A stretch of 63,999 nucleotides of DNA, counting the filler, from Diploschistes diacapsis (taxonomy: Eukaryota), in the NCBI GenBank assembly GCA_023645945.1. It is 4 parts of 4 records of this genome, joined end to end, with 100 filler letters (N's around TTAATTAATTAA, not from the genome) between each part and the next. Parts side by side here need not be neighbours in the genome. Positions count along the whole stretch, not along the records: positions 48,247 to 63,999 come from JALAIB010000536.1; 3 more parts are not named here. The stretch is one strand, 5' to 3'. Both the position numbers and the translations under genes were made by a program. The notes beneath the pieces are model-generated. The model did no database searches. It was given only the letters and a program-made list of their open reading frames with translations, and had not been told where the DNA came from. Shown here piece by piece: positions 1-63,999 of the stretch (its first letter is position 1; each line of letters opens with the position of its first letter).

Positions 1-569
1 GTCTTGAAACGATAACTCGCGATCAAAGTAGGGGTCGAAGGGGGGCGGGGCAAAATGATCAATTCTCAACTTCCAGGGATTTTTCTTGGGGAATAACATG
101 GGGCCGGTTGACGGGTTGCGCCATGACTTGTGTCGGCGCCCGCTCGGTTACCAGAACTCGTTCGATGCACCCCAAGACACATAGCATCGCGTTCGTCCCG
201 CAGCAGCAGCAGCAGCAGCAGCGTCGGGCGATCTGGGGTGAGTAGGGTCCCAACCCGTAGTAGCAGGATGTCGTGTGCGCGACGCTGGGGTCCTTTCTTC
301 GCCCAGGCCGCCTCAAGCAAGTTGCGTGGCCCGCGCGCGTGGCTAAAAGAACGGGTCATAGTGCCGCAAAGATTCATATACGGCTGGGTGAATAAGGAAC
401 GGAGCGCGTTGAGGACGGTGTCTTTGGAGGGTCCAAGAGCGCCAAAGGAGTAATAGCAATATGTGTAGACTATAATTATAAGACTATTTAAGGAAATCGT
501 GGGGAATATTCTAAAAAAAAGCCCTTCCCCTACGTTCAACTCACTTTGACCCGTCGATAACTCCTACTT

Positions 570-1399
570 GTCATTCCCACTCTGCCGGCTCTCGGCTCTT
601 GTAGCTCTCCAAGTCACTAGCAATGTATTCTGCGTTCTGGTCCAGTGTGGTCTCATAATGGCGGGCATCCATGACGCATAAAAGCCTCTTCCCGATCAAA
701 AGGGATGTACTTTATCCAGGAATCTTGCCATGATGGTGGAGTCGCGGCATTTGCCATCAGTTCCCATGCAAAGCTTTCGTAGGTACATTGAAGTCTGAGG
801 ACTCAAGGGTCATGGTGCTTGGGCAAAGCATGGACCAGTCGAGCGTGTTCGTTGGGAGAGATTCGAGAACTTGAGGTTTTGGCGGTGTCCGAGGTATATG
901 TGAACACTGCGGGCTCTTAGTATTCAGAGTCGATGAGTAGATACAAACGGTGTGCATGAGGTGAGAATGCTATTGTGACTGCACTTACTAGTTCGAGAGC
1001 ATCGATTCCAATCCCGGGTAGTATAATACTCCCATACCAGCCAAGAACCAAGCTCTCAACGGTTTCTTTCTTCCCAATCCCGCTTCTTGTAAAGCGTCCA
1101 GGACTGCGTGAAATAGTGCAGGCAGTTCACTTCCCCCCCCCCCAAGGAGGTAAGGCTGCTAAACCGGCGGTATTAACAACAGCATCACAGCTGGCATCCA
1201 AGATGGGCCCTCTTGATTGAGACTGGATCCGTGGCATCGCCCTGAACAACGGCGATTGGTGGTATACAGATGTTGGAAGGAGAGACTCAAGTTTGTTCGG
1301 AGACCGGAGGAACGCAACAACGCTATGGCCATGTGTGAGGAGCGCTGCGACGAGGCGAATACCCAGATCACCGGTTGCTCCAATAAGAAGGACCTTCAT
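570..1399 (-). pseudogene. NAD(P)H-binding Rossmann-fold (NmrA/flavin-reductase-like) oxidoreductase, frameshifted
   Basis: Starts MKVLLIGATGDLG (GxxGxxG). The conserved-looking path (…VVQGDATDPVSIKRAILDASCDAVVNTAG…ELPALFHAVLDAL…LDWSMLCPSTM…) needs several frameshifts, one in a C-run near 1133-1143. The 3' end is approximate. Confidence 0.65.
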
Positions 1400-1571
1400 G
1401 GTTGCCGGTTAGTTGCACTGGCTGTAATGAAAGCGCCGGGTTTCCTGGTATACATCCGGAGTCGAGTTGCGCCGCGATCAAAGCAACATTGAATGCATTT
1501 GTATATGTGTGGCTGGCCTCCTGCCACTGTGATGTTGGCGTCGGTTTTGTGCTACTACTGGACGAGCCAAT

Positions 1572-2040
1572 ATGTCTCAGTGGGTAGATAAAGCCGTGTT
1601 CTCTACTGATCCATTCTCAAAGGATGCACGTTTGTCATTTCTCTGCTGAGGTTTTGCATCGCTCAATGTATCCTCACAGTCCTCCCACGCGGCATACTAT
1701 GTTTGCAACTCAGATGACGCTTGCCCACAATGGCATTCTCCAAGGGTTGAAATCCATCTACCTCCAAGCGACGCACATACCGCGCGAAGACCTGGGCGCG
1801 ATTCGAGACTTTCTGACATATTGCCAATGCTGGTGTGAATCCATGCACTACCACCACGACGCCGAAGAAAAGGATTTCTTCCCGAGCATAGAGCTGATAT
1901 CAGATGTCCGAGGAATCATGAAACGCAATATAGAGCAACACCGAGCATTCACGCCGGGATTTGATCTATTTCAGGAGTGCTCTCGCACTTGTCTTCCCAA
2001 GACTATGATGGACGAAAGATCAGGAGCCTCATCGAATCGC
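1572..2040 (+). pseudogene. Hemerythrin/HHE cation-binding domain protein, frameshifted and truncated
   Basis: ATQMTLAHNGIL…CWCESMHYHHDAEEKDFFPSIE…NIEQHRAFTPGF carries the His/Glu ligand pattern. A frameshift at ~2000 leads into DYDGRKIRSLIES, after which similarity is lost. Confidence 0.65.
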
Positions 2041-4338
2041 CCCCCTCGTGTTTGGAACCTCAGACAGGAGCTTCAAAGGCGGCGTGCACGACTTCCCGTC
2101 TGTACCATTTTTCGTGCCTTAAGTTATTCACTACTGCTTTGCTAAGCGACATCGTGGCGCCTGGCGATTCGATCCGTGCACTATTTAGAGGGATCCCAGA
2201 GAATTGGCCTTCAAAAGTGTAGGCACAATGCCTTGATTGCACTCCACACGAGACCGGGAGGCACTGCAATTGACTGTTCTCAAGACTGCACGATTTAGCT
2301 CGACATGAGGATACCATTCACAACAATCAAAAGAGAAAACTGGTCTGCGATCTCTGCGTGAAAGGTACATCATTCTCGCGCAATGATGCTCTAACAAGAC
2401 ATATTCGGGTAGTTTATCCTAACGTTGGATCCACAAAGAGGCCGAAGAAAGCGTACCAGCGAAAGATAGGTTTGAACACATGCTTGATAAACAGGTTTGG
2501 GGCGCTAGCATAGTGATTTTCAGGTAGTTTCCATGAAGAGCCTTCTGCGATGAAATTCGCCCTCAGCATTTCTCTCCGGGAATGGCTTGACGACAACTGA
2601 CAAGTCTCCTATCTATTCTTAGTAACGCCTCTAGCATTGATCTCTCCCCACCGAGTCGGGGGAGCAAGGTGCATGCCTTTTGATTGGAGTGTGACGCGCT
2701 TTCCGTGAAGAGCACAGAGATTGAGATTCACATCTTCGAACAGCCTGACTAGGTATGCTTCGACAGCTTCTTGCAACGCCCCGGGTCGCAGAGAATGGAG
2801 ATCGAAGGGTCTGGCTGGAAGTCTTGGGCAAGCTCTCGAATTAATGAAATAGAAGTTTGCGTATCAGCGTCTCTGTGGATTTCGGATACTTCCGGATCTC
2901 GCGTAAGCTACGGTGCCGGATGTTGTCATATCAGCTGCACCGGCTCGCTAAATAACGTCGTGGACGACATATTTTATTTTAGAATCAAGTATTTCAGAAG
3001 TATTTTCCTTGCAGACGTACCAGGCTGGGAGCACGCCGTGATCCAGTGCAGGCCTTTTGGACACTCCATTCGGGCTCAACGACGCAGGTCTAGATTCGGA
3101 CGACATCCGATTGGACACGAGCTGGAGCCGCGACACCACGGACGGCCTGGACGTGAACAGCCGCGACACCATGGACGGACCACGCGTAGCTGACCTGCAC
3201 CAATGTGGGCAGGCAAAATCTCCCGCAGTGCGCGGCGGCGTGCTGCCAGATCCTGACGACGCGGGAACGGCACATCGAGCAGGAGGAGGTGCACGCACTG
3301 GACCTGATGGGTAGGCAGCATCAACAGCTCCGCCGAGACCGTCTCGCAGCTGGCGAAAGCTGCAGCGCAACCACCGAAGCGGCCGGTGCCTCCACTTGTT
3401 CCTGCCCATCATGAAGCAAGTCACCGGCCTGGCTGCGGCGGCGGCGGCACAGAGGCGGGCCGCACCCGTGGGCAATCGCAGCATGGAGGCATGCTTTCGC
3501 TCGGCTTCGGCAAACGTCCCCTGACCAGGGGCGCATGGCGCGTTGGGAAGTGTCATTGGGCGTGTGGCTGTGGCACGCGGGTGGAGAAGGAAGCGACGGG
3601 CTTCCCCGCACCGGCCATATCTCAGCGTCATGTGCCAGCAATCTCGCCACACCCGAGCCCAACCCAAGCCAAGCCACGAGACAGACAGACGGAACGCAAC
3701 GCAACGGAACGGAACGGAGGTTCACGACAAGAAGACAGAAAGATCATTCCGTCGATCGTACATTGCGAAATGAGGCCCCCCTGACGGCGGGGTACGGGTG
3801 ACTTTCTGCCCAAGCGATCAGTAAGCAGCCTTGAGCCGTCCCCCTGAGTAGCCCTGAGATAGGGCGGAGGGGAGCACGGAGTTGAGCATGTCTAGGGTAA
3901 GGGTTTTCCTTGGTTTTGGGGGTCCCCTCAGCTTCCGAGTCCCCTGTTTTCAAGATTTATCTCGCGTGTAGATCGGTATGGATTCTGGCTGGACGGATGA
4001 TGTGGAAGGGGGATAACGGTGATGGAGGATGGTGGAGGGTTGGAGGGTTGTATCGGATGGGCAGGGAAAAGCGCTACGGGATAGGTTTGTTGGGCCAGGA
4101 AGGATAGATGGGGGGCAGGGCCGGGCTGGGGTGGATGGATAGATACTGTACGTAGAGGGCCAGTAGCCGGAAATGCAAATGGAAGTGGTATATTGACTGA
4201 TAAACACGAGGTTGTTACTTTTCTCTGGCAAGTTTGTTTTCCTCCTTAACATGGTTATTGCCCCTCTGGTCACAGTAAATCATTGAAGAGCAAAATATCT
4301 CTGACAACTGGCCCGATACAGATTTCGGAGGCAAAGAA

Positions 4339-5674
4339 TCACGCCCACTTGCCCAAAAGAGCCATCAGCCCTATATTAGGTTTAGCAAGTCACATCCAAG
4401 ACAACCATCCCGGAACAATCGCTTACCAGCGCCAAGACACATGACCCCGAAAGCCGTCAGCATTTTCCTCAGCGACGCCTTCCGCATCGTCTCGCTGAAC
4501 ATGAATTCGTGGGCCATCAGCTCCACGAGTCCCGTGTAGATGAGGATCCCTGCACTGATGCTGTCAAACACGCCGTTGACGATCAAGCTGGTCTGGGTCC
4601 CGGGAAGATACGTCTCTCTGATGCCTAGTCCAACGGCTATTGCGATAGGCGTGCTTAACGAGTAACCGGCGCCGAGAATATAGGGCGTCCATCTTCGGTT
4701 TCTTGGCCAGGGCGCGTTTGCAAGACGGGCGCCAAGACCGAGGCCTTCGAAAGTCTGGTGGAAGACGATGACAACGTACAAGGTCTGGAATTCTGCGCCG
4801 GTAACAGCAAGTGTCAAGCCGACGAAGATGGAGTGGAAGATGACGCCAAACTCTAGAATGAAAATGGCCGTCATCTGCGCCGTGTAGTCTTCAATCGAAC
4901 CTGGGTGATTACGGTGAGCCTCCTCGTCGAGATCGGCGTGTTCGCGCGAATGGCCAAGATGGTCAACGCCGCGGGCGTGGGTCGACTGTGCGATACTATT
5001 TTCTGGAGAGCGAGGCTGCAAATCAGCGGCCTTGGCTCGGACCTCGACGTCGCTGCGATTGGGAGAGGCGACGCTCGCCAACTGCGTGGAATGCTCGTCG
5101 TCGTGATCGTCGTGGCCTGAAAGATCAAAGACACCATAGCGCATAGCCAGGAGCTCTATAAGGAAAAGGACAAAGACGGTCATGAGGGCGATGCCTTCGG
5201 CCCAGTCATACTCCGTTATGGGGCCGGTAAGGCAGGGATCCGTGAGAGCGTCGGCAGCGGGAGCGAGGAGCTGAGAAACATCAGCAAAGGAAAATTGTCG
5301 GAAGCGCTGCTGGAGCATACGTGTATGAAGGCCGTGGCCACGATCACACCGGAACCAAAGTATTTTGCAATGAAAAAGGGCCAGTCCGGTATCCTGACGC
5401 CCCTGTTGCGTCGGGACCAGACGGGGAACACGGTACCTAACAGAGGATGAGCAGATGGTCCAAAGCTTGGCATGAACTGCCACATACCGAGCAACGATCC
5501 GACGAGGATAACGAAGATGGCCGAAATTCGGACGTTCAGCATCCCATTATATTCGTTTCCTCCGTCACAGGTCGGCTGCGAGTCGGCAGCACTGGCGGTC
5601 GTGGAGGCAGCTGCAGCCGCGGTAGCAACAGCAGTTGCAACAGCCGTCGAGGCTACATTCCCCACGTTGGCCAT
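4339..5674 (-). CDS. ZIP-family zinc transporter (Zrt1/Zrt2, ZrfA/ZrfB-like), 3 introns
   Basis: Motifs RISAIFVILVGS, KYFGSGVIVATAFIH, ILEFGVIFHSIFVGLTL, HQTFEGLGLG, a His-rich loop (GHDDHDDEH, DHLGHSREH) and C-terminus GLMALLGKWA*. GT..AG introns join the ORF fragments. Confidence 0.95.
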
Positions 5675-5969
5675 AAGCGAAGATTGGGGCGTCAGCGATA
5701 TCCTTGACGCTTCTTTGTCAGGCAGCCGGGTATGCGAAGATAGAGTTTTTCGAGCCTGCAAGTTAGACAGGGGAACAAAGAGAGGTTGAGGCGGCCTAAT
5801 GGGAACTTGGCGGACGCGTGATATATGTATGTAGCCGCAGATGGTAGGCGGTAAAAGCGAGCGAGACGTACAAGTGCCCAACACTCGAGAATGAAACACC
5901 GTGTGAAGAGTGATTATTTATTATTGGTGGATTAGTAGGAGTGGTGGCAGCGAAGTGAGATTTGTGCGG

Positions 5970-6335
5970 TGAGTACCCTTTCCCTATCTATCCCGCCACT
6001 TCTTCCGTTCTCTAGTTCAGGCCAAACACAATCGAAAGATCGAGGGAGGAGAGCAATTCGGTCACGAAGAATCATAATCCTTGAACCCAGTCACTTTCTC
6101 TACTATCTCCAATAGTATAAGCCTTCGCTCCCATAATCAGAATGTCCAATGTCCTTTATTGGAGGAACTTCTGACTCTTGGGGAGAGGGGAGCATATAGC
6201 ATATGCGCCCCATTTGAGGCTAGTCGTGGTTGGTCTTTGGTCTGGGTTTAGCGAGAGAGAGAGAGAGAGAGTGGAAAATCAGTCCAGCCAATCAAAGGCC
6301 GAGCCAAGATTTAATAGCGAGGAATGAGTACCCTT
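5970..6335 (-). promoter_or_regulatory. Two copies of an 11-mer (AAGGGTACTCA on the coding strand) upstream of the ZIP gene; candidate zinc-responsive (ZafA/Zap1-type) sites
   Basis: TGAGTACCCTT occurs at 5970-5980 and 6325-6335. It is one mismatch from the CARGGTVYYY core I recall for ZafA sites. Confidence 0.35.
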
Positions 6336-6408
6336 CCCGTCCAAGCTTTCAGTTGGAAGCACGTGCTGCGGCTGCTGCTGACAAAGCCATATGTCCCTAC
6401 ATATAACA

Positions 6409-6583
6409 ACGGATCACCCCACAAAGCGGTTCACAATCCCTGCACCTTCGTATAATGTAGTTGAAAACAGATTTAGCTTCGTACAAATAATTTTATGTGT
6501 GGTTGTGGGGCTCAAAAGCTCGCTTAAAACTATCTACCGCAATTACATTATAATGTAGTGAACCGCTTTGTGGGGTGATCCGT
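6409..6583. mobile_element. MITE (non-autonomous TIR element, probably Tc1/mariner-pogo/Fot1 type)
   Basis: Perfect inverted repeat AACGGATCACCCCACAAAGCGGTTCAC at 6408-6434 and 6558-6584, with an inner imperfect inverted repeat (tataatgtagttg / caattacattata). Flanks are CA (left) and TA (right), consistent with a TA target duplication carrying one change. No ORF. Confidence 0.8.
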
Positions 6584-6606
6584 TATGTGGTGGAACACGT
6601 TATATA

Positions 6607-6639
6607 CATACAGCATACAGCATACAGCATACAGCATAC
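6607..6639. repeat. (CATACAG)n heptamer tandem repeat
   Basis: About 4.5 tandem copies immediately right of the MITE. Confidence 0.85.
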
Positions 6640-7173
6640 CCGACAACTCAAATGCAACTCTGGACGGAGAAGAAGTCTCCGTTTGATGTTCAGCATTGAA
6701 AAAAACCAGTCCTCAAAGTATACGCACGTGGAAGATTAGATTTTCCCCGGGCATGGATGATCCCTGGTGCGAGCTGTTTGCCCTGCCTGGCCTCGTGCAA
6801 CCAACCACCCACCAAAGCCGAGGGACGGGACCAGCCTAGGGGGAGCGCTCTTCGAACGTCGTGCGCCATGATCACAGTGGAGAAACACATATTATTTGGA
6901 AAGCTTCATAGTCTAGTGTATGATTGAACATGGTAAATAGTCTATCCATAATATATAGTATCCATTTACAGTATGCCTGCCAGGCGTTCAATAGGTACAG
7001 GGCATACCAGTCCTTTCACATGCTTTCGTGACCATCCTTCATCCCTCATCGGCAGTCCAAGTCTTGACGACGCCGTAGCTATGCAACACCCAAGGCCAAA
7101 ATTCCCACTCTTCCCTGGCACCAAGCGCTTTTCCCAAGGGCGGTCGGGGCCCCAGGTTGCGTGTCTCATGTCC

Positions 7174-10100
7174 CTAGTATTTCATCTCATCGAAATCCTC
7201 CCTCCGAATCCCGCTCCTCTCGCACATGCCCCGGAAGATGCCACCCTCCTCCCAAAGCTTGAGTGGCTCGTCGAGCTCGGCAATGCGTCCGGCATCCATA
7301 ACGCAGATCCTATCGTACCCTATGATAGTCTTCAACCGATGCGCGATGCAGAGCAGTGTCCTTCCTTTGAACGCCGTGGCGATGGTTCGCTGGATCTTCT
7401 GGTCCGTTTCCATGTCGACCGACGACGTCGCCTCGTCGCACACGATGATCTGGCAGTTTCTGACCAGGGCACGGGCGAGGGCCATGAGCTGGCGCTGACC
7501 GAGGGAATAGTTGAGCCCTTCTTCCTCCACCAAGCCGTCCAGGTGGATTCTCGACGTTGCAGCGCCGTCTTCCATCTTTGCTTCTTGTCCGACGAGATCC
7601 GCCTGCCGCAGCGCCGACCACAACTCGGTGTCGTTGTGCTGGTTGAAGGGATCAAGATTCGAGCGGATCGTGCCCTTGAAGAGCGTCGGATCTTGCGGGA
7701 TGATGGCCAAACGCGACCGCAGGTCTTCCAAACCGATCTTGGCGATGTCGATGCCGTCAATGGTAATGCTGCCGTTTGAAAGCTCTGTCAGCCGGAACAA
7801 GGTCGACATAATCGACGACTTGCCGGCGCCTGTGCGTCCGACTATGCCGATACGCTCGCCGCCCGCTACATGCATATCGAAACCTTGGAGTACGAGAGGA
7901 AGGTTCTCCCGATATCGCATCTGCGCGTCGTTGAAGTCGATCTGCCCACGCTCTGGCCACTTCTCAGGGACCGGTGCCATGTGCAAAGGAGCTTCCTCTT
8001 CTAGGGCGGTACCATAGTAATAGATGCGCTCCGTTGAGTTCATCGCATTTTCAACTTCCGACAGCTGTCGTACGGAGAACTGCATCATCTGCACGATTGA
8101 GAGTATGTACGACAGGACGAGGCCAGATATACTTGGTGACACATCGAAACGTGAAGTGACCACTAGAAGTCCTGTAACGAAAACAAGCAGATTGCCAATT
8201 GCATCGAGTCTCAAGCTGAGCCAACGTTGGTTAGAAAAGGTCAGATAATAAGCGCTGTTCATGTCGTCCGTGACGTTACGCATGTCCTGTATGAAATGAT
8301 TCGCAAGGCCGTAGGCCCGGATACTGGCAACCCCTGAGATGCCTTCGCTGAACCTGGCAAACACAAAAGACCGCTTGATGGCTTCGATTCTCTTGACTTC
8401 GCGTGCCGAAGCTCTGTAGTAGTTTGCTGAAAATACAAACACCACTAGGAGAGGCCCAAGAGCGATGGCAAAGTAATGAAAGTAAACGATTATAAGGGCA
8501 AAGACAGCGACGATCATGGCAATGGTCAAGGTGAACATGCGAATCGCATCCGTCAGGCTGTTGTCCATGATGTCCACGTCCTTTGAGAAACGGTTGATGA
8601 TACGTCCCAGAGGAGTAGTATCAAAGAAAGACATTGGCGCTCTCAGCACGCGTCTCATGGCGTCTCGAAGCATAATTCGACTAGCTTTAGTGCCACCGAT
8701 TGCAACAGATACCGAGAAGGTGAACATCAGCACTGACTGTAAAACGCCCAGTGCTGCGTAAACGCCAATGTACAATCCGGTCGAGAGGCCAAAGGTGCCA
8801 GAAGTCCAGTAAGAAAGCCACAGACTCGTAGCAATGTTCGCGCATTGTGACAAAATCAAGAAGAGTATCACAAATGGGCCATTAAAGAGGGTCCCGGAAG
8901 CACGCAGATACGCACCATAAACGCTCCACGAAACACTGTTCACAGTTCGTTCTTCCTGCGTCATCAGCGCAGCCGCCTTCTTGGCCTTCTTCTTCCTTCG
9001 GATATCTGTTTTCTCAGCCTCCCGCTCGTCTCCGTCTTCCTCGACCTTTTCCTTTTCTTCTTCCTTTTCCTCTTGTGCGGTTTGGGACATCATGGTTTGG
9101 AATAATCCATCGTTAGCCATTAGGTTCTCAAACGTGTCGATGGTACGGATAACTCCATCATCGAGCACAACAATGCGATCGCAACGGCTTAGAACATGCA
9201 GTTGATGGGTAGCGAGGACCCTGCACTTCCCTTTCAAGACACCGCATATAGCTTTATCGAAGATATGGCGTCCAACATGAGCATCAACGGCCGACAATGG
9301 GTCATCCATTAGGACGAGGTCGCTGTTGTGGTAAATGGCCCGGGCAATGTTGAGCCGCTGCTTCTGACCGCCACTGAGAGTGATACCTCGTTCACCAATT
9401 TCTGTCAGATCGCCAGCGGGCAGCATCTCCAGGTCAGCACGCAGCGCACAAGCATCAACCACTTGATTGTACCGTTCTCTATCCCACTTCTGCCCAAACA
9501 GAATGTTCTCTTTAACTGTAGTATTTTGTATCCATGCGTATTGCGGACAGAAAGCTCTTGATGCGCCCATGGTGACGCTTCCTTCAGTCATTCTCATGTC
9601 TCCCGCGAGAGCTGCTAGCAAAGAACTTTTCCCCGATCCTACTGTTCCAATAACCGCAATCAGTTCGTCGCGTGCTACCGACAGCTCGATACCTCGTAGG
9701 CGGAATGGTTCTGTTTGTTGTGGTTTTTCCGAAGCTCCCCTCATTGTAGTTTTTGCAGTGGCCTCAGCAACCATGGTCGAGTCCGAAGACCTCTTGTTCC
9801 ACATTGAAAGTCGCTTACTCCATCTACGACTATCTCGTTTCGGGCCTTGTTGGTCTTTACCATCAGGCCTTTTTTCACCTTTCCCAGTCTCCGGAGCCTG
9901 GGTAGCGGAGCTCTCCTCCCACGTAAAAGTGGCATTCGAAATCACAATGGCTCGCTCGCTTTCCATGTCCCAAGTAATTTGGTCTTGCTGTTCTTCGGCG
10001 AGCAAGAAGTCTTGGATACGGCCCATTGCAGCCCAAGCATCTGTAATTTGGCCAATGACCATGGGTAGCAGGTTCAGTGGCATGCGGAGAGAGTTGAACA

Positions 10101-11613
10101 GAGCCAACGAGGAGAAGACTTCCGCCGGGTTGAGCGCGTGGTTGGTCAAGTCGTAGGTGATAAAAGAGAGCATCGAGGCAAAGATGGGCAACGACATTGA
10201 AACAGCTAGAATCGCATTCCTCATGGAGAGAACGATCTGAATGGCGGACACTTCTCGCTTCCTGATCTCGTTGATGCGGTGCAGGAAACTGCTTTCCCAT
10301 CCAAAGAATTTAACGAATCGAACCGATTGTAGTACTTCCGAAGTTAAGGATACGCGCTGGTCGGTGATTTTGCTGATTGCTCGTCTTCGGAGCAAGAGCT
10401 TTTTGATAGCCTTCGTGAGGAGAGGCATGCCGATGACAAGCAACGCGAACCCGGCCAGAGCTGAGTACGTCAGATTAATCAAGAGCACGACGAGCGTGAT
10501 GATAGCGGAAAATGGAGCCGTCCAAATCAAGTGAAACATGCCACTTGCTTCGTAAATCCGATACGTATCGGTAGACATCATGTTGACAATGCGGCCATTA
10601 GGATAACCAACTCGGTCTGCTGCCGGTCCTGAACCACGCTGACCGCTGGCTTTTGCATTCGTCGCCAACAGCTTTTCGATCAAGTTTTGCTTAACTCTCT
10701 TGAGATCTTCTTTCCTCCTCTCGTCTTCAGCTTCTTGTTCAGGGCTCTTCCCCCCTGCTCTTGCACGGCCTGAGACTTTCAGAGCCTTTTCGAAGATGAT
10801 GGTGATCAGGACGGCTCGGATCTGAGCTCCCACCATGAAGCCTCGATAGATGAAATGGGAAGTGCCGATGCTTTGGAGGATCTGCATGACCAACACCCCA
10901 AACACTAGGCCCAAACCAGTTCCAAGCCCCGGCCCTTGGCCGGCGTATGCTTCTTCGGCAAAGCTGATGAGGTACCTCAGAGTGAACGGGGAGAGAACTT
11001 GAAAGATGGACGACATGAGGGAGCACAGACCCCCTAGAATGAATTCCCATCTGACCATATCGTAGCAGGCGAAAATAAGCGGATACTTGTCCCCACGAGC
11101 ACGGCGCATCTCAAAGGACTCCTTCATCCTCTCAGCCAGCACGTCCGTACCCCTATCCGGATTTACGAGGTAAATATCGTTCATCTCCAAGGGTCTGCGG
11201 TACCCAGTTGTCATGAGCGGTCCCATCCAGTAGAAAGTGAGGACGCTCCAGAATCCGGCATAATACTCTGGAGAGACTGTACGCTCTGTCGGCACCTGAG
11301 GGTCTTTGCCCCATTTCAAAGGATTCAAACGTTTGTACCATGGCTTTCTGGACTTCTCTAAGGTGCTTAAGGGGGCGTCCGTTGAGAGCGCGGACAGGCC
11401 CGTGGATGTAGTAAGCGTCCGGTGTACATTCGGTCTACTCTGTTTATCATCTGAGGCATGGTCGGATGCTTTCTCAGGATCCAGCTCGTCGGACAACGAG
11501 GCCGACCCGGAAGACGCATACTCCAAGGGCTGTGTCGGGAACTGCTTGGCTGCATCGTCGAGAGCCCTCTCGACATCCTTCTCGGATGACCGTTCGGGGT
11601 CGTTGGCAGCCAT
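7174..11613 (-). CDS. ABCC/MRP-type multidrug ABC exporter, Yor1-like, apparently intronless
   Basis: TMD-NBD-TMD-NBD layout. NBD1: GTVGSGKSS, LSGGQKQR, degenerate Walker B LMDDP. NBD2: GRTGAGKSS, YSLGQRQ, VCDEAT. Likely ATG is at MAANDPERS (11613). Confidence 0.95.
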   Translation of the reverse strand: MAANDPERSSEKDVERALDDAAKQFPTQPLEYASSGSASLSDELDPEKASDHASDDKQSRPNVHRTLTTSTGLSALSTDAPLSTLEKSRKPWYKRLNPLKWGKDPQVPTERTVSPEYYAGFWSVLTFYWMGPLMTTGYRRPLEMNDIYLVNPDRGTDVLAERMKESFEMRRARGDKYPLIFACYDMVRWEFILGGLCSLMSSIFQVLSPFTLRYLISFAEEAYAGQGPGLGTGLGLVFGVLVMQILQSIGTSHFIYRGFMVGAQIRAVLITIIFEKALKVSGRARAGGKSPEQEAEDERRKEDLKRVKQNLIEKLLATNAKASGQRGSGPAADRVGYPNGRIVNMMSTDTYRIYEASGMFHLIWTAPFSAIITLVVLLINLTYSALAGFALLVIGMPLLTKAIKKLLLRRRAISKITDQRVSLTSEVLQSVRFVKFFGWESSFLHRINEIRKREVSAIQIVLSMRNAILAVSMSLPIFASMLSFITYDLTNHALNPAEVFSSLALFNSLRMPLNLLPMVIGQITDAWAAMGRIQDFLLAEEQQDQITWDMESERAIVISNATFTWEESSATQAPETGKGEKRPDGKDQQGPKRDSRRWSKRLSMWNKRSSDSTMVAEATAKTTMRGASEKPQQTEPFRLRGIELSVARDELIAVIGTVGSGKSSLLAALAGDMRMTEGSVTMGASRAFCPQYAWIQNTTVKENILFGQKWDRERYNQVVDACALRADLEMLPAGDLTEIGERGITLSGGQKQRLNIARAIYHNSDLVLMDDPLSAVDAHVGRHIFDKAICGVLKGKCRVLATHQLHVLSRCDRIVVLDDGVIRTIDTFENLMANDGLFQTMMSQTAQEEKEEEKEKVEEDGDEREAEKTDIRRKKKAKKAAALMTQEERTVNSVSWSVYGAYLRASGTLFNGPFVILFLILSQCANIATSLWLSYWTSGTFGLSTGLYIGVYAALGVLQSVLMFTFSVSVAIGGTKASRIMLRDAMRRVLRAPMSFFDTTPLGRIINRFSKDVDIMDNSLTDAIRMFTLTIAMIVAVFALIIVYFHYFAIALGPLLVVFVFSANYYRASAREVKRIEAIKRSFVFARFSEGISGVASIRAYGLANHFIQDMRNVTDDMNSAYYLTFSNQRWLSLRLDAIGNLLVFVTGLLVVTSRFDVSPSISGLVLSYILSIVQMMQFSVRQLSEVENAMNSTERIYYYGTALEEEAPLHMAPVPEKWPERGQIDFNDAQMRYRENLPLVLQGFDMHVAGGERIGIVGRTGAGKSSIMSTLFRLTELSNGSITIDGIDIAKIGLEDLRSRLAIIPQDPTLFKGTIRSNLDPFNQHNDTELWSALRQADLVGQEAKMEDGAATSRIHLDGLVEEEGLNYSLGQRQLMALARALVRNCQIIVCDEATSSVDMETDQKIQRTIATAFKGRTLLCIAHRLKTIIGYDRICVMDAGRIAELDEPLKLWEEGGIFRGMCERSGIRREDFDEMKY

Positions 11614-12739
11614 TATGGAGAGTAGAACAGGGCAGAAGCACGACAGAACATTAGAGAAAAAAGGGCAGGCAAAAGAAAATAAAGGACTGCAGAAAATGAA
11701 TGCATAACGTATATTCCGTCTAGGATTAGTCACTTGTGCATGCCGTCAAGACTCCAGTCCGTCTTTCTGTTGAGGGGTGGTGGCGCGCTCTTCTCGGTCT
11801 TAGCAGAGATGGAGGGGCCGAAAAGAGCGAACGGAGGACATACCGGAGCGAATGCAGCGTGATTGGCCAGCCATGATCCCCCGTTCAGGGATTCGAAGTT
11901 TCAACAATTACTCTGTAGTTTTGCCATGACTCAAAGAACTTTCCATATGGATGTGTGCAACGTTGTGGCTTTTCATCCTTTATCATCGCTGAAGGTAGGT
12001 CCGTTTTCAGAGTTGAGTTGCGGAAAAAGGTAAGCGAAAGCCTTTAACCAAAGAGGACCCCTTGAGGAGTGCTTCAGGCATCTTTTGCTACTAAAGGATT
12101 GTGGCCTTCTTTGCAGAAACCTCAACACGTCAGACAGAGGGTTGCCTGTTTGAAAGCGACAGCAGCCTGCCAGCATCTTCTTCAGGGTTACGAGACCTAA
12201 CGGTGAGGAGGAACGCGGTTCATTCCCCATGCACGAAGCAACAAGCAACAACGGTCAGCTTCACGCCGCCAAGCCTGAAGAGAGCCTCATGGTAAGAGTT
12301 TTTCACCTATCACCTATCACCGCATGCTGTTATAGCCGAGCTGTTATAGCCGAGCACGGACATAAGAGGCTTGTCTTGCGCGCAACGGCTGAGTCATCTC
12401 TTGTTACGGGAGCCGAACATCCATCCGGATCCGAGTATCATCCCAACACATATCAGTATCCCTATTATATTTTATATTTTGTATGCATATGAAGATTCAG
12501 CCCCTTTATTTTTGCGCACTGTTCTAATAAGTTTTGAAGCCCTTGGAGTGGGTGTAAATAAGCAAGCGGTCCTTTATGAACTGCTTCTGCAGATGGCAAT
12601 GACCCAGGCATCAAATTCTAATTCCCTATCACATTCATGTTTCGTCACTTTCCTCTTTGGGTAGGAATGATCGCTCCATGCGGAAAAGGTACTATGTACA
12701 GACAGTACAGTGCGCGCGCTTTCAATTCGCCTCCTTTCA

Positions 12740-14574
<1,835 letters not shown>

Positions 14575-14991
14575 TCAGTCTATATAATTTCAAACCCGAT
14601 CACTTGAACAAAGCACATAAATGATCCATCATTTTCTAGTTACTAGAGCTTTACAGCCTTTTTGGATAGGGTTCGAATGTCGGAGCGATGATCGATCCTC
14701 ATGTCACAGCTTGACTCCCAGAGGGTATCGTGAGCGGCCTGCGCTTTTAGTGCTGATAGCGACAACTTGGTATTACCAGGGTTCGAAAATGTACGTAAGT
14801 GTCTTATAACGTGCTTCAGGTGACTGAGCTTTTGACCAAGCTGAAACTAGAGATAGATAATATCACGGTTGATTGACTGCCTTTCCCAAAGGACTTCCAT
14901 TGCCGGACCTCATAATCATTACCTGAGCAGTGCAGCTACTACTCTCCCCATGAGGAATAACAGACATCTACCCCTGTGAGGTGTTCTCAGG

Positions 14992-15972
14992 ATGGCAGAC
15001 CCCCTAACTGAGCAAGATTCGCCCCTGTCCATCACCGTCTCAGTAGCCGGGATACTCACCTTCATCTATGCACTCGCGGCCTCCATCATCGGATATATTT
15101 ACCTTTTTCATTCCTCCTTCCCCGACTCCATCGAGCGCTTCTACGAAGCCTTCTCTGCCTGCGCTTTAGAGACAGATCTCGTTCGCAGAGTAATCTTGCA
15201 GGCGGAGCGCGCTGGAGATGCTGCTAGGTTGCCTCAGGCCACCCCGGACAGTACCTCCATCTTGTCTAAGAAGCTCGAGGTAAACAGTAGCCCTCTTTCT
15301 GCGTCCCTCCGCAGCCATGTAGATCCTCACCTCGAGGAAGCATTCTGCGGCGCCAGCAGCCCCGTTCCAAAGACAGACAACTATCTCCTAGGTCCGGACT
15401 CGCTAGGCCGCCTCTACGAGCAAGTCCGCGCCGTCGAGATCGAGCTGCAGAACCAAGCAACTAGGGTCGTACGTGCTGGGCCTACAGAGGACTCCCATGA
15501 TTTATGGGACAGGCTGGACGGACGCGGGAGGTGGGCGACGGGTGCGAAGGAGCTGGAGGAGAGCTTGGCTAAGAGGCAACAGCCCACGGCAAGGCTGCTG
15601 GCGATTCAAATGAGTTTGGTGTCTGCTAGGACGAGGACGCTGGTTGGGACAGTGCAGAAGATGCAGGAGCGGATCGATGCGAATGAGGGAGAAATTCGGG
15701 AGTTCAAGGGAAATATAGCTAAGACGGATCAAGATAGATTAATATCGGGTGCAGGTCTGATGGTTCCGAGTAGATGGATTTGCTCTAGTATTCAATATAC
15801 AATAAGAGCGCTAGAAGTATTGATGCAGGATGAGACTGCTCCAGATGAAACATGTGACCCGCTTCATGATGCGAGTGTTGCCTTTAAAAGACTCCCATCC
15901 CATGCTCTCTCGATCGCTGCACAGTCAGTACCCCACTTGTTGTGGTCTGCCGCCCACTTTCCTCTCAATTGA
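14992..15972 (+). CDS. Hypothetical protein with N-terminal hydrophobic helix and coiled-coil; 3' end uncertain
   Basis: Open 326-aa ORF. It begins MADPLTEQDSPLSITVSVAGILTFIYALAA and has a helical middle. The C-terminal ~80 aa may be intron or read-through. Confidence 0.55.
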   Translation: MADPLTEQDSPLSITVSVAGILTFIYALAASIIGYIYLFHSSFPDSIERFYEAFSACALETDLVRRVILQAERAGDAARLPQATPDSTSILSKKLEVNSSPLSASLRSHVDPHLEEAFCGASSPVPKTDNYLLGPDSLGRLYEQVRAVEIELQNQATRVVRAGPTEDSHDLWDRLDGRGRWATGAKELEESLAKRQQPTARLLAIQMSLVSARTRTLVGTVQKMQERIDANEGEIREFKGNIAKTDQDRLISGAGLMVPSRWICSSIQYTIRALEVLMQDETAPDETCDPLHDASVAFKRLPSHALSIAAQSVPHLLWSAAHFPLN

Positions 15973-15999
15973 AATTACCGCACTCGCCTCCCCGTTACC

Positions 16000-16099
16000 N
16001 NNNNNNNNNNNNNNNNNNNNNNNNNNNNNNNNNNNNNNNNNNNTTAATTAATTAANNNNNNNNNNNNNNNNNNNNNNNNNNNNNNNNNNNNNNNNNNNN
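16000..16099. other. Artificial contig spacer (44 N + TTAATTAATTAA + 44 N)
   Basis: Identical 100-bp structure at three places; the 12-mer puts stop codons in all six frames. Confidence 0.97.
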
Positions 16100-16830
16100 A
16101 TATAGATCACGGAAAAAGAATTACAACGATATTCAATAAACCAGATCGCCGAATTCGAAACGAGGCATACCGACGCCGTGACTACAGGATTATTAAAGGT
16201 ATAAGACTAGAACTATATCTACGCCATAAAGATGATCTCGATGGACGAGTAAAGATTACTTTAAAGATAAAAAAAAGAAAATAATTAAAAGTATATTATT
16301 AGGATATTTTAAAACTAAATATCGAGGGTTTATCTCGATTATTTAATACTTATTATAAACATTATTTATGTAAATATAAACATTTTATGTCCGAGAATAT
16401 TGTAGTAGTATTACAATTATTAGGCAGCTCGCTTACCCTTGCTGGCGCGCTTGCACTTACCCTCGCTGGCGTCGCTTGTGACGACATGGTGGATGCCATT
16501 AGGCATCCACCCACTTGTAGCTATAAGGGCTCGCTGCCCTCAGTAGCTTTTGCAAAGCATCTTCTTCACCAACTAATAATTTGACCTTGTTCCCAACAAA
16601 AGATCGAGATAATAACGATATAAATCAAGTTAATTATTTAGCCTATCTTAATAAATAAAAAAAGGATTATAAAAATAATTCTAAAAAAACTAAAGAAAGA
16701 AAGAAAGAAATAATTATAAGGTTAAATTAAGAATATACTAATAATCGGATAAGCGGCGTTCAGGGTCTTGGCTTATTAGTACTTGAAGAGGGATTTTGCC
16801 CTTCTTACTCTCTCCTCTTCTTTAATAATT
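16100..16830. mobile_element. AT-rich, RIP-degraded repeat DNA containing a possible solo LTR (~16388-16598)
   Basis: Strong TpA enrichment and CpA/TpG depletion at a contig end. An inner GC-richer block is bounded by TGTCCGAGAA…TTCCCAACA and contains a TATAA-like box. No matching target-site duplication found. Confidence 0.5.
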
Positions 16831-19224
16831 AGTCCTAGCATGAATCTGCCCTGCGTACAGCCATCTTGCCACATTATCGTATTCTACCCTTTACACTACG
16901 CCACGGTAAGGTTATATAACGGGTCCTACCGAGGATAACCGTTGCCAGCCGCGTTAAGGATATTAAGAGTATAGACCCTTAGGGAGTAGTATTTGGGTAT
17001 AATTGGATGCGAGACTATAATAACAAAATCTTCTAGTTTTTGGTTAGCAGACTCTTCGTTGGCTACTCCGTAGCTTCCAGTCCAACACCACCGGGGTTCG
17101 ACTCCCAAATAGCCAGGTGGGAAGTTTGTGCATCTCCTACAACACCAGTGCCTCCGAAAAAGCCCGTCCTTCTTTGGCACTGGGTATAGACTTGATGAGT
17201 GGATAATACCAGCCTCTCCCTTGTAAAAAAAAAACCATGCTTTCGGGGAGTCCCACACAACCGGCGTTCTCACTAGTCCTTCGTTGGCAATTTTCTGCAT
17301 GGCGACTACACAGTCTGACGGGTCGTGAATGATGGACTGTGGCAGAGGTGGCCAGCACAATACTCTATAGATGATATCAGTTGCGGTATTGTTGGCTAAG
17401 GAGGGAGTGGTAGAATCCGTTATCGGATCTCGGATAGCTTCTAGTCTTTTGCCTGGATCAGATGGAAGTCTTCTTCCTGATTCAGGACGCACACTGTCAG
17501 CTGATGTTGATGCCCGAGGTTGCAAGTTAAATCTCCCGGATATTCTACCGGTCGTACATGCCCCCCCCTACCCCATACCCACGGTCCGGGCTACAGCATG
17601 TAAGTTCAACTAACGAAGCCGCCGTGGCCATTGCTACGTTTCTTGGTAAGTGCTGGAAGCCTGGAGACTCCGACGTTAGAGCGAATTTACAGGTCCAATA
17701 AACCATCCGTGCGCGCCGATCCGTACTGCTGTTTCTTGGTGAGACTCTTCTGTCACCATCTGGATGACAGCAAAGTCAAAATCCAATGAGTTAGCGATCC
17801 CTTTGACTATCCGACGTTGATGGCGTTGAGGAACATCGATATTGTCGGTTGCTGGAGAAAACTTGGGGAATACTGCTGGTAAGACTGGTGCCCCTGCTGC
17901 CGGAGCCTCTCTGGTGGTTTTACTGACTATGACGGGCTCATTTCTCAGCAGTGACACCTTTATTCTTGATAACACTGCGGTAGATAATCCACGCCGCCTG
18001 ATTTTCGTAAAACAAAGTCTTCCGCTCCTCTCGGGCGATCACCACAATGAAATCGAATGATTGCTGCAGCCAAGTCAATTTCTACTACTATAGGAAGCTC
18101 ATAAGATCCTGGTAGATCCTTAGGAACTCTTTCACCGCAGCACTCCAAAGTTCGAGGTCGTTCAACGCCACAGATGATGAATTCCCGATATTGTCCCTGG
18201 GCGTGCTCCAGAAGAGCATGGAATGTTCCGATACTACAATTAAATCTAGCATCAATGAAACTCCACGAATGATTTCTCCTTCAACAATATAGAACGCGTG
18301 CTCTGGTGCCCTAGCGCAATTGGTGTTCGTATATATTAAGCGGTTGTTGCGCTCGACATTTCCTCGATCTTGACTGTCTAGATAATCTGACGGTAAAGCA
18401 ACTGAACTTTTGTGCCATTTTGAAGATGCCTTGCTATAGATGAAGCCCGAAGGAAAAGCAACCGGGTTTATGAACAACAACATCGAGCCGATAAACGTAT
18501 GAACTACACAGAGCATTGTTTTTTCCTCTGCCTAGTTTTGCGGCTGCAGCGAAGCTTTTATACGAGAGAGAGAGAGAGAGAGAGAGACAGCTGTCATGCC
18601 CGCAGAAGTGTGGATTGAAAGGCACGGGTATGTACTAAGGTTAAATAGCAGGCTGTCGCCTATAACTACCATGTGTAGCATAACCTTTCCTGTTTAGTAT
18701 GCGTCCCTCGAGGCGCACCATCATGCTTCTTTGTAAGCTCTTATCAGCCTGCTCTCCTTTATCCGGCTTATGCACCTACCCTTTACAAATGCTTGAAAGG
18801 AGAACTAGCATTCAACGAACAGTGCCACATATCAGCGTAGCGAAGGTCACTACTAGTACAGTCTACAACGTCATGCTTGGCCTCCAGCGCGATGTCCGGA
18901 AGGTAGTGATGGCTCTCTGAACCGGGGTTGGAGCCCAATTCCAAATTTTTCGATCAATTCCACAACGAGTCTGAAACTGGGTACAGCTCCAACTAAACCG
19001 AGATATTTTACGGCCAAAGCAATAGGCGGTGCACACGCCAGACAGACGCACGGGCAAAAATTGCGTTTAATGTTCAATTCTGACGAAGCTCTTGCGTAAC
19101 AAGGTAACATGCCCAAACTGATAGACTCCGTTAGAGGAGCGGTGAATGAGACTCCTAGTCCTTTATTTGCCCAAACCAAACAACGAATAATGTCCGAGCA
19201 ACTAGCAAGAACACGAGTGTCAAA

Positions 19225-20398
19225 TTATTCGCCAAGAACCTCCTTCTCGGAGACGTTCCATTTCGTATCAGCGGCAGCGGTGCTGGCCCTGAATACCACT
19301 CTCGCGGACAGTTGCACTTTCCTTGAGTCCGGGTCGAGCGCCTGGTAGAACAGCACAATGCGGGTGTACGATCCGGTGTCAGGGGCAAGACACCCAGCGA
19401 TGGCACTTCTGGGTGCTACGTCGACGTCGTGGAAGAAAAATTCAGGCAGCTGGAGGCCTTGAGTCGGGTCGATACGAATCACCTTCACTTGGCCAGAGTG
19501 TGACTTGTAGATGAGATGCAGCTGGTATCCGTTGTCCACGGCCGTAAGACTTGTGTGGGGCGAGAAAGACACCGGCTTGTTGTCGCGATCGTAACCTGAC
19601 AGTGGCAGCGGTTCTGTGGTATACAAAGTCAGGAGCAAACCTTGAACGAAAATAGGATATTCATACCTGCTGTGCCCTGTCCACTACCCACGGCGTTGTT
19701 GTCCAATTGAAGGTAGTAAATTGGCTGTCCTTTATTCTTCGAGTCCTCATTACCACGGCCGAGTATGCCTGCGCGAGGAGCCACTGCAGTGAGGGAGGTG
19801 CCGTATAGCGGCGGGTCTTTGAGATTGGCGGCGCCAAGTTGCCAAACCCGATGGAGGCCGGCAAAGCTAACCATCTTAACGGCTCCATCGCTGGTGGGAG
19901 CTTGATAGAAGACGCATATGTGGTTTACACTCGAGCCCTTGATAGTAACAGCCGCTATAGACGAGTAATGAGCGCATTGAACCTTAAGCCCAGCCAAAGT
20001 TCCATGTTTGTAGTCGCCATCCCCGTTGTCGTACTGGTCATGAAGGATGTTGTTGTCGTCGAGATAGAAGACGTACTTATGATTCATGAGCTTGATGGAT
20101 GGCGGAAGATGTCGTGGGCACTTACCTTCTCACTCATAGGCTTGTCAAGGTTATCAGTGAATGATACAGCACCAATGGGTGTGAATAGCTTCGGAGCATC
20201 AGACTTGGGATTTTTCCCTCGCAGGCGTTCAATGATGACGTTGGACTTCTTCCTTAAGCCTCGGAACTCCTTCGTCTGATCGTCCAGGTTGCCAACGAAC
20301 TGGTAGATATCGCCCTCATAGGTCTGCGCATACGCATAGACATAACTCCCCTTCACCATTGTGGTGATACTGGAGTCTGGAAGAAGCTTGACAGACAT
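19225..20398 (-). CDS. Fungal fucose-specific-lectin-like beta-propeller protein, 2 introns
   Basis: Repeated blade-like units: TPIGAVS…YVFYLDDNNILHD, SSIAAVT…ICVFYQAP, GTSLTAVA…IYYLQLDN, TSLTAVD…LHLIYKS, SAIAGC…IVLFYQA. No signal peptide. Confidence 0.6.
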
Positions 20399-23300
20399 GA
20401 CTGGATCTTTTTGTGAGTCTACGCCAATGTTTGCTTTTCGGAGTATGAGGAGTCTGGCACCGAGTGCTTGAGTTCGGAAAGCAAGAGAAGAGCTGGTTTT
20501 TATATATCCCCGCCTCATTCCTATTTGCTTCCCCCTTCGATTCTTTCTTTCCCTCTTCCTGTTTTCCCCTCACTTCATTCTCTCGCTTGGATAGGACATT
20601 CTAGTACAAGTCATGCTGGCTTAGGCACATCGGTAACTTTTGACAGCTGTGTATCGCTATCCCACCGTACGTTTTATCTGCAATGATTCGTCCCTCTTGA
20701 TGCGAACCACCATTAAGTGACAAAATGCGGGGTCGCCTTCGCTGCGCTCCCCCGTACCGAAGCGAACGGGCGCTGTATATATGTCAAACTTGCAGCTCCA
20801 GCTGCAGCCTAGATATGAAATAATTGATTGTGGCAGCTGAAGCCGCTTTACCCTAGCAGATTTTGTACACAATTATTGGCTGTAACTTGCAGTAAGCCGG
20901 ATTCGTCCTCGGGGTCAGCTCAGAGGTTAGTTGGTAGTGTAAATAAGCATATTTCGTTCACGGTTGGTGTGGCATACTAAAGTCTCCGGGGATCTTTTCT
21001 ACGAATAAGAACGACGAGATAGCTGGCTAAATCGGCAGCTGGCTGGCTTGAAACTCGCATATTTGTTGGCTGGCTGAAACTCGCATATGTGTCACAAAGT
21101 CGAACATGCGGCTTTGGCACTAGCAATGCTGAAAGTATGGTGGAAGCACGGTCAATTAGTTTTTCTCAACACGTACTCTTATGCCAGGCTAATATATTAT
21201 ATACGACTAGAAATGTTAGGTGCCCTTTGCCGCAATACCGAAAGGCGCCACGGGCCTTGAACGGAAATTCAATGGCATTGAATGGCGACTTTAACGCCCC
21301 GACTCCAGTAATTCGAATATGGCCATTGAATATCCATTCGCTCAGGTAACCAACAGCAACATTGGCGGTGTGCAATGTCAGCCAGAACAGCGCAAGCAAT
21401 GCAACGCCCGAGTGCCAGTTGTCATTGTTAGCTTCAAGGCTACAATATGCATTCCTCAAGGTGTCACGCCATCTCCTAGCATACGAATATCTGCTGGCAG
21501 CCTTGTATCATCGCCGATTTCGTGCACTTTTAGCTCCCAACTACAACAGCCAAACCTTTCAAACTGCATCAGCGCTGCTGCTACAATGGCACAGGCAAGG
21601 CTGACAATGAGATGTTCTAGCTAGCTTGCCAATACTGGCAGCTGCTTCATTGCATATTGCAGCAAGCAGTCATACGCAAGCCGCATCTTGGGCATCTATT
21701 TTACAAATGTCTGGATGCTCTGAGATGGTCGACGACGGATTCGAGGAATTAGGACAGTGGTAGTTGGCAGCTACGGAGCTGTTGTGTGTCTAGGCACGGA
21801 CTGATGTTGGGTGGCGTTAACTAGAAAGGGAGGTCGTCCGAGTAGAGCACGGCGGGAGGTGTCCCAATATGTTCAGCTTCAAATTCCAGAATGCCTTTCT
21901 TGATTTGTCGACACACTGCAGCTGGTATGCCTTCGAGGTCAGTCCGTACCCAGGAGATAGTCCATATTGAACTCAAAGTAAAAGCATCCACTGTAATATT
22001 ATGAGTGACCACGGCACAATGACAAAACTGGAGAGTCCGAGGATGCGGTGTTGCCTGGCGAAGGATGTACGAGACTCGGTGTTTTTCATTTGATAGGAAA
22101 CCCAGTCCACTAGTTACGCTGATTTATAGTAGAGGCCTCGCTTGCTAGGACCTTTACATTTCAGGATGGAGGGAGTGCTCGGGAATGTCGTGAGTCAGCA
22201 TGATGGCTTCTCCATTGGGCATAGGCGACAGTACTTCTTCTTCAGCTTGGCATTATTACGCATCTTAAAAAGCACACGGAATAGCATGGCTAATCTAGAT
22301 CTTCAATAATATCAAAGCAAAAGCCGACAGCGAAAAGGTCAATCTGTTAAAATATCTTTCGCATGACCCGGATTGAATAAACTCATCGGCGCCAGCTGGC
22401 TTTCTTGGAGCTCAAGCCCTAGGCATCAGGCTTGGTGGGTCGATCAGCCTCAAGGAGTGGGCCCAGGAAAGGAGCAGGTTGTTTAGACAGAAGTTTGATC
22501 AATTATTGGATATATCGTGTTCAAAACCTGTCCTTCGCCTACTTGGAGCGATGCTCTTGCTCAATTCAGTAAGAAGTCCAAGCCCGAAAGAAACGAGCTT
22601 TTTTCCAGCTGGACTATGACCGATACTAATTCTGCGGGGGTGTATAACCATTGACGACCTGTATCTCGAAAAGCAAAACGAGGACTACTTCCAAACAGAT
22701 GAGTCCAGCATACACGAGGCATTTTATCGAAACTATAAAGCCAAAGTTCACGGTATCGGATCGAACTTCCATCTAATAAGCAAGCCAAGTGACCGAGGTT
22801 TATGTCTTGCGCCTCTGCTTCCTGACAAAAACTACAAGTTCCGCTTCCCTCAAAGCAACGCCTCGGGACCCAATACGATAAATAACAACATATGGTCTCA
22901 ATTCAATACAAACGCTGCCGACTGATGTACTTGGTCAGTAAGTGAAATAAAGACGGTAAAAGGTATTTCCGTGCTGACGAGGCTATAAAGCAGCGACAAA
23001 ATGGTATCTCTTTGTCTGGGACCATCCCGAGAGGAGGTCTAGAAGAGATATTCGTTACTAAGGTGGGCTTGCCGTAATATGCTGCAACGACAGCTCTTCG
23101 ATATTATTTCTTATTCAGGGGTCGGCCACCCCTTGAAGCTGTGTGCTTAGCAGACAGAGGTCTCTATAACAGAGTCCCTGCATCAGAAGTGTGCTTCCCG
23201 AAAGGTGATAGGCATGCTTCTCGCGCCTTATGCTCTTGTAGATCTCCCGGAAGGTCTTGGGTAGATCCTGTTTGAATGACAGCAACCCCTTGAATCCTTC

Positions 23301-25865
23301 TGTCATCTCTTCTTCCTTCTAATCATGCTTTCTATAGAATCCACAGTTGCAGCCGCCTTGAAAAGGGGGGAGGGGGTTCGCGGAGGGTGGCCGCAACACA
23401 GCCGCAATTAGATCACTTCCGCGACTGTGATGTGTCTTCTGGTGCATCTAATAGCGTGCTCTTCTCAGACGCCGCATTCCGGATTAGCCGTGCAGGAGTC
23501 ATTCGAAGGTGACTTGGGCGGTACTGTGCTGGGTATTAGGTGTGGAAACCTCATCTTCGACCGTTTTGATCGCTATTTGATGCTGTTCGAATCGTGATAT
23601 GGCACTCGCCATGGATGTTGGCGTGGGCGCAGTAGCTTTCTTCTCTCATTCTCTCATCAGTAAGGCTTATTTAATCGAGATGGTCGTCAATTGAACCGGA
23701 CGTATATGTCGAGGCTCCGCTTTGCTCATTGCTCTCGAGCTCCGCATCTTCTATCTTTTGACTAGTGTATATGATACATTGACGTTTGCCCGATTAGGCA
23801 TGTCCCTGTTCTCAAAACGAGCCGTGATTCACTTCTCGTCAGCGCAAAGGTTCGATCGATCATGATATGATCACTTCACTTCACTTAACTATCAATGACC
23901 CGGTACTATATGGATTGCATTCTTTACTCTTGGCTAAGATTCTCGTTCTGGTGGTTGTAACTCGCGAGCAGTCCAATCACCTTTTTGAATGTTTCGCTGA
24001 ATTCAGCTTCGCTCATGTGGCTACACAATCCGTAAGAACCGAAGAATACTCCCGGGAGGAAGATAAGGCGCATAAGTTTGAAGACCAGCAAGCTTCCAAC
24101 GGTGCGGAAGACAATGCACTGGATGAGATTTGCCCAACATCTACGAACTTGACAGATGAGCAGGAGCCCGAGGCAAGTGGAACTCGGTTCCCTTGATTCC
24201 TTAATCACTAACGGGGGAAACTCAGTTTCAACTAGTAGCCAAAAGAGAGCGACTGCGTGCCGCGCGGGAACTGAGCGGGAGAATTGGGGGAAGTTTTGTG
24301 CGATTCATGTTGTTCCGTTAGGCATTTGAAACAAAGTATTGAAATTGCGATAGGGAGATTCTTTACCCACCAAGCGCCAAAGAGACACGCAACTTTCAAG
24401 AAGAAACTTAAGACTCGATTGTCGAATTTACACCGGCTATTCTATGACGAAGAGACGTTCACGGAGGTACGTTGTGTCCCATTCTGATCTTGAATGTCGC
24501 CGATGACAATGGCGGTCTTGCGACCTGGCAGGACAACGTCTTTCTTGCTGCTGCGATGCAGTGGCCTGCTGGGTTTAGCCCGTGTTTGTACAGAGGAAAT
24601 TTGGTCACTTTCGGCGAGAGCATCGTGCTTCACACGCGTCTGATCCGAACAGCATAACGTGCCCGACTTGCTTAGTCGCCAACTTCTTCTATTACCCCAT
24701 ATCAATTGTCGTCCGCCTGGAGCTTTGCTGAATACTTCGGTCAATCCAGGACGCAAGTTATCCGACTGGAAGGGAAAGCTCATTTCGTTCGTCCGTGGGG
24801 GCATTAGCAGCGCCAATACTTGCGTCTCGCTAGCGTCCGAGAATGCTGCGACTCAAATCAAGTATTGGGAGCGCATATTCGACACAGGGACTGCAGTTGT
24901 CGTTTAGAACATGTTCCCCACATGCAGGCAGATAGCATTTTCGTTCTCCCGGAAGTCGGCGAGTGGAGATTTCCTGTGCGTGAGATTTTCGTCCTGCTAT
25001 GTGAGAAGATTCTGCAGAACTTGGAGTAGAAGAAAGATAAGAATGAGGGAGGGGACAAACGGGAAAGGGAATGGAGAGCGAAGGTTACTGAGCCATTTCA
25101 TGCCGCTTGGCCAAAGTGGTCCTTTCCCCTCAAAGAAAGCGCCTCTGATGGAGAATTGCTAGGTAGGGATATAGATATGAATGGGGCTGGCGTACCAGAG
25201 ATTCTGGTAGGGATAAGTGAAGCATTTTTTTGAAAGCAGTTTAGGTAGCACGTATAGAATATGATCAGGGCATATTTCTTATGACTTACCATCCAATTCT
25301 CGTTGTTACTTCTCCGAATTAGAATATTAGAGTCTTGTATCCTTGCTACTGGCCTTTTCATATTGCTCCTTCTACTTGTTTTAAGGATAGAAAGCTTACT
25401 TGTCATATTTTATAGAAAGAGTGGGATATGTTCATGTCGGTAGCTGGACGTGTCTATAGTAAGAGAGGTAGTCTGCAGCTTGCGGACGCTGGCGTCAGTG
25501 AATACACTGAGACTCTTCAGCCGCGGTCATGCATAAGCTTCGATATTATTATGGGCGTCATCATGAGGATCAAAGAGACGTTTCGGATTGTGGATTGCTG
25601 CTTGATTGATGCAATGGTAAGTACAGCGCATTCAATTCTGCCAATTTTGAGATATAAAGATAGTAAAAGTACGGGTGAATTTGCATCAACTTTTAAAGCC
25701 ATCATCTTCCATAGCAATAGTTAATATAAGGTTTCTTTTCCACCCTGTGAAGCAACTGAATCATTATGCACATGGTTCATTCTCTGCCAAGTGCCATTCC
25801 TAAGCTCTGTCTCAACCCTTCTGCAATAACTGGTCATATCATCGCCTCGGCATTGAATGACTTCC

Positions 25866-27000
25866 TCAGACCTGGATCTTCTCACAAGCAGTGGGATTAT
25901 GAAGTAATCCGCTGAGAATGCCATAGGTCCCTTCTTCTGGCTGAGATTCAGAGTCATCGTCGGTGATTTCCGGTTGGCGAGCTCGCACCCAGTCTCTGAC
26001 TTGCCCATACCGGTCTTCAGCGAAACTAAGTCTACCTTCTACCAGGGCAGTTCCTAGTCGTTTCCATGACAGAGCAAAGGGAAGGTCTCCTCCATCCTCC
26101 TTACTTATTGGAAACATATCATCAAAGACCAACAACGGATCAGAACAGTCGTGCACATACCACAATCGATCACCGCTCCGAACTGGATTACCGTCCTCGT
26201 CTCTTTTCCAGAGCTCCATAAAGACGGTCATTGCGTTAACTAGAGGCATGCCTTTGAACGTCAATGAATCCGTAATATCGTCTAAACGAGGTTCTGTTTC
26301 CTCGAGATCGAGTGTTCTTGACCGTAAAAGCTTCTTCGCTTCTTCAAGCTCATAGTCGCCAACGCTTGACATAGAGGTCCATCCGGGATTTTCAGTGATC
26401 TTGACCAGTATCACCAACTGAATACTCGGCTTGCCATTCAGCCATGTTGCCGCAACCTCGCACAGATCCTCGTAGTTCTCGCTGAGCCCAACCTCAACCA
26501 CTGTAGATAGCTTTGTGCCTCTATCTGAGCCATTCCTAAACTTGAACGCTGCGTCAGGTGCAGACTTGCTATGATGATACTTTCCCTCGAGTCTGGTACT
26601 TGGACTCCCTAAGACCCTTATGCGTTCTTTGATTTCGGCTCCTAGACTCTGACTTGACGTTTCATATACTAACTGAAACTGGGAGGTCACTTCTTCGTGT
26701 AAATCTGAGGCGAAATACTTGATTCTGGCTTTGTTTTTCACAGAATCATAGGTCACACCTTGGGAATCTGTCGTCGTCCAATATGGCCTCTAAGATGGCA
26801 AACTCCTATTTGGTAACGTTGATGTTCTCGTCAGTCATTTTAGCCATCCACTGGGGTGGAGCCTGTCCTGTCTTTCGAGCCTCAACGGCTTCACATAGAC
26901 GGCTCTTGCAAGCAGCAAAAGCTGATTGTTGTACATCGGCTTTGGACTGTTGTAACGTCCCATGTAAGGCATCACATTAGATTTTGCCATAGACTTTGCC
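25866..27000 (-). pseudogene. Fungal PD-(D/E)XK restriction-endonuclease-like (Uma2/CR-REase-like) protein with disrupted 5' part
   Basis: KSAPDAAFKF…STVVEVGLSENYEDLCEVAATWL…IQLVILVKITE sits in an intact 296-aa ORF that starts at GTG. The upstream continuation has in-frame TAA/TAG and a frameshift near 26760. Confidence 0.6.
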
Positions 27001-27386
27001 CCCAATAAATTCACAGTTGTTATGCCCATGATGAGATGCTTCGGATCAATTCTAAAGAAATTTCTGACAGTTCCGGGAGAGCTTCAAATTGCACCCCAGA
27101 AGGTTAATGTTGAATAATACCTCCAAAGATCCTCTACAATGTCCAAGATTATTCCCTGTGACTTCATAAAGGACTGTCAGTATCTCCTCGGGAGTTCTAT
27201 CTATAAGTGCATGCAGATGTCCTTCATGCTGCTTGGGTAGCTTGACAGTTGCTGCACAGGATGAAGATCCTATTCTACTTCGATGTACAGAGTCTCAAAC
27301 CGATACGCATCTTATTAGGAACATTTTCAACTTCCACTCCTAGCTGTTATACAGCATTGACACGTTACAATTCAGGCGGACTGTGC

Positions 27387-28630
27387 TCAAATCTTCGCCT
27401 GAAACTCCCTCTCCTCGACCATCCCCCCTTTGCTCTTCGCGACATCTCTTCCTTCAATAATCGCTCGACTTTTCCTTCGTTCCCACTTTAGCGCTGTCCA
27501 TACAGTCTCTTCTCCATCCCCTTCTTCCTTCTTTTCCCCCCCACCATCCACCAACGATTCCATTCTTGCCGTATACTCGGGCCTCATCAAAAATGCAATA
27601 CTGAAGCGCATCTCCTGCGCTTGCGGGCCGGGCGCCCAGGTGACGCGGTGCAGGTCGCTGCGCAGCAGGCCGCCGCTCCACTCTGTCATGGCATCGCCCA
27701 TGTTGACGAGGACGTGGCCCTGTTCTGGCCGGATGTAGTGCCATGCGTCGTCGCCGGGCCCTTCAGCTGTCGAGGCCCAGGGCGTGGACAACGACGGCGG
27801 GAGCGACACCTGCAGGCCACCGAGGACGGCGAAAAGCAGGGTGATACTGCCGATATCGGTGTGACCGAGGAGCGCGGTGCGTCGGTCGCTCGGCGGGTGC
27901 GGTGGGTAGCGGAGGAGGCGGATGGTGGTGCCGGATTGGAGGGCGGGATCGTGTAGGGAGGAAAGGGTGGAAGAGGGAAGGGAGAGCGAGGCGGAGAGCG
28001 AGGCGAATAGATGGGCGGCAACGGCGCGGCACTTGAGGGTGAAAGAGCGAAGAAGGGGGCGATGTGAGGTGACGAGGGAGGGGTTCGGGAAGGGAGAGAT
28101 AAGGCCGAGGAGGTCATCCTGCGCAAAGGTGAAGGCTTCGTAGCGGTCCGGCTGGCCGGACTCGACTTTGTTGCGGCCGACGTGCTTGTAGCTGTATGAA
28201 GCACGATGGCGGACAGTGTTAAGCCCAAGCCAGATGCAACGGAAGGAGGGAGAATAGGTGCTAGGCTCAAAGGGGCAACGAAAGCGGGGAAGAAGAGACA
28301 CCGTCTATCAAACACTAGGCAAATCTAGACATACCCAAAAAGCTGCTCCGGCGGCTCATATGGATAACGCATCTTCTCGTGGAGGGGAAGGTCATGCAGC
28401 GCCCGGTTCAGAAGGAGCGCTTTCTCTGCATCCTGGAGCAGCGCTTTGCCCTCGGGCGCGTCTCGCAAGTCGAGGTGCAGGAAGCCAAAAGTGCGGCAGG
28501 CTTCAAAGAGTAAGGCATGCTCGCCAGGGTCTCCGGCCAGCAGGCGGGCCAGTGACAAGCGCGGAATGGAGGCCGTGCGGACGTCCGAGGGGAAAGGCGG
28601 CAGTCCCGAGAACAAGACGGGCGTGGGCAT
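27387..28630 (-). CDS. 2-oxoglutarate/Fe(II)-dependent dioxygenase (IPNS/DIOX family), 1 intron (~28192-28334)
   Basis: DIOX_N region (PPFPSDV…LFEACRTFGFLHLDL), facial triad GHTDIG…DLHRV, and RFS 2OG-binding motif. Confidence 0.92.
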
Positions 28631-29332
28631 GGTAGAGATAGAGAGAGTCAGTCCAACGGAACCAACTCGCACGGTTTCAGAGATTGAGGGACGGAACGGG
28701 AAGACTGGACTTGGCAAAGAGAGGTATCTAGATACTATAAGAGAAACCCATACTGTATACGAAGTATGACCAGACTCCTTCTTTCCCCCTCCTCCTCTCC
28801 TCTCCTCTGTCTGCTATCTACTACATACTGGATACTGCTTTTGCTGTACAGTAAAATCGACGATTCAGCGACAGCGCCACCTGCGTCATGATGCTGGTTC
28901 GCGCATCTGCCAGCAACAGCTAGTATCGAACCAGCTTGGTGACAACAACTCTCAGAGCTTCCTGCAATCTCAAAGAAAAGCAGAAAAGCTACCCCGTCAA
29001 GCCTCGTGGCGGCCGCATCCCGCACCTCGTGGCATCTCCCGTCATCCTGTGATTTACTTTGATTTACTTTGTTGGCCTTGTTCGATGTCGAAGGGACAGT
29101 AGCTGGGATGTCAGGCTCGATACGGTGCAATGCGATGCGAAGCGATGAAGCGATGCGATGCTATGCTCCTAGACCCAGCACAGAATAAAGTACAATTTCT
29201 TCTTCTACTTGCTCTTCTTCTCCTTCCTCCTCTTCTTCTTCTTCTTCTTCCCCTTCTTCCTCTTTCCCGAAGCCTTTTGATTGCTTTCACTCCCAACACC
29301 CAGCCAAGTGATTTCAGCGAACCGAAGGCAGG

Positions 29333-31698
<2,366 letters not shown>

Positions 31699-32091
31699 GA
31701 GGGAATCGCCCAAGCAGCATGCACCTCAGATTTACTACTTAATATCGGGCGTGGATGAATTTAAGAAGCTGCTTGCTTGCAATGGATATGCATTTTCACG
31801 AATACTCTGGCCTCTTCGGGGCCCGCGGCCGGTGGTGTGGAAAGCGTTGTCTCGCAGTGCTCTTCGGTTCCCGGTCCTCGCTAGCCCGGGCCGCCGGGGT
31901 CAATTTTTTAGTAATATAGGACTTCTTCTGTCTGCCTCCAGATACTGTACATTGTACATCGTTTGCGGCCTTGGAAAGACCAGCGGTACCCTTGGCCCTT
32001 GTAACCGCAATCGGCCCGCAGCTCCAACAGCCCATCATAATTTCGTTCGCACTCCCGTCCCCGCCGCTCCCCATGACACACGGCCCCCTTC

Positions 32092-32191
32092 NNNNNNNNN
32101 NNNNNNNNNNNNNNNNNNNNNNNNNNNNNNNNNNNTTAATTAATTAANNNNNNNNNNNNNNNNNNNNNNNNNNNNNNNNNNNNNNNNNNNN
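32092..32191. other. Artificial contig spacer (44 N + TTAATTAATTAA + 44 N)
   Basis: Same structure as 16000-16099. Confidence 0.97.
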
Positions 32192-33240
32192 TATTAATTA
32201 TAATACGGCCTAAATTTTCGTTTTTCGCAACCAATAATTCCGCTAAATATTCTATCTTTATATCAATACGGGTTTATGTTTTTTATAAAAGAAGTTTATT
32301 ACGTTTAATACGGCGAGTAAATTTAAGAAACCGATCAATATCTTTTTATATAGATCGTTTTAATACGTTTTATGTCCGTTCTAGACGAGCCTATGACATT
32401 TCCACGTAAGGACGACCACGGTATACATATTCCGAATATTTTAGGATTTTAGAACTAGACGGCATGACGAAATAGGATTTGTCGTTAAAAGAACAATATT
32501 TATAAAAAGAAGTAGTAAAGATTTTATAACGAACGATAAAACGAGAAAGTTGGATTCGTTCGACGGATTGGTTACGAGAAGTTAAAAGAAACATCGTTGT
32601 TTTACGATTTAAGATTCTTTTTTATTTAATACTTATATTAGACCCTTCGGCGAATCATCGGGCCGATAATATTAAAGAAAGAAGATAATATTACGATCCA
32701 AATATTAAACTTAGCACGTCCTAGCTTTATATATAGATCAGTTACGGGACCAAAGATCATATAATACGTTTATTATTCGCGCTTATTCTCGTGAACGGCG
32801 AATAAACTTTCGTTACCGCTCGACGATCGCGTTCACTTTTATAAACGACAAGTTTCGAAAATACCGTTCGTTAAGCTTATAATAAACGACAAGCGAATTA
32901 ATTATATATAAACACGATTTTATTTTCGTGAAAAAAGACGTGTTCACTTTTATAAATATTTTAAGTTATTACTCGAGATTAATTTATATTCGTTATTTTT
33001 ATTATCTTAAAACTTTTTTTTTAGAAATAGTCTAAAATCTATAATTATTCTATCTTCTTTTCTTACTACACTCCTCTTCTAACAGAAACCAAACCTACCT
33101 TGATCCTACTCGTGTATACCTTGTATAGATAGAGATCATAACAGTTTTACGTATTTTTATAAATAATATATATTTATATATAAATTATATAGAGATTTAA
33201 GTATTTAATAGAGCCATAATGAACTAGACAGAATGCATAT
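32192..33240 (-). mobile_element. RIP-mutated LTR-retrotransposon-like relic with a degenerate Cys6 zinc-cluster accessory ORF
   Basis: Very AT-rich and TpA-rich. ORF 32391-32594 reads YKYC-x6-Y-x11-YSEY-x6-Y; reverting TAY to TGY gives Cx2Cx6Cx11Cx2Cx6C. Confidence 0.6.
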
Positions 33241-33884
33241 TAAGGCGCCACTAAATATGTTACACAATTTTATAGTAGGCAGAATAAGACATACCTCTTT
33301 TACTGGCATGGCCATAGCTTTCCGCATCTTTCTCTAGTCTCTCTAGTCTCGCTTAGGTCCGGTTCGGAAAATTAAGGTTGGTGTACGATGTCGCTTTTAA
33401 GGTTGCTAGCTGGATCCAAACTCGGAAGTCTCCTGCATACTTTGATGAGCATAGAACCATGTGCCACTTATTTTCAAAATCACATTGGTTTGGGAACAGC
33501 CTACATGCACCTCTTCTTACTTGACGTGGCACGACACTTTATTTAAGCATGGAAAGGTTGCTCAGCGAGCCCGCAAGCTGAAGGTTGCCTCCCATATCGG
33601 GAAGTGGGAAGGCATACGATACCTCGAAAGGACCTTATCCGTGGAGGTCTCAAGGTCAGCCTATGCGCCTTGAGTTTGGTGTTGATATAGATTTCATCAC
33701 TATATAATGTTGATGTTCCGTTGTCTATACTGCTTTTACCTTGTCTTCTTCATCACTTACGTTCGTTAATAGAGCGTTTTCATTTTCTGCTCCATCTTCT
33801 TATCAGTACCTTTTGTTTAAAATCCGGTTGCTCGTACATATTTATTTGGCTATTTGTTGGTTTCTTTAAGCAACTACATCCAAC

Positions 33885-35267
33885 ATGAAGCCACTCATCC
33901 TCCTCACGATCTCAAGTCTCGCGGCATTGGTTGCTTCTAACCCGGACCATTTCCAAACGGTTCCCAGCATTATATGCACCGACCCTCCGACTCAGACCGT
34001 CACTGTCACTCAAGATTGTGCCGTTTGCCAGACTGTAATTCCTGGTAGCGGCGGAAGCGGGGGTAGTGGAGCTAGCGATGGAAGTGGCGGAGGCGCCGGT
34101 GTGACCGTTACCATCACCGAGACTGTTACCACGACTCTTTCTCCAGTCACCCTCACCACCAACACTAGCAAAGGAAATGCCGTTTCTAGCACAACGTCCG
34201 GTGTTACTGCTCAGCAGACCTTCCATGTCGATGTTGGTGCCTTCAGTGTTGATGGTACCAATGAGACCGTCGTGCAGTTCCGCCCGAACAACATCACCGA
34301 TGCTCACGTTGGTGACGTCGTTCTCTTGTAAGTTTGAAACTTTAGCAAGCCTTTTAGCTTTTGGAGCTGACGTTGCCTCTTATAGCAACATGCTCGGCGC
34401 CAACCACTCCGTTACTCAATCCCAATTCCCCCAGCCGTGCATCAAGAACGGCACCTTAGATACCGGCTTCGTGCCAAATCCCAAGAATCACTCGGACTAC
34501 AGCCTCCAATCATTCACCGTCAACGTGACCACACCTCTGTAAGTACAATTGAGATGCAACATATTTGTCTCATAGTTAACAGTAATCCTAGCTGGTTCTA
34601 CTGCCGCCAAACTGGTCATTGCGGCAAGGGTAAGCCTATACGGCTCCCAGCCTCCATCTCCCGCAACCCACCACTAATTCTTCCCGCAGGCATGGTCTTC
34701 GGCATTAACCCCAAGTCCCAGGAGCAAATGCAGCAATTCATTGACATGGCCATGGCACATAACGGCACCGCCTCCAACTCCACCTCCGGCAACGGCACCA
34801 GTACCTCCACCAGCGGTAGCATTACCAGCACCTCCACCGCCCCCTTCGCCACCATCACTGTCGGTACCGGCAACGGCACAAATCTCGTCTTCGATCCGCC
34901 CAACCTCCCATCCGTGCCCCCGCATTCCACCGTTCGCTTCGAATTCCACGCAAAGAACCACACCCTAACCGAGTCCTCCTTCGGCGCACCCTGCTCCAAG
35001 CTCGACAGTCCGTCGGCGGTCGACATGGGCTTCGCCAACTTCAACAAGCTGGACGTGGCCCCCTTCAGCACGTTCGACGTCGCTGTGGAGGATGCGTCTC
35101 CGAGGTTCTTCTACTGCAAGCAGACGGTTGCTAAGAGCCATTGCCAGGCGGGGATGGTGTTTGGGTTGAATGTTGAACGGAACATGTTTGCCGAGTTTCA
35201 GCAGAAGGCGGAGGGTAGCGCGGTGCCACCGGCGCCGGGGAAGAGGGCGGCTGGCAGGAGGTGGTAG
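33885..35267 (+). CDS. Secreted Ser/Thr-rich protein with two cupredoxin domains, 3 introns
   Basis: Signal peptide. Domain 1: NHSVTQS…WFYCRQTGHCGKGMVFGIN. Domain 2: NHTLTES…FFYCKQTVAKSHCQAGMVFGLN. Each has the H…C-H-M type-1 copper ligand set. Confidence 0.88.
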
Positions 35268-35733
35268 AAAGGGAAGTTGTGTTGGAAGGTGGAAGATAAG
35301 GAGTTGAGGTGAGGGGACGATGGCTTTGTCGGTGGGCCTGAGTTGAGCGGTTTCTACCAAGGTTCTGTCTGCGAGTTTGGGAGCGCGCGTACGGCATAGC
35401 GATGGCGTTGGTGGTTCGGATCTGCTTTTCTTCGATGGGTATAGACCAAGTGCGTTTGGGTAAGATGCTGGGTAGGACAGAAGTACACCAGAAAACAATT
35501 GAAAATAAACCAACTTTAGCCGCTCCTTACACCATAAAGACGCTTGTTGCTCTGACCAAAGGGTTGACGAAAGCGTACTATCGCTTTTCTAGTCCGTGCT
35601 TGTACTCTTTATGCGTGGCGATGCTCTATATAAGTGGACTCCTAAGAGCCTTGAACGCGATGTATAGTATACAGCATCCAGATCATCGCCCTAGTTTAAT
35701 CCGCACGCCATGCAAACAACTGCCATCCCAGCA

Positions 35734-37444
35734 TTACGCCCAAGTAAGCTCCGAAGTCTTATCTTCCGCTCTGTCGATCCAGTCCCACTCGTCCGCCGTA
35801 AAAACCCTACAGAAGAACTCATGTACGCCAGCATACCCGCATCGGCCCAAATTCATCAGCGGCACGCGCATCTTCCTTGGCTCCGCCGCTCCCCTCCATG
35901 TCCCGCCCTTGTGGTCCCTCACCCAGCTGGATCCAGGCGTCTTGTCCTTCCAGCAACGCACGCACAGCCCGGCCTGACCCTCCCAGGCCAAAAAGGACTC
36001 GATGCCGTTCAACCGATTTACGAGGAGGCCTCTGATCCCGCAGTGGTGGTGGTGCGCGTTGAGCTGATGGTTCGGCATCTCCTTCATGCTTTTAATGAGG
36101 GCCGTGAGACGACCGGTGTGCTGCAGAGGCTCAAGGGCATCTGGGGTAATGGTGAGGTGGAGATTGGAGGACAGGAGGCTCTTGCGGACGAGGAAGCGGA
36201 GGGCTTCGCCGAGCTGGAAGGAGTCGCAGTGCGGCGAGGTGTCGTAACCGAGTTTGCAATTGGGAATCACGCGGGGGTTGGAAAGGTAGGGTCGGAGCAG
36301 AGATTGCGGGATGGAGGCCAGAGTACGGAGAATGTAGTGGCGGCGAGAGTACAGCTCGTCTTGGGTTGGAATTAGTGCTGGTGCAAGTCAAGATTGGCGG
36401 GGTTGGGTGGTTACCTTCCATATCGTTTGGCAGATTAAACCACGGTGGTATTATTTCGGATTCCGTCCGAGTTCTGGCTCGGCTATTTTCCTTTTTGGAG
36501 TGCTTTTCCGGGTTGTGTTCAACAACTATATCCGGCCCGTGGTCTATCAGGAGAGCACTGAACCAAGCGAAGACCTCAATGTCATCGTAAACGTAGCCTA
36601 GGTAGACTAGCTGGCGCCATTTCTCTTTATCTTGAACAACCGGAGACCAACGAGGGCTTTTCGCTTTCAATTTACGAAGGTAAGTTAGAACATACTGCCG
36701 AGTGATATCAGTGGCCAGAACCTGCTCCGCTATGACCGCCAAGTGTGCCATAGAGTTCACACTTTGTTTTTCTTTCATATCAGTTTGGCCGTGACTAAGA
36801 AGCAAAAGAGCTGTCAATGCTTGAGTTGTTGACTTGGACAAAGTGAGTTCCATAACCTCTGGGAATGACAGGATTGGCAACTTTGCAGCCGGTGCCTTAC
36901 CGCAGTCTCCATCAAACTTACTTTTGAGAGCCTCAATCTGGGAATAGAACTGTGTGCTCTCACTGAATTTGCCTGGTGTAAGCATTGCATCGAAGTATCC
37001 TGATACCTTTTTCAATTGCTCCGACGAAACGCGATACTTGCTAACGGAAGAGCCGTCTCGATCCATGAGTTGCAGGACAGCATCACCGATCTGGTCTATC
37101 ACCATAATGGGTTGTAAATCAGCACTATTATTATCCAAGGGATCGTCGGCGGAACCCGACTCCCATTGCGGCTCATAATTCTTCAACTCATGAACGCTCT
37201 TCTCAATCTGAGATCTAGTAGAGTTTTGTTGCACTGGCCCATTCCTGTGAACAAGGATAGGTCTTTGTTCGGAGGAAGACAAGGTGGGTATCCCCTCTAG
37301 TGGCACTGATCCATTTGAAGTGGTTTGGACGGGCGAGTATCCCGAGGGAGAGCCAGCAGGGAACACTCTTCCTTCTTCTCTAGCACCTGATTCCAACCTA
37401 TTTCTGCATCGAGTGGCAAATGATGCTTTGTTTTCGGCGGCCAT
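35734..37444 (-). CDS. Conserved fungal BTB/POZ-like domain protein, 1 intron (~36362-36411)
   Basis: IDQIGDAVLQL…YRVSSEQLKKVSGYFDAMLTPGKFSE is BTB-like; the C-terminal part has CKLGYDTSPHCDSFQLGE. Confidence 0.75.
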
Positions 37445-38688
37445 TACGGCATCACTGCTTCCTTATAGTTATGTATGCGTGGTATAGTATGTCGCAGAAT
37501 AGTACTACTATGGAACGCGGGCCTTTAACTGCTACGTGTATAGTCAGTCATCCATGCCGTATATGAATAATTGAACAAATATTGACTATGACGCATCTAC
37601 CGGTCGACAGATATGCCCATGGAAACACCGATGGACAGAGGCGACATGAAAGGTTTGAGGAATGCTTCAGACCAACTATGACACAGGCCTGAGATACTTG
37701 AAGCCTCCATGAACTGTTAGATTTCTTTTCTGATTGATCTGAAGCATCTCTCGAACTCTTGTGTGGCCGTAAGACAAATCCAAGGGTCTTTATACCCTTT
37801 TGGACATATCTAGGCGGCTTTCAAAAGACATATCCAGGAAATTCATCATCCACTTTCACGTTTGGCTTTATGTGGCTGACTATCATCCATGGAATTATTG
37901 CTGAGCAAAGAGAGGGGACTAAAAAGTGTGTTCAGACGTTTATCGGCTTTGAAAAAAACCGTAAAATAAGAAATTAACTCGGAAAGTTAGAAACTTTTGG
38001 ATTTGTTTACTGGCTATAGATGCAGGGTGTGGGGAACCAGTTCAGGGTGGAGGGTGGAAACCCCACTAAACTACCGAGTTTTTTTAAAACCTTTTCTTTA
38101 CTTGCTTCTTAACTTCGTACAGGACCATGGAAGCTATGGTATTTTTCTTATACTTGTTGATCTCGCCCAATTTGCATTGGGTTTGCGTATAATAAAGAAC
38201 AATAGTATTGGGGAGCTTTCTAGTGCAATAGGCAATAGCATGTAAAACGTCTTGATTATTGAATATACAAGGTTTTGGAGGAATCCTCGGAACTATATGC
38301 AGTAGAAATGCGTAGGTACAAAGGGGGTATTAAGTGCATAGAAGTTGTGCATAATTATTCGTACTTTGTGCATTAATTTGTGCTGTCTTGCACTATTTTC
38401 TCCCACATCGTCTTGTGATATCGGCGTCATATCGCCCGAGTTCAAGGGCGTTGTTGCTCGGCAACCGTGCCAAGCAAATATCTCACTACCGGTCAACTTC
38501 AACTCAACAAGTGCCGTCCCGCTACCCAGGAAGCCTCAAGTGTACAGGTACTTGTGCATTGCCTTGCTTGGATACAGCCATCTTCGCTTTCCTCCATTTC
38601 CGCGGTGATTGTCTTATGGCACATTGATTGACTACCTTCCGCTACTAGCATCATACTCCTGTATCGTCTGGAGTTGTAGCTAGCTATC

Positions 38689-41101
38689 ATGGCTACTGCT
38701 ACTTCTGAGAAGGTAGATAAATACGATGTGCTTGAGAAAATCGGTAAGTCTCTAGACATTGTGCTTGCTACAAGTACTTGCCTAATCATATCTAGGACAT
38801 GGCTCCTTCGGGACCATCCGCAAGGTTAGGAGGTCGTCGGACGGCTTGGTTAGTGCATGCTTCAGCATCACAGATTTTCATTGATATCTCTCAAGGTCAT
38901 GTGCAGAAAGGAGATCAACTACATCAAGATGTCCCAACGAGAGCGCGAACAATTACACGCCGAATTCTCTATCCTTAGCTCACTAAGGCATGATAGTATT
39001 GTCAAGTACTATCACAGAGAGCACCTTAAGGAGTCACAAGAGCTTCATATTTATATGGAGTGGTGTGGAGGCGGTGATCTGGGGAAGAAGATCAGGGACA
39101 ACAAGATGAAGGGTGTCCGTCCAGCGGAAAGTTATGTCTGGGGTGTGTTGGCCCAGCTGAGTGAGGCCCTTTTCCGATGCCATTTTGGTGAGGATCCTCT
39201 AGCTGTGGGATCGGATGTGCTAGCTCCTCCACCGTCGCCAAAGAAACTTCGACTGAAAACCCAGATGACCATCTTGCATCGCGACTTGAAGCCTGAAAAT
39301 AGTAAGTCCTCTGCCCTTCCCACCTTACTTCTATACCTAACATGCTATCTCAGTCTTCTTGGGTGATGATGACTCTATCAAACTAGGGGATTTTGGCTTG
39401 TCCAAGGCCATCGCTGCCCACGATCTTGCATCTACCTACGTCGGAACACCATACTACATGTCTCCAGAAATAGTTGCAGCTGAAAGGTATGGTCCAGAAT
39501 CCGACGTCTGGGCTATGGGCTGCATTATCTACGAGTTGTGCGATGGCAGACCACCTTTCGATGCTAGAACCCATTTCCATCTTGTTCAAAAGATCAAAGA
39601 TGGAAAGTTTGAATCGCTGCCGTCTTGTTACTCGGAAGATTTGAGGAATGTTGTGTCACGATGCCTTCAGGTCAATCCGTCCAAGCGGCCCACGACAAAA
39701 GAGATTGTCAATCTACCCCTAGTACGCTTGATGCGAAGTCAACGCGAAACTCTGCAGCTCGCCCGGTTGTTCAAAGACAAGGAGATTTTGGCGAACCAGA
39801 GAATAGCAGAGGCAGAGGCATCGCTGACTAGATGGAAAGCAGACAGACTGCAGCAGGCTCAGCAGGTGCAAGACATGAAGACGGAGCTCACGCTTCAGAT
39901 CCGAGAGGAGCTTAAGACCGAAATTGACGACAGGCTTCGCCGCGAGTGGGAAGTAAAAGCACGGTTGGAGATCGACCGACGCGTTAAGGAACAGCAAGAA
40001 AATCTGCAAGGTCAATTCGACAGAGCTGTAGAAATGCGCGTTCAAGCCGAGGTTACGAAACAAGTCGATTCTATCCGCAAGTCTTTGATAGACTCGACAA
40101 GTTTTTCGCAAGTCCCTGCCCTATCTTCAGTCGGCACAGCAGGAACGCCGCCCTCGGACCTCTCCTCACATATGTCTGCAATATCATTTGATTCACCTGT
40201 GAACCAGATCCCAGCTATCAACGCCCTGACTGGGAAGAAACCAGGCCGAACTCCCCTTACCCGTGCTCGAACCCAGATAGAGTCACCCATGGACGTCCAA
40301 ATGACCTCTCCCTCGTCCATGTACAGTTCTCTCTCCCTCTCCCCTCGTCAAGAGGCGACGATGGCTGGTAATCACACGGCAGAGGCGAACCTCTTCATAG
40401 CTAATGCAGCTGCTGCCAGGCAACGTTGGCAGCCACAGCTCATGTCAGATATCAACTCTGAGGACGAAGATGACGACCTGCCTCCGTTGCCTTCGCCAAC
40501 ACGTGCACCACGTGGTCCGTTCGGTGCCGGAACTGGCACAGTGTCCAAAGACCCCTTTAGAGCCGCTGCTCCCGCGCGGCCGGCCTTTCGTCGCCAAAAT
40601 ACGATGCCAGCCAACAACACGCTTGGACAACAACCTTCACTCTTTTCTACTGGTGGTGGTGTGATGGAGGACAAGGGTGTTGGCACCATTGCCCAACCAC
40701 CCAAGCCTGCAGTTAAGCTGCGCTCACCTACTTCCCCAACTCGCCGCCCTTTGCAGCGCGCCCCTCTCACCAAAGCCACTACTGCTGCTGGCGGGGAAGA
40801 TATGTTTAAAGCGGTCACGCAAAAGAACATGTTTGCTGCAGGCTCTCAGCAACCAGTCCACCCCACAAACCCAGTTGCTATACCCGCTACCACAGGACGT
40901 ACGCTCATCGAGCTAAGCCAAGCCCGAGTAGCCCCTGCCCCAACTCAACTAGCAAAGCAGGATATTGAAAATCGCCACGACCTCTACCATCAAGCTAAGG
41001 GTCTATTACCGCCGCCGGCTGTTTGGGACCCGGAGAGGGATGATATGCCAAGTCCTTTCCTTACCAGAGTCCGCAAGATTGGAGGTTTGGGGGCGCGATA
41101 G
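38689..41101 (+). CDS. nimA: G2-specific NIMA/Nek Ser/Thr protein kinase, 3 introns
   Basis: KYDVLEKIG|HGSFG, CRKEINYIKMSQREREQLHAEFSIL, HRDLKPEN, GDFGLSK…ASTYVGTPYYMSPE, coiled coil RREWEVKARLEIDR, and C-terminal VWDPERDDMPSPF. Confidence 0.95.
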
Positions 41102-43170
41102 ATGCTGTCTTGACTGCCCTCGCATGTCGTAACGTCTGAAGCAAGGACGAGAGAGGATTGTCAACGGCGGGCTAGCATGCTGTTGGGGGGTTTTCCCATA
41201 GCGGAGGGATCTCGAGCGTCTTGCACAATGCTAGTTTCTCTCTCCAAAGATCGAGATTCAGGAACCAAACTCTCAGCCCTTGGTCCGAAGAAGTACAAAC
41301 CTATGCTATTGAGTATTCGAATGTTGGGAGACCGAATCCGTTGGAGATGTATTTCAAGCTCGATGCTCTTCGAATCTCTCCCCTTGGCTTAGTTTCCGTG
41401 GAAGAATGATGCTAATCAGGTTCCGAAATCCGGCATATAAGCGCATACCAACAGCAGCATCAAGACTCGTTCATAAGCATTATCAGCTTCAAGCATAATT
41501 ACACTTTCCCTTCTCTAAACATAACATCTGGCATGCAACAACCAGCGGACCGTCAATGGCATCTAATCGCGCTGCACACCCACTCGTTTGCCAGATTCAT
41601 CAACCTTTGCACCCGATTGGATAGATCGTGCATACAGAGCACGACCCACTGCATCTGTTCTACAGTAGCGTTCGGCATGGCGTTTCAGGAGGGCGAGCAC
41701 TGAACATGCTATGACGCAAGGACTTTAACCTGCCAAATGGGAATACGGATTGGATAGACCCGAAACCACTTTGCATCGAGACTTTCTGCTTTTGAGGATG
41801 CTTGTTTGGGGTTGGGGGGGGGAGGACTTAGATGGGCGTTTTGGTACAATGCATGGTTTTGGTTTTTCGGTTGGGTGAATGAGCTATGTGTGCTTTGTGT
41901 ACCGTGTGCGGAAGACCCTACTAGGTCAGTAAAAATGAATACCCACATTAGGGCTTCACGGACGAACTCGGCGGTTTCGATGTCTAACTTAACTATATAC
42001 TCCAATGGTTTTTGCCGTCCTCTGTGCTTGATATTGATGTACGTTTCGAGCGAATAGAAAGTTCAGCAAACCTTGACTACAACAAGCTCCTATTATTAGG
42101 CTGCACAAGGTGTGTGTGTAGGTGCAGACTAGAAGGGAGGGCACTAACCCTCACTTCGTTCTCGATCCAAGCTCGCCAATCTAGGACGGGATGGCACAGG
42201 TCAAAAGTAGGATGGATAAGATGATGCATGGATGCTGCTGCAACTTTGTTTCACTGAAGTATATATATGTGCGCGTGCATCTGTTTGAAAAGGCAAAGCA
42301 AATGTTTCGTGGTGATTGATTAGGCCACTGCGTCCGTCTACTTGCAAGTGTGTTCCGTATACGACTGGCTGGTGCGAACGCGCACTTCCCGGCTTGGATG
42401 GTGTGGTGCAGCAGGCACGTTGAGCTGAGCTCAGAGGCGCTCCAACGAGGTAGTTTTCTCCTGCTTGCCCCGTCGTGCCTTTATTTACACCTTCTGTAGT
42501 TCGCCGCTGCCGAAGCTCGCCATTATCACGCCTCCTGATAGACCATCCTCCAAACGCCAGCAGACCACGAGGCAGGTTCCATGGTAATCCGCATTAAGCT
42601 CGTAGCTGTCATTATAAGTAAAGGAGTCCCCTGGTAACACAAATCCTTCAGAAAATGCCAAAGCAGAGGTAGAACAAGCATAAGTTAGACGACAAACAGA
42701 AAAAGCCAATCGGGAAGAAAAACTCAGTTGCGCACTTCTGGCGGCCTTAAGCACAGCCAGACGCGGTGATATCACTTATAATGTTTGCAAGCCGTAACCC
42801 AAAATCCATAACAGGTGGTGATGGAAGAATTTGCCTTCTTCTGCGCCCCATCTGCAGCTGTTCTGTACCCCTTCCTTCCGCTATTGGCCATGTTATCAAT
42901 CCCCGTTACCTATACATAAGCGTGAAGAAGGACATGTACATTGATTGACCTTCTTAAAGATGAGAACAATAGGAGAACATAAGTTGTTTTCAAAGAAAGG
43001 TGTATGAATGTCATTGAATCGGTTCGTCGGAAGCCATGAGTTGCAAAGAAGTGAAGCTTCAGATAGACCCCTGGAAGGTTATATATACCATTGTGTTGGT
43101 GGGCCGCCAATCTTCCTTAGGCCGAGGGGAAAAACCAAAAAAGTCGACCGTCGCAAACATAAGAAGCCCC

Positions 43171-45900
43171 TTACAAGCTCATAGTGAGCCATTCCCATTC
43201 TTGAGTCCCGGCGGCAGCTCCCGCACCAAGAGCATGATTACAGTTGCTGATAATGCCGGTGCCCTGAAGACCCGCATGGCGGAAGTCAGGTTGTGCAACG
43301 ACACTGGTAGATTCGGAGCCCTTCCTTCCATGTGTAGTCGCGCGTGAGCTCTGGCCGTTGGTGTCCTCAGCATCTGCCATTTCGGATTCTTGGGAAACGC
43401 CAGGGTTGGGTTTGGATTGTCTTCGTTGACGCTTAGGTGCGACAGCGATCGTCGAGCGGGTGGGCGCGGTGCCGGCAAGATTGGTGCTTGAAGCCTTTGG
43501 TGGTGCCGCAGCTATTGGAATGTTTCCTGTCTTCGAGGTTCCCGAGCTATAGTTCGTAGGCGTGCTTCCAGCGGTTGAGTTCTCGTTGGTCGAACCTTGC
43601 ACAGAGCCGGGAGACTCGGATTCATTTGCAGGCTTGCAGGATGGTGGAGTGGGAGCAGTTGCAACCGTCTGGCCTGTAGAGTTCTTGCGGGCAGCGGACT
43701 TCTTGCCCGAGCGCGTATTTGTAGTAGTTGGTACCGACGTACCACTGCCCCGATTCCTTTTCTTGATAACGTCCGTTTTTAAAGATAGGGGTCTGACGAC
43801 GCCGTGGAGCTTCAGAAAGAGTCCGCAGGCATTACACAGTGGCTGACCCTCAGGATTCCTGCGCCAGAGTGGAGTAGTCTGCGTAGAGCAGTTCGTACAG
43901 GTCGTTGAGACACTCCCGTCTCCGTTCCTGGAGCCAGCAGGACTACTCGGTCGTGAAGGGACAACGCTGCTTAGCCCAGACTCTGCTGGAGAGTTTGGTG
44001 ACGGCTGAGACCCTGAGACGCCGGAAGCTTGTTGAGCAAGGTTCAGGGTGTTGGGGGTTGAAGCCGTGCGTGGTATTTTCTGTTGGCGGGGGTCCGTGCT
44101 TCGATTTCGCACGTCGCTTACCGAAACAGAGGAACCATGCCTCCGATCCATTCCGCCTGACTGGCTCCAGTTTGGAGGCGAATGGACTGTATCAGTGCTG
44201 CCAATTGTCACCTGCTTTCGCAGCCCTCCCTGGCCGTACCTCACGCCCATGTTGTTGAATTGCCCTGTCAAACCAGTATCCCATTGCATACTGTTTGGAT
44301 CAACCGTGAGATCTTTCACGCTTTGGTAATCCGACCGCATGATTATGCCCTGATCGGCGAGGGAGACAAGGTCCTCATCTTCGTTATCCGAGTCTCCACC
44401 AAACGTAAACATCTGATCCGTTCGCGTAGCTGGCAATGGTGTGGTCTGAGAATTGGTGAAAGCAGGGTTCAAGACTCGAGATGGGTCTATATGCTGCTGA
44501 TTCGCAAATGATCGAGATTCGTAGCTTACCATGGGTGCGCTGGTCACGGCGTTGAACATTGAGCCTTCATTCGGATTGAAACTGTAGTTTGATTGGACAA
44601 CACTCGACTGATTTGAAGGACGGTTGACCGGGTAAGGTGCACTTCTGTGATGCCTCATATCGATGGGTTTGCTACGATCAAAATACATCTCATCCATGGT
44701 CTGGGCAGGCTGCGGTGTGGATGCATTCGAAGGGTAGGCAGACCCCGGGAGAGAATAGTAATCAGTGCCGCTCATTGACGGGCCAAAGGACGAATTATGG
44801 TACTGAGAGAATGGGCCGTGATTGACCAGTGGCGAGCCTGTTGGGGAGAAGCTGAAATTCGATTGGAAAGGTCCCGCAGAGTGTAGGATGGGATCGTCTT
44901 GTTGATTGTAAGAGCCAATATTGTATGGCAAAGTTGGGTGCGAAGTGCTATGGTTGGGAAAGCCGTTGCTGAGCGTCGCCCCGGAGTAATCAAGACTATA
45001 ATTGTTGAGACTTGTCTCTGCATCTGGCTCATTGGGTATCGAAATACTACCGACGGCAGGAACTTGAGGCGAGGATTCTGCAGGACGCTTTCGAGTCTAA
45101 TCGATATCAGCCAAGCCCTGGGGGAAGCAGCGTCAGGTAAACGTACCCTTCCTTCGTCTACACTCGTTTTTCTGATGTGTCTCTGCACATAGCCGAATTC
45201 CCTTTGCCGACTTCTCTCAAGGTTGATGCCTGGCGCGGACGCAAGAAATGGATGCTGTGGCTCTTGCGACTTTCTCGCTTTGATCGGAATGGAGGTTGGG
45301 ACAGCAGGATGGCCGGGGGTAAAGAAAGGAACAGGGGCTGGGGAAGGTGATGCCTCTGAGGGCGTAGCAATCGAGGTCGGGAATATAAGATCGTCAAGAT
45401 TCATCGCATCTAATTGATGGGTCTCAGGGGAGGCAGCAGCTGACTGTCGCAACTGCGCGATGCCAGAAGGCGCTGGGCTGGGTGTCTGAGACGTCGGTCC
45501 TGCTGAATGACAACTGCTAGGGAATCAGTTTCCGCTGCTGTACTCGAGGCAAGCCCAATCGTACCGCGCCGAATCTTCGCGTTCCTTTCGCTTTAGATTC
45601 ATGGCCATCATCCTCCATGTCAGGTTTTCCACGCGCTCCTGGTTTGGGAGTGACTTCTTTGTCCTGCTGTAAAGTCGCCATATCTGCATGGAGAGGGGAT
45701 CCTTCTCCTGCATCTTGTCGGGATCGTCGAGGTCGTCGCCGGTGGCATCATCTCTCCAGGTGGGGAATATTGCTTCGTGAAGAACCCCCTCACGAACCAC
45801 GTCGTTCTCGCCCAGTGAATCCAGTTTGACAACCTTTTGCGTGAAGAACACAAAGGTCGGTGGTCTAGACGAGTCTACAAAAAGAGGGCCTGAGGGTGGT
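43171..45900 (-). CDS. areA: Nitrogen regulatory GATA factor AreA/NIT2; 5' end uncertain
   Basis: GATA finger [34 protein letters not shown]-terminal [10 protein letters not shown]-terminal [26 protein letters not shown], and [16 protein letters not shown]. Start codon not identified. Confidence 0.93.
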
Positions 45901-46356
45901 GAAGGACCGCAGGCCGGGAAGACTGTGGGGAAGAGGCACAAAAATAATGCATCACCGCAGCTACTACGGCACAAAGCAGCTGACGAGGGGGGGAATGGGA
46001 ATGGGAATGAAGACTAATCGAGCAAAACTCGCCGTTCGAAGACGAAGAGTCAGAGTTCGTGTCTTGGTCTTGGGGGAGGCATAATGGGGTTCACGGCTTT
46101 GAGGAGCGAGGGGGAGTTCCCCCCCACGCGATTTCTGCGCCTTTAGTTGCTAGCTCCTTCCCACCAATTATGGGGGTACAAGCGGATAAAGTCGCCTCTT
46201 CAAAAACTGCTGAGATCGACTACATAAAGGGATCCTCCTTGTGCCTTTGTAGCCTCTATGCCCGGGCATGACTTTCAAGAAATACTACCTCCGGAAGTAG
46301 GTTCAAAGAGCTGTTGGGAGAAACTTCAAGGGGGCAAATGCGTGGTGCGCAAATTG

Positions 46357-46408
46357 GGTGGTGGTGGTGGTGGTAGTGGTGGTGGTGATGGTGGTGGTGA
46401 TGGTGGTA
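46357..46408. repeat. (GGT)n imperfect trinucleotide repeat upstream of areA
   Basis: About 17 GGT/AGT/GAT units. Confidence 0.85.
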
Positions 46409-48146
46409 GGCCGAAAGGCCATGGAGCCCTCACCACCATCAACGGTGCGGAAAGCCTCTTTGGTGGGCGGAGTAGTCAATAAGAATGATACAAACATTGG
46501 ATGCTCCCAGTTGCTAAGTAGCACTTGCTGCGAATCTGAATTAGATCAATATTAATGTTATACGGTCAAACGATTACGACGGTTTTCACTGTAAAGCTTC
46601 CTTCCACATTCAAAAGTATTTACTCCCCATATAAGTAGTACCTACCATACATAAAGCCCTCTACCAGCAAGCTTTTAGCAGACGTCAAAACGTAGGTGCA
46701 GCCTGTTACTGTTAATCATTTAATGCTCTCGACGGCCTAATCCGATAGTGTCTTTTTACGTAGTAGAAATATGTCCAACTCTAGTCTCAAAGCACGATGT
46801 GTCTGCGCCATGCCATACCGGTGGGCTTGAGGGGATCATGTTGCGGCCTTCCCTTAGGTAGTATGGACTAGTATCCTCTCAGGCTAGTAGTCCTCTCAGG
46901 CTACAAGCTAGGAACTTTTACATCGTCGAAGAACAGGGTAGCCGCCCTAAGCACCGTGTCTTAAGTTTTAGTTTCGCTAACCACGACTCACCTCAATTCG
47001 GGCTTTCAGTTTGAATCCGTCTCAGTTTGGTACCTGAATACAAGGGTTGATAGCACGTGACCTCGGTCTTGGGATGGTTTCTAATAATCCCAACAATCCT
47101 AAAGCTGGTTGCGACTATTAAATGGTATTTACAGTAGCCGTGAGGCTCGAGGCTTGAGTGAAACAAGGATATGCTTAACAGAATCGGAACACAGACGCAA
47201 AATCCTTAAACATGAAGGAATTGCGATTGTTGCCAAGCTTTATATCTACCAGACCCTCTTCTTTAATCTTGTGCTCCCAGGTGAATGAATATCCTGCCTC
47301 TCACACCCGGTATATCCCGATGCGAAGGGTGCAATGGAGATGGTAACCATGAAAAGGGCTTCTTATTTCCGTGGTACAACAGCGACCAGATATGCGACTT
47401 GAAAAGGGGTGTCGAGCTGACAGCCGCACCGGTCGTGGACACGTTTCCGATCTCGATATTGTAAGAGCAGTCCTTGAATGTTTTTGTGTGGTCGATTAAG
47501 AGACACAACAACCTAGCCTTCTGGAAAGAGAATTTTGGACCTGAGTTCTCAGCTGCAAAGTTGCAGGGCAAAGCTTTTCGGTTGCAATAGCCAGAGCAGA
47601 GGCCGATCACATGCAGACAAGCATGCTGTCAGCGCTATCCTCTTTATCCACAAAGCAAGTTTCCAACAAAGCTGCAGTGACTCGAAAAGGAAAGAGCACC
47701 TTTAGCCTCGGATGAAGAAGGCACGGAGAGTGCATGCCCTGAGGAGGAATTTTTGACAACCTCACTCGTGCGTTTAATTTGACGATCAAAATCAAACGGC
47801 ACATACAAAGGAAAACCTTTGTGACATATTGAACATGCAGTATGAACGAAATCAAGTAGTCTTGATTGAAACACAAGCCTTTCTCCCCACTGGATTTGAC
47901 GACACAAGCTTGGCATTTGTAAAAGCAAGCAACACTCCCAAACACTGATGAATCATTAAGATGGAGCGGGGCAGTAGCGGCATTGACGAGATTAGAGAGA
48001 ACGGCCGAATTTGCTCCGACAAACAAGCTTGAATTGACAGGCTAAAGAATCGACAAGGTTCGTGGTGGAATTGTAAACTTTGGCCTGGTTGGCTGCATCC
48101 CCCCCACACTAAGCTTGGGCCATGGCCCATGGCTTCCCCCCCATGG

Positions 48147-48246
48147 NNNNNNNNNNNNNNNNNNNNNNNNNNNNNNNNNNNNNNNNNNNNTTAATTAATT
48201 AANNNNNNNNNNNNNNNNNNNNNNNNNNNNNNNNNNNNNNNNNNNN
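48147..48246. other. Artificial contig spacer (44 N + TTAATTAATTAA + 44 N)
   Basis: Same structure as the other two spacers. Confidence 0.97.
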
Positions 48247-49946
48247 GGGGGATCTGGCGGTGTGGATAACGGGGGGGGGTCGAAGGACAACGGGAGGAGA
48301 GGCCCGGTTACCTGGCTGGTGCCCGCAAATGCCGGAACATCGGTGTGTGCACGGTAGGGGGATCTGTATTGTGCTCAGGGTCCCGAAAGCTCATGCCCGG
48401 CGACGGTGGGGGACGCCCCGGAGCCCGAGTCCTGAGGCGATGGATATCGCTCGTGGGAAAAAAAAAAAAAAGAAAAAGACCGGAGCTGGAAGGCCCGAGA
48501 CCGAAGCTCGTAGATTTCGAATCCGGGAACTTGTGACGTTGCCGCCCGCCGGAGCCCGGGGAACTGTTGTTGGGCCGCTCCCACCACCGCCCGTCGCGCT
48601 GTTGTTGTGGTTTCCCCGCCTCCGCCTGCTGGTGAAGATTCCGTTGCTACAGGCGCCAATTGGGATAGGATCGCGGTGGTGGGCACTGGCGGCTTGTGGA
48701 TTGTCGGCCGCAGCGCTGACATGAGAATATGAGAGAGGGGGAGTTATGTGGAGGTCCATACCATCGGCCATCTGAAAGCAAGACTGGGACAAAGTTGGAT
48801 TGGCCGACATTGACCGATTTGGCCGCACAAGGTGTCCGAATAGAGAATAGAACAAGAGATTCGCAGTGCCCCCCGAACCGGACGGGTGCGTGACAACCAC
48901 CGCTCCTTCGCCGCCATGCGTGACGAGGCAAACGGAGAGCGGGAAACTGACCGTGGGGTTCGGTCTGCTTGCATGGGCGCGGTCGAAGTCATATATCCCG
49001 GGGGTCTGAAATGTAACAAGATTGGAAGAACAAGATAGCCGAGCAAGTAATCAAAGGCAAGCAACATCGGAACCGTTCGAAAAGTACGAGAGGAATCAGA
49101 GGACACATGGCGAAACGGATGAACCGCGATCGATGAAGAACCGATGACTAGTGGAGAGGAAGTACCCATAGCTAAGTAGCAAGCGGACTCCAGGCGGGAA
49201 CAGACTGCAGCCAGCACAGCACGCGAGTACGAAATATTTGTTTCCTGGGCCATCGTCGTGCATGTCCAGCCAGCTTTGCCGATGCTCTCGAGGTCGGAAA
49301 CCCAGCGCATGCCACCTAGATAGGCATCGCTATGTGCTCGGACAGACTACAGCCGCGATGGGTGCTTCGGCCATGCTCGAACTCTCAAGACAGCTCCACT
49401 GATATCGATACCATGCAGAACAGAAAGGGAATTCACATGTGAACTGGTCATGAGTTTGGATAGCCAAGATTCGGGAGAGAGACGAAGAGGACTGACGAGG
49501 TGCACGAATGTGTGACGATGCAGGAGGCTTGGGGCTTGGTTAGGATAAGATGTAGTGCAGCACAAGTGAAACAACCATCGTAGAGGTTCCACTGAAAGAG
49601 TGCCCTGCGTTGCGTGGTATTGCGGGTGAGTCATCTTTGCATTTCATCCGCAATGCTGATACACTATTCTCGACGCTTCCTTTCCCTAAACAATATCTTT
49701 TCTGCAGGATCAGGAATGTTTGCATCGGCAACACGAATGCTCCGCGGCCCATGCCTACCATCCAGTGATTTTGAAATCATAATGCAAGAGAAGGTGAGCC
49801 AGGATGATCTTGCTCTGAGCGTCTGCGTCGAAGTGTCCTGGGCAAGCGAATCTCCCATGTCCGAACATCAGGCATTCCCAGACTGGTTGTGAAGCTATAT
49901 ATATACAAGGCCTTTGTTTTGTTCAAAGCAACTCATTAGATACTGA

Positions 49947-51369
49947 TTAGCCACGTCTTGAGTCCGATTGCAGGATCTCTGAAGACACCATGATTCCTTT
50001 CTGGCTCAAGCCTGTTCGTGATGTTGATGTACCAGCCAGTGGCTGACTGCCGACGTGAACGTCACAAGTACCGTGTGTATCATAGAAATTCGCTCCCACG
50101 TTTGTGTCGAAGTTTCCTTTCATATTACTGCCTAGAGAGAATTGATTCGGAGTACGACCATCAGTACTGCTGCTCAGTTTAATGCCCTTCGTAAAGCATA
50201 AAGATAGAAAGCCCTGTACTCTGTCCACGAAGCCTCCCATGGACTGCCGCGCGAAAAGTGGACGAAACATCGGGAGACAGGCACAGACTGTACCAAGCGA
50301 GGTCTCGATAAAAGACCAGTACATCGTGGGGGCAGCATAGTCTGGACTTCTGTGAGTTGGTATGATTGTGAGCGAAGGCATTGGGGCTTACAAGTGATGT
50401 CCGAAAGTGGTGCTTTTCCCATTTCGAAAAAGAACGCTGTTCTAGTGATACCGGTTCCAATGACTCTATCGAGGGATCCAGGTTAATACTATGTGCAGGA
50501 ATCTAGAACGATGAAGATGCGGGGAAATACTTACATAGCGCCTGAAAGAAAGACCAAAATTACTTCAGCTTTCTGCCTGGTCGCCATCTGTAGCTTCAGT
50601 ACCGCCGGAATGGGCATAGCCAGAACCAGCGTGTCCGTAAGTACGTCCGAAATGGCGTATGCTTCCCATAATATTATTTTGTTCACGCTCGTCGCGGATG
50701 GAATTGTAGGGTCCCATACGGCGGCAATTGGCGTAGATTGGAAGACGAATGCAAAGAAAAAGGCTCCGTGCCAAACCAGTACGATGGTGCTCACGATCCA
50801 GGATGCACGCTTGAATGAAGCATTGACGAAGATCCGACGGTAGAGAAGAATCAAGGATAGTTTCGCGCAGACAATAGCCAATTGCGCCAAGATTTCAAAC
50901 GCATATTCAACCTAGAATAGAACAGAAGTAGAACAGTTAGCTGATTAACTATCGGAGAAGCTGGGGGAACGATATCATACTTGAGAGAAACGGACTAACT
51001 GGTCCAATTGGTCTGGAATTTCTGGGCTCTTGGTGTATGTTAGGTGCTGCCCCAAGTTCCCCGTGAGCGCCGCTATGAAGTATCAGAACATGATGAGAAT
51101 GAGAAAAATCCCAAGAAGCGCGACAGACCAATTACTTGGCATACTCCGGTCCCAATGGTGAACAGCTTTATATCCGTCAGGTGAAGACTTCTTAGCTATA
51201 TCTGGCATCGACTTGGGCATACCAGAGCTGGCAGGATCATATAATCGTCGGACGCTAGCCTTGCCTTTTTTATGGCCTTGGCCCAGAAGCGAAAAGCAAC
51301 GGCAACGATGGGCAGAAGCATGAAAACAGCAGCCAGGGCCACAATGTAAAGACTCTGGCTTTCAGCCAT
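49947..51369 (-). CDS. PTH11-like (fungal rhodopsin-domain) integral membrane protein, multi-intron
   Basis: VAVAFRFWAK…LASDDYMILPAL, AKLSLILLYRRIF, SDVLTDTLVLAMPIPAVLKLQM…QKAEVILVFLSG, and WSFIETSLGTVCACLPMFRPLF. No CFEM domain seen. Confidence 0.88.
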
Positions 51370-51956
51370 CGCAAATGCTGTGGAAAAGGAGATGTATAAT
51401 GCGGGATAAGTAGAAATGCGACCAGGAGCTATATATATATATATATATATATAGATTGGGGAAGTGTAATTCCTTCCTCTTCCTCTTCCACTTCCACTGC
51501 CCATTGTCAAGCTGCGAAGATTGTTTTGGAACTTTGACTAGCTAGCCGTTTGCGTACGACTTTTGGCCAATGCCACCACTAAACAAGTGTACTAAAAGCA
51601 GAAAGCTCGGATAATTGGCCAGCCACGAAGGACTGCATACCACCGTTGGAAGGCTTAGGCTTGGTGCCGACCTGGATCATAGCTTTTGCAAGGGTGCATA
51701 GGGATCGGCCACAGAGATCAGGACTGAGCAGTTGGAGATGGGTATTGACTACGCTTCGGCAGCTCCGAGGTTCCATACCACATGCAGTTACAAAGGCGGT
51801 CAGCTCTAGCTGAGACGCAGCGATGCAACGAGAGGCAAAACCACTTTATCGACCATATGATGGGCAAGGGCTTGCATCGCTTCCCTAGTCACTTCTCAAA
51901 TCGCCTTCATCATAACCTATCTTTGTACAAACAGAGCCGTCCACTAACGCACGACC

Positions 51957-53041
51957 ATGGCATCGAACAGTGGATCATACCCGTTGTCCCGCGGATACAA
52001 AGCCTCTGCAAGGTTCGATCTGATGGAGAATCTTTTCATGCAGATTCAGTCTAATCTACCGCAGGCTGAACTTGCAGCATTTCCTCCACGTCAAAGATAC
52101 TGGATATATTCTACACCCCGCGGTTTCATTGCCTTCCGAAAGCGTAAGGGTTGCCGACATTGGTACCGGAACTGGGTATTCCGCCCCAAACTCGTTTGTA
52201 GTTCAAGCAGCTGATGCTCAACAGCATTTGGCTCATTGATCTGCAAAGCCATCTTCCAAGTTCTGCATTGCTGGATGGATTCGATGTCAGCTCCCTTCAG
52301 TTTCCGCCGAAGGAGTGGCTCCCGCCGAACGTTTCTTTAAAGCTGTTGAACATCCTTGAAGAAGTTCCTGAGCATCTTCACGGCAAGTATGATGTGGTGA
52401 ACATTAGGTATTTTTGTTGCGTGGTAAAGGATAACGACCCCGGGCTGGTTATCAAGAACGTTCTGAAGATGCTGAGTATATCAAGATCTTCACTATATTA
52501 TCCTCAAGTTTCCGAGATATGTATTTCATTCGTTGAAAATTGAAGATGAGCTATGTGCAATTACTGACCATGATTTTAGAGCCTGGAGGTTATTTACAGT
52601 GGTCCGAGCAAGACTATACCTCGCAACAGGTTGTGACGGCGAGTCCAGATATCACGAAAAGCCCATTTGTTTCCTTGAAGGATGAGCTTGAAGCACGAAG
52701 CAAAACCACGGTTGGGAGATTCAAGTAAGCAGCTCCCAAAGTCCCACTATTGCAACCCTAGGATTTCTCTTGACTTGAGTAATAGCTGGATATCCAAACT
52801 CGATCAATCCTTTGATGATTACGGATTGATCGATGCTTTTGTCGCTCGCAGTCCGGAAAAGACCGAGTTCTACTCATTCTGGCAACACACATACATGATG
52901 GTCTTGGAGGAGATGAGCTATAGCGTGAACGAGGGAGACACCGTGAGAGATTTGCTCCAAAAGACGCAAACGCAGACTCCAGAAGGAGTATTCTGGCGCA
53001 GGGGCCACCTTACCTTCGTTGGGAAGAAGCCCAGTGTTTGA
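51957..53041 (+). CDS. Class I SAM-dependent methyltransferase (GliN/SirN-like secondary-metabolism type), 4 introns
   Basis: YPLSRGYKASAR|LNLQH…GYILHP…RVADIGTGTG|IWL…LDGFDVS…YDVVNIR…PGGYLQWSE. Confidence 0.88.
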
Positions 53042-53335
53042 CAGGCCCTTGCTGTACCGCTGACTCAAGCGAGCCGATAGAACTGCAAGAGCAGTGGTCG
53101 ATTGAATGGGATACTGGACCAAAAAAGAGGCGTGCTTTTTACAATGGATATAGTCCTATAGATCCCATCATGTTACCATTGTAATTTTGGTATGATTGCT
53201 GCTATTGATTTTCTCCTGAAGCGGTGCCTCGAATAGGAATATATTTAGATTGCTGTATACTAGCCAATGTCAAGCGCTTGGCCTCCCATGGCTTGAGGTC
53301 TCCGACATCTTGTGGTTCTGGTCGATATGGACCAT

Positions 53336-53669
53336 TCAGGCTTTGTGGTCCTCCACAGGCCATGCTGCATACGCAGCTTCATCCTGATCAACTCGTTTGT
53401 GAACAGACCGTTTGTGATCCTCTACCGGCCATGCCGCGTACGCAGCTTCGTCCTGGTCAACCCGCTTTCGGATGGACCTCTTGTGGTCCTCTACCGGCCA
53501 TGCCGCGTATGCCGCTTCGTCCTGGTCGACTCTCTCATGGACCTCTATGCTCTGTTGGCCGACCGATACATATATCTAGTTGGCACAGGGGCTTACCACG
53601 GCCCGTTATGACGGGTGCTGCCAACAAGCCTCCCATGAAGAGTGGGAGAAGGTAGATGGTGGACCGCAT
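53336..53669 (-). CDS. Kex2-processed repeat protein; putative dikaritin RiPP precursor (93 aa; exons 53669-53597 and 53544-53336)
   Basis: Manual translation: MRSTIYLLPLFMGGLLAAPVITGR|EVHER-VDQDEAAYAAWPVEDH-KRSIRKR-VDQDEAAYAAWPVEDH-KRSVHKR-VDQDEAAYAAWPVEDH-KA*. It has a signal peptide, a 52-nt GTAAGC…TAG intron, a 69-nt repeat period and flanking DUF3328 genes. Confidence 0.9.
53342..53530 (-). repeat. Three 69-bp-period coding tandem repeats of the precursor
   Basis: Matching anchors on the + strand at 53344, 53413 and 53482. Confidence 0.95.
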
Positions 53670-54283
53670 ATCTGATAAAGGCTTGCGTTTCGAAGGGCAC
53701 CACCGTTGAAGCTCAGAATACTAGTAGGTGAAAGCTGGGGTCAAATTCTCCGAGGGACCTCTCCAAAACGGCCTGATGTGAAATACAATGTAGCTCTCGA
53801 GACCCAAACCTGAGATGCATAACTCATGCCAGGCAGGCTCTTATCAGGAGAATCAAGGACATAGCAGCAGAATGTTGCGCCGCCGCCGTGGCTCGGCTGC
53901 AGCTCGTTCTGGGCATGATAACAAGCTTGAGAAGGATGGAAACCATTGGGTATTGATGGCTTGCAGGTCGGAACTGCAGGAAGCAGACAGTGAGGGGGAA
54001 AAAAGCAGATTCTTGCAGTAAGTCGCAGGGGCACCAGAGCTCAGTTTGGTAAAAAGTTGCGAGATGCTACTTCCCGTGCCTCGAAAGAACCATCCTGCCT
54101 CAATTGCAGACTTGATACGTTGCATGATACATGCGTTAAATGTATGCCCATGCAGAAGGATTCCCCATGACCCTTCGCTTCCGGCTCGGTCGAGCGGGTA
54201 CATACATAACGGTGAATTGCGCAACAAAACAGGCTCAGAAGTATAATAATATCTTATAAGCGAAGGTATAGTGGAAAGCAACT

Positions 54284-54326
54284 TGAAGAAGAAGAAGAAG
54301 AAGAAGATGATGATGATGATGATGAC
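54284..54326. repeat. (GAA)n(GAT)n compound microsatellite in the precursor/DUF3328 divergent intergenic region
   Basis: Read directly from the sequence. Confidence 0.85.
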
Positions 54327-54786
54327 AAACTGTAAGAGGTTTGCATTCACACTTTGAGAATGAGATCGTAAATGCCCTCGTCTTTTCATAGTGTTAAATG
54401 GGCTGTGTGTGTGTGTTTGAATGTGCATGAGCTCGAATGATGATCTCTACCCGCCGGCGCGATAATAGCATTTCCACTTGCCTCTTTTCAGTTAGGAGTC
54501 TGTGCTGCTACCCTTGCCGGACACAGTGGGCGCAGAGAAAAAAAAGATAACAGGGGGAAAGTTAAAAGCTCGGAGGCTTTGCGATACAAGTGTTTGCTTT
54601 GTACATGATCAAGTTTGCCTGGTCTTTGCCTTCATACGTTGATGCAGGGATCTTCTATTTAGTCGTACCAACGCATGTGATGGATGGCAGCTGTGTCTCC
54701 ATGCTAATCTTAGAGAGAAGAAGAGTAGCCACCGCTATCCTCGCCATCACACAAAGTTATTCTCATTCCTGCCCAGAGCAATTGCA

Positions 54787-55628
54787 ATGTACCTCGACTG
54801 TTTGACCCCAAGGTCCATCCGCTATTCTGCTATTCTGGGCACGAGCAGGTTCGACGGAGGCTTCCGTACTGAGCAAAAGCAGAAAACCCGCTGGTATCTA
54901 ATACCGACAGTGCTTGCTTTGATGATTGCATCCGGCAGTGTTGGCTACATCTTCGGTAGTTCTTCACATTCCGATCATGATTCCGGGCTGCTTGGTATGA
55001 CTTCTCCTGTCCTCCAGGTTCTGATTTGCTCCTAAGACTTCTTCTCATAAGCCCCTGCTGGGACGGTCGAGAAGCAATTTACGTACAACCGTACGTTTTC
55101 AGTGGCGCCCACAAGCGAGACGATCGAAGCTTGGAAAGGGTTATTTCCAGGTATGCGTCTTGGCCAGAGGAAACTAGTCGGATCGGATCAAAATAATGGA
55201 AAGAAACGAAGCAGATAATGGAGGATTCATTCATCACCCTGTGCTGGCCACCAATTTCTCGGGAATCGCCGTGTTTCATCAACTTCATTGCCTGGTGAGC
55301 CGAGATGTGCCTCCTTTATTCCACTTGTTGACTATTGGATCAAAAGCATGCTCTATATGACCTTTATTACGGTTCGATGGAGCAAGAATTGCAGAGGACT
55401 CGAGAGCGGCATTCTAAACATTTAGATCCTTCAGTCCACGCGCGTCATTGCTTCGATTACCTACGGCAGTCTCTGATGTGTCAAGCGGATACTAACCTCG
55501 AGCCGTACGATTATCATCTGGACGGTGTGACGGGATGGGTGCAGAGGAACTGCCGCGATTACGACGCAGTAGTCACCTTTGCCAATGCTTGGGGTGGTAG
55601 CAAGTATGCAAACAAGCAGGACAAGTAA
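54787..55628 (+). CDS. DUF3328 / UstYa-family oxidase (copy 1), 3 introns
   Basis: N-terminal TM helix, FTYNRTFS…EAWKGLFP|DNGGFIHHP, twin HxxHC motifs AVFHQLHCL and HARHCFDYLRQSLMCQADTNLEP, and GW…CRDYD. Confidence 0.93.
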
Positions 55629-55761
55629 ATAGAATCTGTGGAAGCAAACTCTTTACCCATTCGTCGCGAGTTAAAGTGGTAAGCGCAAGACCGGTGGCTA
55701 TCTGTAGATTGAAACCAAGGGCTTGCTATATCGACCAAAACTTTCCTGGTTCCGACAGGAT

Positions 55762-56854
55762 TCAGAGCACCATGCTCGGTACCGGGGTGCTAAGTAGGGT
55801 CGACCCCAACGGCAGTTCGAGCAAGTCCGGGTCAAATAAATTAACCGTGCGTTTTGCAGTCCATTCTCTCAATCGTCCCCAGTTCACACATTGATGGTAA
55901 GTTCTTGTCTTGACGAAGGGATACAACAAGCCCTCTTCAGTCCTGGCAAAATAGAATGGTGTGAGGGAAATATCGCCACTGCACATCGTGGCAAGCCGTA
56001 GCACCTCCAAACAATGATCTAAGAGAATTGGCTTATGTCTCCAAGGCGGTTCGGGAACGCTCACCAACGTGCATTCTTTGGGCCTTTAGTTCCAGCTCTG
56101 TCGCATTCGGAAAGTAGTGCTCGTGGGAGAGATAGTGTCGAATTTGTTTCTGTAAGTGAGTAGTGAGACAGAGCCTTGGAGTAACAGGCGGGTAGGGTAA
56201 CAAGTATTACCAGACAATGTAACTGGTGTGTAGATGCCAACTGAGCGACATATCCCTAAATCACGCTCTATTAGGTACAAAACCCAAGCTGTAAGGCTTT
56301 TCAAAGACGACCAACCGTTCCGTTCTTAAAGATCAATGAGGTATAGTTGGCGGCTTCCAATTCCTCTTTAGATACACGGATGTGAGAATCTGGGCTTGCA
56401 ATATCAGCCAGCGAATAGAAACCTCCAAGGCAAAGGGTGATAATCATGATACATCTCAAGAGCTCATGCCAGGCTTTGTCGAATTCTGGACGCGGATCCC
56501 CAGTGAAAGGGTTGTCGTAGGTCCGTGGATAGAATGTCTGCTGTTGGTATTCAACGGCAATAGTTGCTGGTGCTGGGTCTGATTAGCTACCATCGGGGTC
56601 TGCAAGAGAATAGACCTACAGGGAACTTTAAAAGAATGAGGTGTTGAGTGAACAATAAAGAAGAAAATGCAAGTATAGAGTGCAATCAGACCGATATGTA
56701 GATTAATAGGCTGACAGACAAGCCGACGAAGCTGCTGCGTAGAATGCTTGCCATCGTTGTTACCGTTCAATAGGGAAATGTCCTCCCCGCCATCAGGGCA
56801 ATGCTCTTTTGAAAGGGAATGCCGAGAATCAAAACTCATCGCGTCTGTTGTCAT
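55762..56854 (-). CDS. DUF3328 / UstYa-family oxidase (copy 2, different subfamily), ~5 introns
   Basis: TM helix, NPFTGDPRPEFDKAWHELL, HIRVSKEEL, GYVAQLASTHQLHCL|KQIRHYL, HV|DHCLEVLRLATMCSGD, and HQCVNWGRLREW. Confidence 0.92.
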
Positions 56855-57199
56855 CTGTTCACAATCAATATGGCACTTTGGAAGACAGGTTTTCGGATAC
56901 CAGAGGTTCAATTATAGTTATCTATTAACTGTTGCACAAGGCATCTGCAGATGGGGGGGACTTCTTCCATTCAGTCACCACCAGCTTGACCCATTCACCC
57001 CTGCGTACATACACACACATGCAGCACATCAGACAACAAGTAATTCATGTGTATTTTTACTCTGTGATATTGCAAAGCGCCAGTTTAGTGCCGCTAGGCC
57101 ACATAGCCAAAAGACCAACAATACTGGATGGTGCCAGTATTGAACTACGCTGATATATATAGCGAAACCCACGGTAGATACTTCATATATAAAAGTTAC

Positions 57200-58067
57200 T
57201 CAGTCATTCTTCGCTTCCCTCGCGATGCGCAAGACGAATTGCTTGACCTCTTCGGGCTTGGTGAGCCAAGGTATATGGCCAGTCTCTAGAGTCTTCGTCT
57301 TCTCCTCAGGGAAGCCTGCCATCTCCACCGTTTTCAGCTGATAGTCATGCTTGAAAGCTTGGTCCAGAGTGGTCAGGATATAACCGGATGGAATCTCTCT
57401 GTATGTCTCGTGTGTAAGCGGGGAATCGTAGACACTAAACACGCTTGTTAGGCGAGGAATACAAGCTAGTTTTTCAGAGCGCATCTCACCCAACAGATTG
57501 CGCTTTTAGTAACGAAGTCCAGTATCTCGCCTGGCTTTCCTCCAGATCGTTGTAGAACATGTTAGTAGCAAAATCTGGCGGCAGACCCAACAGACCGTCC
57601 TGTTGCCAGTCTTTGAGTCTTCTCTCCGTCTTGAATTGGCCGGATTAACTTACTTGGGTGAAAGCTTGCCGCGCCGGCTTCCAAGTCAGGTCACCAACAG
57701 CCCCCAGGTGGTCATCGAAACAGTTACCCTTTCTGGGCACCATTGAAGCGATATATATCAAAGCTATGACGCCCGCACCACTTGTCGAGCTTTTCCCCAG
57801 CCCGTGCAGCGCTTCGGATCCCGCAATCCCTCCAAGTGAGTGCAAGACGGCGATGATGTCTTTTTTCTCCTCAACTAGCCGGTTAGCTACATTGCCCACT
57901 GCAGCAACATCGCCAGAAAAATCTGTTGCTGGTGGATGGGCGCCGACGCTAGGAAGGCCAATGGCCTCCGTGGGGTATCCTGCATTCTCGAAGACTTTTG
58001 CAAGGGGCTCAAGATAGTCAACTGTATGCCACGCTCCACCAACAATAAGAACTGTTGGTTTCTCCAT
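57200..58067 (-). CDS. Alpha/beta hydrolase (Abhydrolase_6 / methylesterase-like), 2 introns
   Basis: KPTVLIVGGAWH, nucleophile elbow HSLGG, acid in TLDQA, and His in TGHIPW. Confidence 0.9.
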
Positions 58068-58525
58068 CACCTTAAAGTACAAGAACAGAAGGAGACAATT
58101 TGACAGCAATTGAGAAAAGCAAGTGGAGGAGAGGACGCGCAGAGGATGATTCTAGTACAGAAGACTTACGCTGGCGCTTCAGCTGAAGTAGCTAGGAAAG
58201 CATGTGGGATCGCGATGGAGAGGTGTGATATCTCCCCCCTGCTTACACCGAGTGGCTTGACTCCGGTGCAGCGAGTGGAATACACAGCGTAGCACAAGAA
58301 TATAATAAAACCAAGAAAGTAAAAGTTGCGATCTTGAGGAGGTGTGTGACTGACACTAAGTAGAGGAAATACGGGACAACCCGGTCCCCGCTTGCCCAAC
58401 CAACTGCATAAACGAGGCAATGCTTCACCATGCTAGCTTTCACGAAAACGGGGAAAAGTACATAGTAAACCATAGGGTAACAGCAACTGCCTTGCTGCTT
58501 CAAGTGGCTTCTGTATCGTCCGATT

Positions 58526-59533
58526 CTAGGAACGTGAGCGGCTTGCAAGAATCAGCACGATTGGCCAGGTGTACAGCCTCGTTGCCTTTTCCCCTCCCAT
58601 TCCCACCTTCAGCTGTTCAAAGAGTTGCCTCATCTCTGCGTCTGCTTCCACTGCCGAGTCCACTCCTGGGAAGCTAGAATTCACGTATTTTCTTACCCCA
58701 TGGATATTCCAGCCGGCCTTCCAGAACCCAGCATCTTCTTTTTCAACAACCTTCTCGGTCATCCTAACTCGATTCGTTAGCTCAACAACAAAGTCGACGG
58801 CTTCTGGCCCAAACCCCATCTTTGCACTCTTCGCGTTCCACTTTATTCGCTGCACCAGGTCCCAATGTCCGTCAGAGAGATCCACATTGTCCAGCCAGCT
58901 TGCCATTCCCTCTGCTGCTCTTTTCCATGTAGCTCTGTTCTCCGTGTCTCCGCCCTTGATCACCTTGCCGAAGGTCAAGTTTAATATTCGGTCGAACAGT
59001 GGCTGGCATCGTGCCTTGTACTCAAGCTCCGAAAAGTGAGGTCTTCCATAGAACCATATCGCTAAAGTACCATTGGGTTTGAGCACGCGCGCAAAACTCG
59101 ACAATGCAGCAGCTGAATCCAGGAGAGGAAAGCACTGTGCTGCAGTGATGAGGTTGGCGGACTCTGGCGGACAGTGGCGACTTAGATTCTCCGCTGTGCA
59201 TTGTACATATTGAATATGGTTTGAGGATAGTACCTGACATTTCCGCAGAGCGTCAAGGGAGGAGATATTACTGTCGCTTGCTATAACACGCCCGAAGCGC
59301 TTGGATATCTCGATTGCGGCTTTACCGGAGCCGCAAGCGACATCATGAGCGATCCCAAACAACGTCGAATCTTGAAGCTTGCAGGAGTGATATTCGTAAA
59401 TAATCCTGAGGAAGTCAGAGTCAGCGTAATTAGGACGCACAGCTTCATATTCTCTCCAGTAATCCTCTTCTGAGCCCGAATCGACCTTCCAAAGACCCGA
59501 GCCGGCAGAGGAAGAAGCTTTCGCCGTCGTCAT
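58526..59533 (-). CDS. SAM-dependent methyltransferase (Methyltransf_11, Crg1/Tmt1-like), intronless
   Basis: YEAVRPNY, AHDVACGSG motif I, RVIASD, ANLITAAQCF, and VLKPNGTLAIWFYG. Confidence 0.9.
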   Translation of the reverse strand: MTTAKASSSAGSGLWKVDSGSEEDYWREYEAVRPNYADSDFLRIIYEYHSCKLQDSTLFGIAHDVACGSGKAAIEISKRFGRVIASDSNISSLDALRKCQVLSSNHIQYVQCTAENLSRHCPPESANLITAAQCFPLLDSAAALSSFARVLKPNGTLAIWFYGRPHFSELEYKARCQPLFDRILNLTFGKVIKGGDTENRATWKRAAEGMASWLDNVDLSDGHWDLVQRIKWNAKSAKMGFGPEAVDFVVELTNRVRMTEKVVEKEDAGFWKAGWNIHGVRKYVNSSFPGVDSAVEADAEMRQLFEQLKVGMGGEKATRLYTWPIVLILASRSRS

Positions 59534-61373
59534 CTGTCCGATACACAATAAGCTTGAAAGATATGAGCCAAGAACAAGAGCTGGACAAGTAGGGATTGAG
59601 GCTTATAATTATTTCAACATTTCTCCTCACTATAATTGCTCTCGCGCTAATGAACGATGCATTGCCTGCAGGTTGCAAGTTGCACGAGACCGATCATTAA
59701 CCTTCTGCGATCCGACAGCCATTGTATAGGATATAGTTACTGGCTGTTGACCAATTGGGAAGGTCCACATTGAGAAATTCTTATACCCGGCCCCTAACAT
59801 TCTTTCTGTCTTCTGACATGGGCAAGTACGAAGCGGCTGGTATAACATAGCCGCATCTCACTCCGCCATAAACCTCGAATTCATCATCAACGTCACCCTG
59901 ACCTCTTCCGGCGCATACTGGAACGCTTCCTCCCCCACATCCTTCCACCCCTCCTCCACCATATTCCGCGTCTCGCTCGCCGCCGTATCTGCCGGCCCTT
60001 CCGCGTCTAGCAAGCGGCCCTTCATCGACGACGTCTGCACGGACTTCTTTGCGCCGATCAACTCGAACGGCCTTCTACAACGCCTGCGTCTCGAGCGTGA
60101 GCGTCCAGATCACGCCATTCCCCGAGACGTGCAGGATGGAGACGAGGGCGTGGATGAGGGGGTCGAGGCCAAGGGCACGAAGGTGAGGGGTTGGATGTCG
60201 AAGGAGTTCTTGGCGGTGTGTTCTTCAGGGAAGTGTTGGGATTTGCGCTACGGCGTGTGCGAGGTTTCGGTAAGGGAGGTGCGGGACCAGTAGTCTATGG
60301 CTGGGAGGACGTGGGGGCTAGTGGTGGCGGTAGTAATAGTAGTAATAGTGGTGGTAGTGGTGGTGGTAGTGATGGTGGTGGTGGTGGTGGTTCAGGAGAG
60401 CGAGCGGAGGAGAGTCTCGACCTTGTGGGCGGAGTCGATGTTGCCGGCGGTTGAGGCGGGCTTGTCGGTCAGCGTAGTCCAGACGGCGATTTTCAGGGTG
60501 GCGCGCTCCAGCGGGAGGAAGATGCCGGCTTCGCCGTCGAATTTGATTTCGCAGAGTCGCCCTTTGATGTTGGAGTCGGTCACTGTGAGAGTGTTGGCGG
60601 TATTTCTTTCGAAATGTTTAGTTACGGGTTGCGGTAGGATCAAGTTGCCAAAATATACCACGAAAGAGTTTCGAGGAGAAAGGGCGGTTGGAACAAAAGG
60701 TCTCATAGTTTGCTCTCTTATGTGCAACGGTGCAGGCAGCCGTGCGTTCACTACCAGGACTCTGTACTAGCGTCAAGTCTCCGAAAACAAGGCTCGTCTG
60801 TATAGATGGTTTTGCCTGCCATAGGCAGGTAATGAATTCCGTATCATGGTCAGGACTTTGTGGATACCAAGTTAGAAGTACGGTTCAATCATTCTGACCG
60901 ACATCATAGCCACACATTCTCAAGGAAAAACCCGGTAATACCTTTTGGGCCGGTCCTGGGCCCAAGTAGAGCGATATTGGGTCACCGTCCTGATTAATTC
61001 TTATTTACTCATCTCGAGATCGAGAACTCGAGAAAAGGAAACATGAGAGTGCCAAAGGGGTGTAGAGTGAACTAAAAAAAGGCCTGACAAAAGGACATTG
61101 TTTCAAGGCAAACGAGCAAATAGGCAGTTAGGAGTAAAGAGATAAGGAATGCCGCCAGGAATTCGGAAAGGTTTATGTTAAATCTTCTAACTTATTATCG
61201 TTTCAAGGATGGCGTTTTCCTAGTGAAGTGAATCTATCTAGTTGTATACTTCTATCTAGTGGTATATACGACCTATCCAGTACCAACATCTGTCCCTACT
61301 GTACATTCCCGTAAATACAATATATATCCACCACAAGCACCATCTATCCCTTAACAACCAGATATTACACATT

Positions 61374-62846
61374 TTATAGGTTATGTATACCCTCTTCAGA
61401 CCCAACTTCGCCCTCCCTCTCTCCGGTATCCTCATCATCCGCACCCTCAACCTCACCATCATCCTCCGCATCCCATTTCTTTGCAGTCCCCTTAGCCCTA
61501 CCCTTGCTACTCATGAGCTTCGACAGCGGACAAACCCCCACCTTCGCATCCTTACCCATCTTGGCACTACACCACCCACAATTCCTGCCATGCTTGATGA
61601 GGAGATAGTGTAGCGGATACTTCAGGTCGTCCGGGATACGCACGTCCAAATGGGCGTATGCCGACTCCCGCGTGACGGCGCCCATTCGCTTCGGCTTGCC
61701 ACCTTGCTCCTTAGCCAGTGCCTTTGCCAACGTCCGCGCCTTTTGGTCCGACGGCACCCAGCCGAGCCACTTCGTCAGGCGGAAGACGTGGGTGTCCACG
61801 GCGAAGCTAGGGCGCTGCATGCAGAACAGGAGCACGCAGGAGGCCGTCTTAGGACCTATGCCGGGGTACTCGAGGAGCTTGTTGAAGGCTGTGTCGTTGT
61901 CCAGTAGATGCAGGTGGTCGAGCGAGAGGATATTGGAGGCGGCCTTGGTGACTTCGGCCTTGCGCTCACCTTCTTCCTCCTTGATTGCATCTTCCTGGCC
62001 GCCGGCCTGGCCGCTTTCGAGTTTCTCTTTGCGGGCCTGGTTCTCGTCGTACACCATCTGTAGGATCTGCTTGATGTGCCGGCTCTTGACATCCGCGAGG
62101 CCGCCCGTTTTGATGGCTTCGAAGACGAGCTTCACGTCGGCGCGCCGAACGGCGTCCCAGTCGACGCTGCCCTTTCCTACGCCCTCTTGGATGATGCCGA
62201 ATTTTTCGACGAGCCCGCGGAACGCTCGGCTGGAGTTCTGGTTGTTGGTGGCGGCGCTCAGCCGCGTGCGGATTAGGGCGTCGAGCACGCTTGGGACTTC
62301 GCCGCAGCCTGAGTTATTCAAGCTGGGCTGGGGAATCGTCTTTGGCTTTTGTACCTTGCCGTGCGCCTTGCTGAGAATATCACAGACTTCCTTGCATTCT
62401 GCAGGAGTTGGGTGGTCATAGCCGGGATACGGAGACTGGCCGGGCGAGAAACCGTACAGGTTTTTCTTGGCCGGGTCTAATTTTGCCCTTTGCGCATTCC
62501 GATTCGCAACGAAGCCAGCTGCCATCTTGGACCCAGCTTCAAGATCCGCATTGGATGGGTTTCTGGTCTTCTTTTTTGAGGCGGAGCTCGAAGATTTGGA
62601 GCTTCGTTTGCGCGGTGACTCTATGTCCGTATCTTCGGTCTTAGTATCTTCAGTTTTGACTTCTTTCTGAGGTGAATCCTGTGCTCCTCGCTTCCGCTTC
62701 CGTGTAGGTTCTGGTAGTTCTGCTTTCACGTTGTTCTTGGATTTGCTTCTGTTTGTCTTAGCTGTGCTTGTTGGTTCAGGGGGTTGATTCGCTTCCTCCT
62801 TGAGCTTCGCTGACCCAATAGAATTTCTAGACCTAGTTGTGGGCAT
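61374..62846 (-). CDS. HhH-GPD base-excision DNA glycosylase (endonuclease III-like)
   Basis: GCGEVPSVLDALIRTRLSAAT, HhH motif LLEYPGIGPKTASCVLLF, FAVDTHVFRL, and HGRNCGWC…CPL. Confidence 0.92.
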   Translation of the reverse strand: MPTTRSRNSIGSAKLKEEANQPPEPTSTAKTNRSKSKNNVKAELPEPTRKRKRGAQDSPQKEVKTEDTKTEDTDIESPRKRSSKSSSSASKKKTRNPSNADLEAGSKMAAGFVANRNAQRAKLDPAKKNLYGFSPGQSPYPGYDHPTPAECKEVCDILSKAHGKVQKPKTIPQPSLNNSGCGEVPSVLDALIRTRLSAATNNQNSSRAFRGLVEKFGIIQEGVGKGSVDWDAVRRADVKLVFEAIKTGGLADVKSRHIKQILQMVYDENQARKEKLESGQAGGQEDAIKEEEGERKAEVTKAASNILSLDHLHLLDNDTAFNKLLEYPGIGPKTASCVLLFCMQRPSFAVDTHVFRLTKWLGWVPSDQKARTLAKALAKEQGGKPKRMGAVTRESAYAHLDVRIPDDLKYPLHYLLIKHGRNCGWCSAKMGKDAKVGVCPLSKLMSSKGRAKGTAKKWDAEDDGEVEGADDEDTGEREGEVGSEEGIHNL

Positions 62847-63471
62847 AGCGACAACATGAAGAAAGCGGACTCTGCAGGTCCAGCTACGAAAGACCAGAGA
62901 AATAATGATGGGTGTAGCTGATTAAATGACAATATACTTTTGCTTGGGTAATGATTATTATGATCAAGAATCTGAATGAAATTGCAAGGCAATTATTTGT
63001 TGAGAATATTGGTATAGCAAACTCAGTCACTACTCAGCTGAAGCAAATCAGCTTTCTATACAGTAGAGATTAGCTGGAAAGTAGAGATTCCGTCATAGAA
63101 GACATCCTTCAGCAACAAGCATACATCCGCTTATCTCCGTACTCGTACTTCTTGCGAGCTTCTCAGGCTGACATTGCCTGAAAGTCCAGAGCAGCTCCGG
63201 CGTGCCTCTTAGTCTCCGAGTTCTCAGAACAGGCAATAGAAAAGAGGAGCAGCTTTGGAAAGCCTGGAAAGCAGCAAGACCAACCCCATTCGCAATTACG
63301 AACCTTTCTAGTCAATTCCACCCACAGGCGACTTTGCACCAAGCTCCCTCCACATCCGATCCACGTCTCAGGCACAACACCGAAAGCTTGGAGCTCCACC
63401 AAAATAGACCTCATTCCTTTTCATTTCCAGATCTGCCCGAGTAGCAATCATCTTCCTCGAAATATAATAAT

Positions 63472-63999
63472 ATGTCGACCCTTCTGCCCCCAGCCTCAAA
63501 CCCCTCCGAAGACATCATCACCCAACTTCAAACATGTCTCGATCAGGTACCTTCCTGCCCTTCCGATCCCCTCCCCCTATTCCACAAAGCCCAGCTACAC
63601 AAACTAACACCTCCTCTTGCCTCTCAATAGCTCGCAACCCAATTCTACGCCTCAATCCGCTACATAAACGAGCACCACCCCATGTCCGACTTTGGCCCTC
63701 CCAGCACCGACGGGAACCTTAAAAACTATATGAGCGTCGCCGCCTCCCTCGCCCGCCCCTCCGACCAGCTCCCCAATTCATCTTCCACCCAGCCCTCCAC
63801 CCAGCAGGCCGAATCCACACAACCACCCTCCTCCTTTCCAGCGCAACCCTCCAACCCTGCCTCCCAACAGCCTCCACCCTCAACGCAAGGCAACGCTGAA
63901 GTAGACGACGCCGCCAATCCTGACAGTTACTCAAAATCCCAGTCCAAGGACAAAGACAAAGACAAAGACAAAGACAAAGACAAAGACAAAGACAAAGAA
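63472..63999 (+). CDS. med21: Mediator subunit Med21/Srb7, partial (runs off the window); intron 63547-63630
   Basis: DIITQLQTCLDQ|LATQFYASIRYI matches the Med21 N-terminus. The intron is GTACCT…CTAAC…TAG, and the frame stays open to the end of the window. Confidence 0.82.
63949..63999 (+). repeat. (GACAAA)n hexamer repeat encoding a DK tract in Med21
   Basis: About 8 copies at the window end. Confidence 0.9.

What the first reader, a model, noticed from the sequence alone, without database searches (positions are those of the whole stretch)
51957..59533. Putative new fungal RiPP (dikaritin-type) biosynthetic gene cluster
Seen: six contiguous genes, namely a methyltransferase, a small secreted KR-repeat precursor, two DUF3328 oxidases with intact twin HxxHC motifs, an alpha/beta hydrolase and a second methyltransferase. 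Housekeeping genes (HhH-GPD glycosylase, Med21) lie to the right. Established: a repeat precursor plus DUF3328/UstYa genes is the hallmark of the ustiloxin, phomopsin, asperipin-2a and victorin clusters. Inference: the cluster makes an oxidatively cross-linked, possibly methylated cyclic peptide. Its repeat unit matches none of the cores I recall (YAIG, YVIPID, FYYTGY, GLKLAF), so the product may be undescribed.
Basis: partly seen in the sequence, partly recalled or inferred. Interest (0 to 1): 0.93.

Follow-up and report, generated by a model that had tools for sequence, protein, structure and literature searches.

The report
Lichen-fungus cyclic-peptide gene cluster
A lichen-associated fungus carries a gene cluster of the ustiloxin type for making a cross-linked peptide from a repeated Tyr/Trp precursor. 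The same core genes recur elsewhere together with a receptor-like membrane protein.

Summary
All six genes lie at 51957-59533: methyltransferase MT1, a 93-aa secreted precursor, two UstYa/DUF3328 genes (YA, YB), an alpha/beta hydrolase and methyltransferase MT2. The precursor carries three copies of VDQDEAAYAAWPVEDHK separated by KR sites. YA and YB each have two HxxHC motifs. The three peptide copies differ only at synonymous sites (5, 10 and 7 synonymous, 0 non-synonymous differences).

The dikaritin-type reading holds, but the cluster's extent needs revising. I fetched 80 metagenome loci with YA relatives; they fall into 37 sequence groups. The convergent YA/YB pair recurs in 9 groups. Five of those 9 have an acidic Tyr-x-Trp precursor with the same two-exon build. 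MT1 and the hydrolase have no counterpart in any locus, and MT2 has one.

The precursor itself has only three relatives in 5.8 billion proteins, one from the lichen fungus Icmadophila. No core string was found in the searchable literature.

No expression or product data exist. My verdict is a new variant of a known kind, of moderate interest.

The parts
49947..51369 (-). Pth11-like 7TM membrane protein (Fung_rhodopsin, PF20684), multi-exon.
   Evidence: Pfam PF20684 E 3.5e-32 on the central exon and 2.3e-7 on the last exon. Start and stop were placed. tblastn finds homologues in 6 of 9 locus groups that have the YA/YB pair, against 1 of 28 groups without it (Fisher p 2.3e-4). All three exon families are shared by 7 of 9 representatives.
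51957..53041 (+). MT1: class I SAM-dependent methyltransferase-like gene, 5 exons (51957-52012, 52065-52175, 52225-52475, 52580-52724, 52786-53041), 272 aa. Membership in the cluster is not shown.
   Evidence: Clean spliced ORF. hhalign against the MT2-family HMM gives probability 85%, E 6e-6 over the SAM-binding region, with controls at 0.5% and 0.3%. No Pfam hit on single exons. No homologue in any of the 80 loci.
53336..53669 (-). Precursor peptide gene, 2 exons (53669-53597 signal-peptide exon; 53544-53336 core exon), 93 aa. It carries three units of VDQDEAAYAAWPVEDHK separated by RSIRKR and RSVHKR.
   Evidence: Sequence; TRF; spliced model. All differences between copies are synonymous. 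Homologues P0002-P0004 carry DQDEAAYQAWPVEDH repeats.
54787..55628 (+). YA: UstYa/DUF3328 protein, 4 exons, 222 aa, with an N-terminal hydrophobic anchor and the motifs HQLHC and HARHC.
   Evidence: PF11807 E 6.4e-14, 52.8 bits. Model. Relatives found.
55762..56854 (-). YB: second UstYa/DUF3328 protein, 6 exons, 273 aa, convergent with YA, with the motifs HQLHC and HVDHC. The first intron (41 nt) is the least certain border.
   Evidence: PF11807 E 4.7e-6, 27.1 bits. Model. Its C-terminal segment falls in a clade of 9 rows with support 98/96.
57200..58067 (-). Alpha/beta hydrolase, 3 exons, 255 aa, with an HSLGG nucleophile elbow. Membership in the cluster is not shown.
   Evidence: Abhydrolase_6 E 2.3e-7 on exon 1 and 0.009 on exon 3. 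Model. No homologue in any of the 80 loci. No PDB relative by sequence.
58526..59533 (-). MT2: class I SAM methyltransferase, single exon, 335 aa, of the Tmt1 (trans-aconitate 3-methyltransferase) type. Membership in the cluster is uncertain.
   Evidence: Methyltransf_11 E 9.4e-12 and Methyltransf_25 E 2.2e-11. PDB 3g5t E 1.7e-6. 44 homologues, many from lichen-fungus MAGs. One YA-linked homologue in L054.

Best explanation
This is a UstYa-dependent (ustiloxin/dikaritin-type) ribosomal peptide cluster of a lichen-associated ascomycete.

Shown by sequence:
- A 93-aa precursor has a signal-peptide exon and a core exon with three identical 17-aa units flanked by KR sites.
- Next to it lie two membrane-anchored UstYa-family proteins (YA, YB), each with two HxxHC motifs.
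- The precursor, YA, YB and a Pth11-like 7TM protein form a module that recurs in other fungal loci.

Inferred by analogy with ustiloxin, phomopsin and asperipin biosynthesis:
- The precursor enters the ER and Golgi, where Kex2 cuts at KR.
- YA and YB oxidatively cross-link the core. The cross-link most likely runs through the invariant Tyr and Trp, the only aromatic residues and the only core positions shared with the related Y-x-W precursors.
- The acidic D-x-D-[DE] stretch and the Pro-acidic tail would serve as recognition sequences that are later trimmed.

MT1, MT2 and the hydrolase are lineage-specific candidates for tailoring (methylation; ester or peptide hydrolysis), and their involvement is unproven. 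The 7TM protein is a conserved partner. I take it most likely to act in export or self-protection, or in sensing the peptide.
For: - UstYa domains score above Pfam's cut-off in both genes, and each spliced model has twin HxxHC motifs.
- The repeat is real and under peptide-level selection: TRF score 249 and 5/10/7 synonymous against 0 non-synonymous differences in the 17-aa unit.
- Precursor homologues P0002-P0004 keep DQDEAAY[QA]AWPVEDH invariant while the spacers vary.
- I fetched 80 metagenome loci by similarity to YA's last exon; they form 37 sequence groups.
  - The convergent YA/YB pair occurs in 24 of 80 loci, in 20 of the 55 loci with at least 1.5 kb of downstream sequence, and in 9 of 37 groups.
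  - A precursor with a signal-peptide exon and a D.D[DE]...Y.W core lies beside the pair in 5 of those 9 groups and in 0 of the 28 others.
  - The 7TM homologue is present in 6 of 9 pair groups against 1 of 28. All three of its exons are shared by 7 of 9 representatives; the two misses are contigs of 3.4 and 6.3 kb.
- YB-type proteins form a clade with support 98/96.
- Close relatives (about 95% identity) in two other runs keep the whole interval.
Against: - No expression data: no RNA run holds the stretch. No metabolite data exist.
- None of the characterised UstYa enzymes could be fetched for comparison, so the link to cyclising rather than hydroxylating or other UstYa activities is by family only.
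- The window's core has Tyr-x-x-Trp where the related loci have Tyr-x-Trp, so the chemistry may differ.
- The first unit is preceded by ER, not KR, so its release is uncertain.
- No precursor was found in 4 of the 9 pair groups. Three of these are short contigs, but the L014/L015 group has 20 kb.
- The loci were retrieved through YA, and several groups come from the same assemblies. They are locus types, partly paralogues, not independent species.
- YA's own clade is unresolved in the tree.
- The Ding 2016 definition of dikaritin clusters includes a tyrosinase. None was found among the 35 of 76 ORFs of at least 130 aa that I scanned.
Confidence: 0.75

Rival explanations
1. The functional cluster is only the conserved module (precursor, YA, YB, probably the 7TM gene). 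MT1, the hydrolase and MT2 would be unrelated neighbours, for example a Tmt1-type methyltransferase and an esterase of ordinary metabolism, and the product would not be methylated by them.
For: - MT1 and the hydrolase have homologues in 0 of 80 related loci, and MT2 in 1 of 80.
- MT2 homologues are widespread in lichen-fungus MAGs and dermatophytes: 44 hits.
- In Icmadophila the MT2 homologue (locus tag 008108, 44.9-kb contig) is not on the contig of the precursor homologue (locus tag 010347, 13.6-kb contig).
- Related clusters use a different methyltransferase (Methyltransf_2) and a P450.
Against: - The six genes are tightly packed, with gaps of 134-1118 bp.
- MT1 is divergently placed about 590 bp from the 7TM gene and lies between it and the precursor, inside the conserved module.
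- MT2 homologue P0016 (58% identity) and precursor homologue P0004 both come from a contig of 11,159 bp, so probably the same contig.
- In L054 an MT2 homologue lies about 800 bp from a YA-like gene.
- Methyltransferases are usual in dikaritin clusters (PMC12048977, section 23, read).
Confidence: 0.4
2. The repeat protein is an unmodified Kex2-processed secreted peptide (pheromone- or effector-like), and the UstYa genes nearby act on another substrate. UstYa proteins also occur in non-ribosomal peptide and polyketide pathways.
For: - In the 2020 survey 78% of Kex2-processed repeat proteins had no DUF3328 gene nearby (PMC7329392; abstract and passages read).
Against: - No NRPS or PKS lies beside the genes.
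- The precursor-YA-YB arrangement, with the same divergent orientation and the same two-exon precursor, recurs in 5 separate locus groups with different cores.
- Tyr and Trp are invariant while neighbouring core positions change.
Confidence: 0.07
3. The cluster is a silent or decaying relic with no product in the living lichen.
For: No RNA run holding the stretch is on record, which is only a blank. Most fungal clusters are silent in culture (general knowledge).
Against: - All seven gene models are open with canonical splice sites.
- The repeat units show only synonymous differences.
- Relatives at about 95% identity in two other runs keep the whole interval.
Confidence: 0.08

Closest known systems
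Ustiloxin cluster (UstA precursor with UstYa/UstYb) and the phomopsin cluster: the founding dikaritins
   Same: Both have a secreted precursor with tandem core units cut at KR by Kex2. Both have two or more UstYa/DUF3328 genes with twin HxxHC motifs next to the precursor, a Tyr in the core, and methyltransferase gene(s) nearby (PMC7329392 passages; PMC12048977 sections 22-23).
   Different: - The core is not Y-x-I-x. It is AAY[AQ]AWPVED within a 15-residue invariant acidic unit that contains Trp.
- No tyrosinase, S41 peptidase or transporter was found among the ORFs scanned.
- A Pth11-like 7TM gene is conserved with the module.
- I could not fetch UstYa, UstYb or the PhomY proteins for a direct comparison.
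Asperipin-2a cluster (AprA/AprY) and the victorin cluster
   Same: They show that UstYa enzymes work without a tyrosinase and on cores other than Y-x-I, giving ether cross-links from aromatic side chains (PMC9233826 passages read).
   Different: None of the characterised examples that I read about has Trp in the core.
Kex2-processed repeat proteins (KEPs) with DUF3328 neighbours, survey of 1461 fungal genomes (PMC7329392)
   Same: The locus fits that paper's operational definition. In that survey 1758 of 7878 KEPs had DUF3328 genes nearby, on average 1.7 per KEP and most often directly adjacent.
   Different: - That paper has no lichen or Lecanoromycetes entry: neither word occurs in its main text.
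- Its W-plus-P type P-3 is described as lacking Tyr.
- Its supplementary tables hold accessions, not repeat sequences, so I could not test for identity.
Lichen DUF3328 clusters, clans R1 and R2 (PMC12048977)
   Same: Both come from lichen-forming fungi, and the signature genes are DUF3328 with HxxHC motifs. Icmadophila ericetorum, which holds a precursor homologue, is in that data set.
   Different: - That study found no conserved repeated precursor in its two clans.
- R1 has a tyrosinase, an O-methyltransferase and an FGE-sulfatase; R2 has GNAT acetyltransferases.
- Here a clear three-unit precursor is present, and the accessory genes differ.
Pth11-like class XIV fungal GPCR family (PF20684)
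   Same: The gene at 49947-51369 matches PF20684 at E 3.5e-32. PMC13308352 Table 1 lists that Pfam family under Pth11 and Pth11-like receptors.
   Different: - It has no CFEM domain; the protein starts directly with a hydrophobic helix.
- I found no report linking this family to a peptide cluster: one search found one unrelated paper that mentions both DUF3328 and Pth11.
- That review states that the ligands of Pth11-like receptors are unknown.

Membership tests
Dikaritin / ust-RiPS (UstYa-dependent Kex2-repeat RiPP cluster) | [quoted passage not shown] | tested here: inconclusive
   The N-terminus MRSTIYLLPLFMGGLLAAPVITG has a basic residue followed by about 15 hydrophobic residues. Analogous first exons occur in P0002 and in L001, L012, L016, L023 and L077. 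No signal-peptide predictor was available, so this rests on inspection.
Dikaritin / ust-RiPS (UstYa-dependent Kex2-repeat RiPP cluster) | Tandem repeats of core plus recognition sequence, separated by dibasic Kex2 sites | tested here: met
   There are three 23-aa units. TRF gives period 69, 2.8 copies, score 249. KR sites lie after HK-R and after RK-R / HK-R. The unit is at least 10 aa, as the definition used in PMC9632046 requires.
Dikaritin / ust-RiPS (UstYa-dependent Kex2-repeat RiPP cluster) | One or more DUF3328/UstYa (PF11807) genes close to the precursor | tested here: met
   YA scores 52.8 bits and YB 27.1 bits against a gathering cut-off of 25. YA starts 1.1 kb from the precursor and YB follows YA.
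Dikaritin / ust-RiPS (UstYa-dependent Kex2-repeat RiPP cluster) | Two HxxHC motifs in the UstYa protein | tested here: met
   YA has HQLHC and HARHC. YB has HQLHC and HVDHC, the latter across an intron.
Dikaritin / ust-RiPS (UstYa-dependent Kex2-repeat RiPP cluster) | Tyrosinase in the cluster (Ding 2016 five-gene definition, as quoted in PMC12048977 section 23) | tested here: not met
   Pfam scans found no tyrosinase among the six genes, the flanks, or the 35 of 76 ORFs of at least 130 aa scanned across the window. Later definitions drop this requirement, and asperipin-2a lacks a tyrosinase.
Dikaritin / ust-RiPS (UstYa-dependent Kex2-repeat RiPP cluster) | Side-chain cross-linked peptide product that depends on the UstYa genes | not testable with these tools
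   This needs expression and mass spectrometry.
Y/W-core module seen here (precursor + YA + YB-clade + Pth11-like 7TM) | Convergent YA then YB pair, with YB in the 98/96-supported clade | tested here: met
   YA ends at 55628 and YB's stop is at 55762. The window's YB lies within the 9-row clade.
Y/W-core module seen here (precursor + YA + YB-clade + Pth11-like 7TM) | Precursor core D-x-D-[DE], then 2-3 residues, then Y-x-W | tested here: not met
   The window and P0002-P0004 have Y-x-x-W. Trp is at the same distance from the acidic motif, and Tyr sits one residue earlier. The window is a variant, not a strict member by this motif.
Y/W-core module seen here (precursor + YA + YB-clade + Pth11-like 7TM) | PF20684 7TM gene within about 7 kb | tested here: met
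   The gene is at 49947-51369, about 2 kb from the precursor. Orthologous exons are present in 7 of 9 representatives.

The most novel reading that the evidence does not exclude
The conserved linkage of a Pth11-like 7TM gene with the precursor-YA-YB module means the cross-linked Tyr/Trp peptide and the 7TM protein are a cognate signal-receptor pair. The module would then be a modified-peptide signalling system of filamentous ascomycetes, here in a lichen fungus. It would give an orphan Pth11-like GPCR its first genetically predicted ligand. The evidence excludes neither this nor the plainer export or self-protection role.
Probability: 0.12. Interest if true: 0.9.

Novelty: new variant of a known kind. 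Interest (0 to 1): 0.6.

Why it matters
- No RiPP has been characterised from a lichen-forming fungus. The one survey of lichen RiPP clusters found DUF3328 genes but no repeated precursor in its conserved clans (PMC12048977, sections 11, 22 and 23 read). This locus supplies a clear precursor, so the product mass can be predicted and tested.
- The comparison defines a wider, apparently undescribed sub-family of UstYa clusters with Tyr/Trp cores and a distinct YB clade. That points to a cross-link chemistry other than the known Tyr-Ile ethers.
- The module's steady association with a Pth11-like 7TM protein gives a testable lead on a receptor family whose ligands are unknown (PMC13308352, passages read).
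- On the other hand, uncharacterised KEP-plus-DUF3328 loci are very common (1758 in the 2020 survey). On its own the cluster is one more member.

Tried and rejected
- RNA evidence: no RNA holder was listed for the stretch, so co-expression and my splice junctions could not be checked.
- Whole genome: none is held for this window.
- Precursor search in JGI metagenome contigs: 163 pattern matches, none confirmed.
- HMMER over 1.84 billion representatives with the core exon gave 5 hits. Only P0003 is a relative. P0009, P0011 and P0012 are unrelated repeat proteins on inspection. P0010 (3806 aa) was not inspected.
- Word-index search for longer relatives of YA's last exon: only 3 hits.
- The listing of cluster members: switched off. 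I could therefore not read the contigs of P0002-P0004, P0006 or P0016. The P0004/P0016 link rests only on equal contig length.
- Pfam on single MT1 exons: nothing, even at E 10. PDB phmmer on an MT1 exon: nothing.
- PDB: no UstYa structure by profile, and no relative of hydrolase exon 1.
- Literature strings AYQAWP, AYAAWP, AWPVEDH, YQAWPV, VYTWSL, YTWSLP, AYAWVV and YAWVVG: 0 papers.
- KEP paper supplements: no match, but they hold accession tables rather than sequences, so the blank says nothing.
- Ding et al. 2016 (PNAS), which lists 27 predicted dikaritin precursors, is not held. MIBiG is not available. Either could contain this core.
- Precursor hunt in the L015, L022, L028, L039, L024 and L027 loci with a looser motif: nothing convincing.
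- The 57060-57170 high-depth element: no tRNA, no Rfam family, no inverted repeat.
- Earlier findings of this scan: nothing on this genome or this sequence.
- I considered a tree of YA. The C-terminal segment is too short, and YA's position stayed unresolved.

Full report
WHAT IS THERE

ORF listing and six-frame reading showed that all but one are split by short introns. I built spliced models in scripts from the window sequence, and each gives a clean reading frame with GT..AG introns of 41-104 nt.
- MT1: 51957-53041 (+), 272 aa.
- Precursor: 53669-53336 (-), 93 aa.
- YA: 54787-55628 (+), 222 aa.
- YB: 56854-55762 (-), 273 aa.
- Alpha/beta hydrolase: 58067-57200 (-), 255 aa.
- MT2: 59533-58526 (-), 335 aa.

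Pfam supports four of the six directly.
- YA: UstYa PF11807, 52.8 bits against a cut-off of 25.
- YB: UstYa PF11807, 27.1 bits.
- Hydrolase: Abhydrolase_6.
- MT2: Methyltransf_11/25.

MT1's exons hit nothing singly. The spliced protein aligns to an HMM built from 44 MT2 homologues over the SAM-binding region, with hhalign probability 85% and E 6e-6. The hydrolase and YA used as controls gave 0.5% and 0.3%.

Each UstYa protein has an N-terminal hydrophobic segment and two HxxHC motifs. YA has HQLHC and HARHC. YB has HQLHC and HVDHC, the second spanning an intron.

To the right, HhH-GPD is confirmed. Med21 is weakly supported by two adjoining exon hits.

THE PRECURSOR

Exon 1 encodes a hydrophobic N-terminus. 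Exon 2 encodes three units of VDQDEAAYAAWPVEDHK, separated by RSIRKR and RSVHKR, and the last unit ends in HKA-stop. TRF finds the 69-bp period.

The DNA copies differ at 5, 10 and 7 positions pairwise within the 17-residue unit, and all differences are synonymous. The spacers carry non-synonymous changes. That is direct evidence that the peptide sequence itself is under selection.

The first unit is preceded by ER rather than KR.

SOURCE AND CLOSE RELATIVES

- The best run holding the stretch is labelled a lichen metagenome and may be its source. Two other runs (an organism given in code, and a rock metagenome) hold relatives at roughly 95% identity across the whole of 50000-63999. This shows the interval is stable but says little about function.
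- MT2's named homologues are mostly lichen-fungus MAGs.
- The precursor has just three relatives among 5.8 billion clustered proteins. One is annotated from Icmadophila ericetorum.
- A full HMMER pass over 1.84 billion representatives added none.
- All three relatives repeat DQDEAAYQAWPVEDH. Against the window, only the residue after Tyr varies.

A WIDER FAMILY

A scan of JGI metagenome contigs with a small YA alignment returned 80 loci, which fall into 37 groups at 85% or more nucleotide identity. I ran tblastn with my models against them.
- YA followed by a convergent YB occurs in 24 of 80 loci, in 20 of the 55 loci with enough downstream sequence, and in 9 of 37 groups.
- Five of those 9 groups have a small two-exon gene beside the pair, with a signal-peptide exon and a core exon. 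It encodes one to five units of an acidic D-x-D-[DE] motif followed by Y-x-W.
  - DADDKVVYTWSLPEEK-x-KR, 5 units (L001 group).
  - Two units in L012.
  - EDADEAIAYAWFTEE, 1 unit (L016/L017).
  - DADDAVAYAWVVGPPE, 3 units (L023).
  - DADDVVVYAWAQD, 1 unit (L077).
- None of the 28 groups without the pair has such a gene.
- In the L001 group the precursor is divergent from YA at the same distance as in the window.
- The C-terminal segment of YB-type proteins forms a clade of 9 rows, including the window's YB, with support 98/96. YA is unresolved.

Just left of MT1, at 51369-49947 (-), lies a multi-exon gene of the Fung_rhodopsin family (PF20684, E 3.5e-32). A 2026 review lists this family as the Pth11-like class XIV of fungal GPCRs, whose ligands are unknown (PMC13308352; Table 1 and passages read).
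- tblastn with its central exon hits 6 of the 9 pair groups. The three misses are contigs of 1.4-6.3 kb. It hits 1 of the 28 other groups, weakly. Fisher p is 2.3e-4.
- In an all-against-all comparison of ORFs from 9 representatives, the N-terminal, central and C-terminal exons of this gene are each shared by 7. YB is shared by 9 and YA by 8. Nothing else in the window is shared.
- The conserved module is therefore precursor + YA + YB + 7TM.

Two caveats apply. The loci were found through YA, and several groups come from the same assemblies. They are locus types, partly paralogues, not independent species.

THE ACCESSORY GENES

- MT1 and the hydrolase have no counterpart in any of the 80 loci. 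MT2 has one in L054, about 800 bp from a YA-like gene that lacks a YB partner.
- Three related groups instead share an O-methyltransferase of another family, and two share a P450.
- MT2 is nearest to yeast trans-aconitate 3-methyltransferase among solved structures (3g5t, E 1.7e-6). Its homologues are widespread.
- In Icmadophila its homologue sits on another contig than the precursor homologue. However, P0016 (58% identical to MT2) and precursor homologue P0004 both come from a contig of 11,159 bp.
- I therefore treat the three genes as lineage-specific tailoring candidates. MT1 is the best placed, since it lies inside the module between the 7TM gene and the precursor. None of the three is shown to take part.

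HOW IT MOST LIKELY WORKS

Shown:
- the secretory-looking, KR-punctuated multi-core precursor under peptide-level selection;
- two membrane-anchored UstYa proteins with intact motifs;
- the conserved four-gene linkage.

Inferred from the ustiloxin, phomopsin and asperipin precedents (PMC7329392 and PMC9233826, passages read):
- Kex2 cleavage in the Golgi;
- oxidative side-chain cross-linking by YA and YB.

My own inference:
- Tyr and Trp are the cross-linked residues. They are the only aromatic residues and the only core positions invariant across all six precursor types.
- The position after Tyr varies (A/Q here, T/A elsewhere), as the non-bridging second residue does in YAIG/YVIG.
- The window's lineage has Y-x-x-W, with Trp at the same distance from the acidic motif and Tyr one residue earlier. 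The ring size or linkage may therefore differ from the Y-x-W loci.

The 7TM protein's role is open between export or self-protection and sensing.

COMPARISON AND NOVELTY

The locus meets every sequence-level criterion of a dikaritin-type cluster except the tyrosinase of the original five-gene definition (none found). Later definitions drop that requirement (PMC12048977, section 23).
- It differs from all characterised cores named in the papers I read.
- None of eight core strings occurs in the searchable full-text library.
- The lichen RiPP survey found no repeated precursor in its conserved clans (PMC12048977, sections 11 and 22).
- I could not consult MIBiG, Ding et al. 2016 or the repeat sequences of the KEP survey, so 'undescribed' is provisional.
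- KEP-plus-DUF3328 loci are numerous, so the cluster alone is a new member.
- The Tyr/Trp-core family with its own YB clade and a linked Pth11-like gene makes it a new variant of the known kind.

LIMITS

- There is no transcript, metabolite or enzyme data.
- Gene models rest on sequence alone.
- The contigs of the closest precursor relatives could not be read.
- The association statistics rest on 37 locus groups drawn from one collection.

Noticed in passing
window 57060-57170: A stretch of about 100 bp between YB and the hydrolase has about 40-fold higher summed contig depth than its flanks in all three runs (4940 against about 118 in X1). Many contigs end there with unlike flanks, as for a dispersed high-copy element. 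It occurs once in the window. It is not a tRNA, matches no Rfam family and has no inverted repeat.
   Followed up: partly
L068:772-1710 (-) and L071:7748-8686 (-): One open frame joins five repeats of a D-W-Y-x-D-[ST]-[AT]-S-G motif to a UstYa-like domain (QHQYHC...). This may be a precursor fused to its own UstYa enzyme, or an unspliced read-through of two adjacent genes.
   Followed up: no
L046:2656-3342 (+): A different repeat precursor lies about 1.1 kb from a YA-like gene. It has a signal peptide and five units of ..[AE][AV][NS]WAGPTE..DGKG[AV]TRR.
   Followed up: no
L054:4136-13458: A YA-like gene without a YB partner is flanked by a BBE-type FAD oxidase, an MT2-type methyltransferase (42% identical to the window's MT2) and a P450. 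No repeat precursor was seen.
   Followed up: partly
L001-L022 (JAABU... contigs): The same assemblies hold three different pair-bearing locus types (L001-type, L015-type, L017-type). The YA/YB/7TM module is therefore multiplied within one organism or community.
   Followed up: partly
window 7177-31638: A possible second metabolite cluster lies here. It includes an ABC transporter (7177-11745), a P450 (12743-14574), a 2OG-Fe(II) oxygenase (27390-28304) and a GMC oxidoreductase (29804-31638), plus a fucose-lectin-like ORF (19632-20129).
   Followed up: no
window 32001-34000 and 16001-18000: There are AT-rich islands with GC 0.35 and 0.41, against about 0.50 elsewhere.
   Followed up: no
window about 48190-48203: ORF translations contain runs of X here, indicating an assembly gap of Ns between the AreA-type GATA factor gene (43171-46013) and the 7TM gene. 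The cluster's left border cannot be read across it.
   Followed up: no
window 53545-53556 (precursor, start of exon 2): The first core unit is preceded by H-E-R, not a dibasic site, whereas the Icmadophila homologue has N-K-R there. Release of the first copy may need another protease.
   Followed up: no
window 54230-54340: A long homopolymer/low-complexity tract (A/T runs) lies in the 1.1-kb divergent region between the precursor and YA. Contigs of run X1 break there.
   Followed up: no

What the first reader, a model, noticed from the sequence alone, without database searches (positions are those of the whole stretch)
53336..53669. Hidden spliced precursor with three identical VDQDEAAYAAWPVEDH units and only synonymous variation
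The ORF track shows only antisense shadow ORFs here. On the minus strand, a 24-aa signal exon splices to three 23-aa-period repeats. Across the 17 codons VDQ…DHK, 11 codon positions differ among copies and every difference is synonymous, while the spacer changes (SIR vs SVH). That is direct evidence of purifying selection on the peptide sequence. Inference: Kex2/Kex1 release the 16-mer, the acidic flanks (VDQDE, VED) act as leader and follower, and the core lies within AAYAAWP. Tyr and Trp at i and i+3 are candidates for a DUF3328-made aryl or ether cross-link.
Basis: partly seen in the sequence, partly recalled or inferred. Interest (0 to 1): 0.9.

Follow-up and report, generated by a model that had tools for sequence, protein, structure and literature searches.

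The report
Lichen-fungus multi-copy RiPP precursor gene
A small two-exon gene in a lichen-type fungus encodes a secretion signal followed by three identical copies of a short Tyr/Trp peptide and lies next to two copper-oxidase genes of the ustiloxin (UstYa) family, so it is most likely the missing precursor of a new, still uncharacterised fungal cyclic peptide of a known class.

Summary
On the minus strand, exon 1 (53669-53597), a 52-nt intron and exon 2 (53544-53336) give a 93-aa protein. It has a hydrophobic N-terminus and three identical VDQDEAAYAAWPVEDHK units separated by RSIRKR/RSVHKR. The copies differ at 11 nucleotides, all at third codon positions and all synonymous (chance about 1e-8 to 1e-7). 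No other frame tolerates these differences.

The repeat frame has no Met of its own, so splicing is needed. Three database proteins carry two or three copies of DQDEAAYQAWPVEDH; the only named one is from the lichen fungus Icmadophila ericetorum. That protein also shares the signal-like N-terminus.

Two UstYa/DUF3328 genes, each with both HxxHC motifs, lie 1.1 and 2.1 kb away. The first is transcribed divergently from the precursor.

The best reading is a Kex2-processed multi-core precursor of a dikaritin-type RiPP in a Lecanoromycete. The core boundaries, the Tyr-Trp cross-link, splicing and expression remain untested: no RNA run was listed and no relatives' DNA could be fetched. It is a new member of a known kind. 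It is moderately interesting because a 2025 survey of lichen UstY clusters found no repeated precursor.

The parts
53336..53669 (-). Precursor gene: ATG to TGA, 2 exons, 93 aa
53597..53669 (-). Exon 1: signal-like N-terminus MRSTIYLLPLFMGGLLAAPVITGR plus the first base of the next codon
   Evidence: 9-residue Kyte-Doolittle means are 1.4-2.1 over residues 3-23. 10 of 20 identities with the N-terminus of P0003. No signal-peptide predictor was available.
53545..53596 (-). Predicted 52-nt intron, GTAAGC...CATAG, phase 1
   Evidence: Of the acceptors tested, only this one keeps the frame, has a YAG acceptor and retains all three units with the EVHER junction. No transcript evidence.
53336..53544 (-). 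Exon 2: (E)VHER, three units, two spacers, A, stop
   Evidence: The stop-to-stop frame 53575-53339 has no Met before the repeats.
53480..53530 (-). Unit 1: VDQDEAAYAAWPVEDHK
53411..53461 (-). Unit 2: VDQDEAAYAAWPVEDHK
53342..53392 (-). Unit 3: VDQDEAAYAAWPVEDHK
53670..54786 (.). Intergenic region between the divergently oriented precursor and UstYa-1; putative shared promoter
   Evidence: The arrangement is. Co-regulation is inferred.
54787..55628 (+). UstYa/DUF3328 gene 1. Four exons read by eye from the sequence (54787-54994, 55052-55150, 55215-55294, 55347-55628; 669 nt, 222 aa). Has a TM-like stretch, HQLHC and HARHC.
   Evidence: PF11807 at 55.6 bits (cut-off 25) on 55332-55625. Sequence and frames. 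tblastn with P0010 finds both motifs. The exon joins are my reading and were not checked against transcripts.
55762..56854 (-). UstYa/DUF3328 gene 2, about 5 introns, about 269 aa. Has HQLHC, and HVDHC formed across an intron. The 5' exon structure is unresolved.
   Evidence: PF11807 at 46.3 and 26.1 bits. Frames, tblastn. Splice-chain enumeration gave 11,732 chains; the three 3' introns are shared by the 8 best chains.
57200..58067 (-). Alpha/beta-hydrolase gene; possible cluster member (uncertain)
   Evidence: Abhydrolase_6 at 31.3 bits. Frames.
58526..59533 (-). SAM methyltransferase gene (Methyltransf_11/25); possible cluster member (uncertain)
   Evidence: (45.6 bits).
52024..53041 (+). 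Gene with a methyltransferase-like ADIGTGTG stretch, convergent with the precursor; family not assigned
   Evidence: Frames. No Pfam hit at E <= 0.5 and no PDB hit. The motif reading is recalled, not tested.

Best explanation
This is the precursor gene of a UstYa-type (dikaritin-like, ustiloxin-type) fungal RiPP in a lichen-forming Lecanoromycete.

Proposed mechanism:
1. The transcript, made divergently from UstYa-1, loses a 52-nt intron.
2. The 93-aa product enters the ER through its N-terminal signal.
3. In the secretory pathway the two neighbouring membrane-anchored, binuclear-copper DUF3328 oxidases modify each of the three identical units. They recognise the conserved acidic 15-mer DQDEAAY(A/Q)AWPVEDH. 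The most likely reaction is oxidation or cross-linking at the Tyr side chain within Y-x-A-W-P.
4. Kex2 cuts after the KR pairs and a Kex1-type carboxypeptidase removes K/R.
5. Other peptidases may trim the acidic ends, and a nearby methyltransferase may add a methyl group.

Shown here: the gene, the selection on the peptide and on the KR codons, conservation in other lichen-type sequences, and adjacency to two UstYa genes with intact motifs. Inferred: splicing, secretion, the order of steps, the chemistry and the final product.
For: (1) Purifying selection on this reading frame only. 11 of 11 inter-copy differences are synonymous third-position changes (P about 1e-8 to 1e-7), and K, R and S codons in the spacer also differ synonymously.

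(2) Relatives. P0003 (named Icmadophila ericetorum), P0004 and P0005 carry 3, 3 and 2 copies of DQD(E/D)AAYQAWP(V/A)EDH. P0003 joins the same signal-like N-terminus to the repeats in one predicted protein.

(3) The repeat frame has no start codon. Only splicing to exon 1 supplies a start and a hydrophobic N-terminus.

(4) Two PF11807 genes lie 1.1 kb and 2.1 kb from the precursor's start codon. Both carry both HxxHC motifs and a TM-like segment.

(5) Literature read here:
- Dikaritins come from signal-bearing multi-core proteins processed by Kex2 and cyclised by UstYa/UstYb homologues (PMC9233826, passages).
- 22% of 7,878 KEPs have DUF3328 genes nearby, peaking at the adjacent gene, and Tyr is enriched in their repeats: 65.6% against 38.2% (PMC7329392, section 7).
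- DUF3328 proteins are membrane-anchored, O2-dependent binuclear copper enzymes that use HxxHC(x)nHxxHC (PMC12435403, passages).

(6) The AreA-type ORF in the window has its best named hits in Lecanoromycetes, at 54-56% identity.
Against: There is no transcript evidence for the gene or the intron, and no RNA run could be listed. No signal-peptide predictor was available; hydropathy and homology are proxies.

The first junction is ER rather than a dibasic site. Relatives place KR at other distances, and one spacer lacks it.

No tyrosinase domain was found in 0 of 261 ORF translations (>= 75 or 85 aa) scanned across the window. Tyrosinase is needed for ustiloxin and phomopsin cyclisation.

DUF3328 genes also occur in non-RiPP clusters. 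Whether relatives' precursors also sit beside UstYa genes could not be checked, because no DNA of relatives could be fetched.

The family is tiny in protein databases: 3 true relatives in the word-indexed search and only one related representative among 1.84 billion.
Confidence: 0.7

Rival explanations
1. It is a secreted Kex2-processed repeat protein whose peptides stay linear and unmodified, as a signal-, pheromone- or metal-binding-type acidic peptide. The UstYa neighbours would serve another substrate.
For: 78% of KEPs have no DUF3328 partner, and many are linear pheromones (PMC7329392, abstract and section 7). DUF3328 enzymes also act in NRPS and polyketide pathways. The whole 15-mer is conserved, not just a short core.
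Against: Two UstYa genes lie within 2.1 kb, one of them divergent from the precursor. No NRPS or PKS domain was seen among the 127 ORFs scanned from 41 to 64 kb. Tyr-containing repeats are enriched in DUF3328-linked KEPs.
Confidence: 0.17
2. It is a decaying or silent relic: the gene was once a precursor but is no longer spliced or expressed in this fungus.
For: There is no expression evidence. The first site is ER, not KR. There are only three copies.
Against: The copies have diverged 10-20% at the DNA level without a single residue change. That requires selection over the time since duplication. The ORF, the donor and acceptor sites and both UstYa genes are intact.
Confidence: 0.08
3. It is not a gene on this strand: either a non-coding 69-nt tandem repeat, or the plus-strand ORFs (94-148 aa) are the real gene.
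For: The plus-strand ORFs are longer than any unspliced minus-strand ORF.
Against: In the plus frames, 10 of 11 or 10 of 10 variable codons change residue, or stop codons appear. The plus ORFs have no Pfam hit. Protein relatives match the minus-strand frame.
Confidence: 0.02

Closest known systems
Ustiloxin system (precursor UstA with UstYa/UstYb; Aspergillus flavus, Ustilaginoidea virens)
   Same: A signal-bearing protein with repeated units between KR sites. A pair of DUF3328 genes sits beside it. Tyr lies in the repeated motif, and the residue after Tyr varies. Sources: PMC7329392 abstract and section 7; PMC9233826 passages. The YAIG/YVIG cores are recalled, not read here.
   Different: Only 3 copies. 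The motif contains Trp and no Ile. No tyrosinase, P450 or flavin monooxygenase lies nearby. There is no sequence similarity between the precursors: only one related representative was found in the profile search.
Asperipin-2a system (one DUF3328 cyclase, AprY)
   Same: A compact cluster without a tyrosinase. An aromatic-rich core is cross-linked through Tyr side chains by a DUF3328 enzyme (PMC9233826 passages; PMC7329392 section 7). AprY is reported as copper- and O2-dependent (cited in PMC12435403).
   Different: Two UstYa genes here rather than one. The core is different, with one Tyr and one Trp. The product is unknown.
Kex2-processed repeat proteins (KEPs), including yeast alpha-factor
   Same: The architecture is a signal followed by at least 3 tandem units of at least 8 aa delimited by dibasic sites (criteria in PMC7329392 section 13).
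   Different: The first unit is preceded by ER and the last ends at the C-terminus. The motif is absent from the 3 KEP supplement files held.
UstY-containing RiPP clusters of lichens (clans R1 and R2 in Parmeliaceae; Pasinato and Singh 2025, PMC12048977)
   Same: A Lecanoromycete host, DUF3328 signature genes with a double HXXHC, and a methyltransferase nearby.
   Different: Those authors found no repeated precursor in their clans (sections 15 and 22). Here the repeated precursor is explicit. No tyrosinase (R1) or GNAT genes (R2) were seen here. Whether this locus belongs to either clan was not tested.
Plant burpitides (BURP-domain copper cyclases)
   Same: This is an analogy only. Copper enzymes cross-link Tyr or Trp side chains in repeated core peptides, guided by recognition sequences (PMC12186524, search listing and abstract start only; comparison in PMC12435403).
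   Different: An unrelated protein family, and the cores are often fused to the cyclase. Not a membership candidate.

Membership tests
Kex2-processed repeat protein (KEP; Umemura 2020 criteria) | N-terminal ER signal peptide (SignalP) | tested here: inconclusive
   The profile is positive-hydrophobic-polar (MRS + 15 hydrophobic residues). KD means are 1.4-2.1. The N-terminus is conserved with P0003. No SignalP was available.
Kex2-processed repeat protein (KEP; Umemura 2020 criteria) | >= 3 tandem repeats of >= 8 aa between KR/KK/RK/RR sites, each <= 100 aa | tested here: met
   Three identical 17-aa units. Caveat: unit 1 is preceded by ER, and unit 3 is bounded by the C-terminus rather than a dibasic site.
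Dikaritin / UstYa-type RiPP cluster | DUF3328 (PF11807) protein gene(s) in the cluster, with two HxxHC motifs | tested here: met
   Two genes. PF11807 scores of 55.6, 46.3 and 26.1 bits against a cut-off of 25. HQLHC + HARHC and HQLHC + HVDHC.
Dikaritin / UstYa-type RiPP cluster | Precursor with a leader and repeated core/recognition motifs, close to the DUF3328 genes | tested here: met
   The precursor's start codon is 1.1 kb from the start of UstYa-1 and 2.1 kb from the near end of UstYa-2.
Dikaritin BGC in the older five-gene definition (as quoted in PMC12048977 section 23) | Tyrosinase gene | tested here: not met
   0 tyrosinase hits in 261 ORF translations across the window. ORFs under 75 or 85 aa, or containing N, were not scanned. 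The definition was later relaxed.
Dikaritin BGC in the older five-gene definition | Methyltransferase; transporter or peptidase | tested here: inconclusive
   Methyltransf_11 gene at 58526-59533 and an alpha/beta hydrolase at 57200-58067. No dedicated peptidase or transporter domain lies within 10 kb. Whether they belong to the cluster is unknown.
Dikaritin / UstYa-type RiPP | Side-chain macrocyclised peptide product that depends on the DUF3328 enzymes | not testable with these tools
   This needs LC-MS and genetics.
Ustiloxin precursor (UstA) homologue | Sequence similarity to known precursors | tested here: not met
   The profile search over 1.84 billion representatives found one related cluster (P0004) and four unrelated repeat proteins. 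The motif was found in 0 papers.

The most novel reading that the evidence does not exclude
This would be the first explicit precursor of a lichen-fungal RiPP. Its product would be a new chemotype: a tyrosinase-independent pair of copper DUF3328 enzymes joining Tyr to Trp (or to the Trp beta-carbon, or to Pro/Val) within Y-x-A-W-P. Alternatively, the whole acidic His-ending 15-mer could be kept as a modified peptide. Either would extend DUF3328 chemistry beyond the aromatic-to-aliphatic ether links known so far. It would also give a search motif for the 'missing' precursors in Lecanoromycete UstY clusters.
Probability: 0.2. Interest if true: 0.7.

Novelty: new member of a known kind. Interest (0 to 1): 0.5.

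Why it matters
According to the 2025 survey I read (PMC12048977, section 23), no RiPP has been characterised from a Lecanoromycete. [quoted passage not shown]

This locus shows that at least some lichen-type fungi have a classical multi-core precursor next to UstYa genes. It also shows why such genes are missed: the gene is short and split by an intron, and longer antisense ORFs hide it.

The conserved 15-mer gives a concrete motif for mining other lichen genomes, and defined masses for peptidomics. The Tyr/Trp motif with two DUF3328 genes and no tyrosinase is a compact test case for the newly recognised copper chemistry of this enzyme family.

Tried and rejected
- Whole-genome search: no genome is held for this window.
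- RNA evidence: no RNA holder was listed for 53230-53760, so read laying could not be used.
- JGI metagenome scans: with the precursor alignment, 163 pattern matches and 0 confirmed. With UstYa-1 exon 4, 60 pattern matches and 0 confirmed.
- Profile search of 1.84 billion representatives: besides P0004, the four hits P0006-P0009 are unrelated repeat proteins on inspection.
- 'Longer' homologue search with UstYa-1 exon 4: a single hit, P0010 (Hypoxylon sp., 52% identity over 60% of the query).
- The listing of cluster members for P0003-P0005 could not be made. The paper by Chiang et al. (JACS 2025) is not held.
- The methyltransferase-like gene 52024-53041 has no Pfam hit and no PDB hit.
- Earlier findings of this scan: nothing on this genome or sequence. 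The word search returned only bacterial and archaeal repeat-peptide notes that do not bear on this locus.
- Alternative acceptors: introns of 45, 47 and 54 nt give early stops. A 67-nt intron (GAG acceptor) is also in frame and keeps all three units. An 82-nt intron (AAG) and a 106-nt intron (TAG) are in frame but remove part or all of unit 1. The 52-nt TAG acceptor was preferred as the first in-frame YAG that keeps all three units.
- Considered and rejected: a larger cluster including the P450, ABC transporter, 2OG oxygenase and GMC oxidoreductase at 7-32 kb. A kinase gene and an AreA-type gene lie in between.

Full report
**1. Observation**

- Exon 1 begins with ATG at 53669 and encodes MRSTIYLLPLFMGGLLAAPVITGR plus one base. 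It ends at 53597.
- A 52-nt GTAAGC...CATAG interval occupies 53596-53545.
- From 53544, exon 2 reads (E)VHER, then three identical VDQDEAAYAAWPVEDHK units separated by RSIRKR and RSVHKR, then Ala and TGA.

Tandem Repeats Finder sees a 69-nt period with 2.8 copies and 82% matches. With ATG starts, the only minus-strand ORF here is the 44-aa unspliced read-through, while the plus strand shows ORFs of 94 and 97 aa. That is why the gene is 'hidden'.

**2. Is it more than chance?**

The three 51-nt units differ at 11 nucleotide columns, with pairwise differences of 5, 7 and 10 of 51. All 11 are third codon positions and all are synonymous in this frame. About 20-23% of random single substitutions in this unit would be synonymous, so the chance of 11 out of 11 is 1.6e-8 to 7.7e-8.

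In four of the other five frames, 10 of 10 or 10 of 11 variable codons change the residue. The remaining antisense frame acquires stop codons. In the six spacer codons, R, S, K and R differ only synonymously while the two middle residues change (I/V, R/H). The dibasic sites are therefore also under selection.

A six-frame scan finds no second repeat ORF and no other copy of the motif in the window.

**3. Gene model**

The stop-to-stop frame holding the repeats (53575-53339) begins IYVSVGQQSIEVHER and contains no Met before the units. A start codon must therefore come from a splice.

I joined exon 1 in silico to every AG 30-140 nt downstream of the donor.
- The CAG (45-nt) and GAG (47-nt) acceptors give products of 29 and 25 aa.
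- The TAG at 52 nt gives the 93-aa protein.
- A 67-nt variant with a poor GAG acceptor is also in frame and keeps all three units.
- The 82-nt (AAG) and 106-nt (TAG) variants are in frame but remove part or all of unit 1.

The conclusion about the peptides does not depend on the choice between the 52-nt and 67-nt introns.

The N-terminus has a charged start, a hydrophobic core of about 15 residues and a polar end. Nine-residue Kyte-Doolittle means are 1.4-2.1. No signal-peptide predictor was available. No RNA run could be listed, so splicing and expression are inferred.

**4. Relatives**

The word-indexed protein search returned 3 proteins at E <= 0.01 out of 98 candidates.
- P0003 (113 aa) is named a hypothetical protein of Icmadophila ericetorum.
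- P0004 (92 aa) and P0005 (53 aa) are unnamed.

They carry 3, 3 and 2 copies of DQD(E/D)AAYQAWP(V/A)EDH. Over the 11 copies in the four proteins, the 15-mer is invariant except at three positions:
- E/D varies in 1 of 11 copies.
- The residue after Tyr is Ala in this window's 3 copies and Gln in the other 8.
- V/A varies in 1 of 11 copies.

The spacers are not conserved. In relatives the KR lies after EDHKV or EDHVV and is followed by three extra residues before DQDE. One spacer in P0003 has no dibasic site.

P0003's N-terminus matches exon 1 with 10 of 20 identities (E 2e-7). An independent gene prediction in another species therefore also links this signal-like segment to the repeats.

A profile search of 1.84 billion cluster representatives found only P0004's cluster. 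The four other hits (P0006-P0009) are unrelated repeat proteins on inspection. Two JGI metagenome scans confirmed nothing. The DNA around the relatives could not be fetched, so conserved linkage to UstYa genes is untested.

**5. Surroundings**

I scanned 127 stop-to-stop ORFs of at least 75 aa from 41-64 kb and 134 ORFs of at least 85 aa from 0-41 kb against Pfam.

PF11807 (UstYa/DUF3328) hits at 55332-55625(+), 55765-56085(-) and 56304-56582(-), with scores of 55.6, 46.3 and 26.1 bits against a cut-off of 25.

*UstYa-1.* Reading the sequence gives a four-exon gene at 54787-55628 (222 aa). It has a TM-like stretch, HQLHC and HARHC. It is divergent from the precursor across a 1.1-kb low-complexity intergenic region.

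*UstYa-2.* This gene lies at about 56854-55762 on the minus strand and is convergent with UstYa-1. It has HQLHC, and HVDHC formed across an intron. Splice-chain enumeration fixed its three 3' introns but not its 5' structure.

Further genes nearby:
- An alpha/beta hydrolase at 57200-58067(-).
- A Methyltransf_11 gene at 58526-59533(-).
- A gene at 52024-53041(+) with a methyltransferase-like glycine-rich stretch but no Pfam or PDB hit.
- A PTH11-like 7TM gene at 49950-50911(-).

No tyrosinase domain appeared in any of the 261 ORFs.

The AreA-type ORF (43174-45096) has its best named hits in Lecanoromycetes: Lambiella at 55%, Xylographa at 56% and Lasallia at 54%. Unnamed sequences reach 72%. 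The window therefore most likely comes from a lichen-forming Lecanoromycete with no close named relative in that list.

**6. Mechanism**

From the papers read:
- Dikaritins are made from signal-bearing multi-core proteins that are cut by Kex2 and further peptidases. UstYa/UstYb homologues cyclise them through Tyr (or Phe) side chains (PMC9233826, passages).
- DUF3328 genes peak at the position next to KEP genes, and Tyr is enriched in such repeats (PMC7329392, section 7).
- DUF3328 enzymes are TM-anchored, lumenal, homodimeric, O2- and reductant-dependent binuclear copper enzymes. They use HxxHC(x)nHxxHC (PMC12435403, passages).

On this basis the most likely course is ER entry, modification of each unit by UstYa-1 and/or UstYa-2 in the secretory pathway, Kex2 cleavage after KR, removal of K/R, and possibly further trimming or methylation.

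Kex2 plus carboxypeptidase would give VDQDEAAYAAWPVEDH (M 1814.77). Because the KR positions differ in relatives, this 16-mer is unlikely to be the conserved end product.

Which residues are joined is unknown. A summary I read assigns aromatic-to-aliphatic links to DUF3328 enzymes and biaryl links to P450s (PMC12797325, passage). A Tyr-Trp biaryl would therefore be unprecedented for this family. A Tyr ether to a beta-carbon (Trp, Pro, Val or Ala) would be conventional.

The one position that differs between species (A/Q after Tyr) recalls the variable second residue of ustiloxin cores. That comparison is recalled and was not tested here.

**7. Comparison and novelty**

The locus meets the KEP repeat criterion, with the caveat of an ER first junction. 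It also meets the current DUF3328-based definition of a dikaritin-type cluster. It fails the older requirement for a tyrosinase.

It has no sequence relation to known precursors. Its motif occurs in 0 papers of the searchable library. It also occurs in 0 of 3 KEP supplement files and 0 of 4 supplement files of the lichen survey, which did include Icmadophila ericetorum. Many subscription papers are not in that library.

The 2025 lichen survey found UstY homologues with double HXXHC motifs but no repeated precursor in its two clans. It also states that no Lecanoromycete RiPP has been characterised. Only that paper and one review turned up for lichen + DUF3328 + precursor peptide.

I therefore rate this a new member of a known kind.

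**8. Verdict**

Its chemical part (core limits, Tyr-Trp link) is unproven. Confidence in the RiPP-precursor reading is about 0.7. The main rival is an unmodified secreted repeat peptide (about 0.17). Interest is 0.5: a solid, testable genome-mining lead for lichen natural products rather than a surprise in kind.

Noticed in passing
window 16000-16099, 32092-32191, 48147-48246: Three pairs of 44-base N runs at about 16-kb spacing. These are masked stretches, not assembly gaps of the usual kind.
   Followed up: no
window 7177-14574 (-): A full-length ABC transporter ORF (1523 aa, two ABC_membrane and two ABC_tran domains) lies next to a cytochrome P450 gene. It may be a separate secondary-metabolite or detoxification pair.
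   Followed up: no
window 27390-31661: A 2OG-Fe(II) oxygenase gene (minus strand) lies beside a GMC oxidoreductase gene (plus strand).
   Followed up: no
window 43174-46013 (-): An AreA-type GATA nitrogen regulator (GATA and GATA_AreA domains). Its best named relatives are Lecanoromycetes at 54-56% identity, and unnamed sequences reach 72%.
   Followed up: partly
window 49950-50911 (-): A PTH11-like 7TM membrane protein gene (Fung_rhodopsin domain, 112 bits) lies 2.4 kb from the precursor. Whether it belongs to the cluster is unknown.
   Followed up: no
window 52024-53041 (+): A multi-exon gene convergent with the precursor. It has an ADIGTGTG stretch and other methyltransferase-like segments but no Pfam hit at E <= 0.5 and no PDB hit.
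   Followed up: partly
window 53856-54446: The 197-aa minus-strand ORF in the precursor/UstYa-1 intergenic region is made of poly-I/F/S low-complexity translation from A/T and microsatellite tracts. It is probably not coding.
   Followed up: no
P0003 (Icmadophila ericetorum), residues 25-45: The annotated relative has 21 extra residues between the signal-like segment and the first unit. These may be an unrecognised in-frame intron, because the sequence after them (EVEMNKR) resembles this window's post-splice EVHER junction. This could not be checked without the DNA.
   Followed up: no
window 19632-20129 (-): An ORF with a fungal fucose-specific lectin domain (31.6 bits).
   Followed up: no
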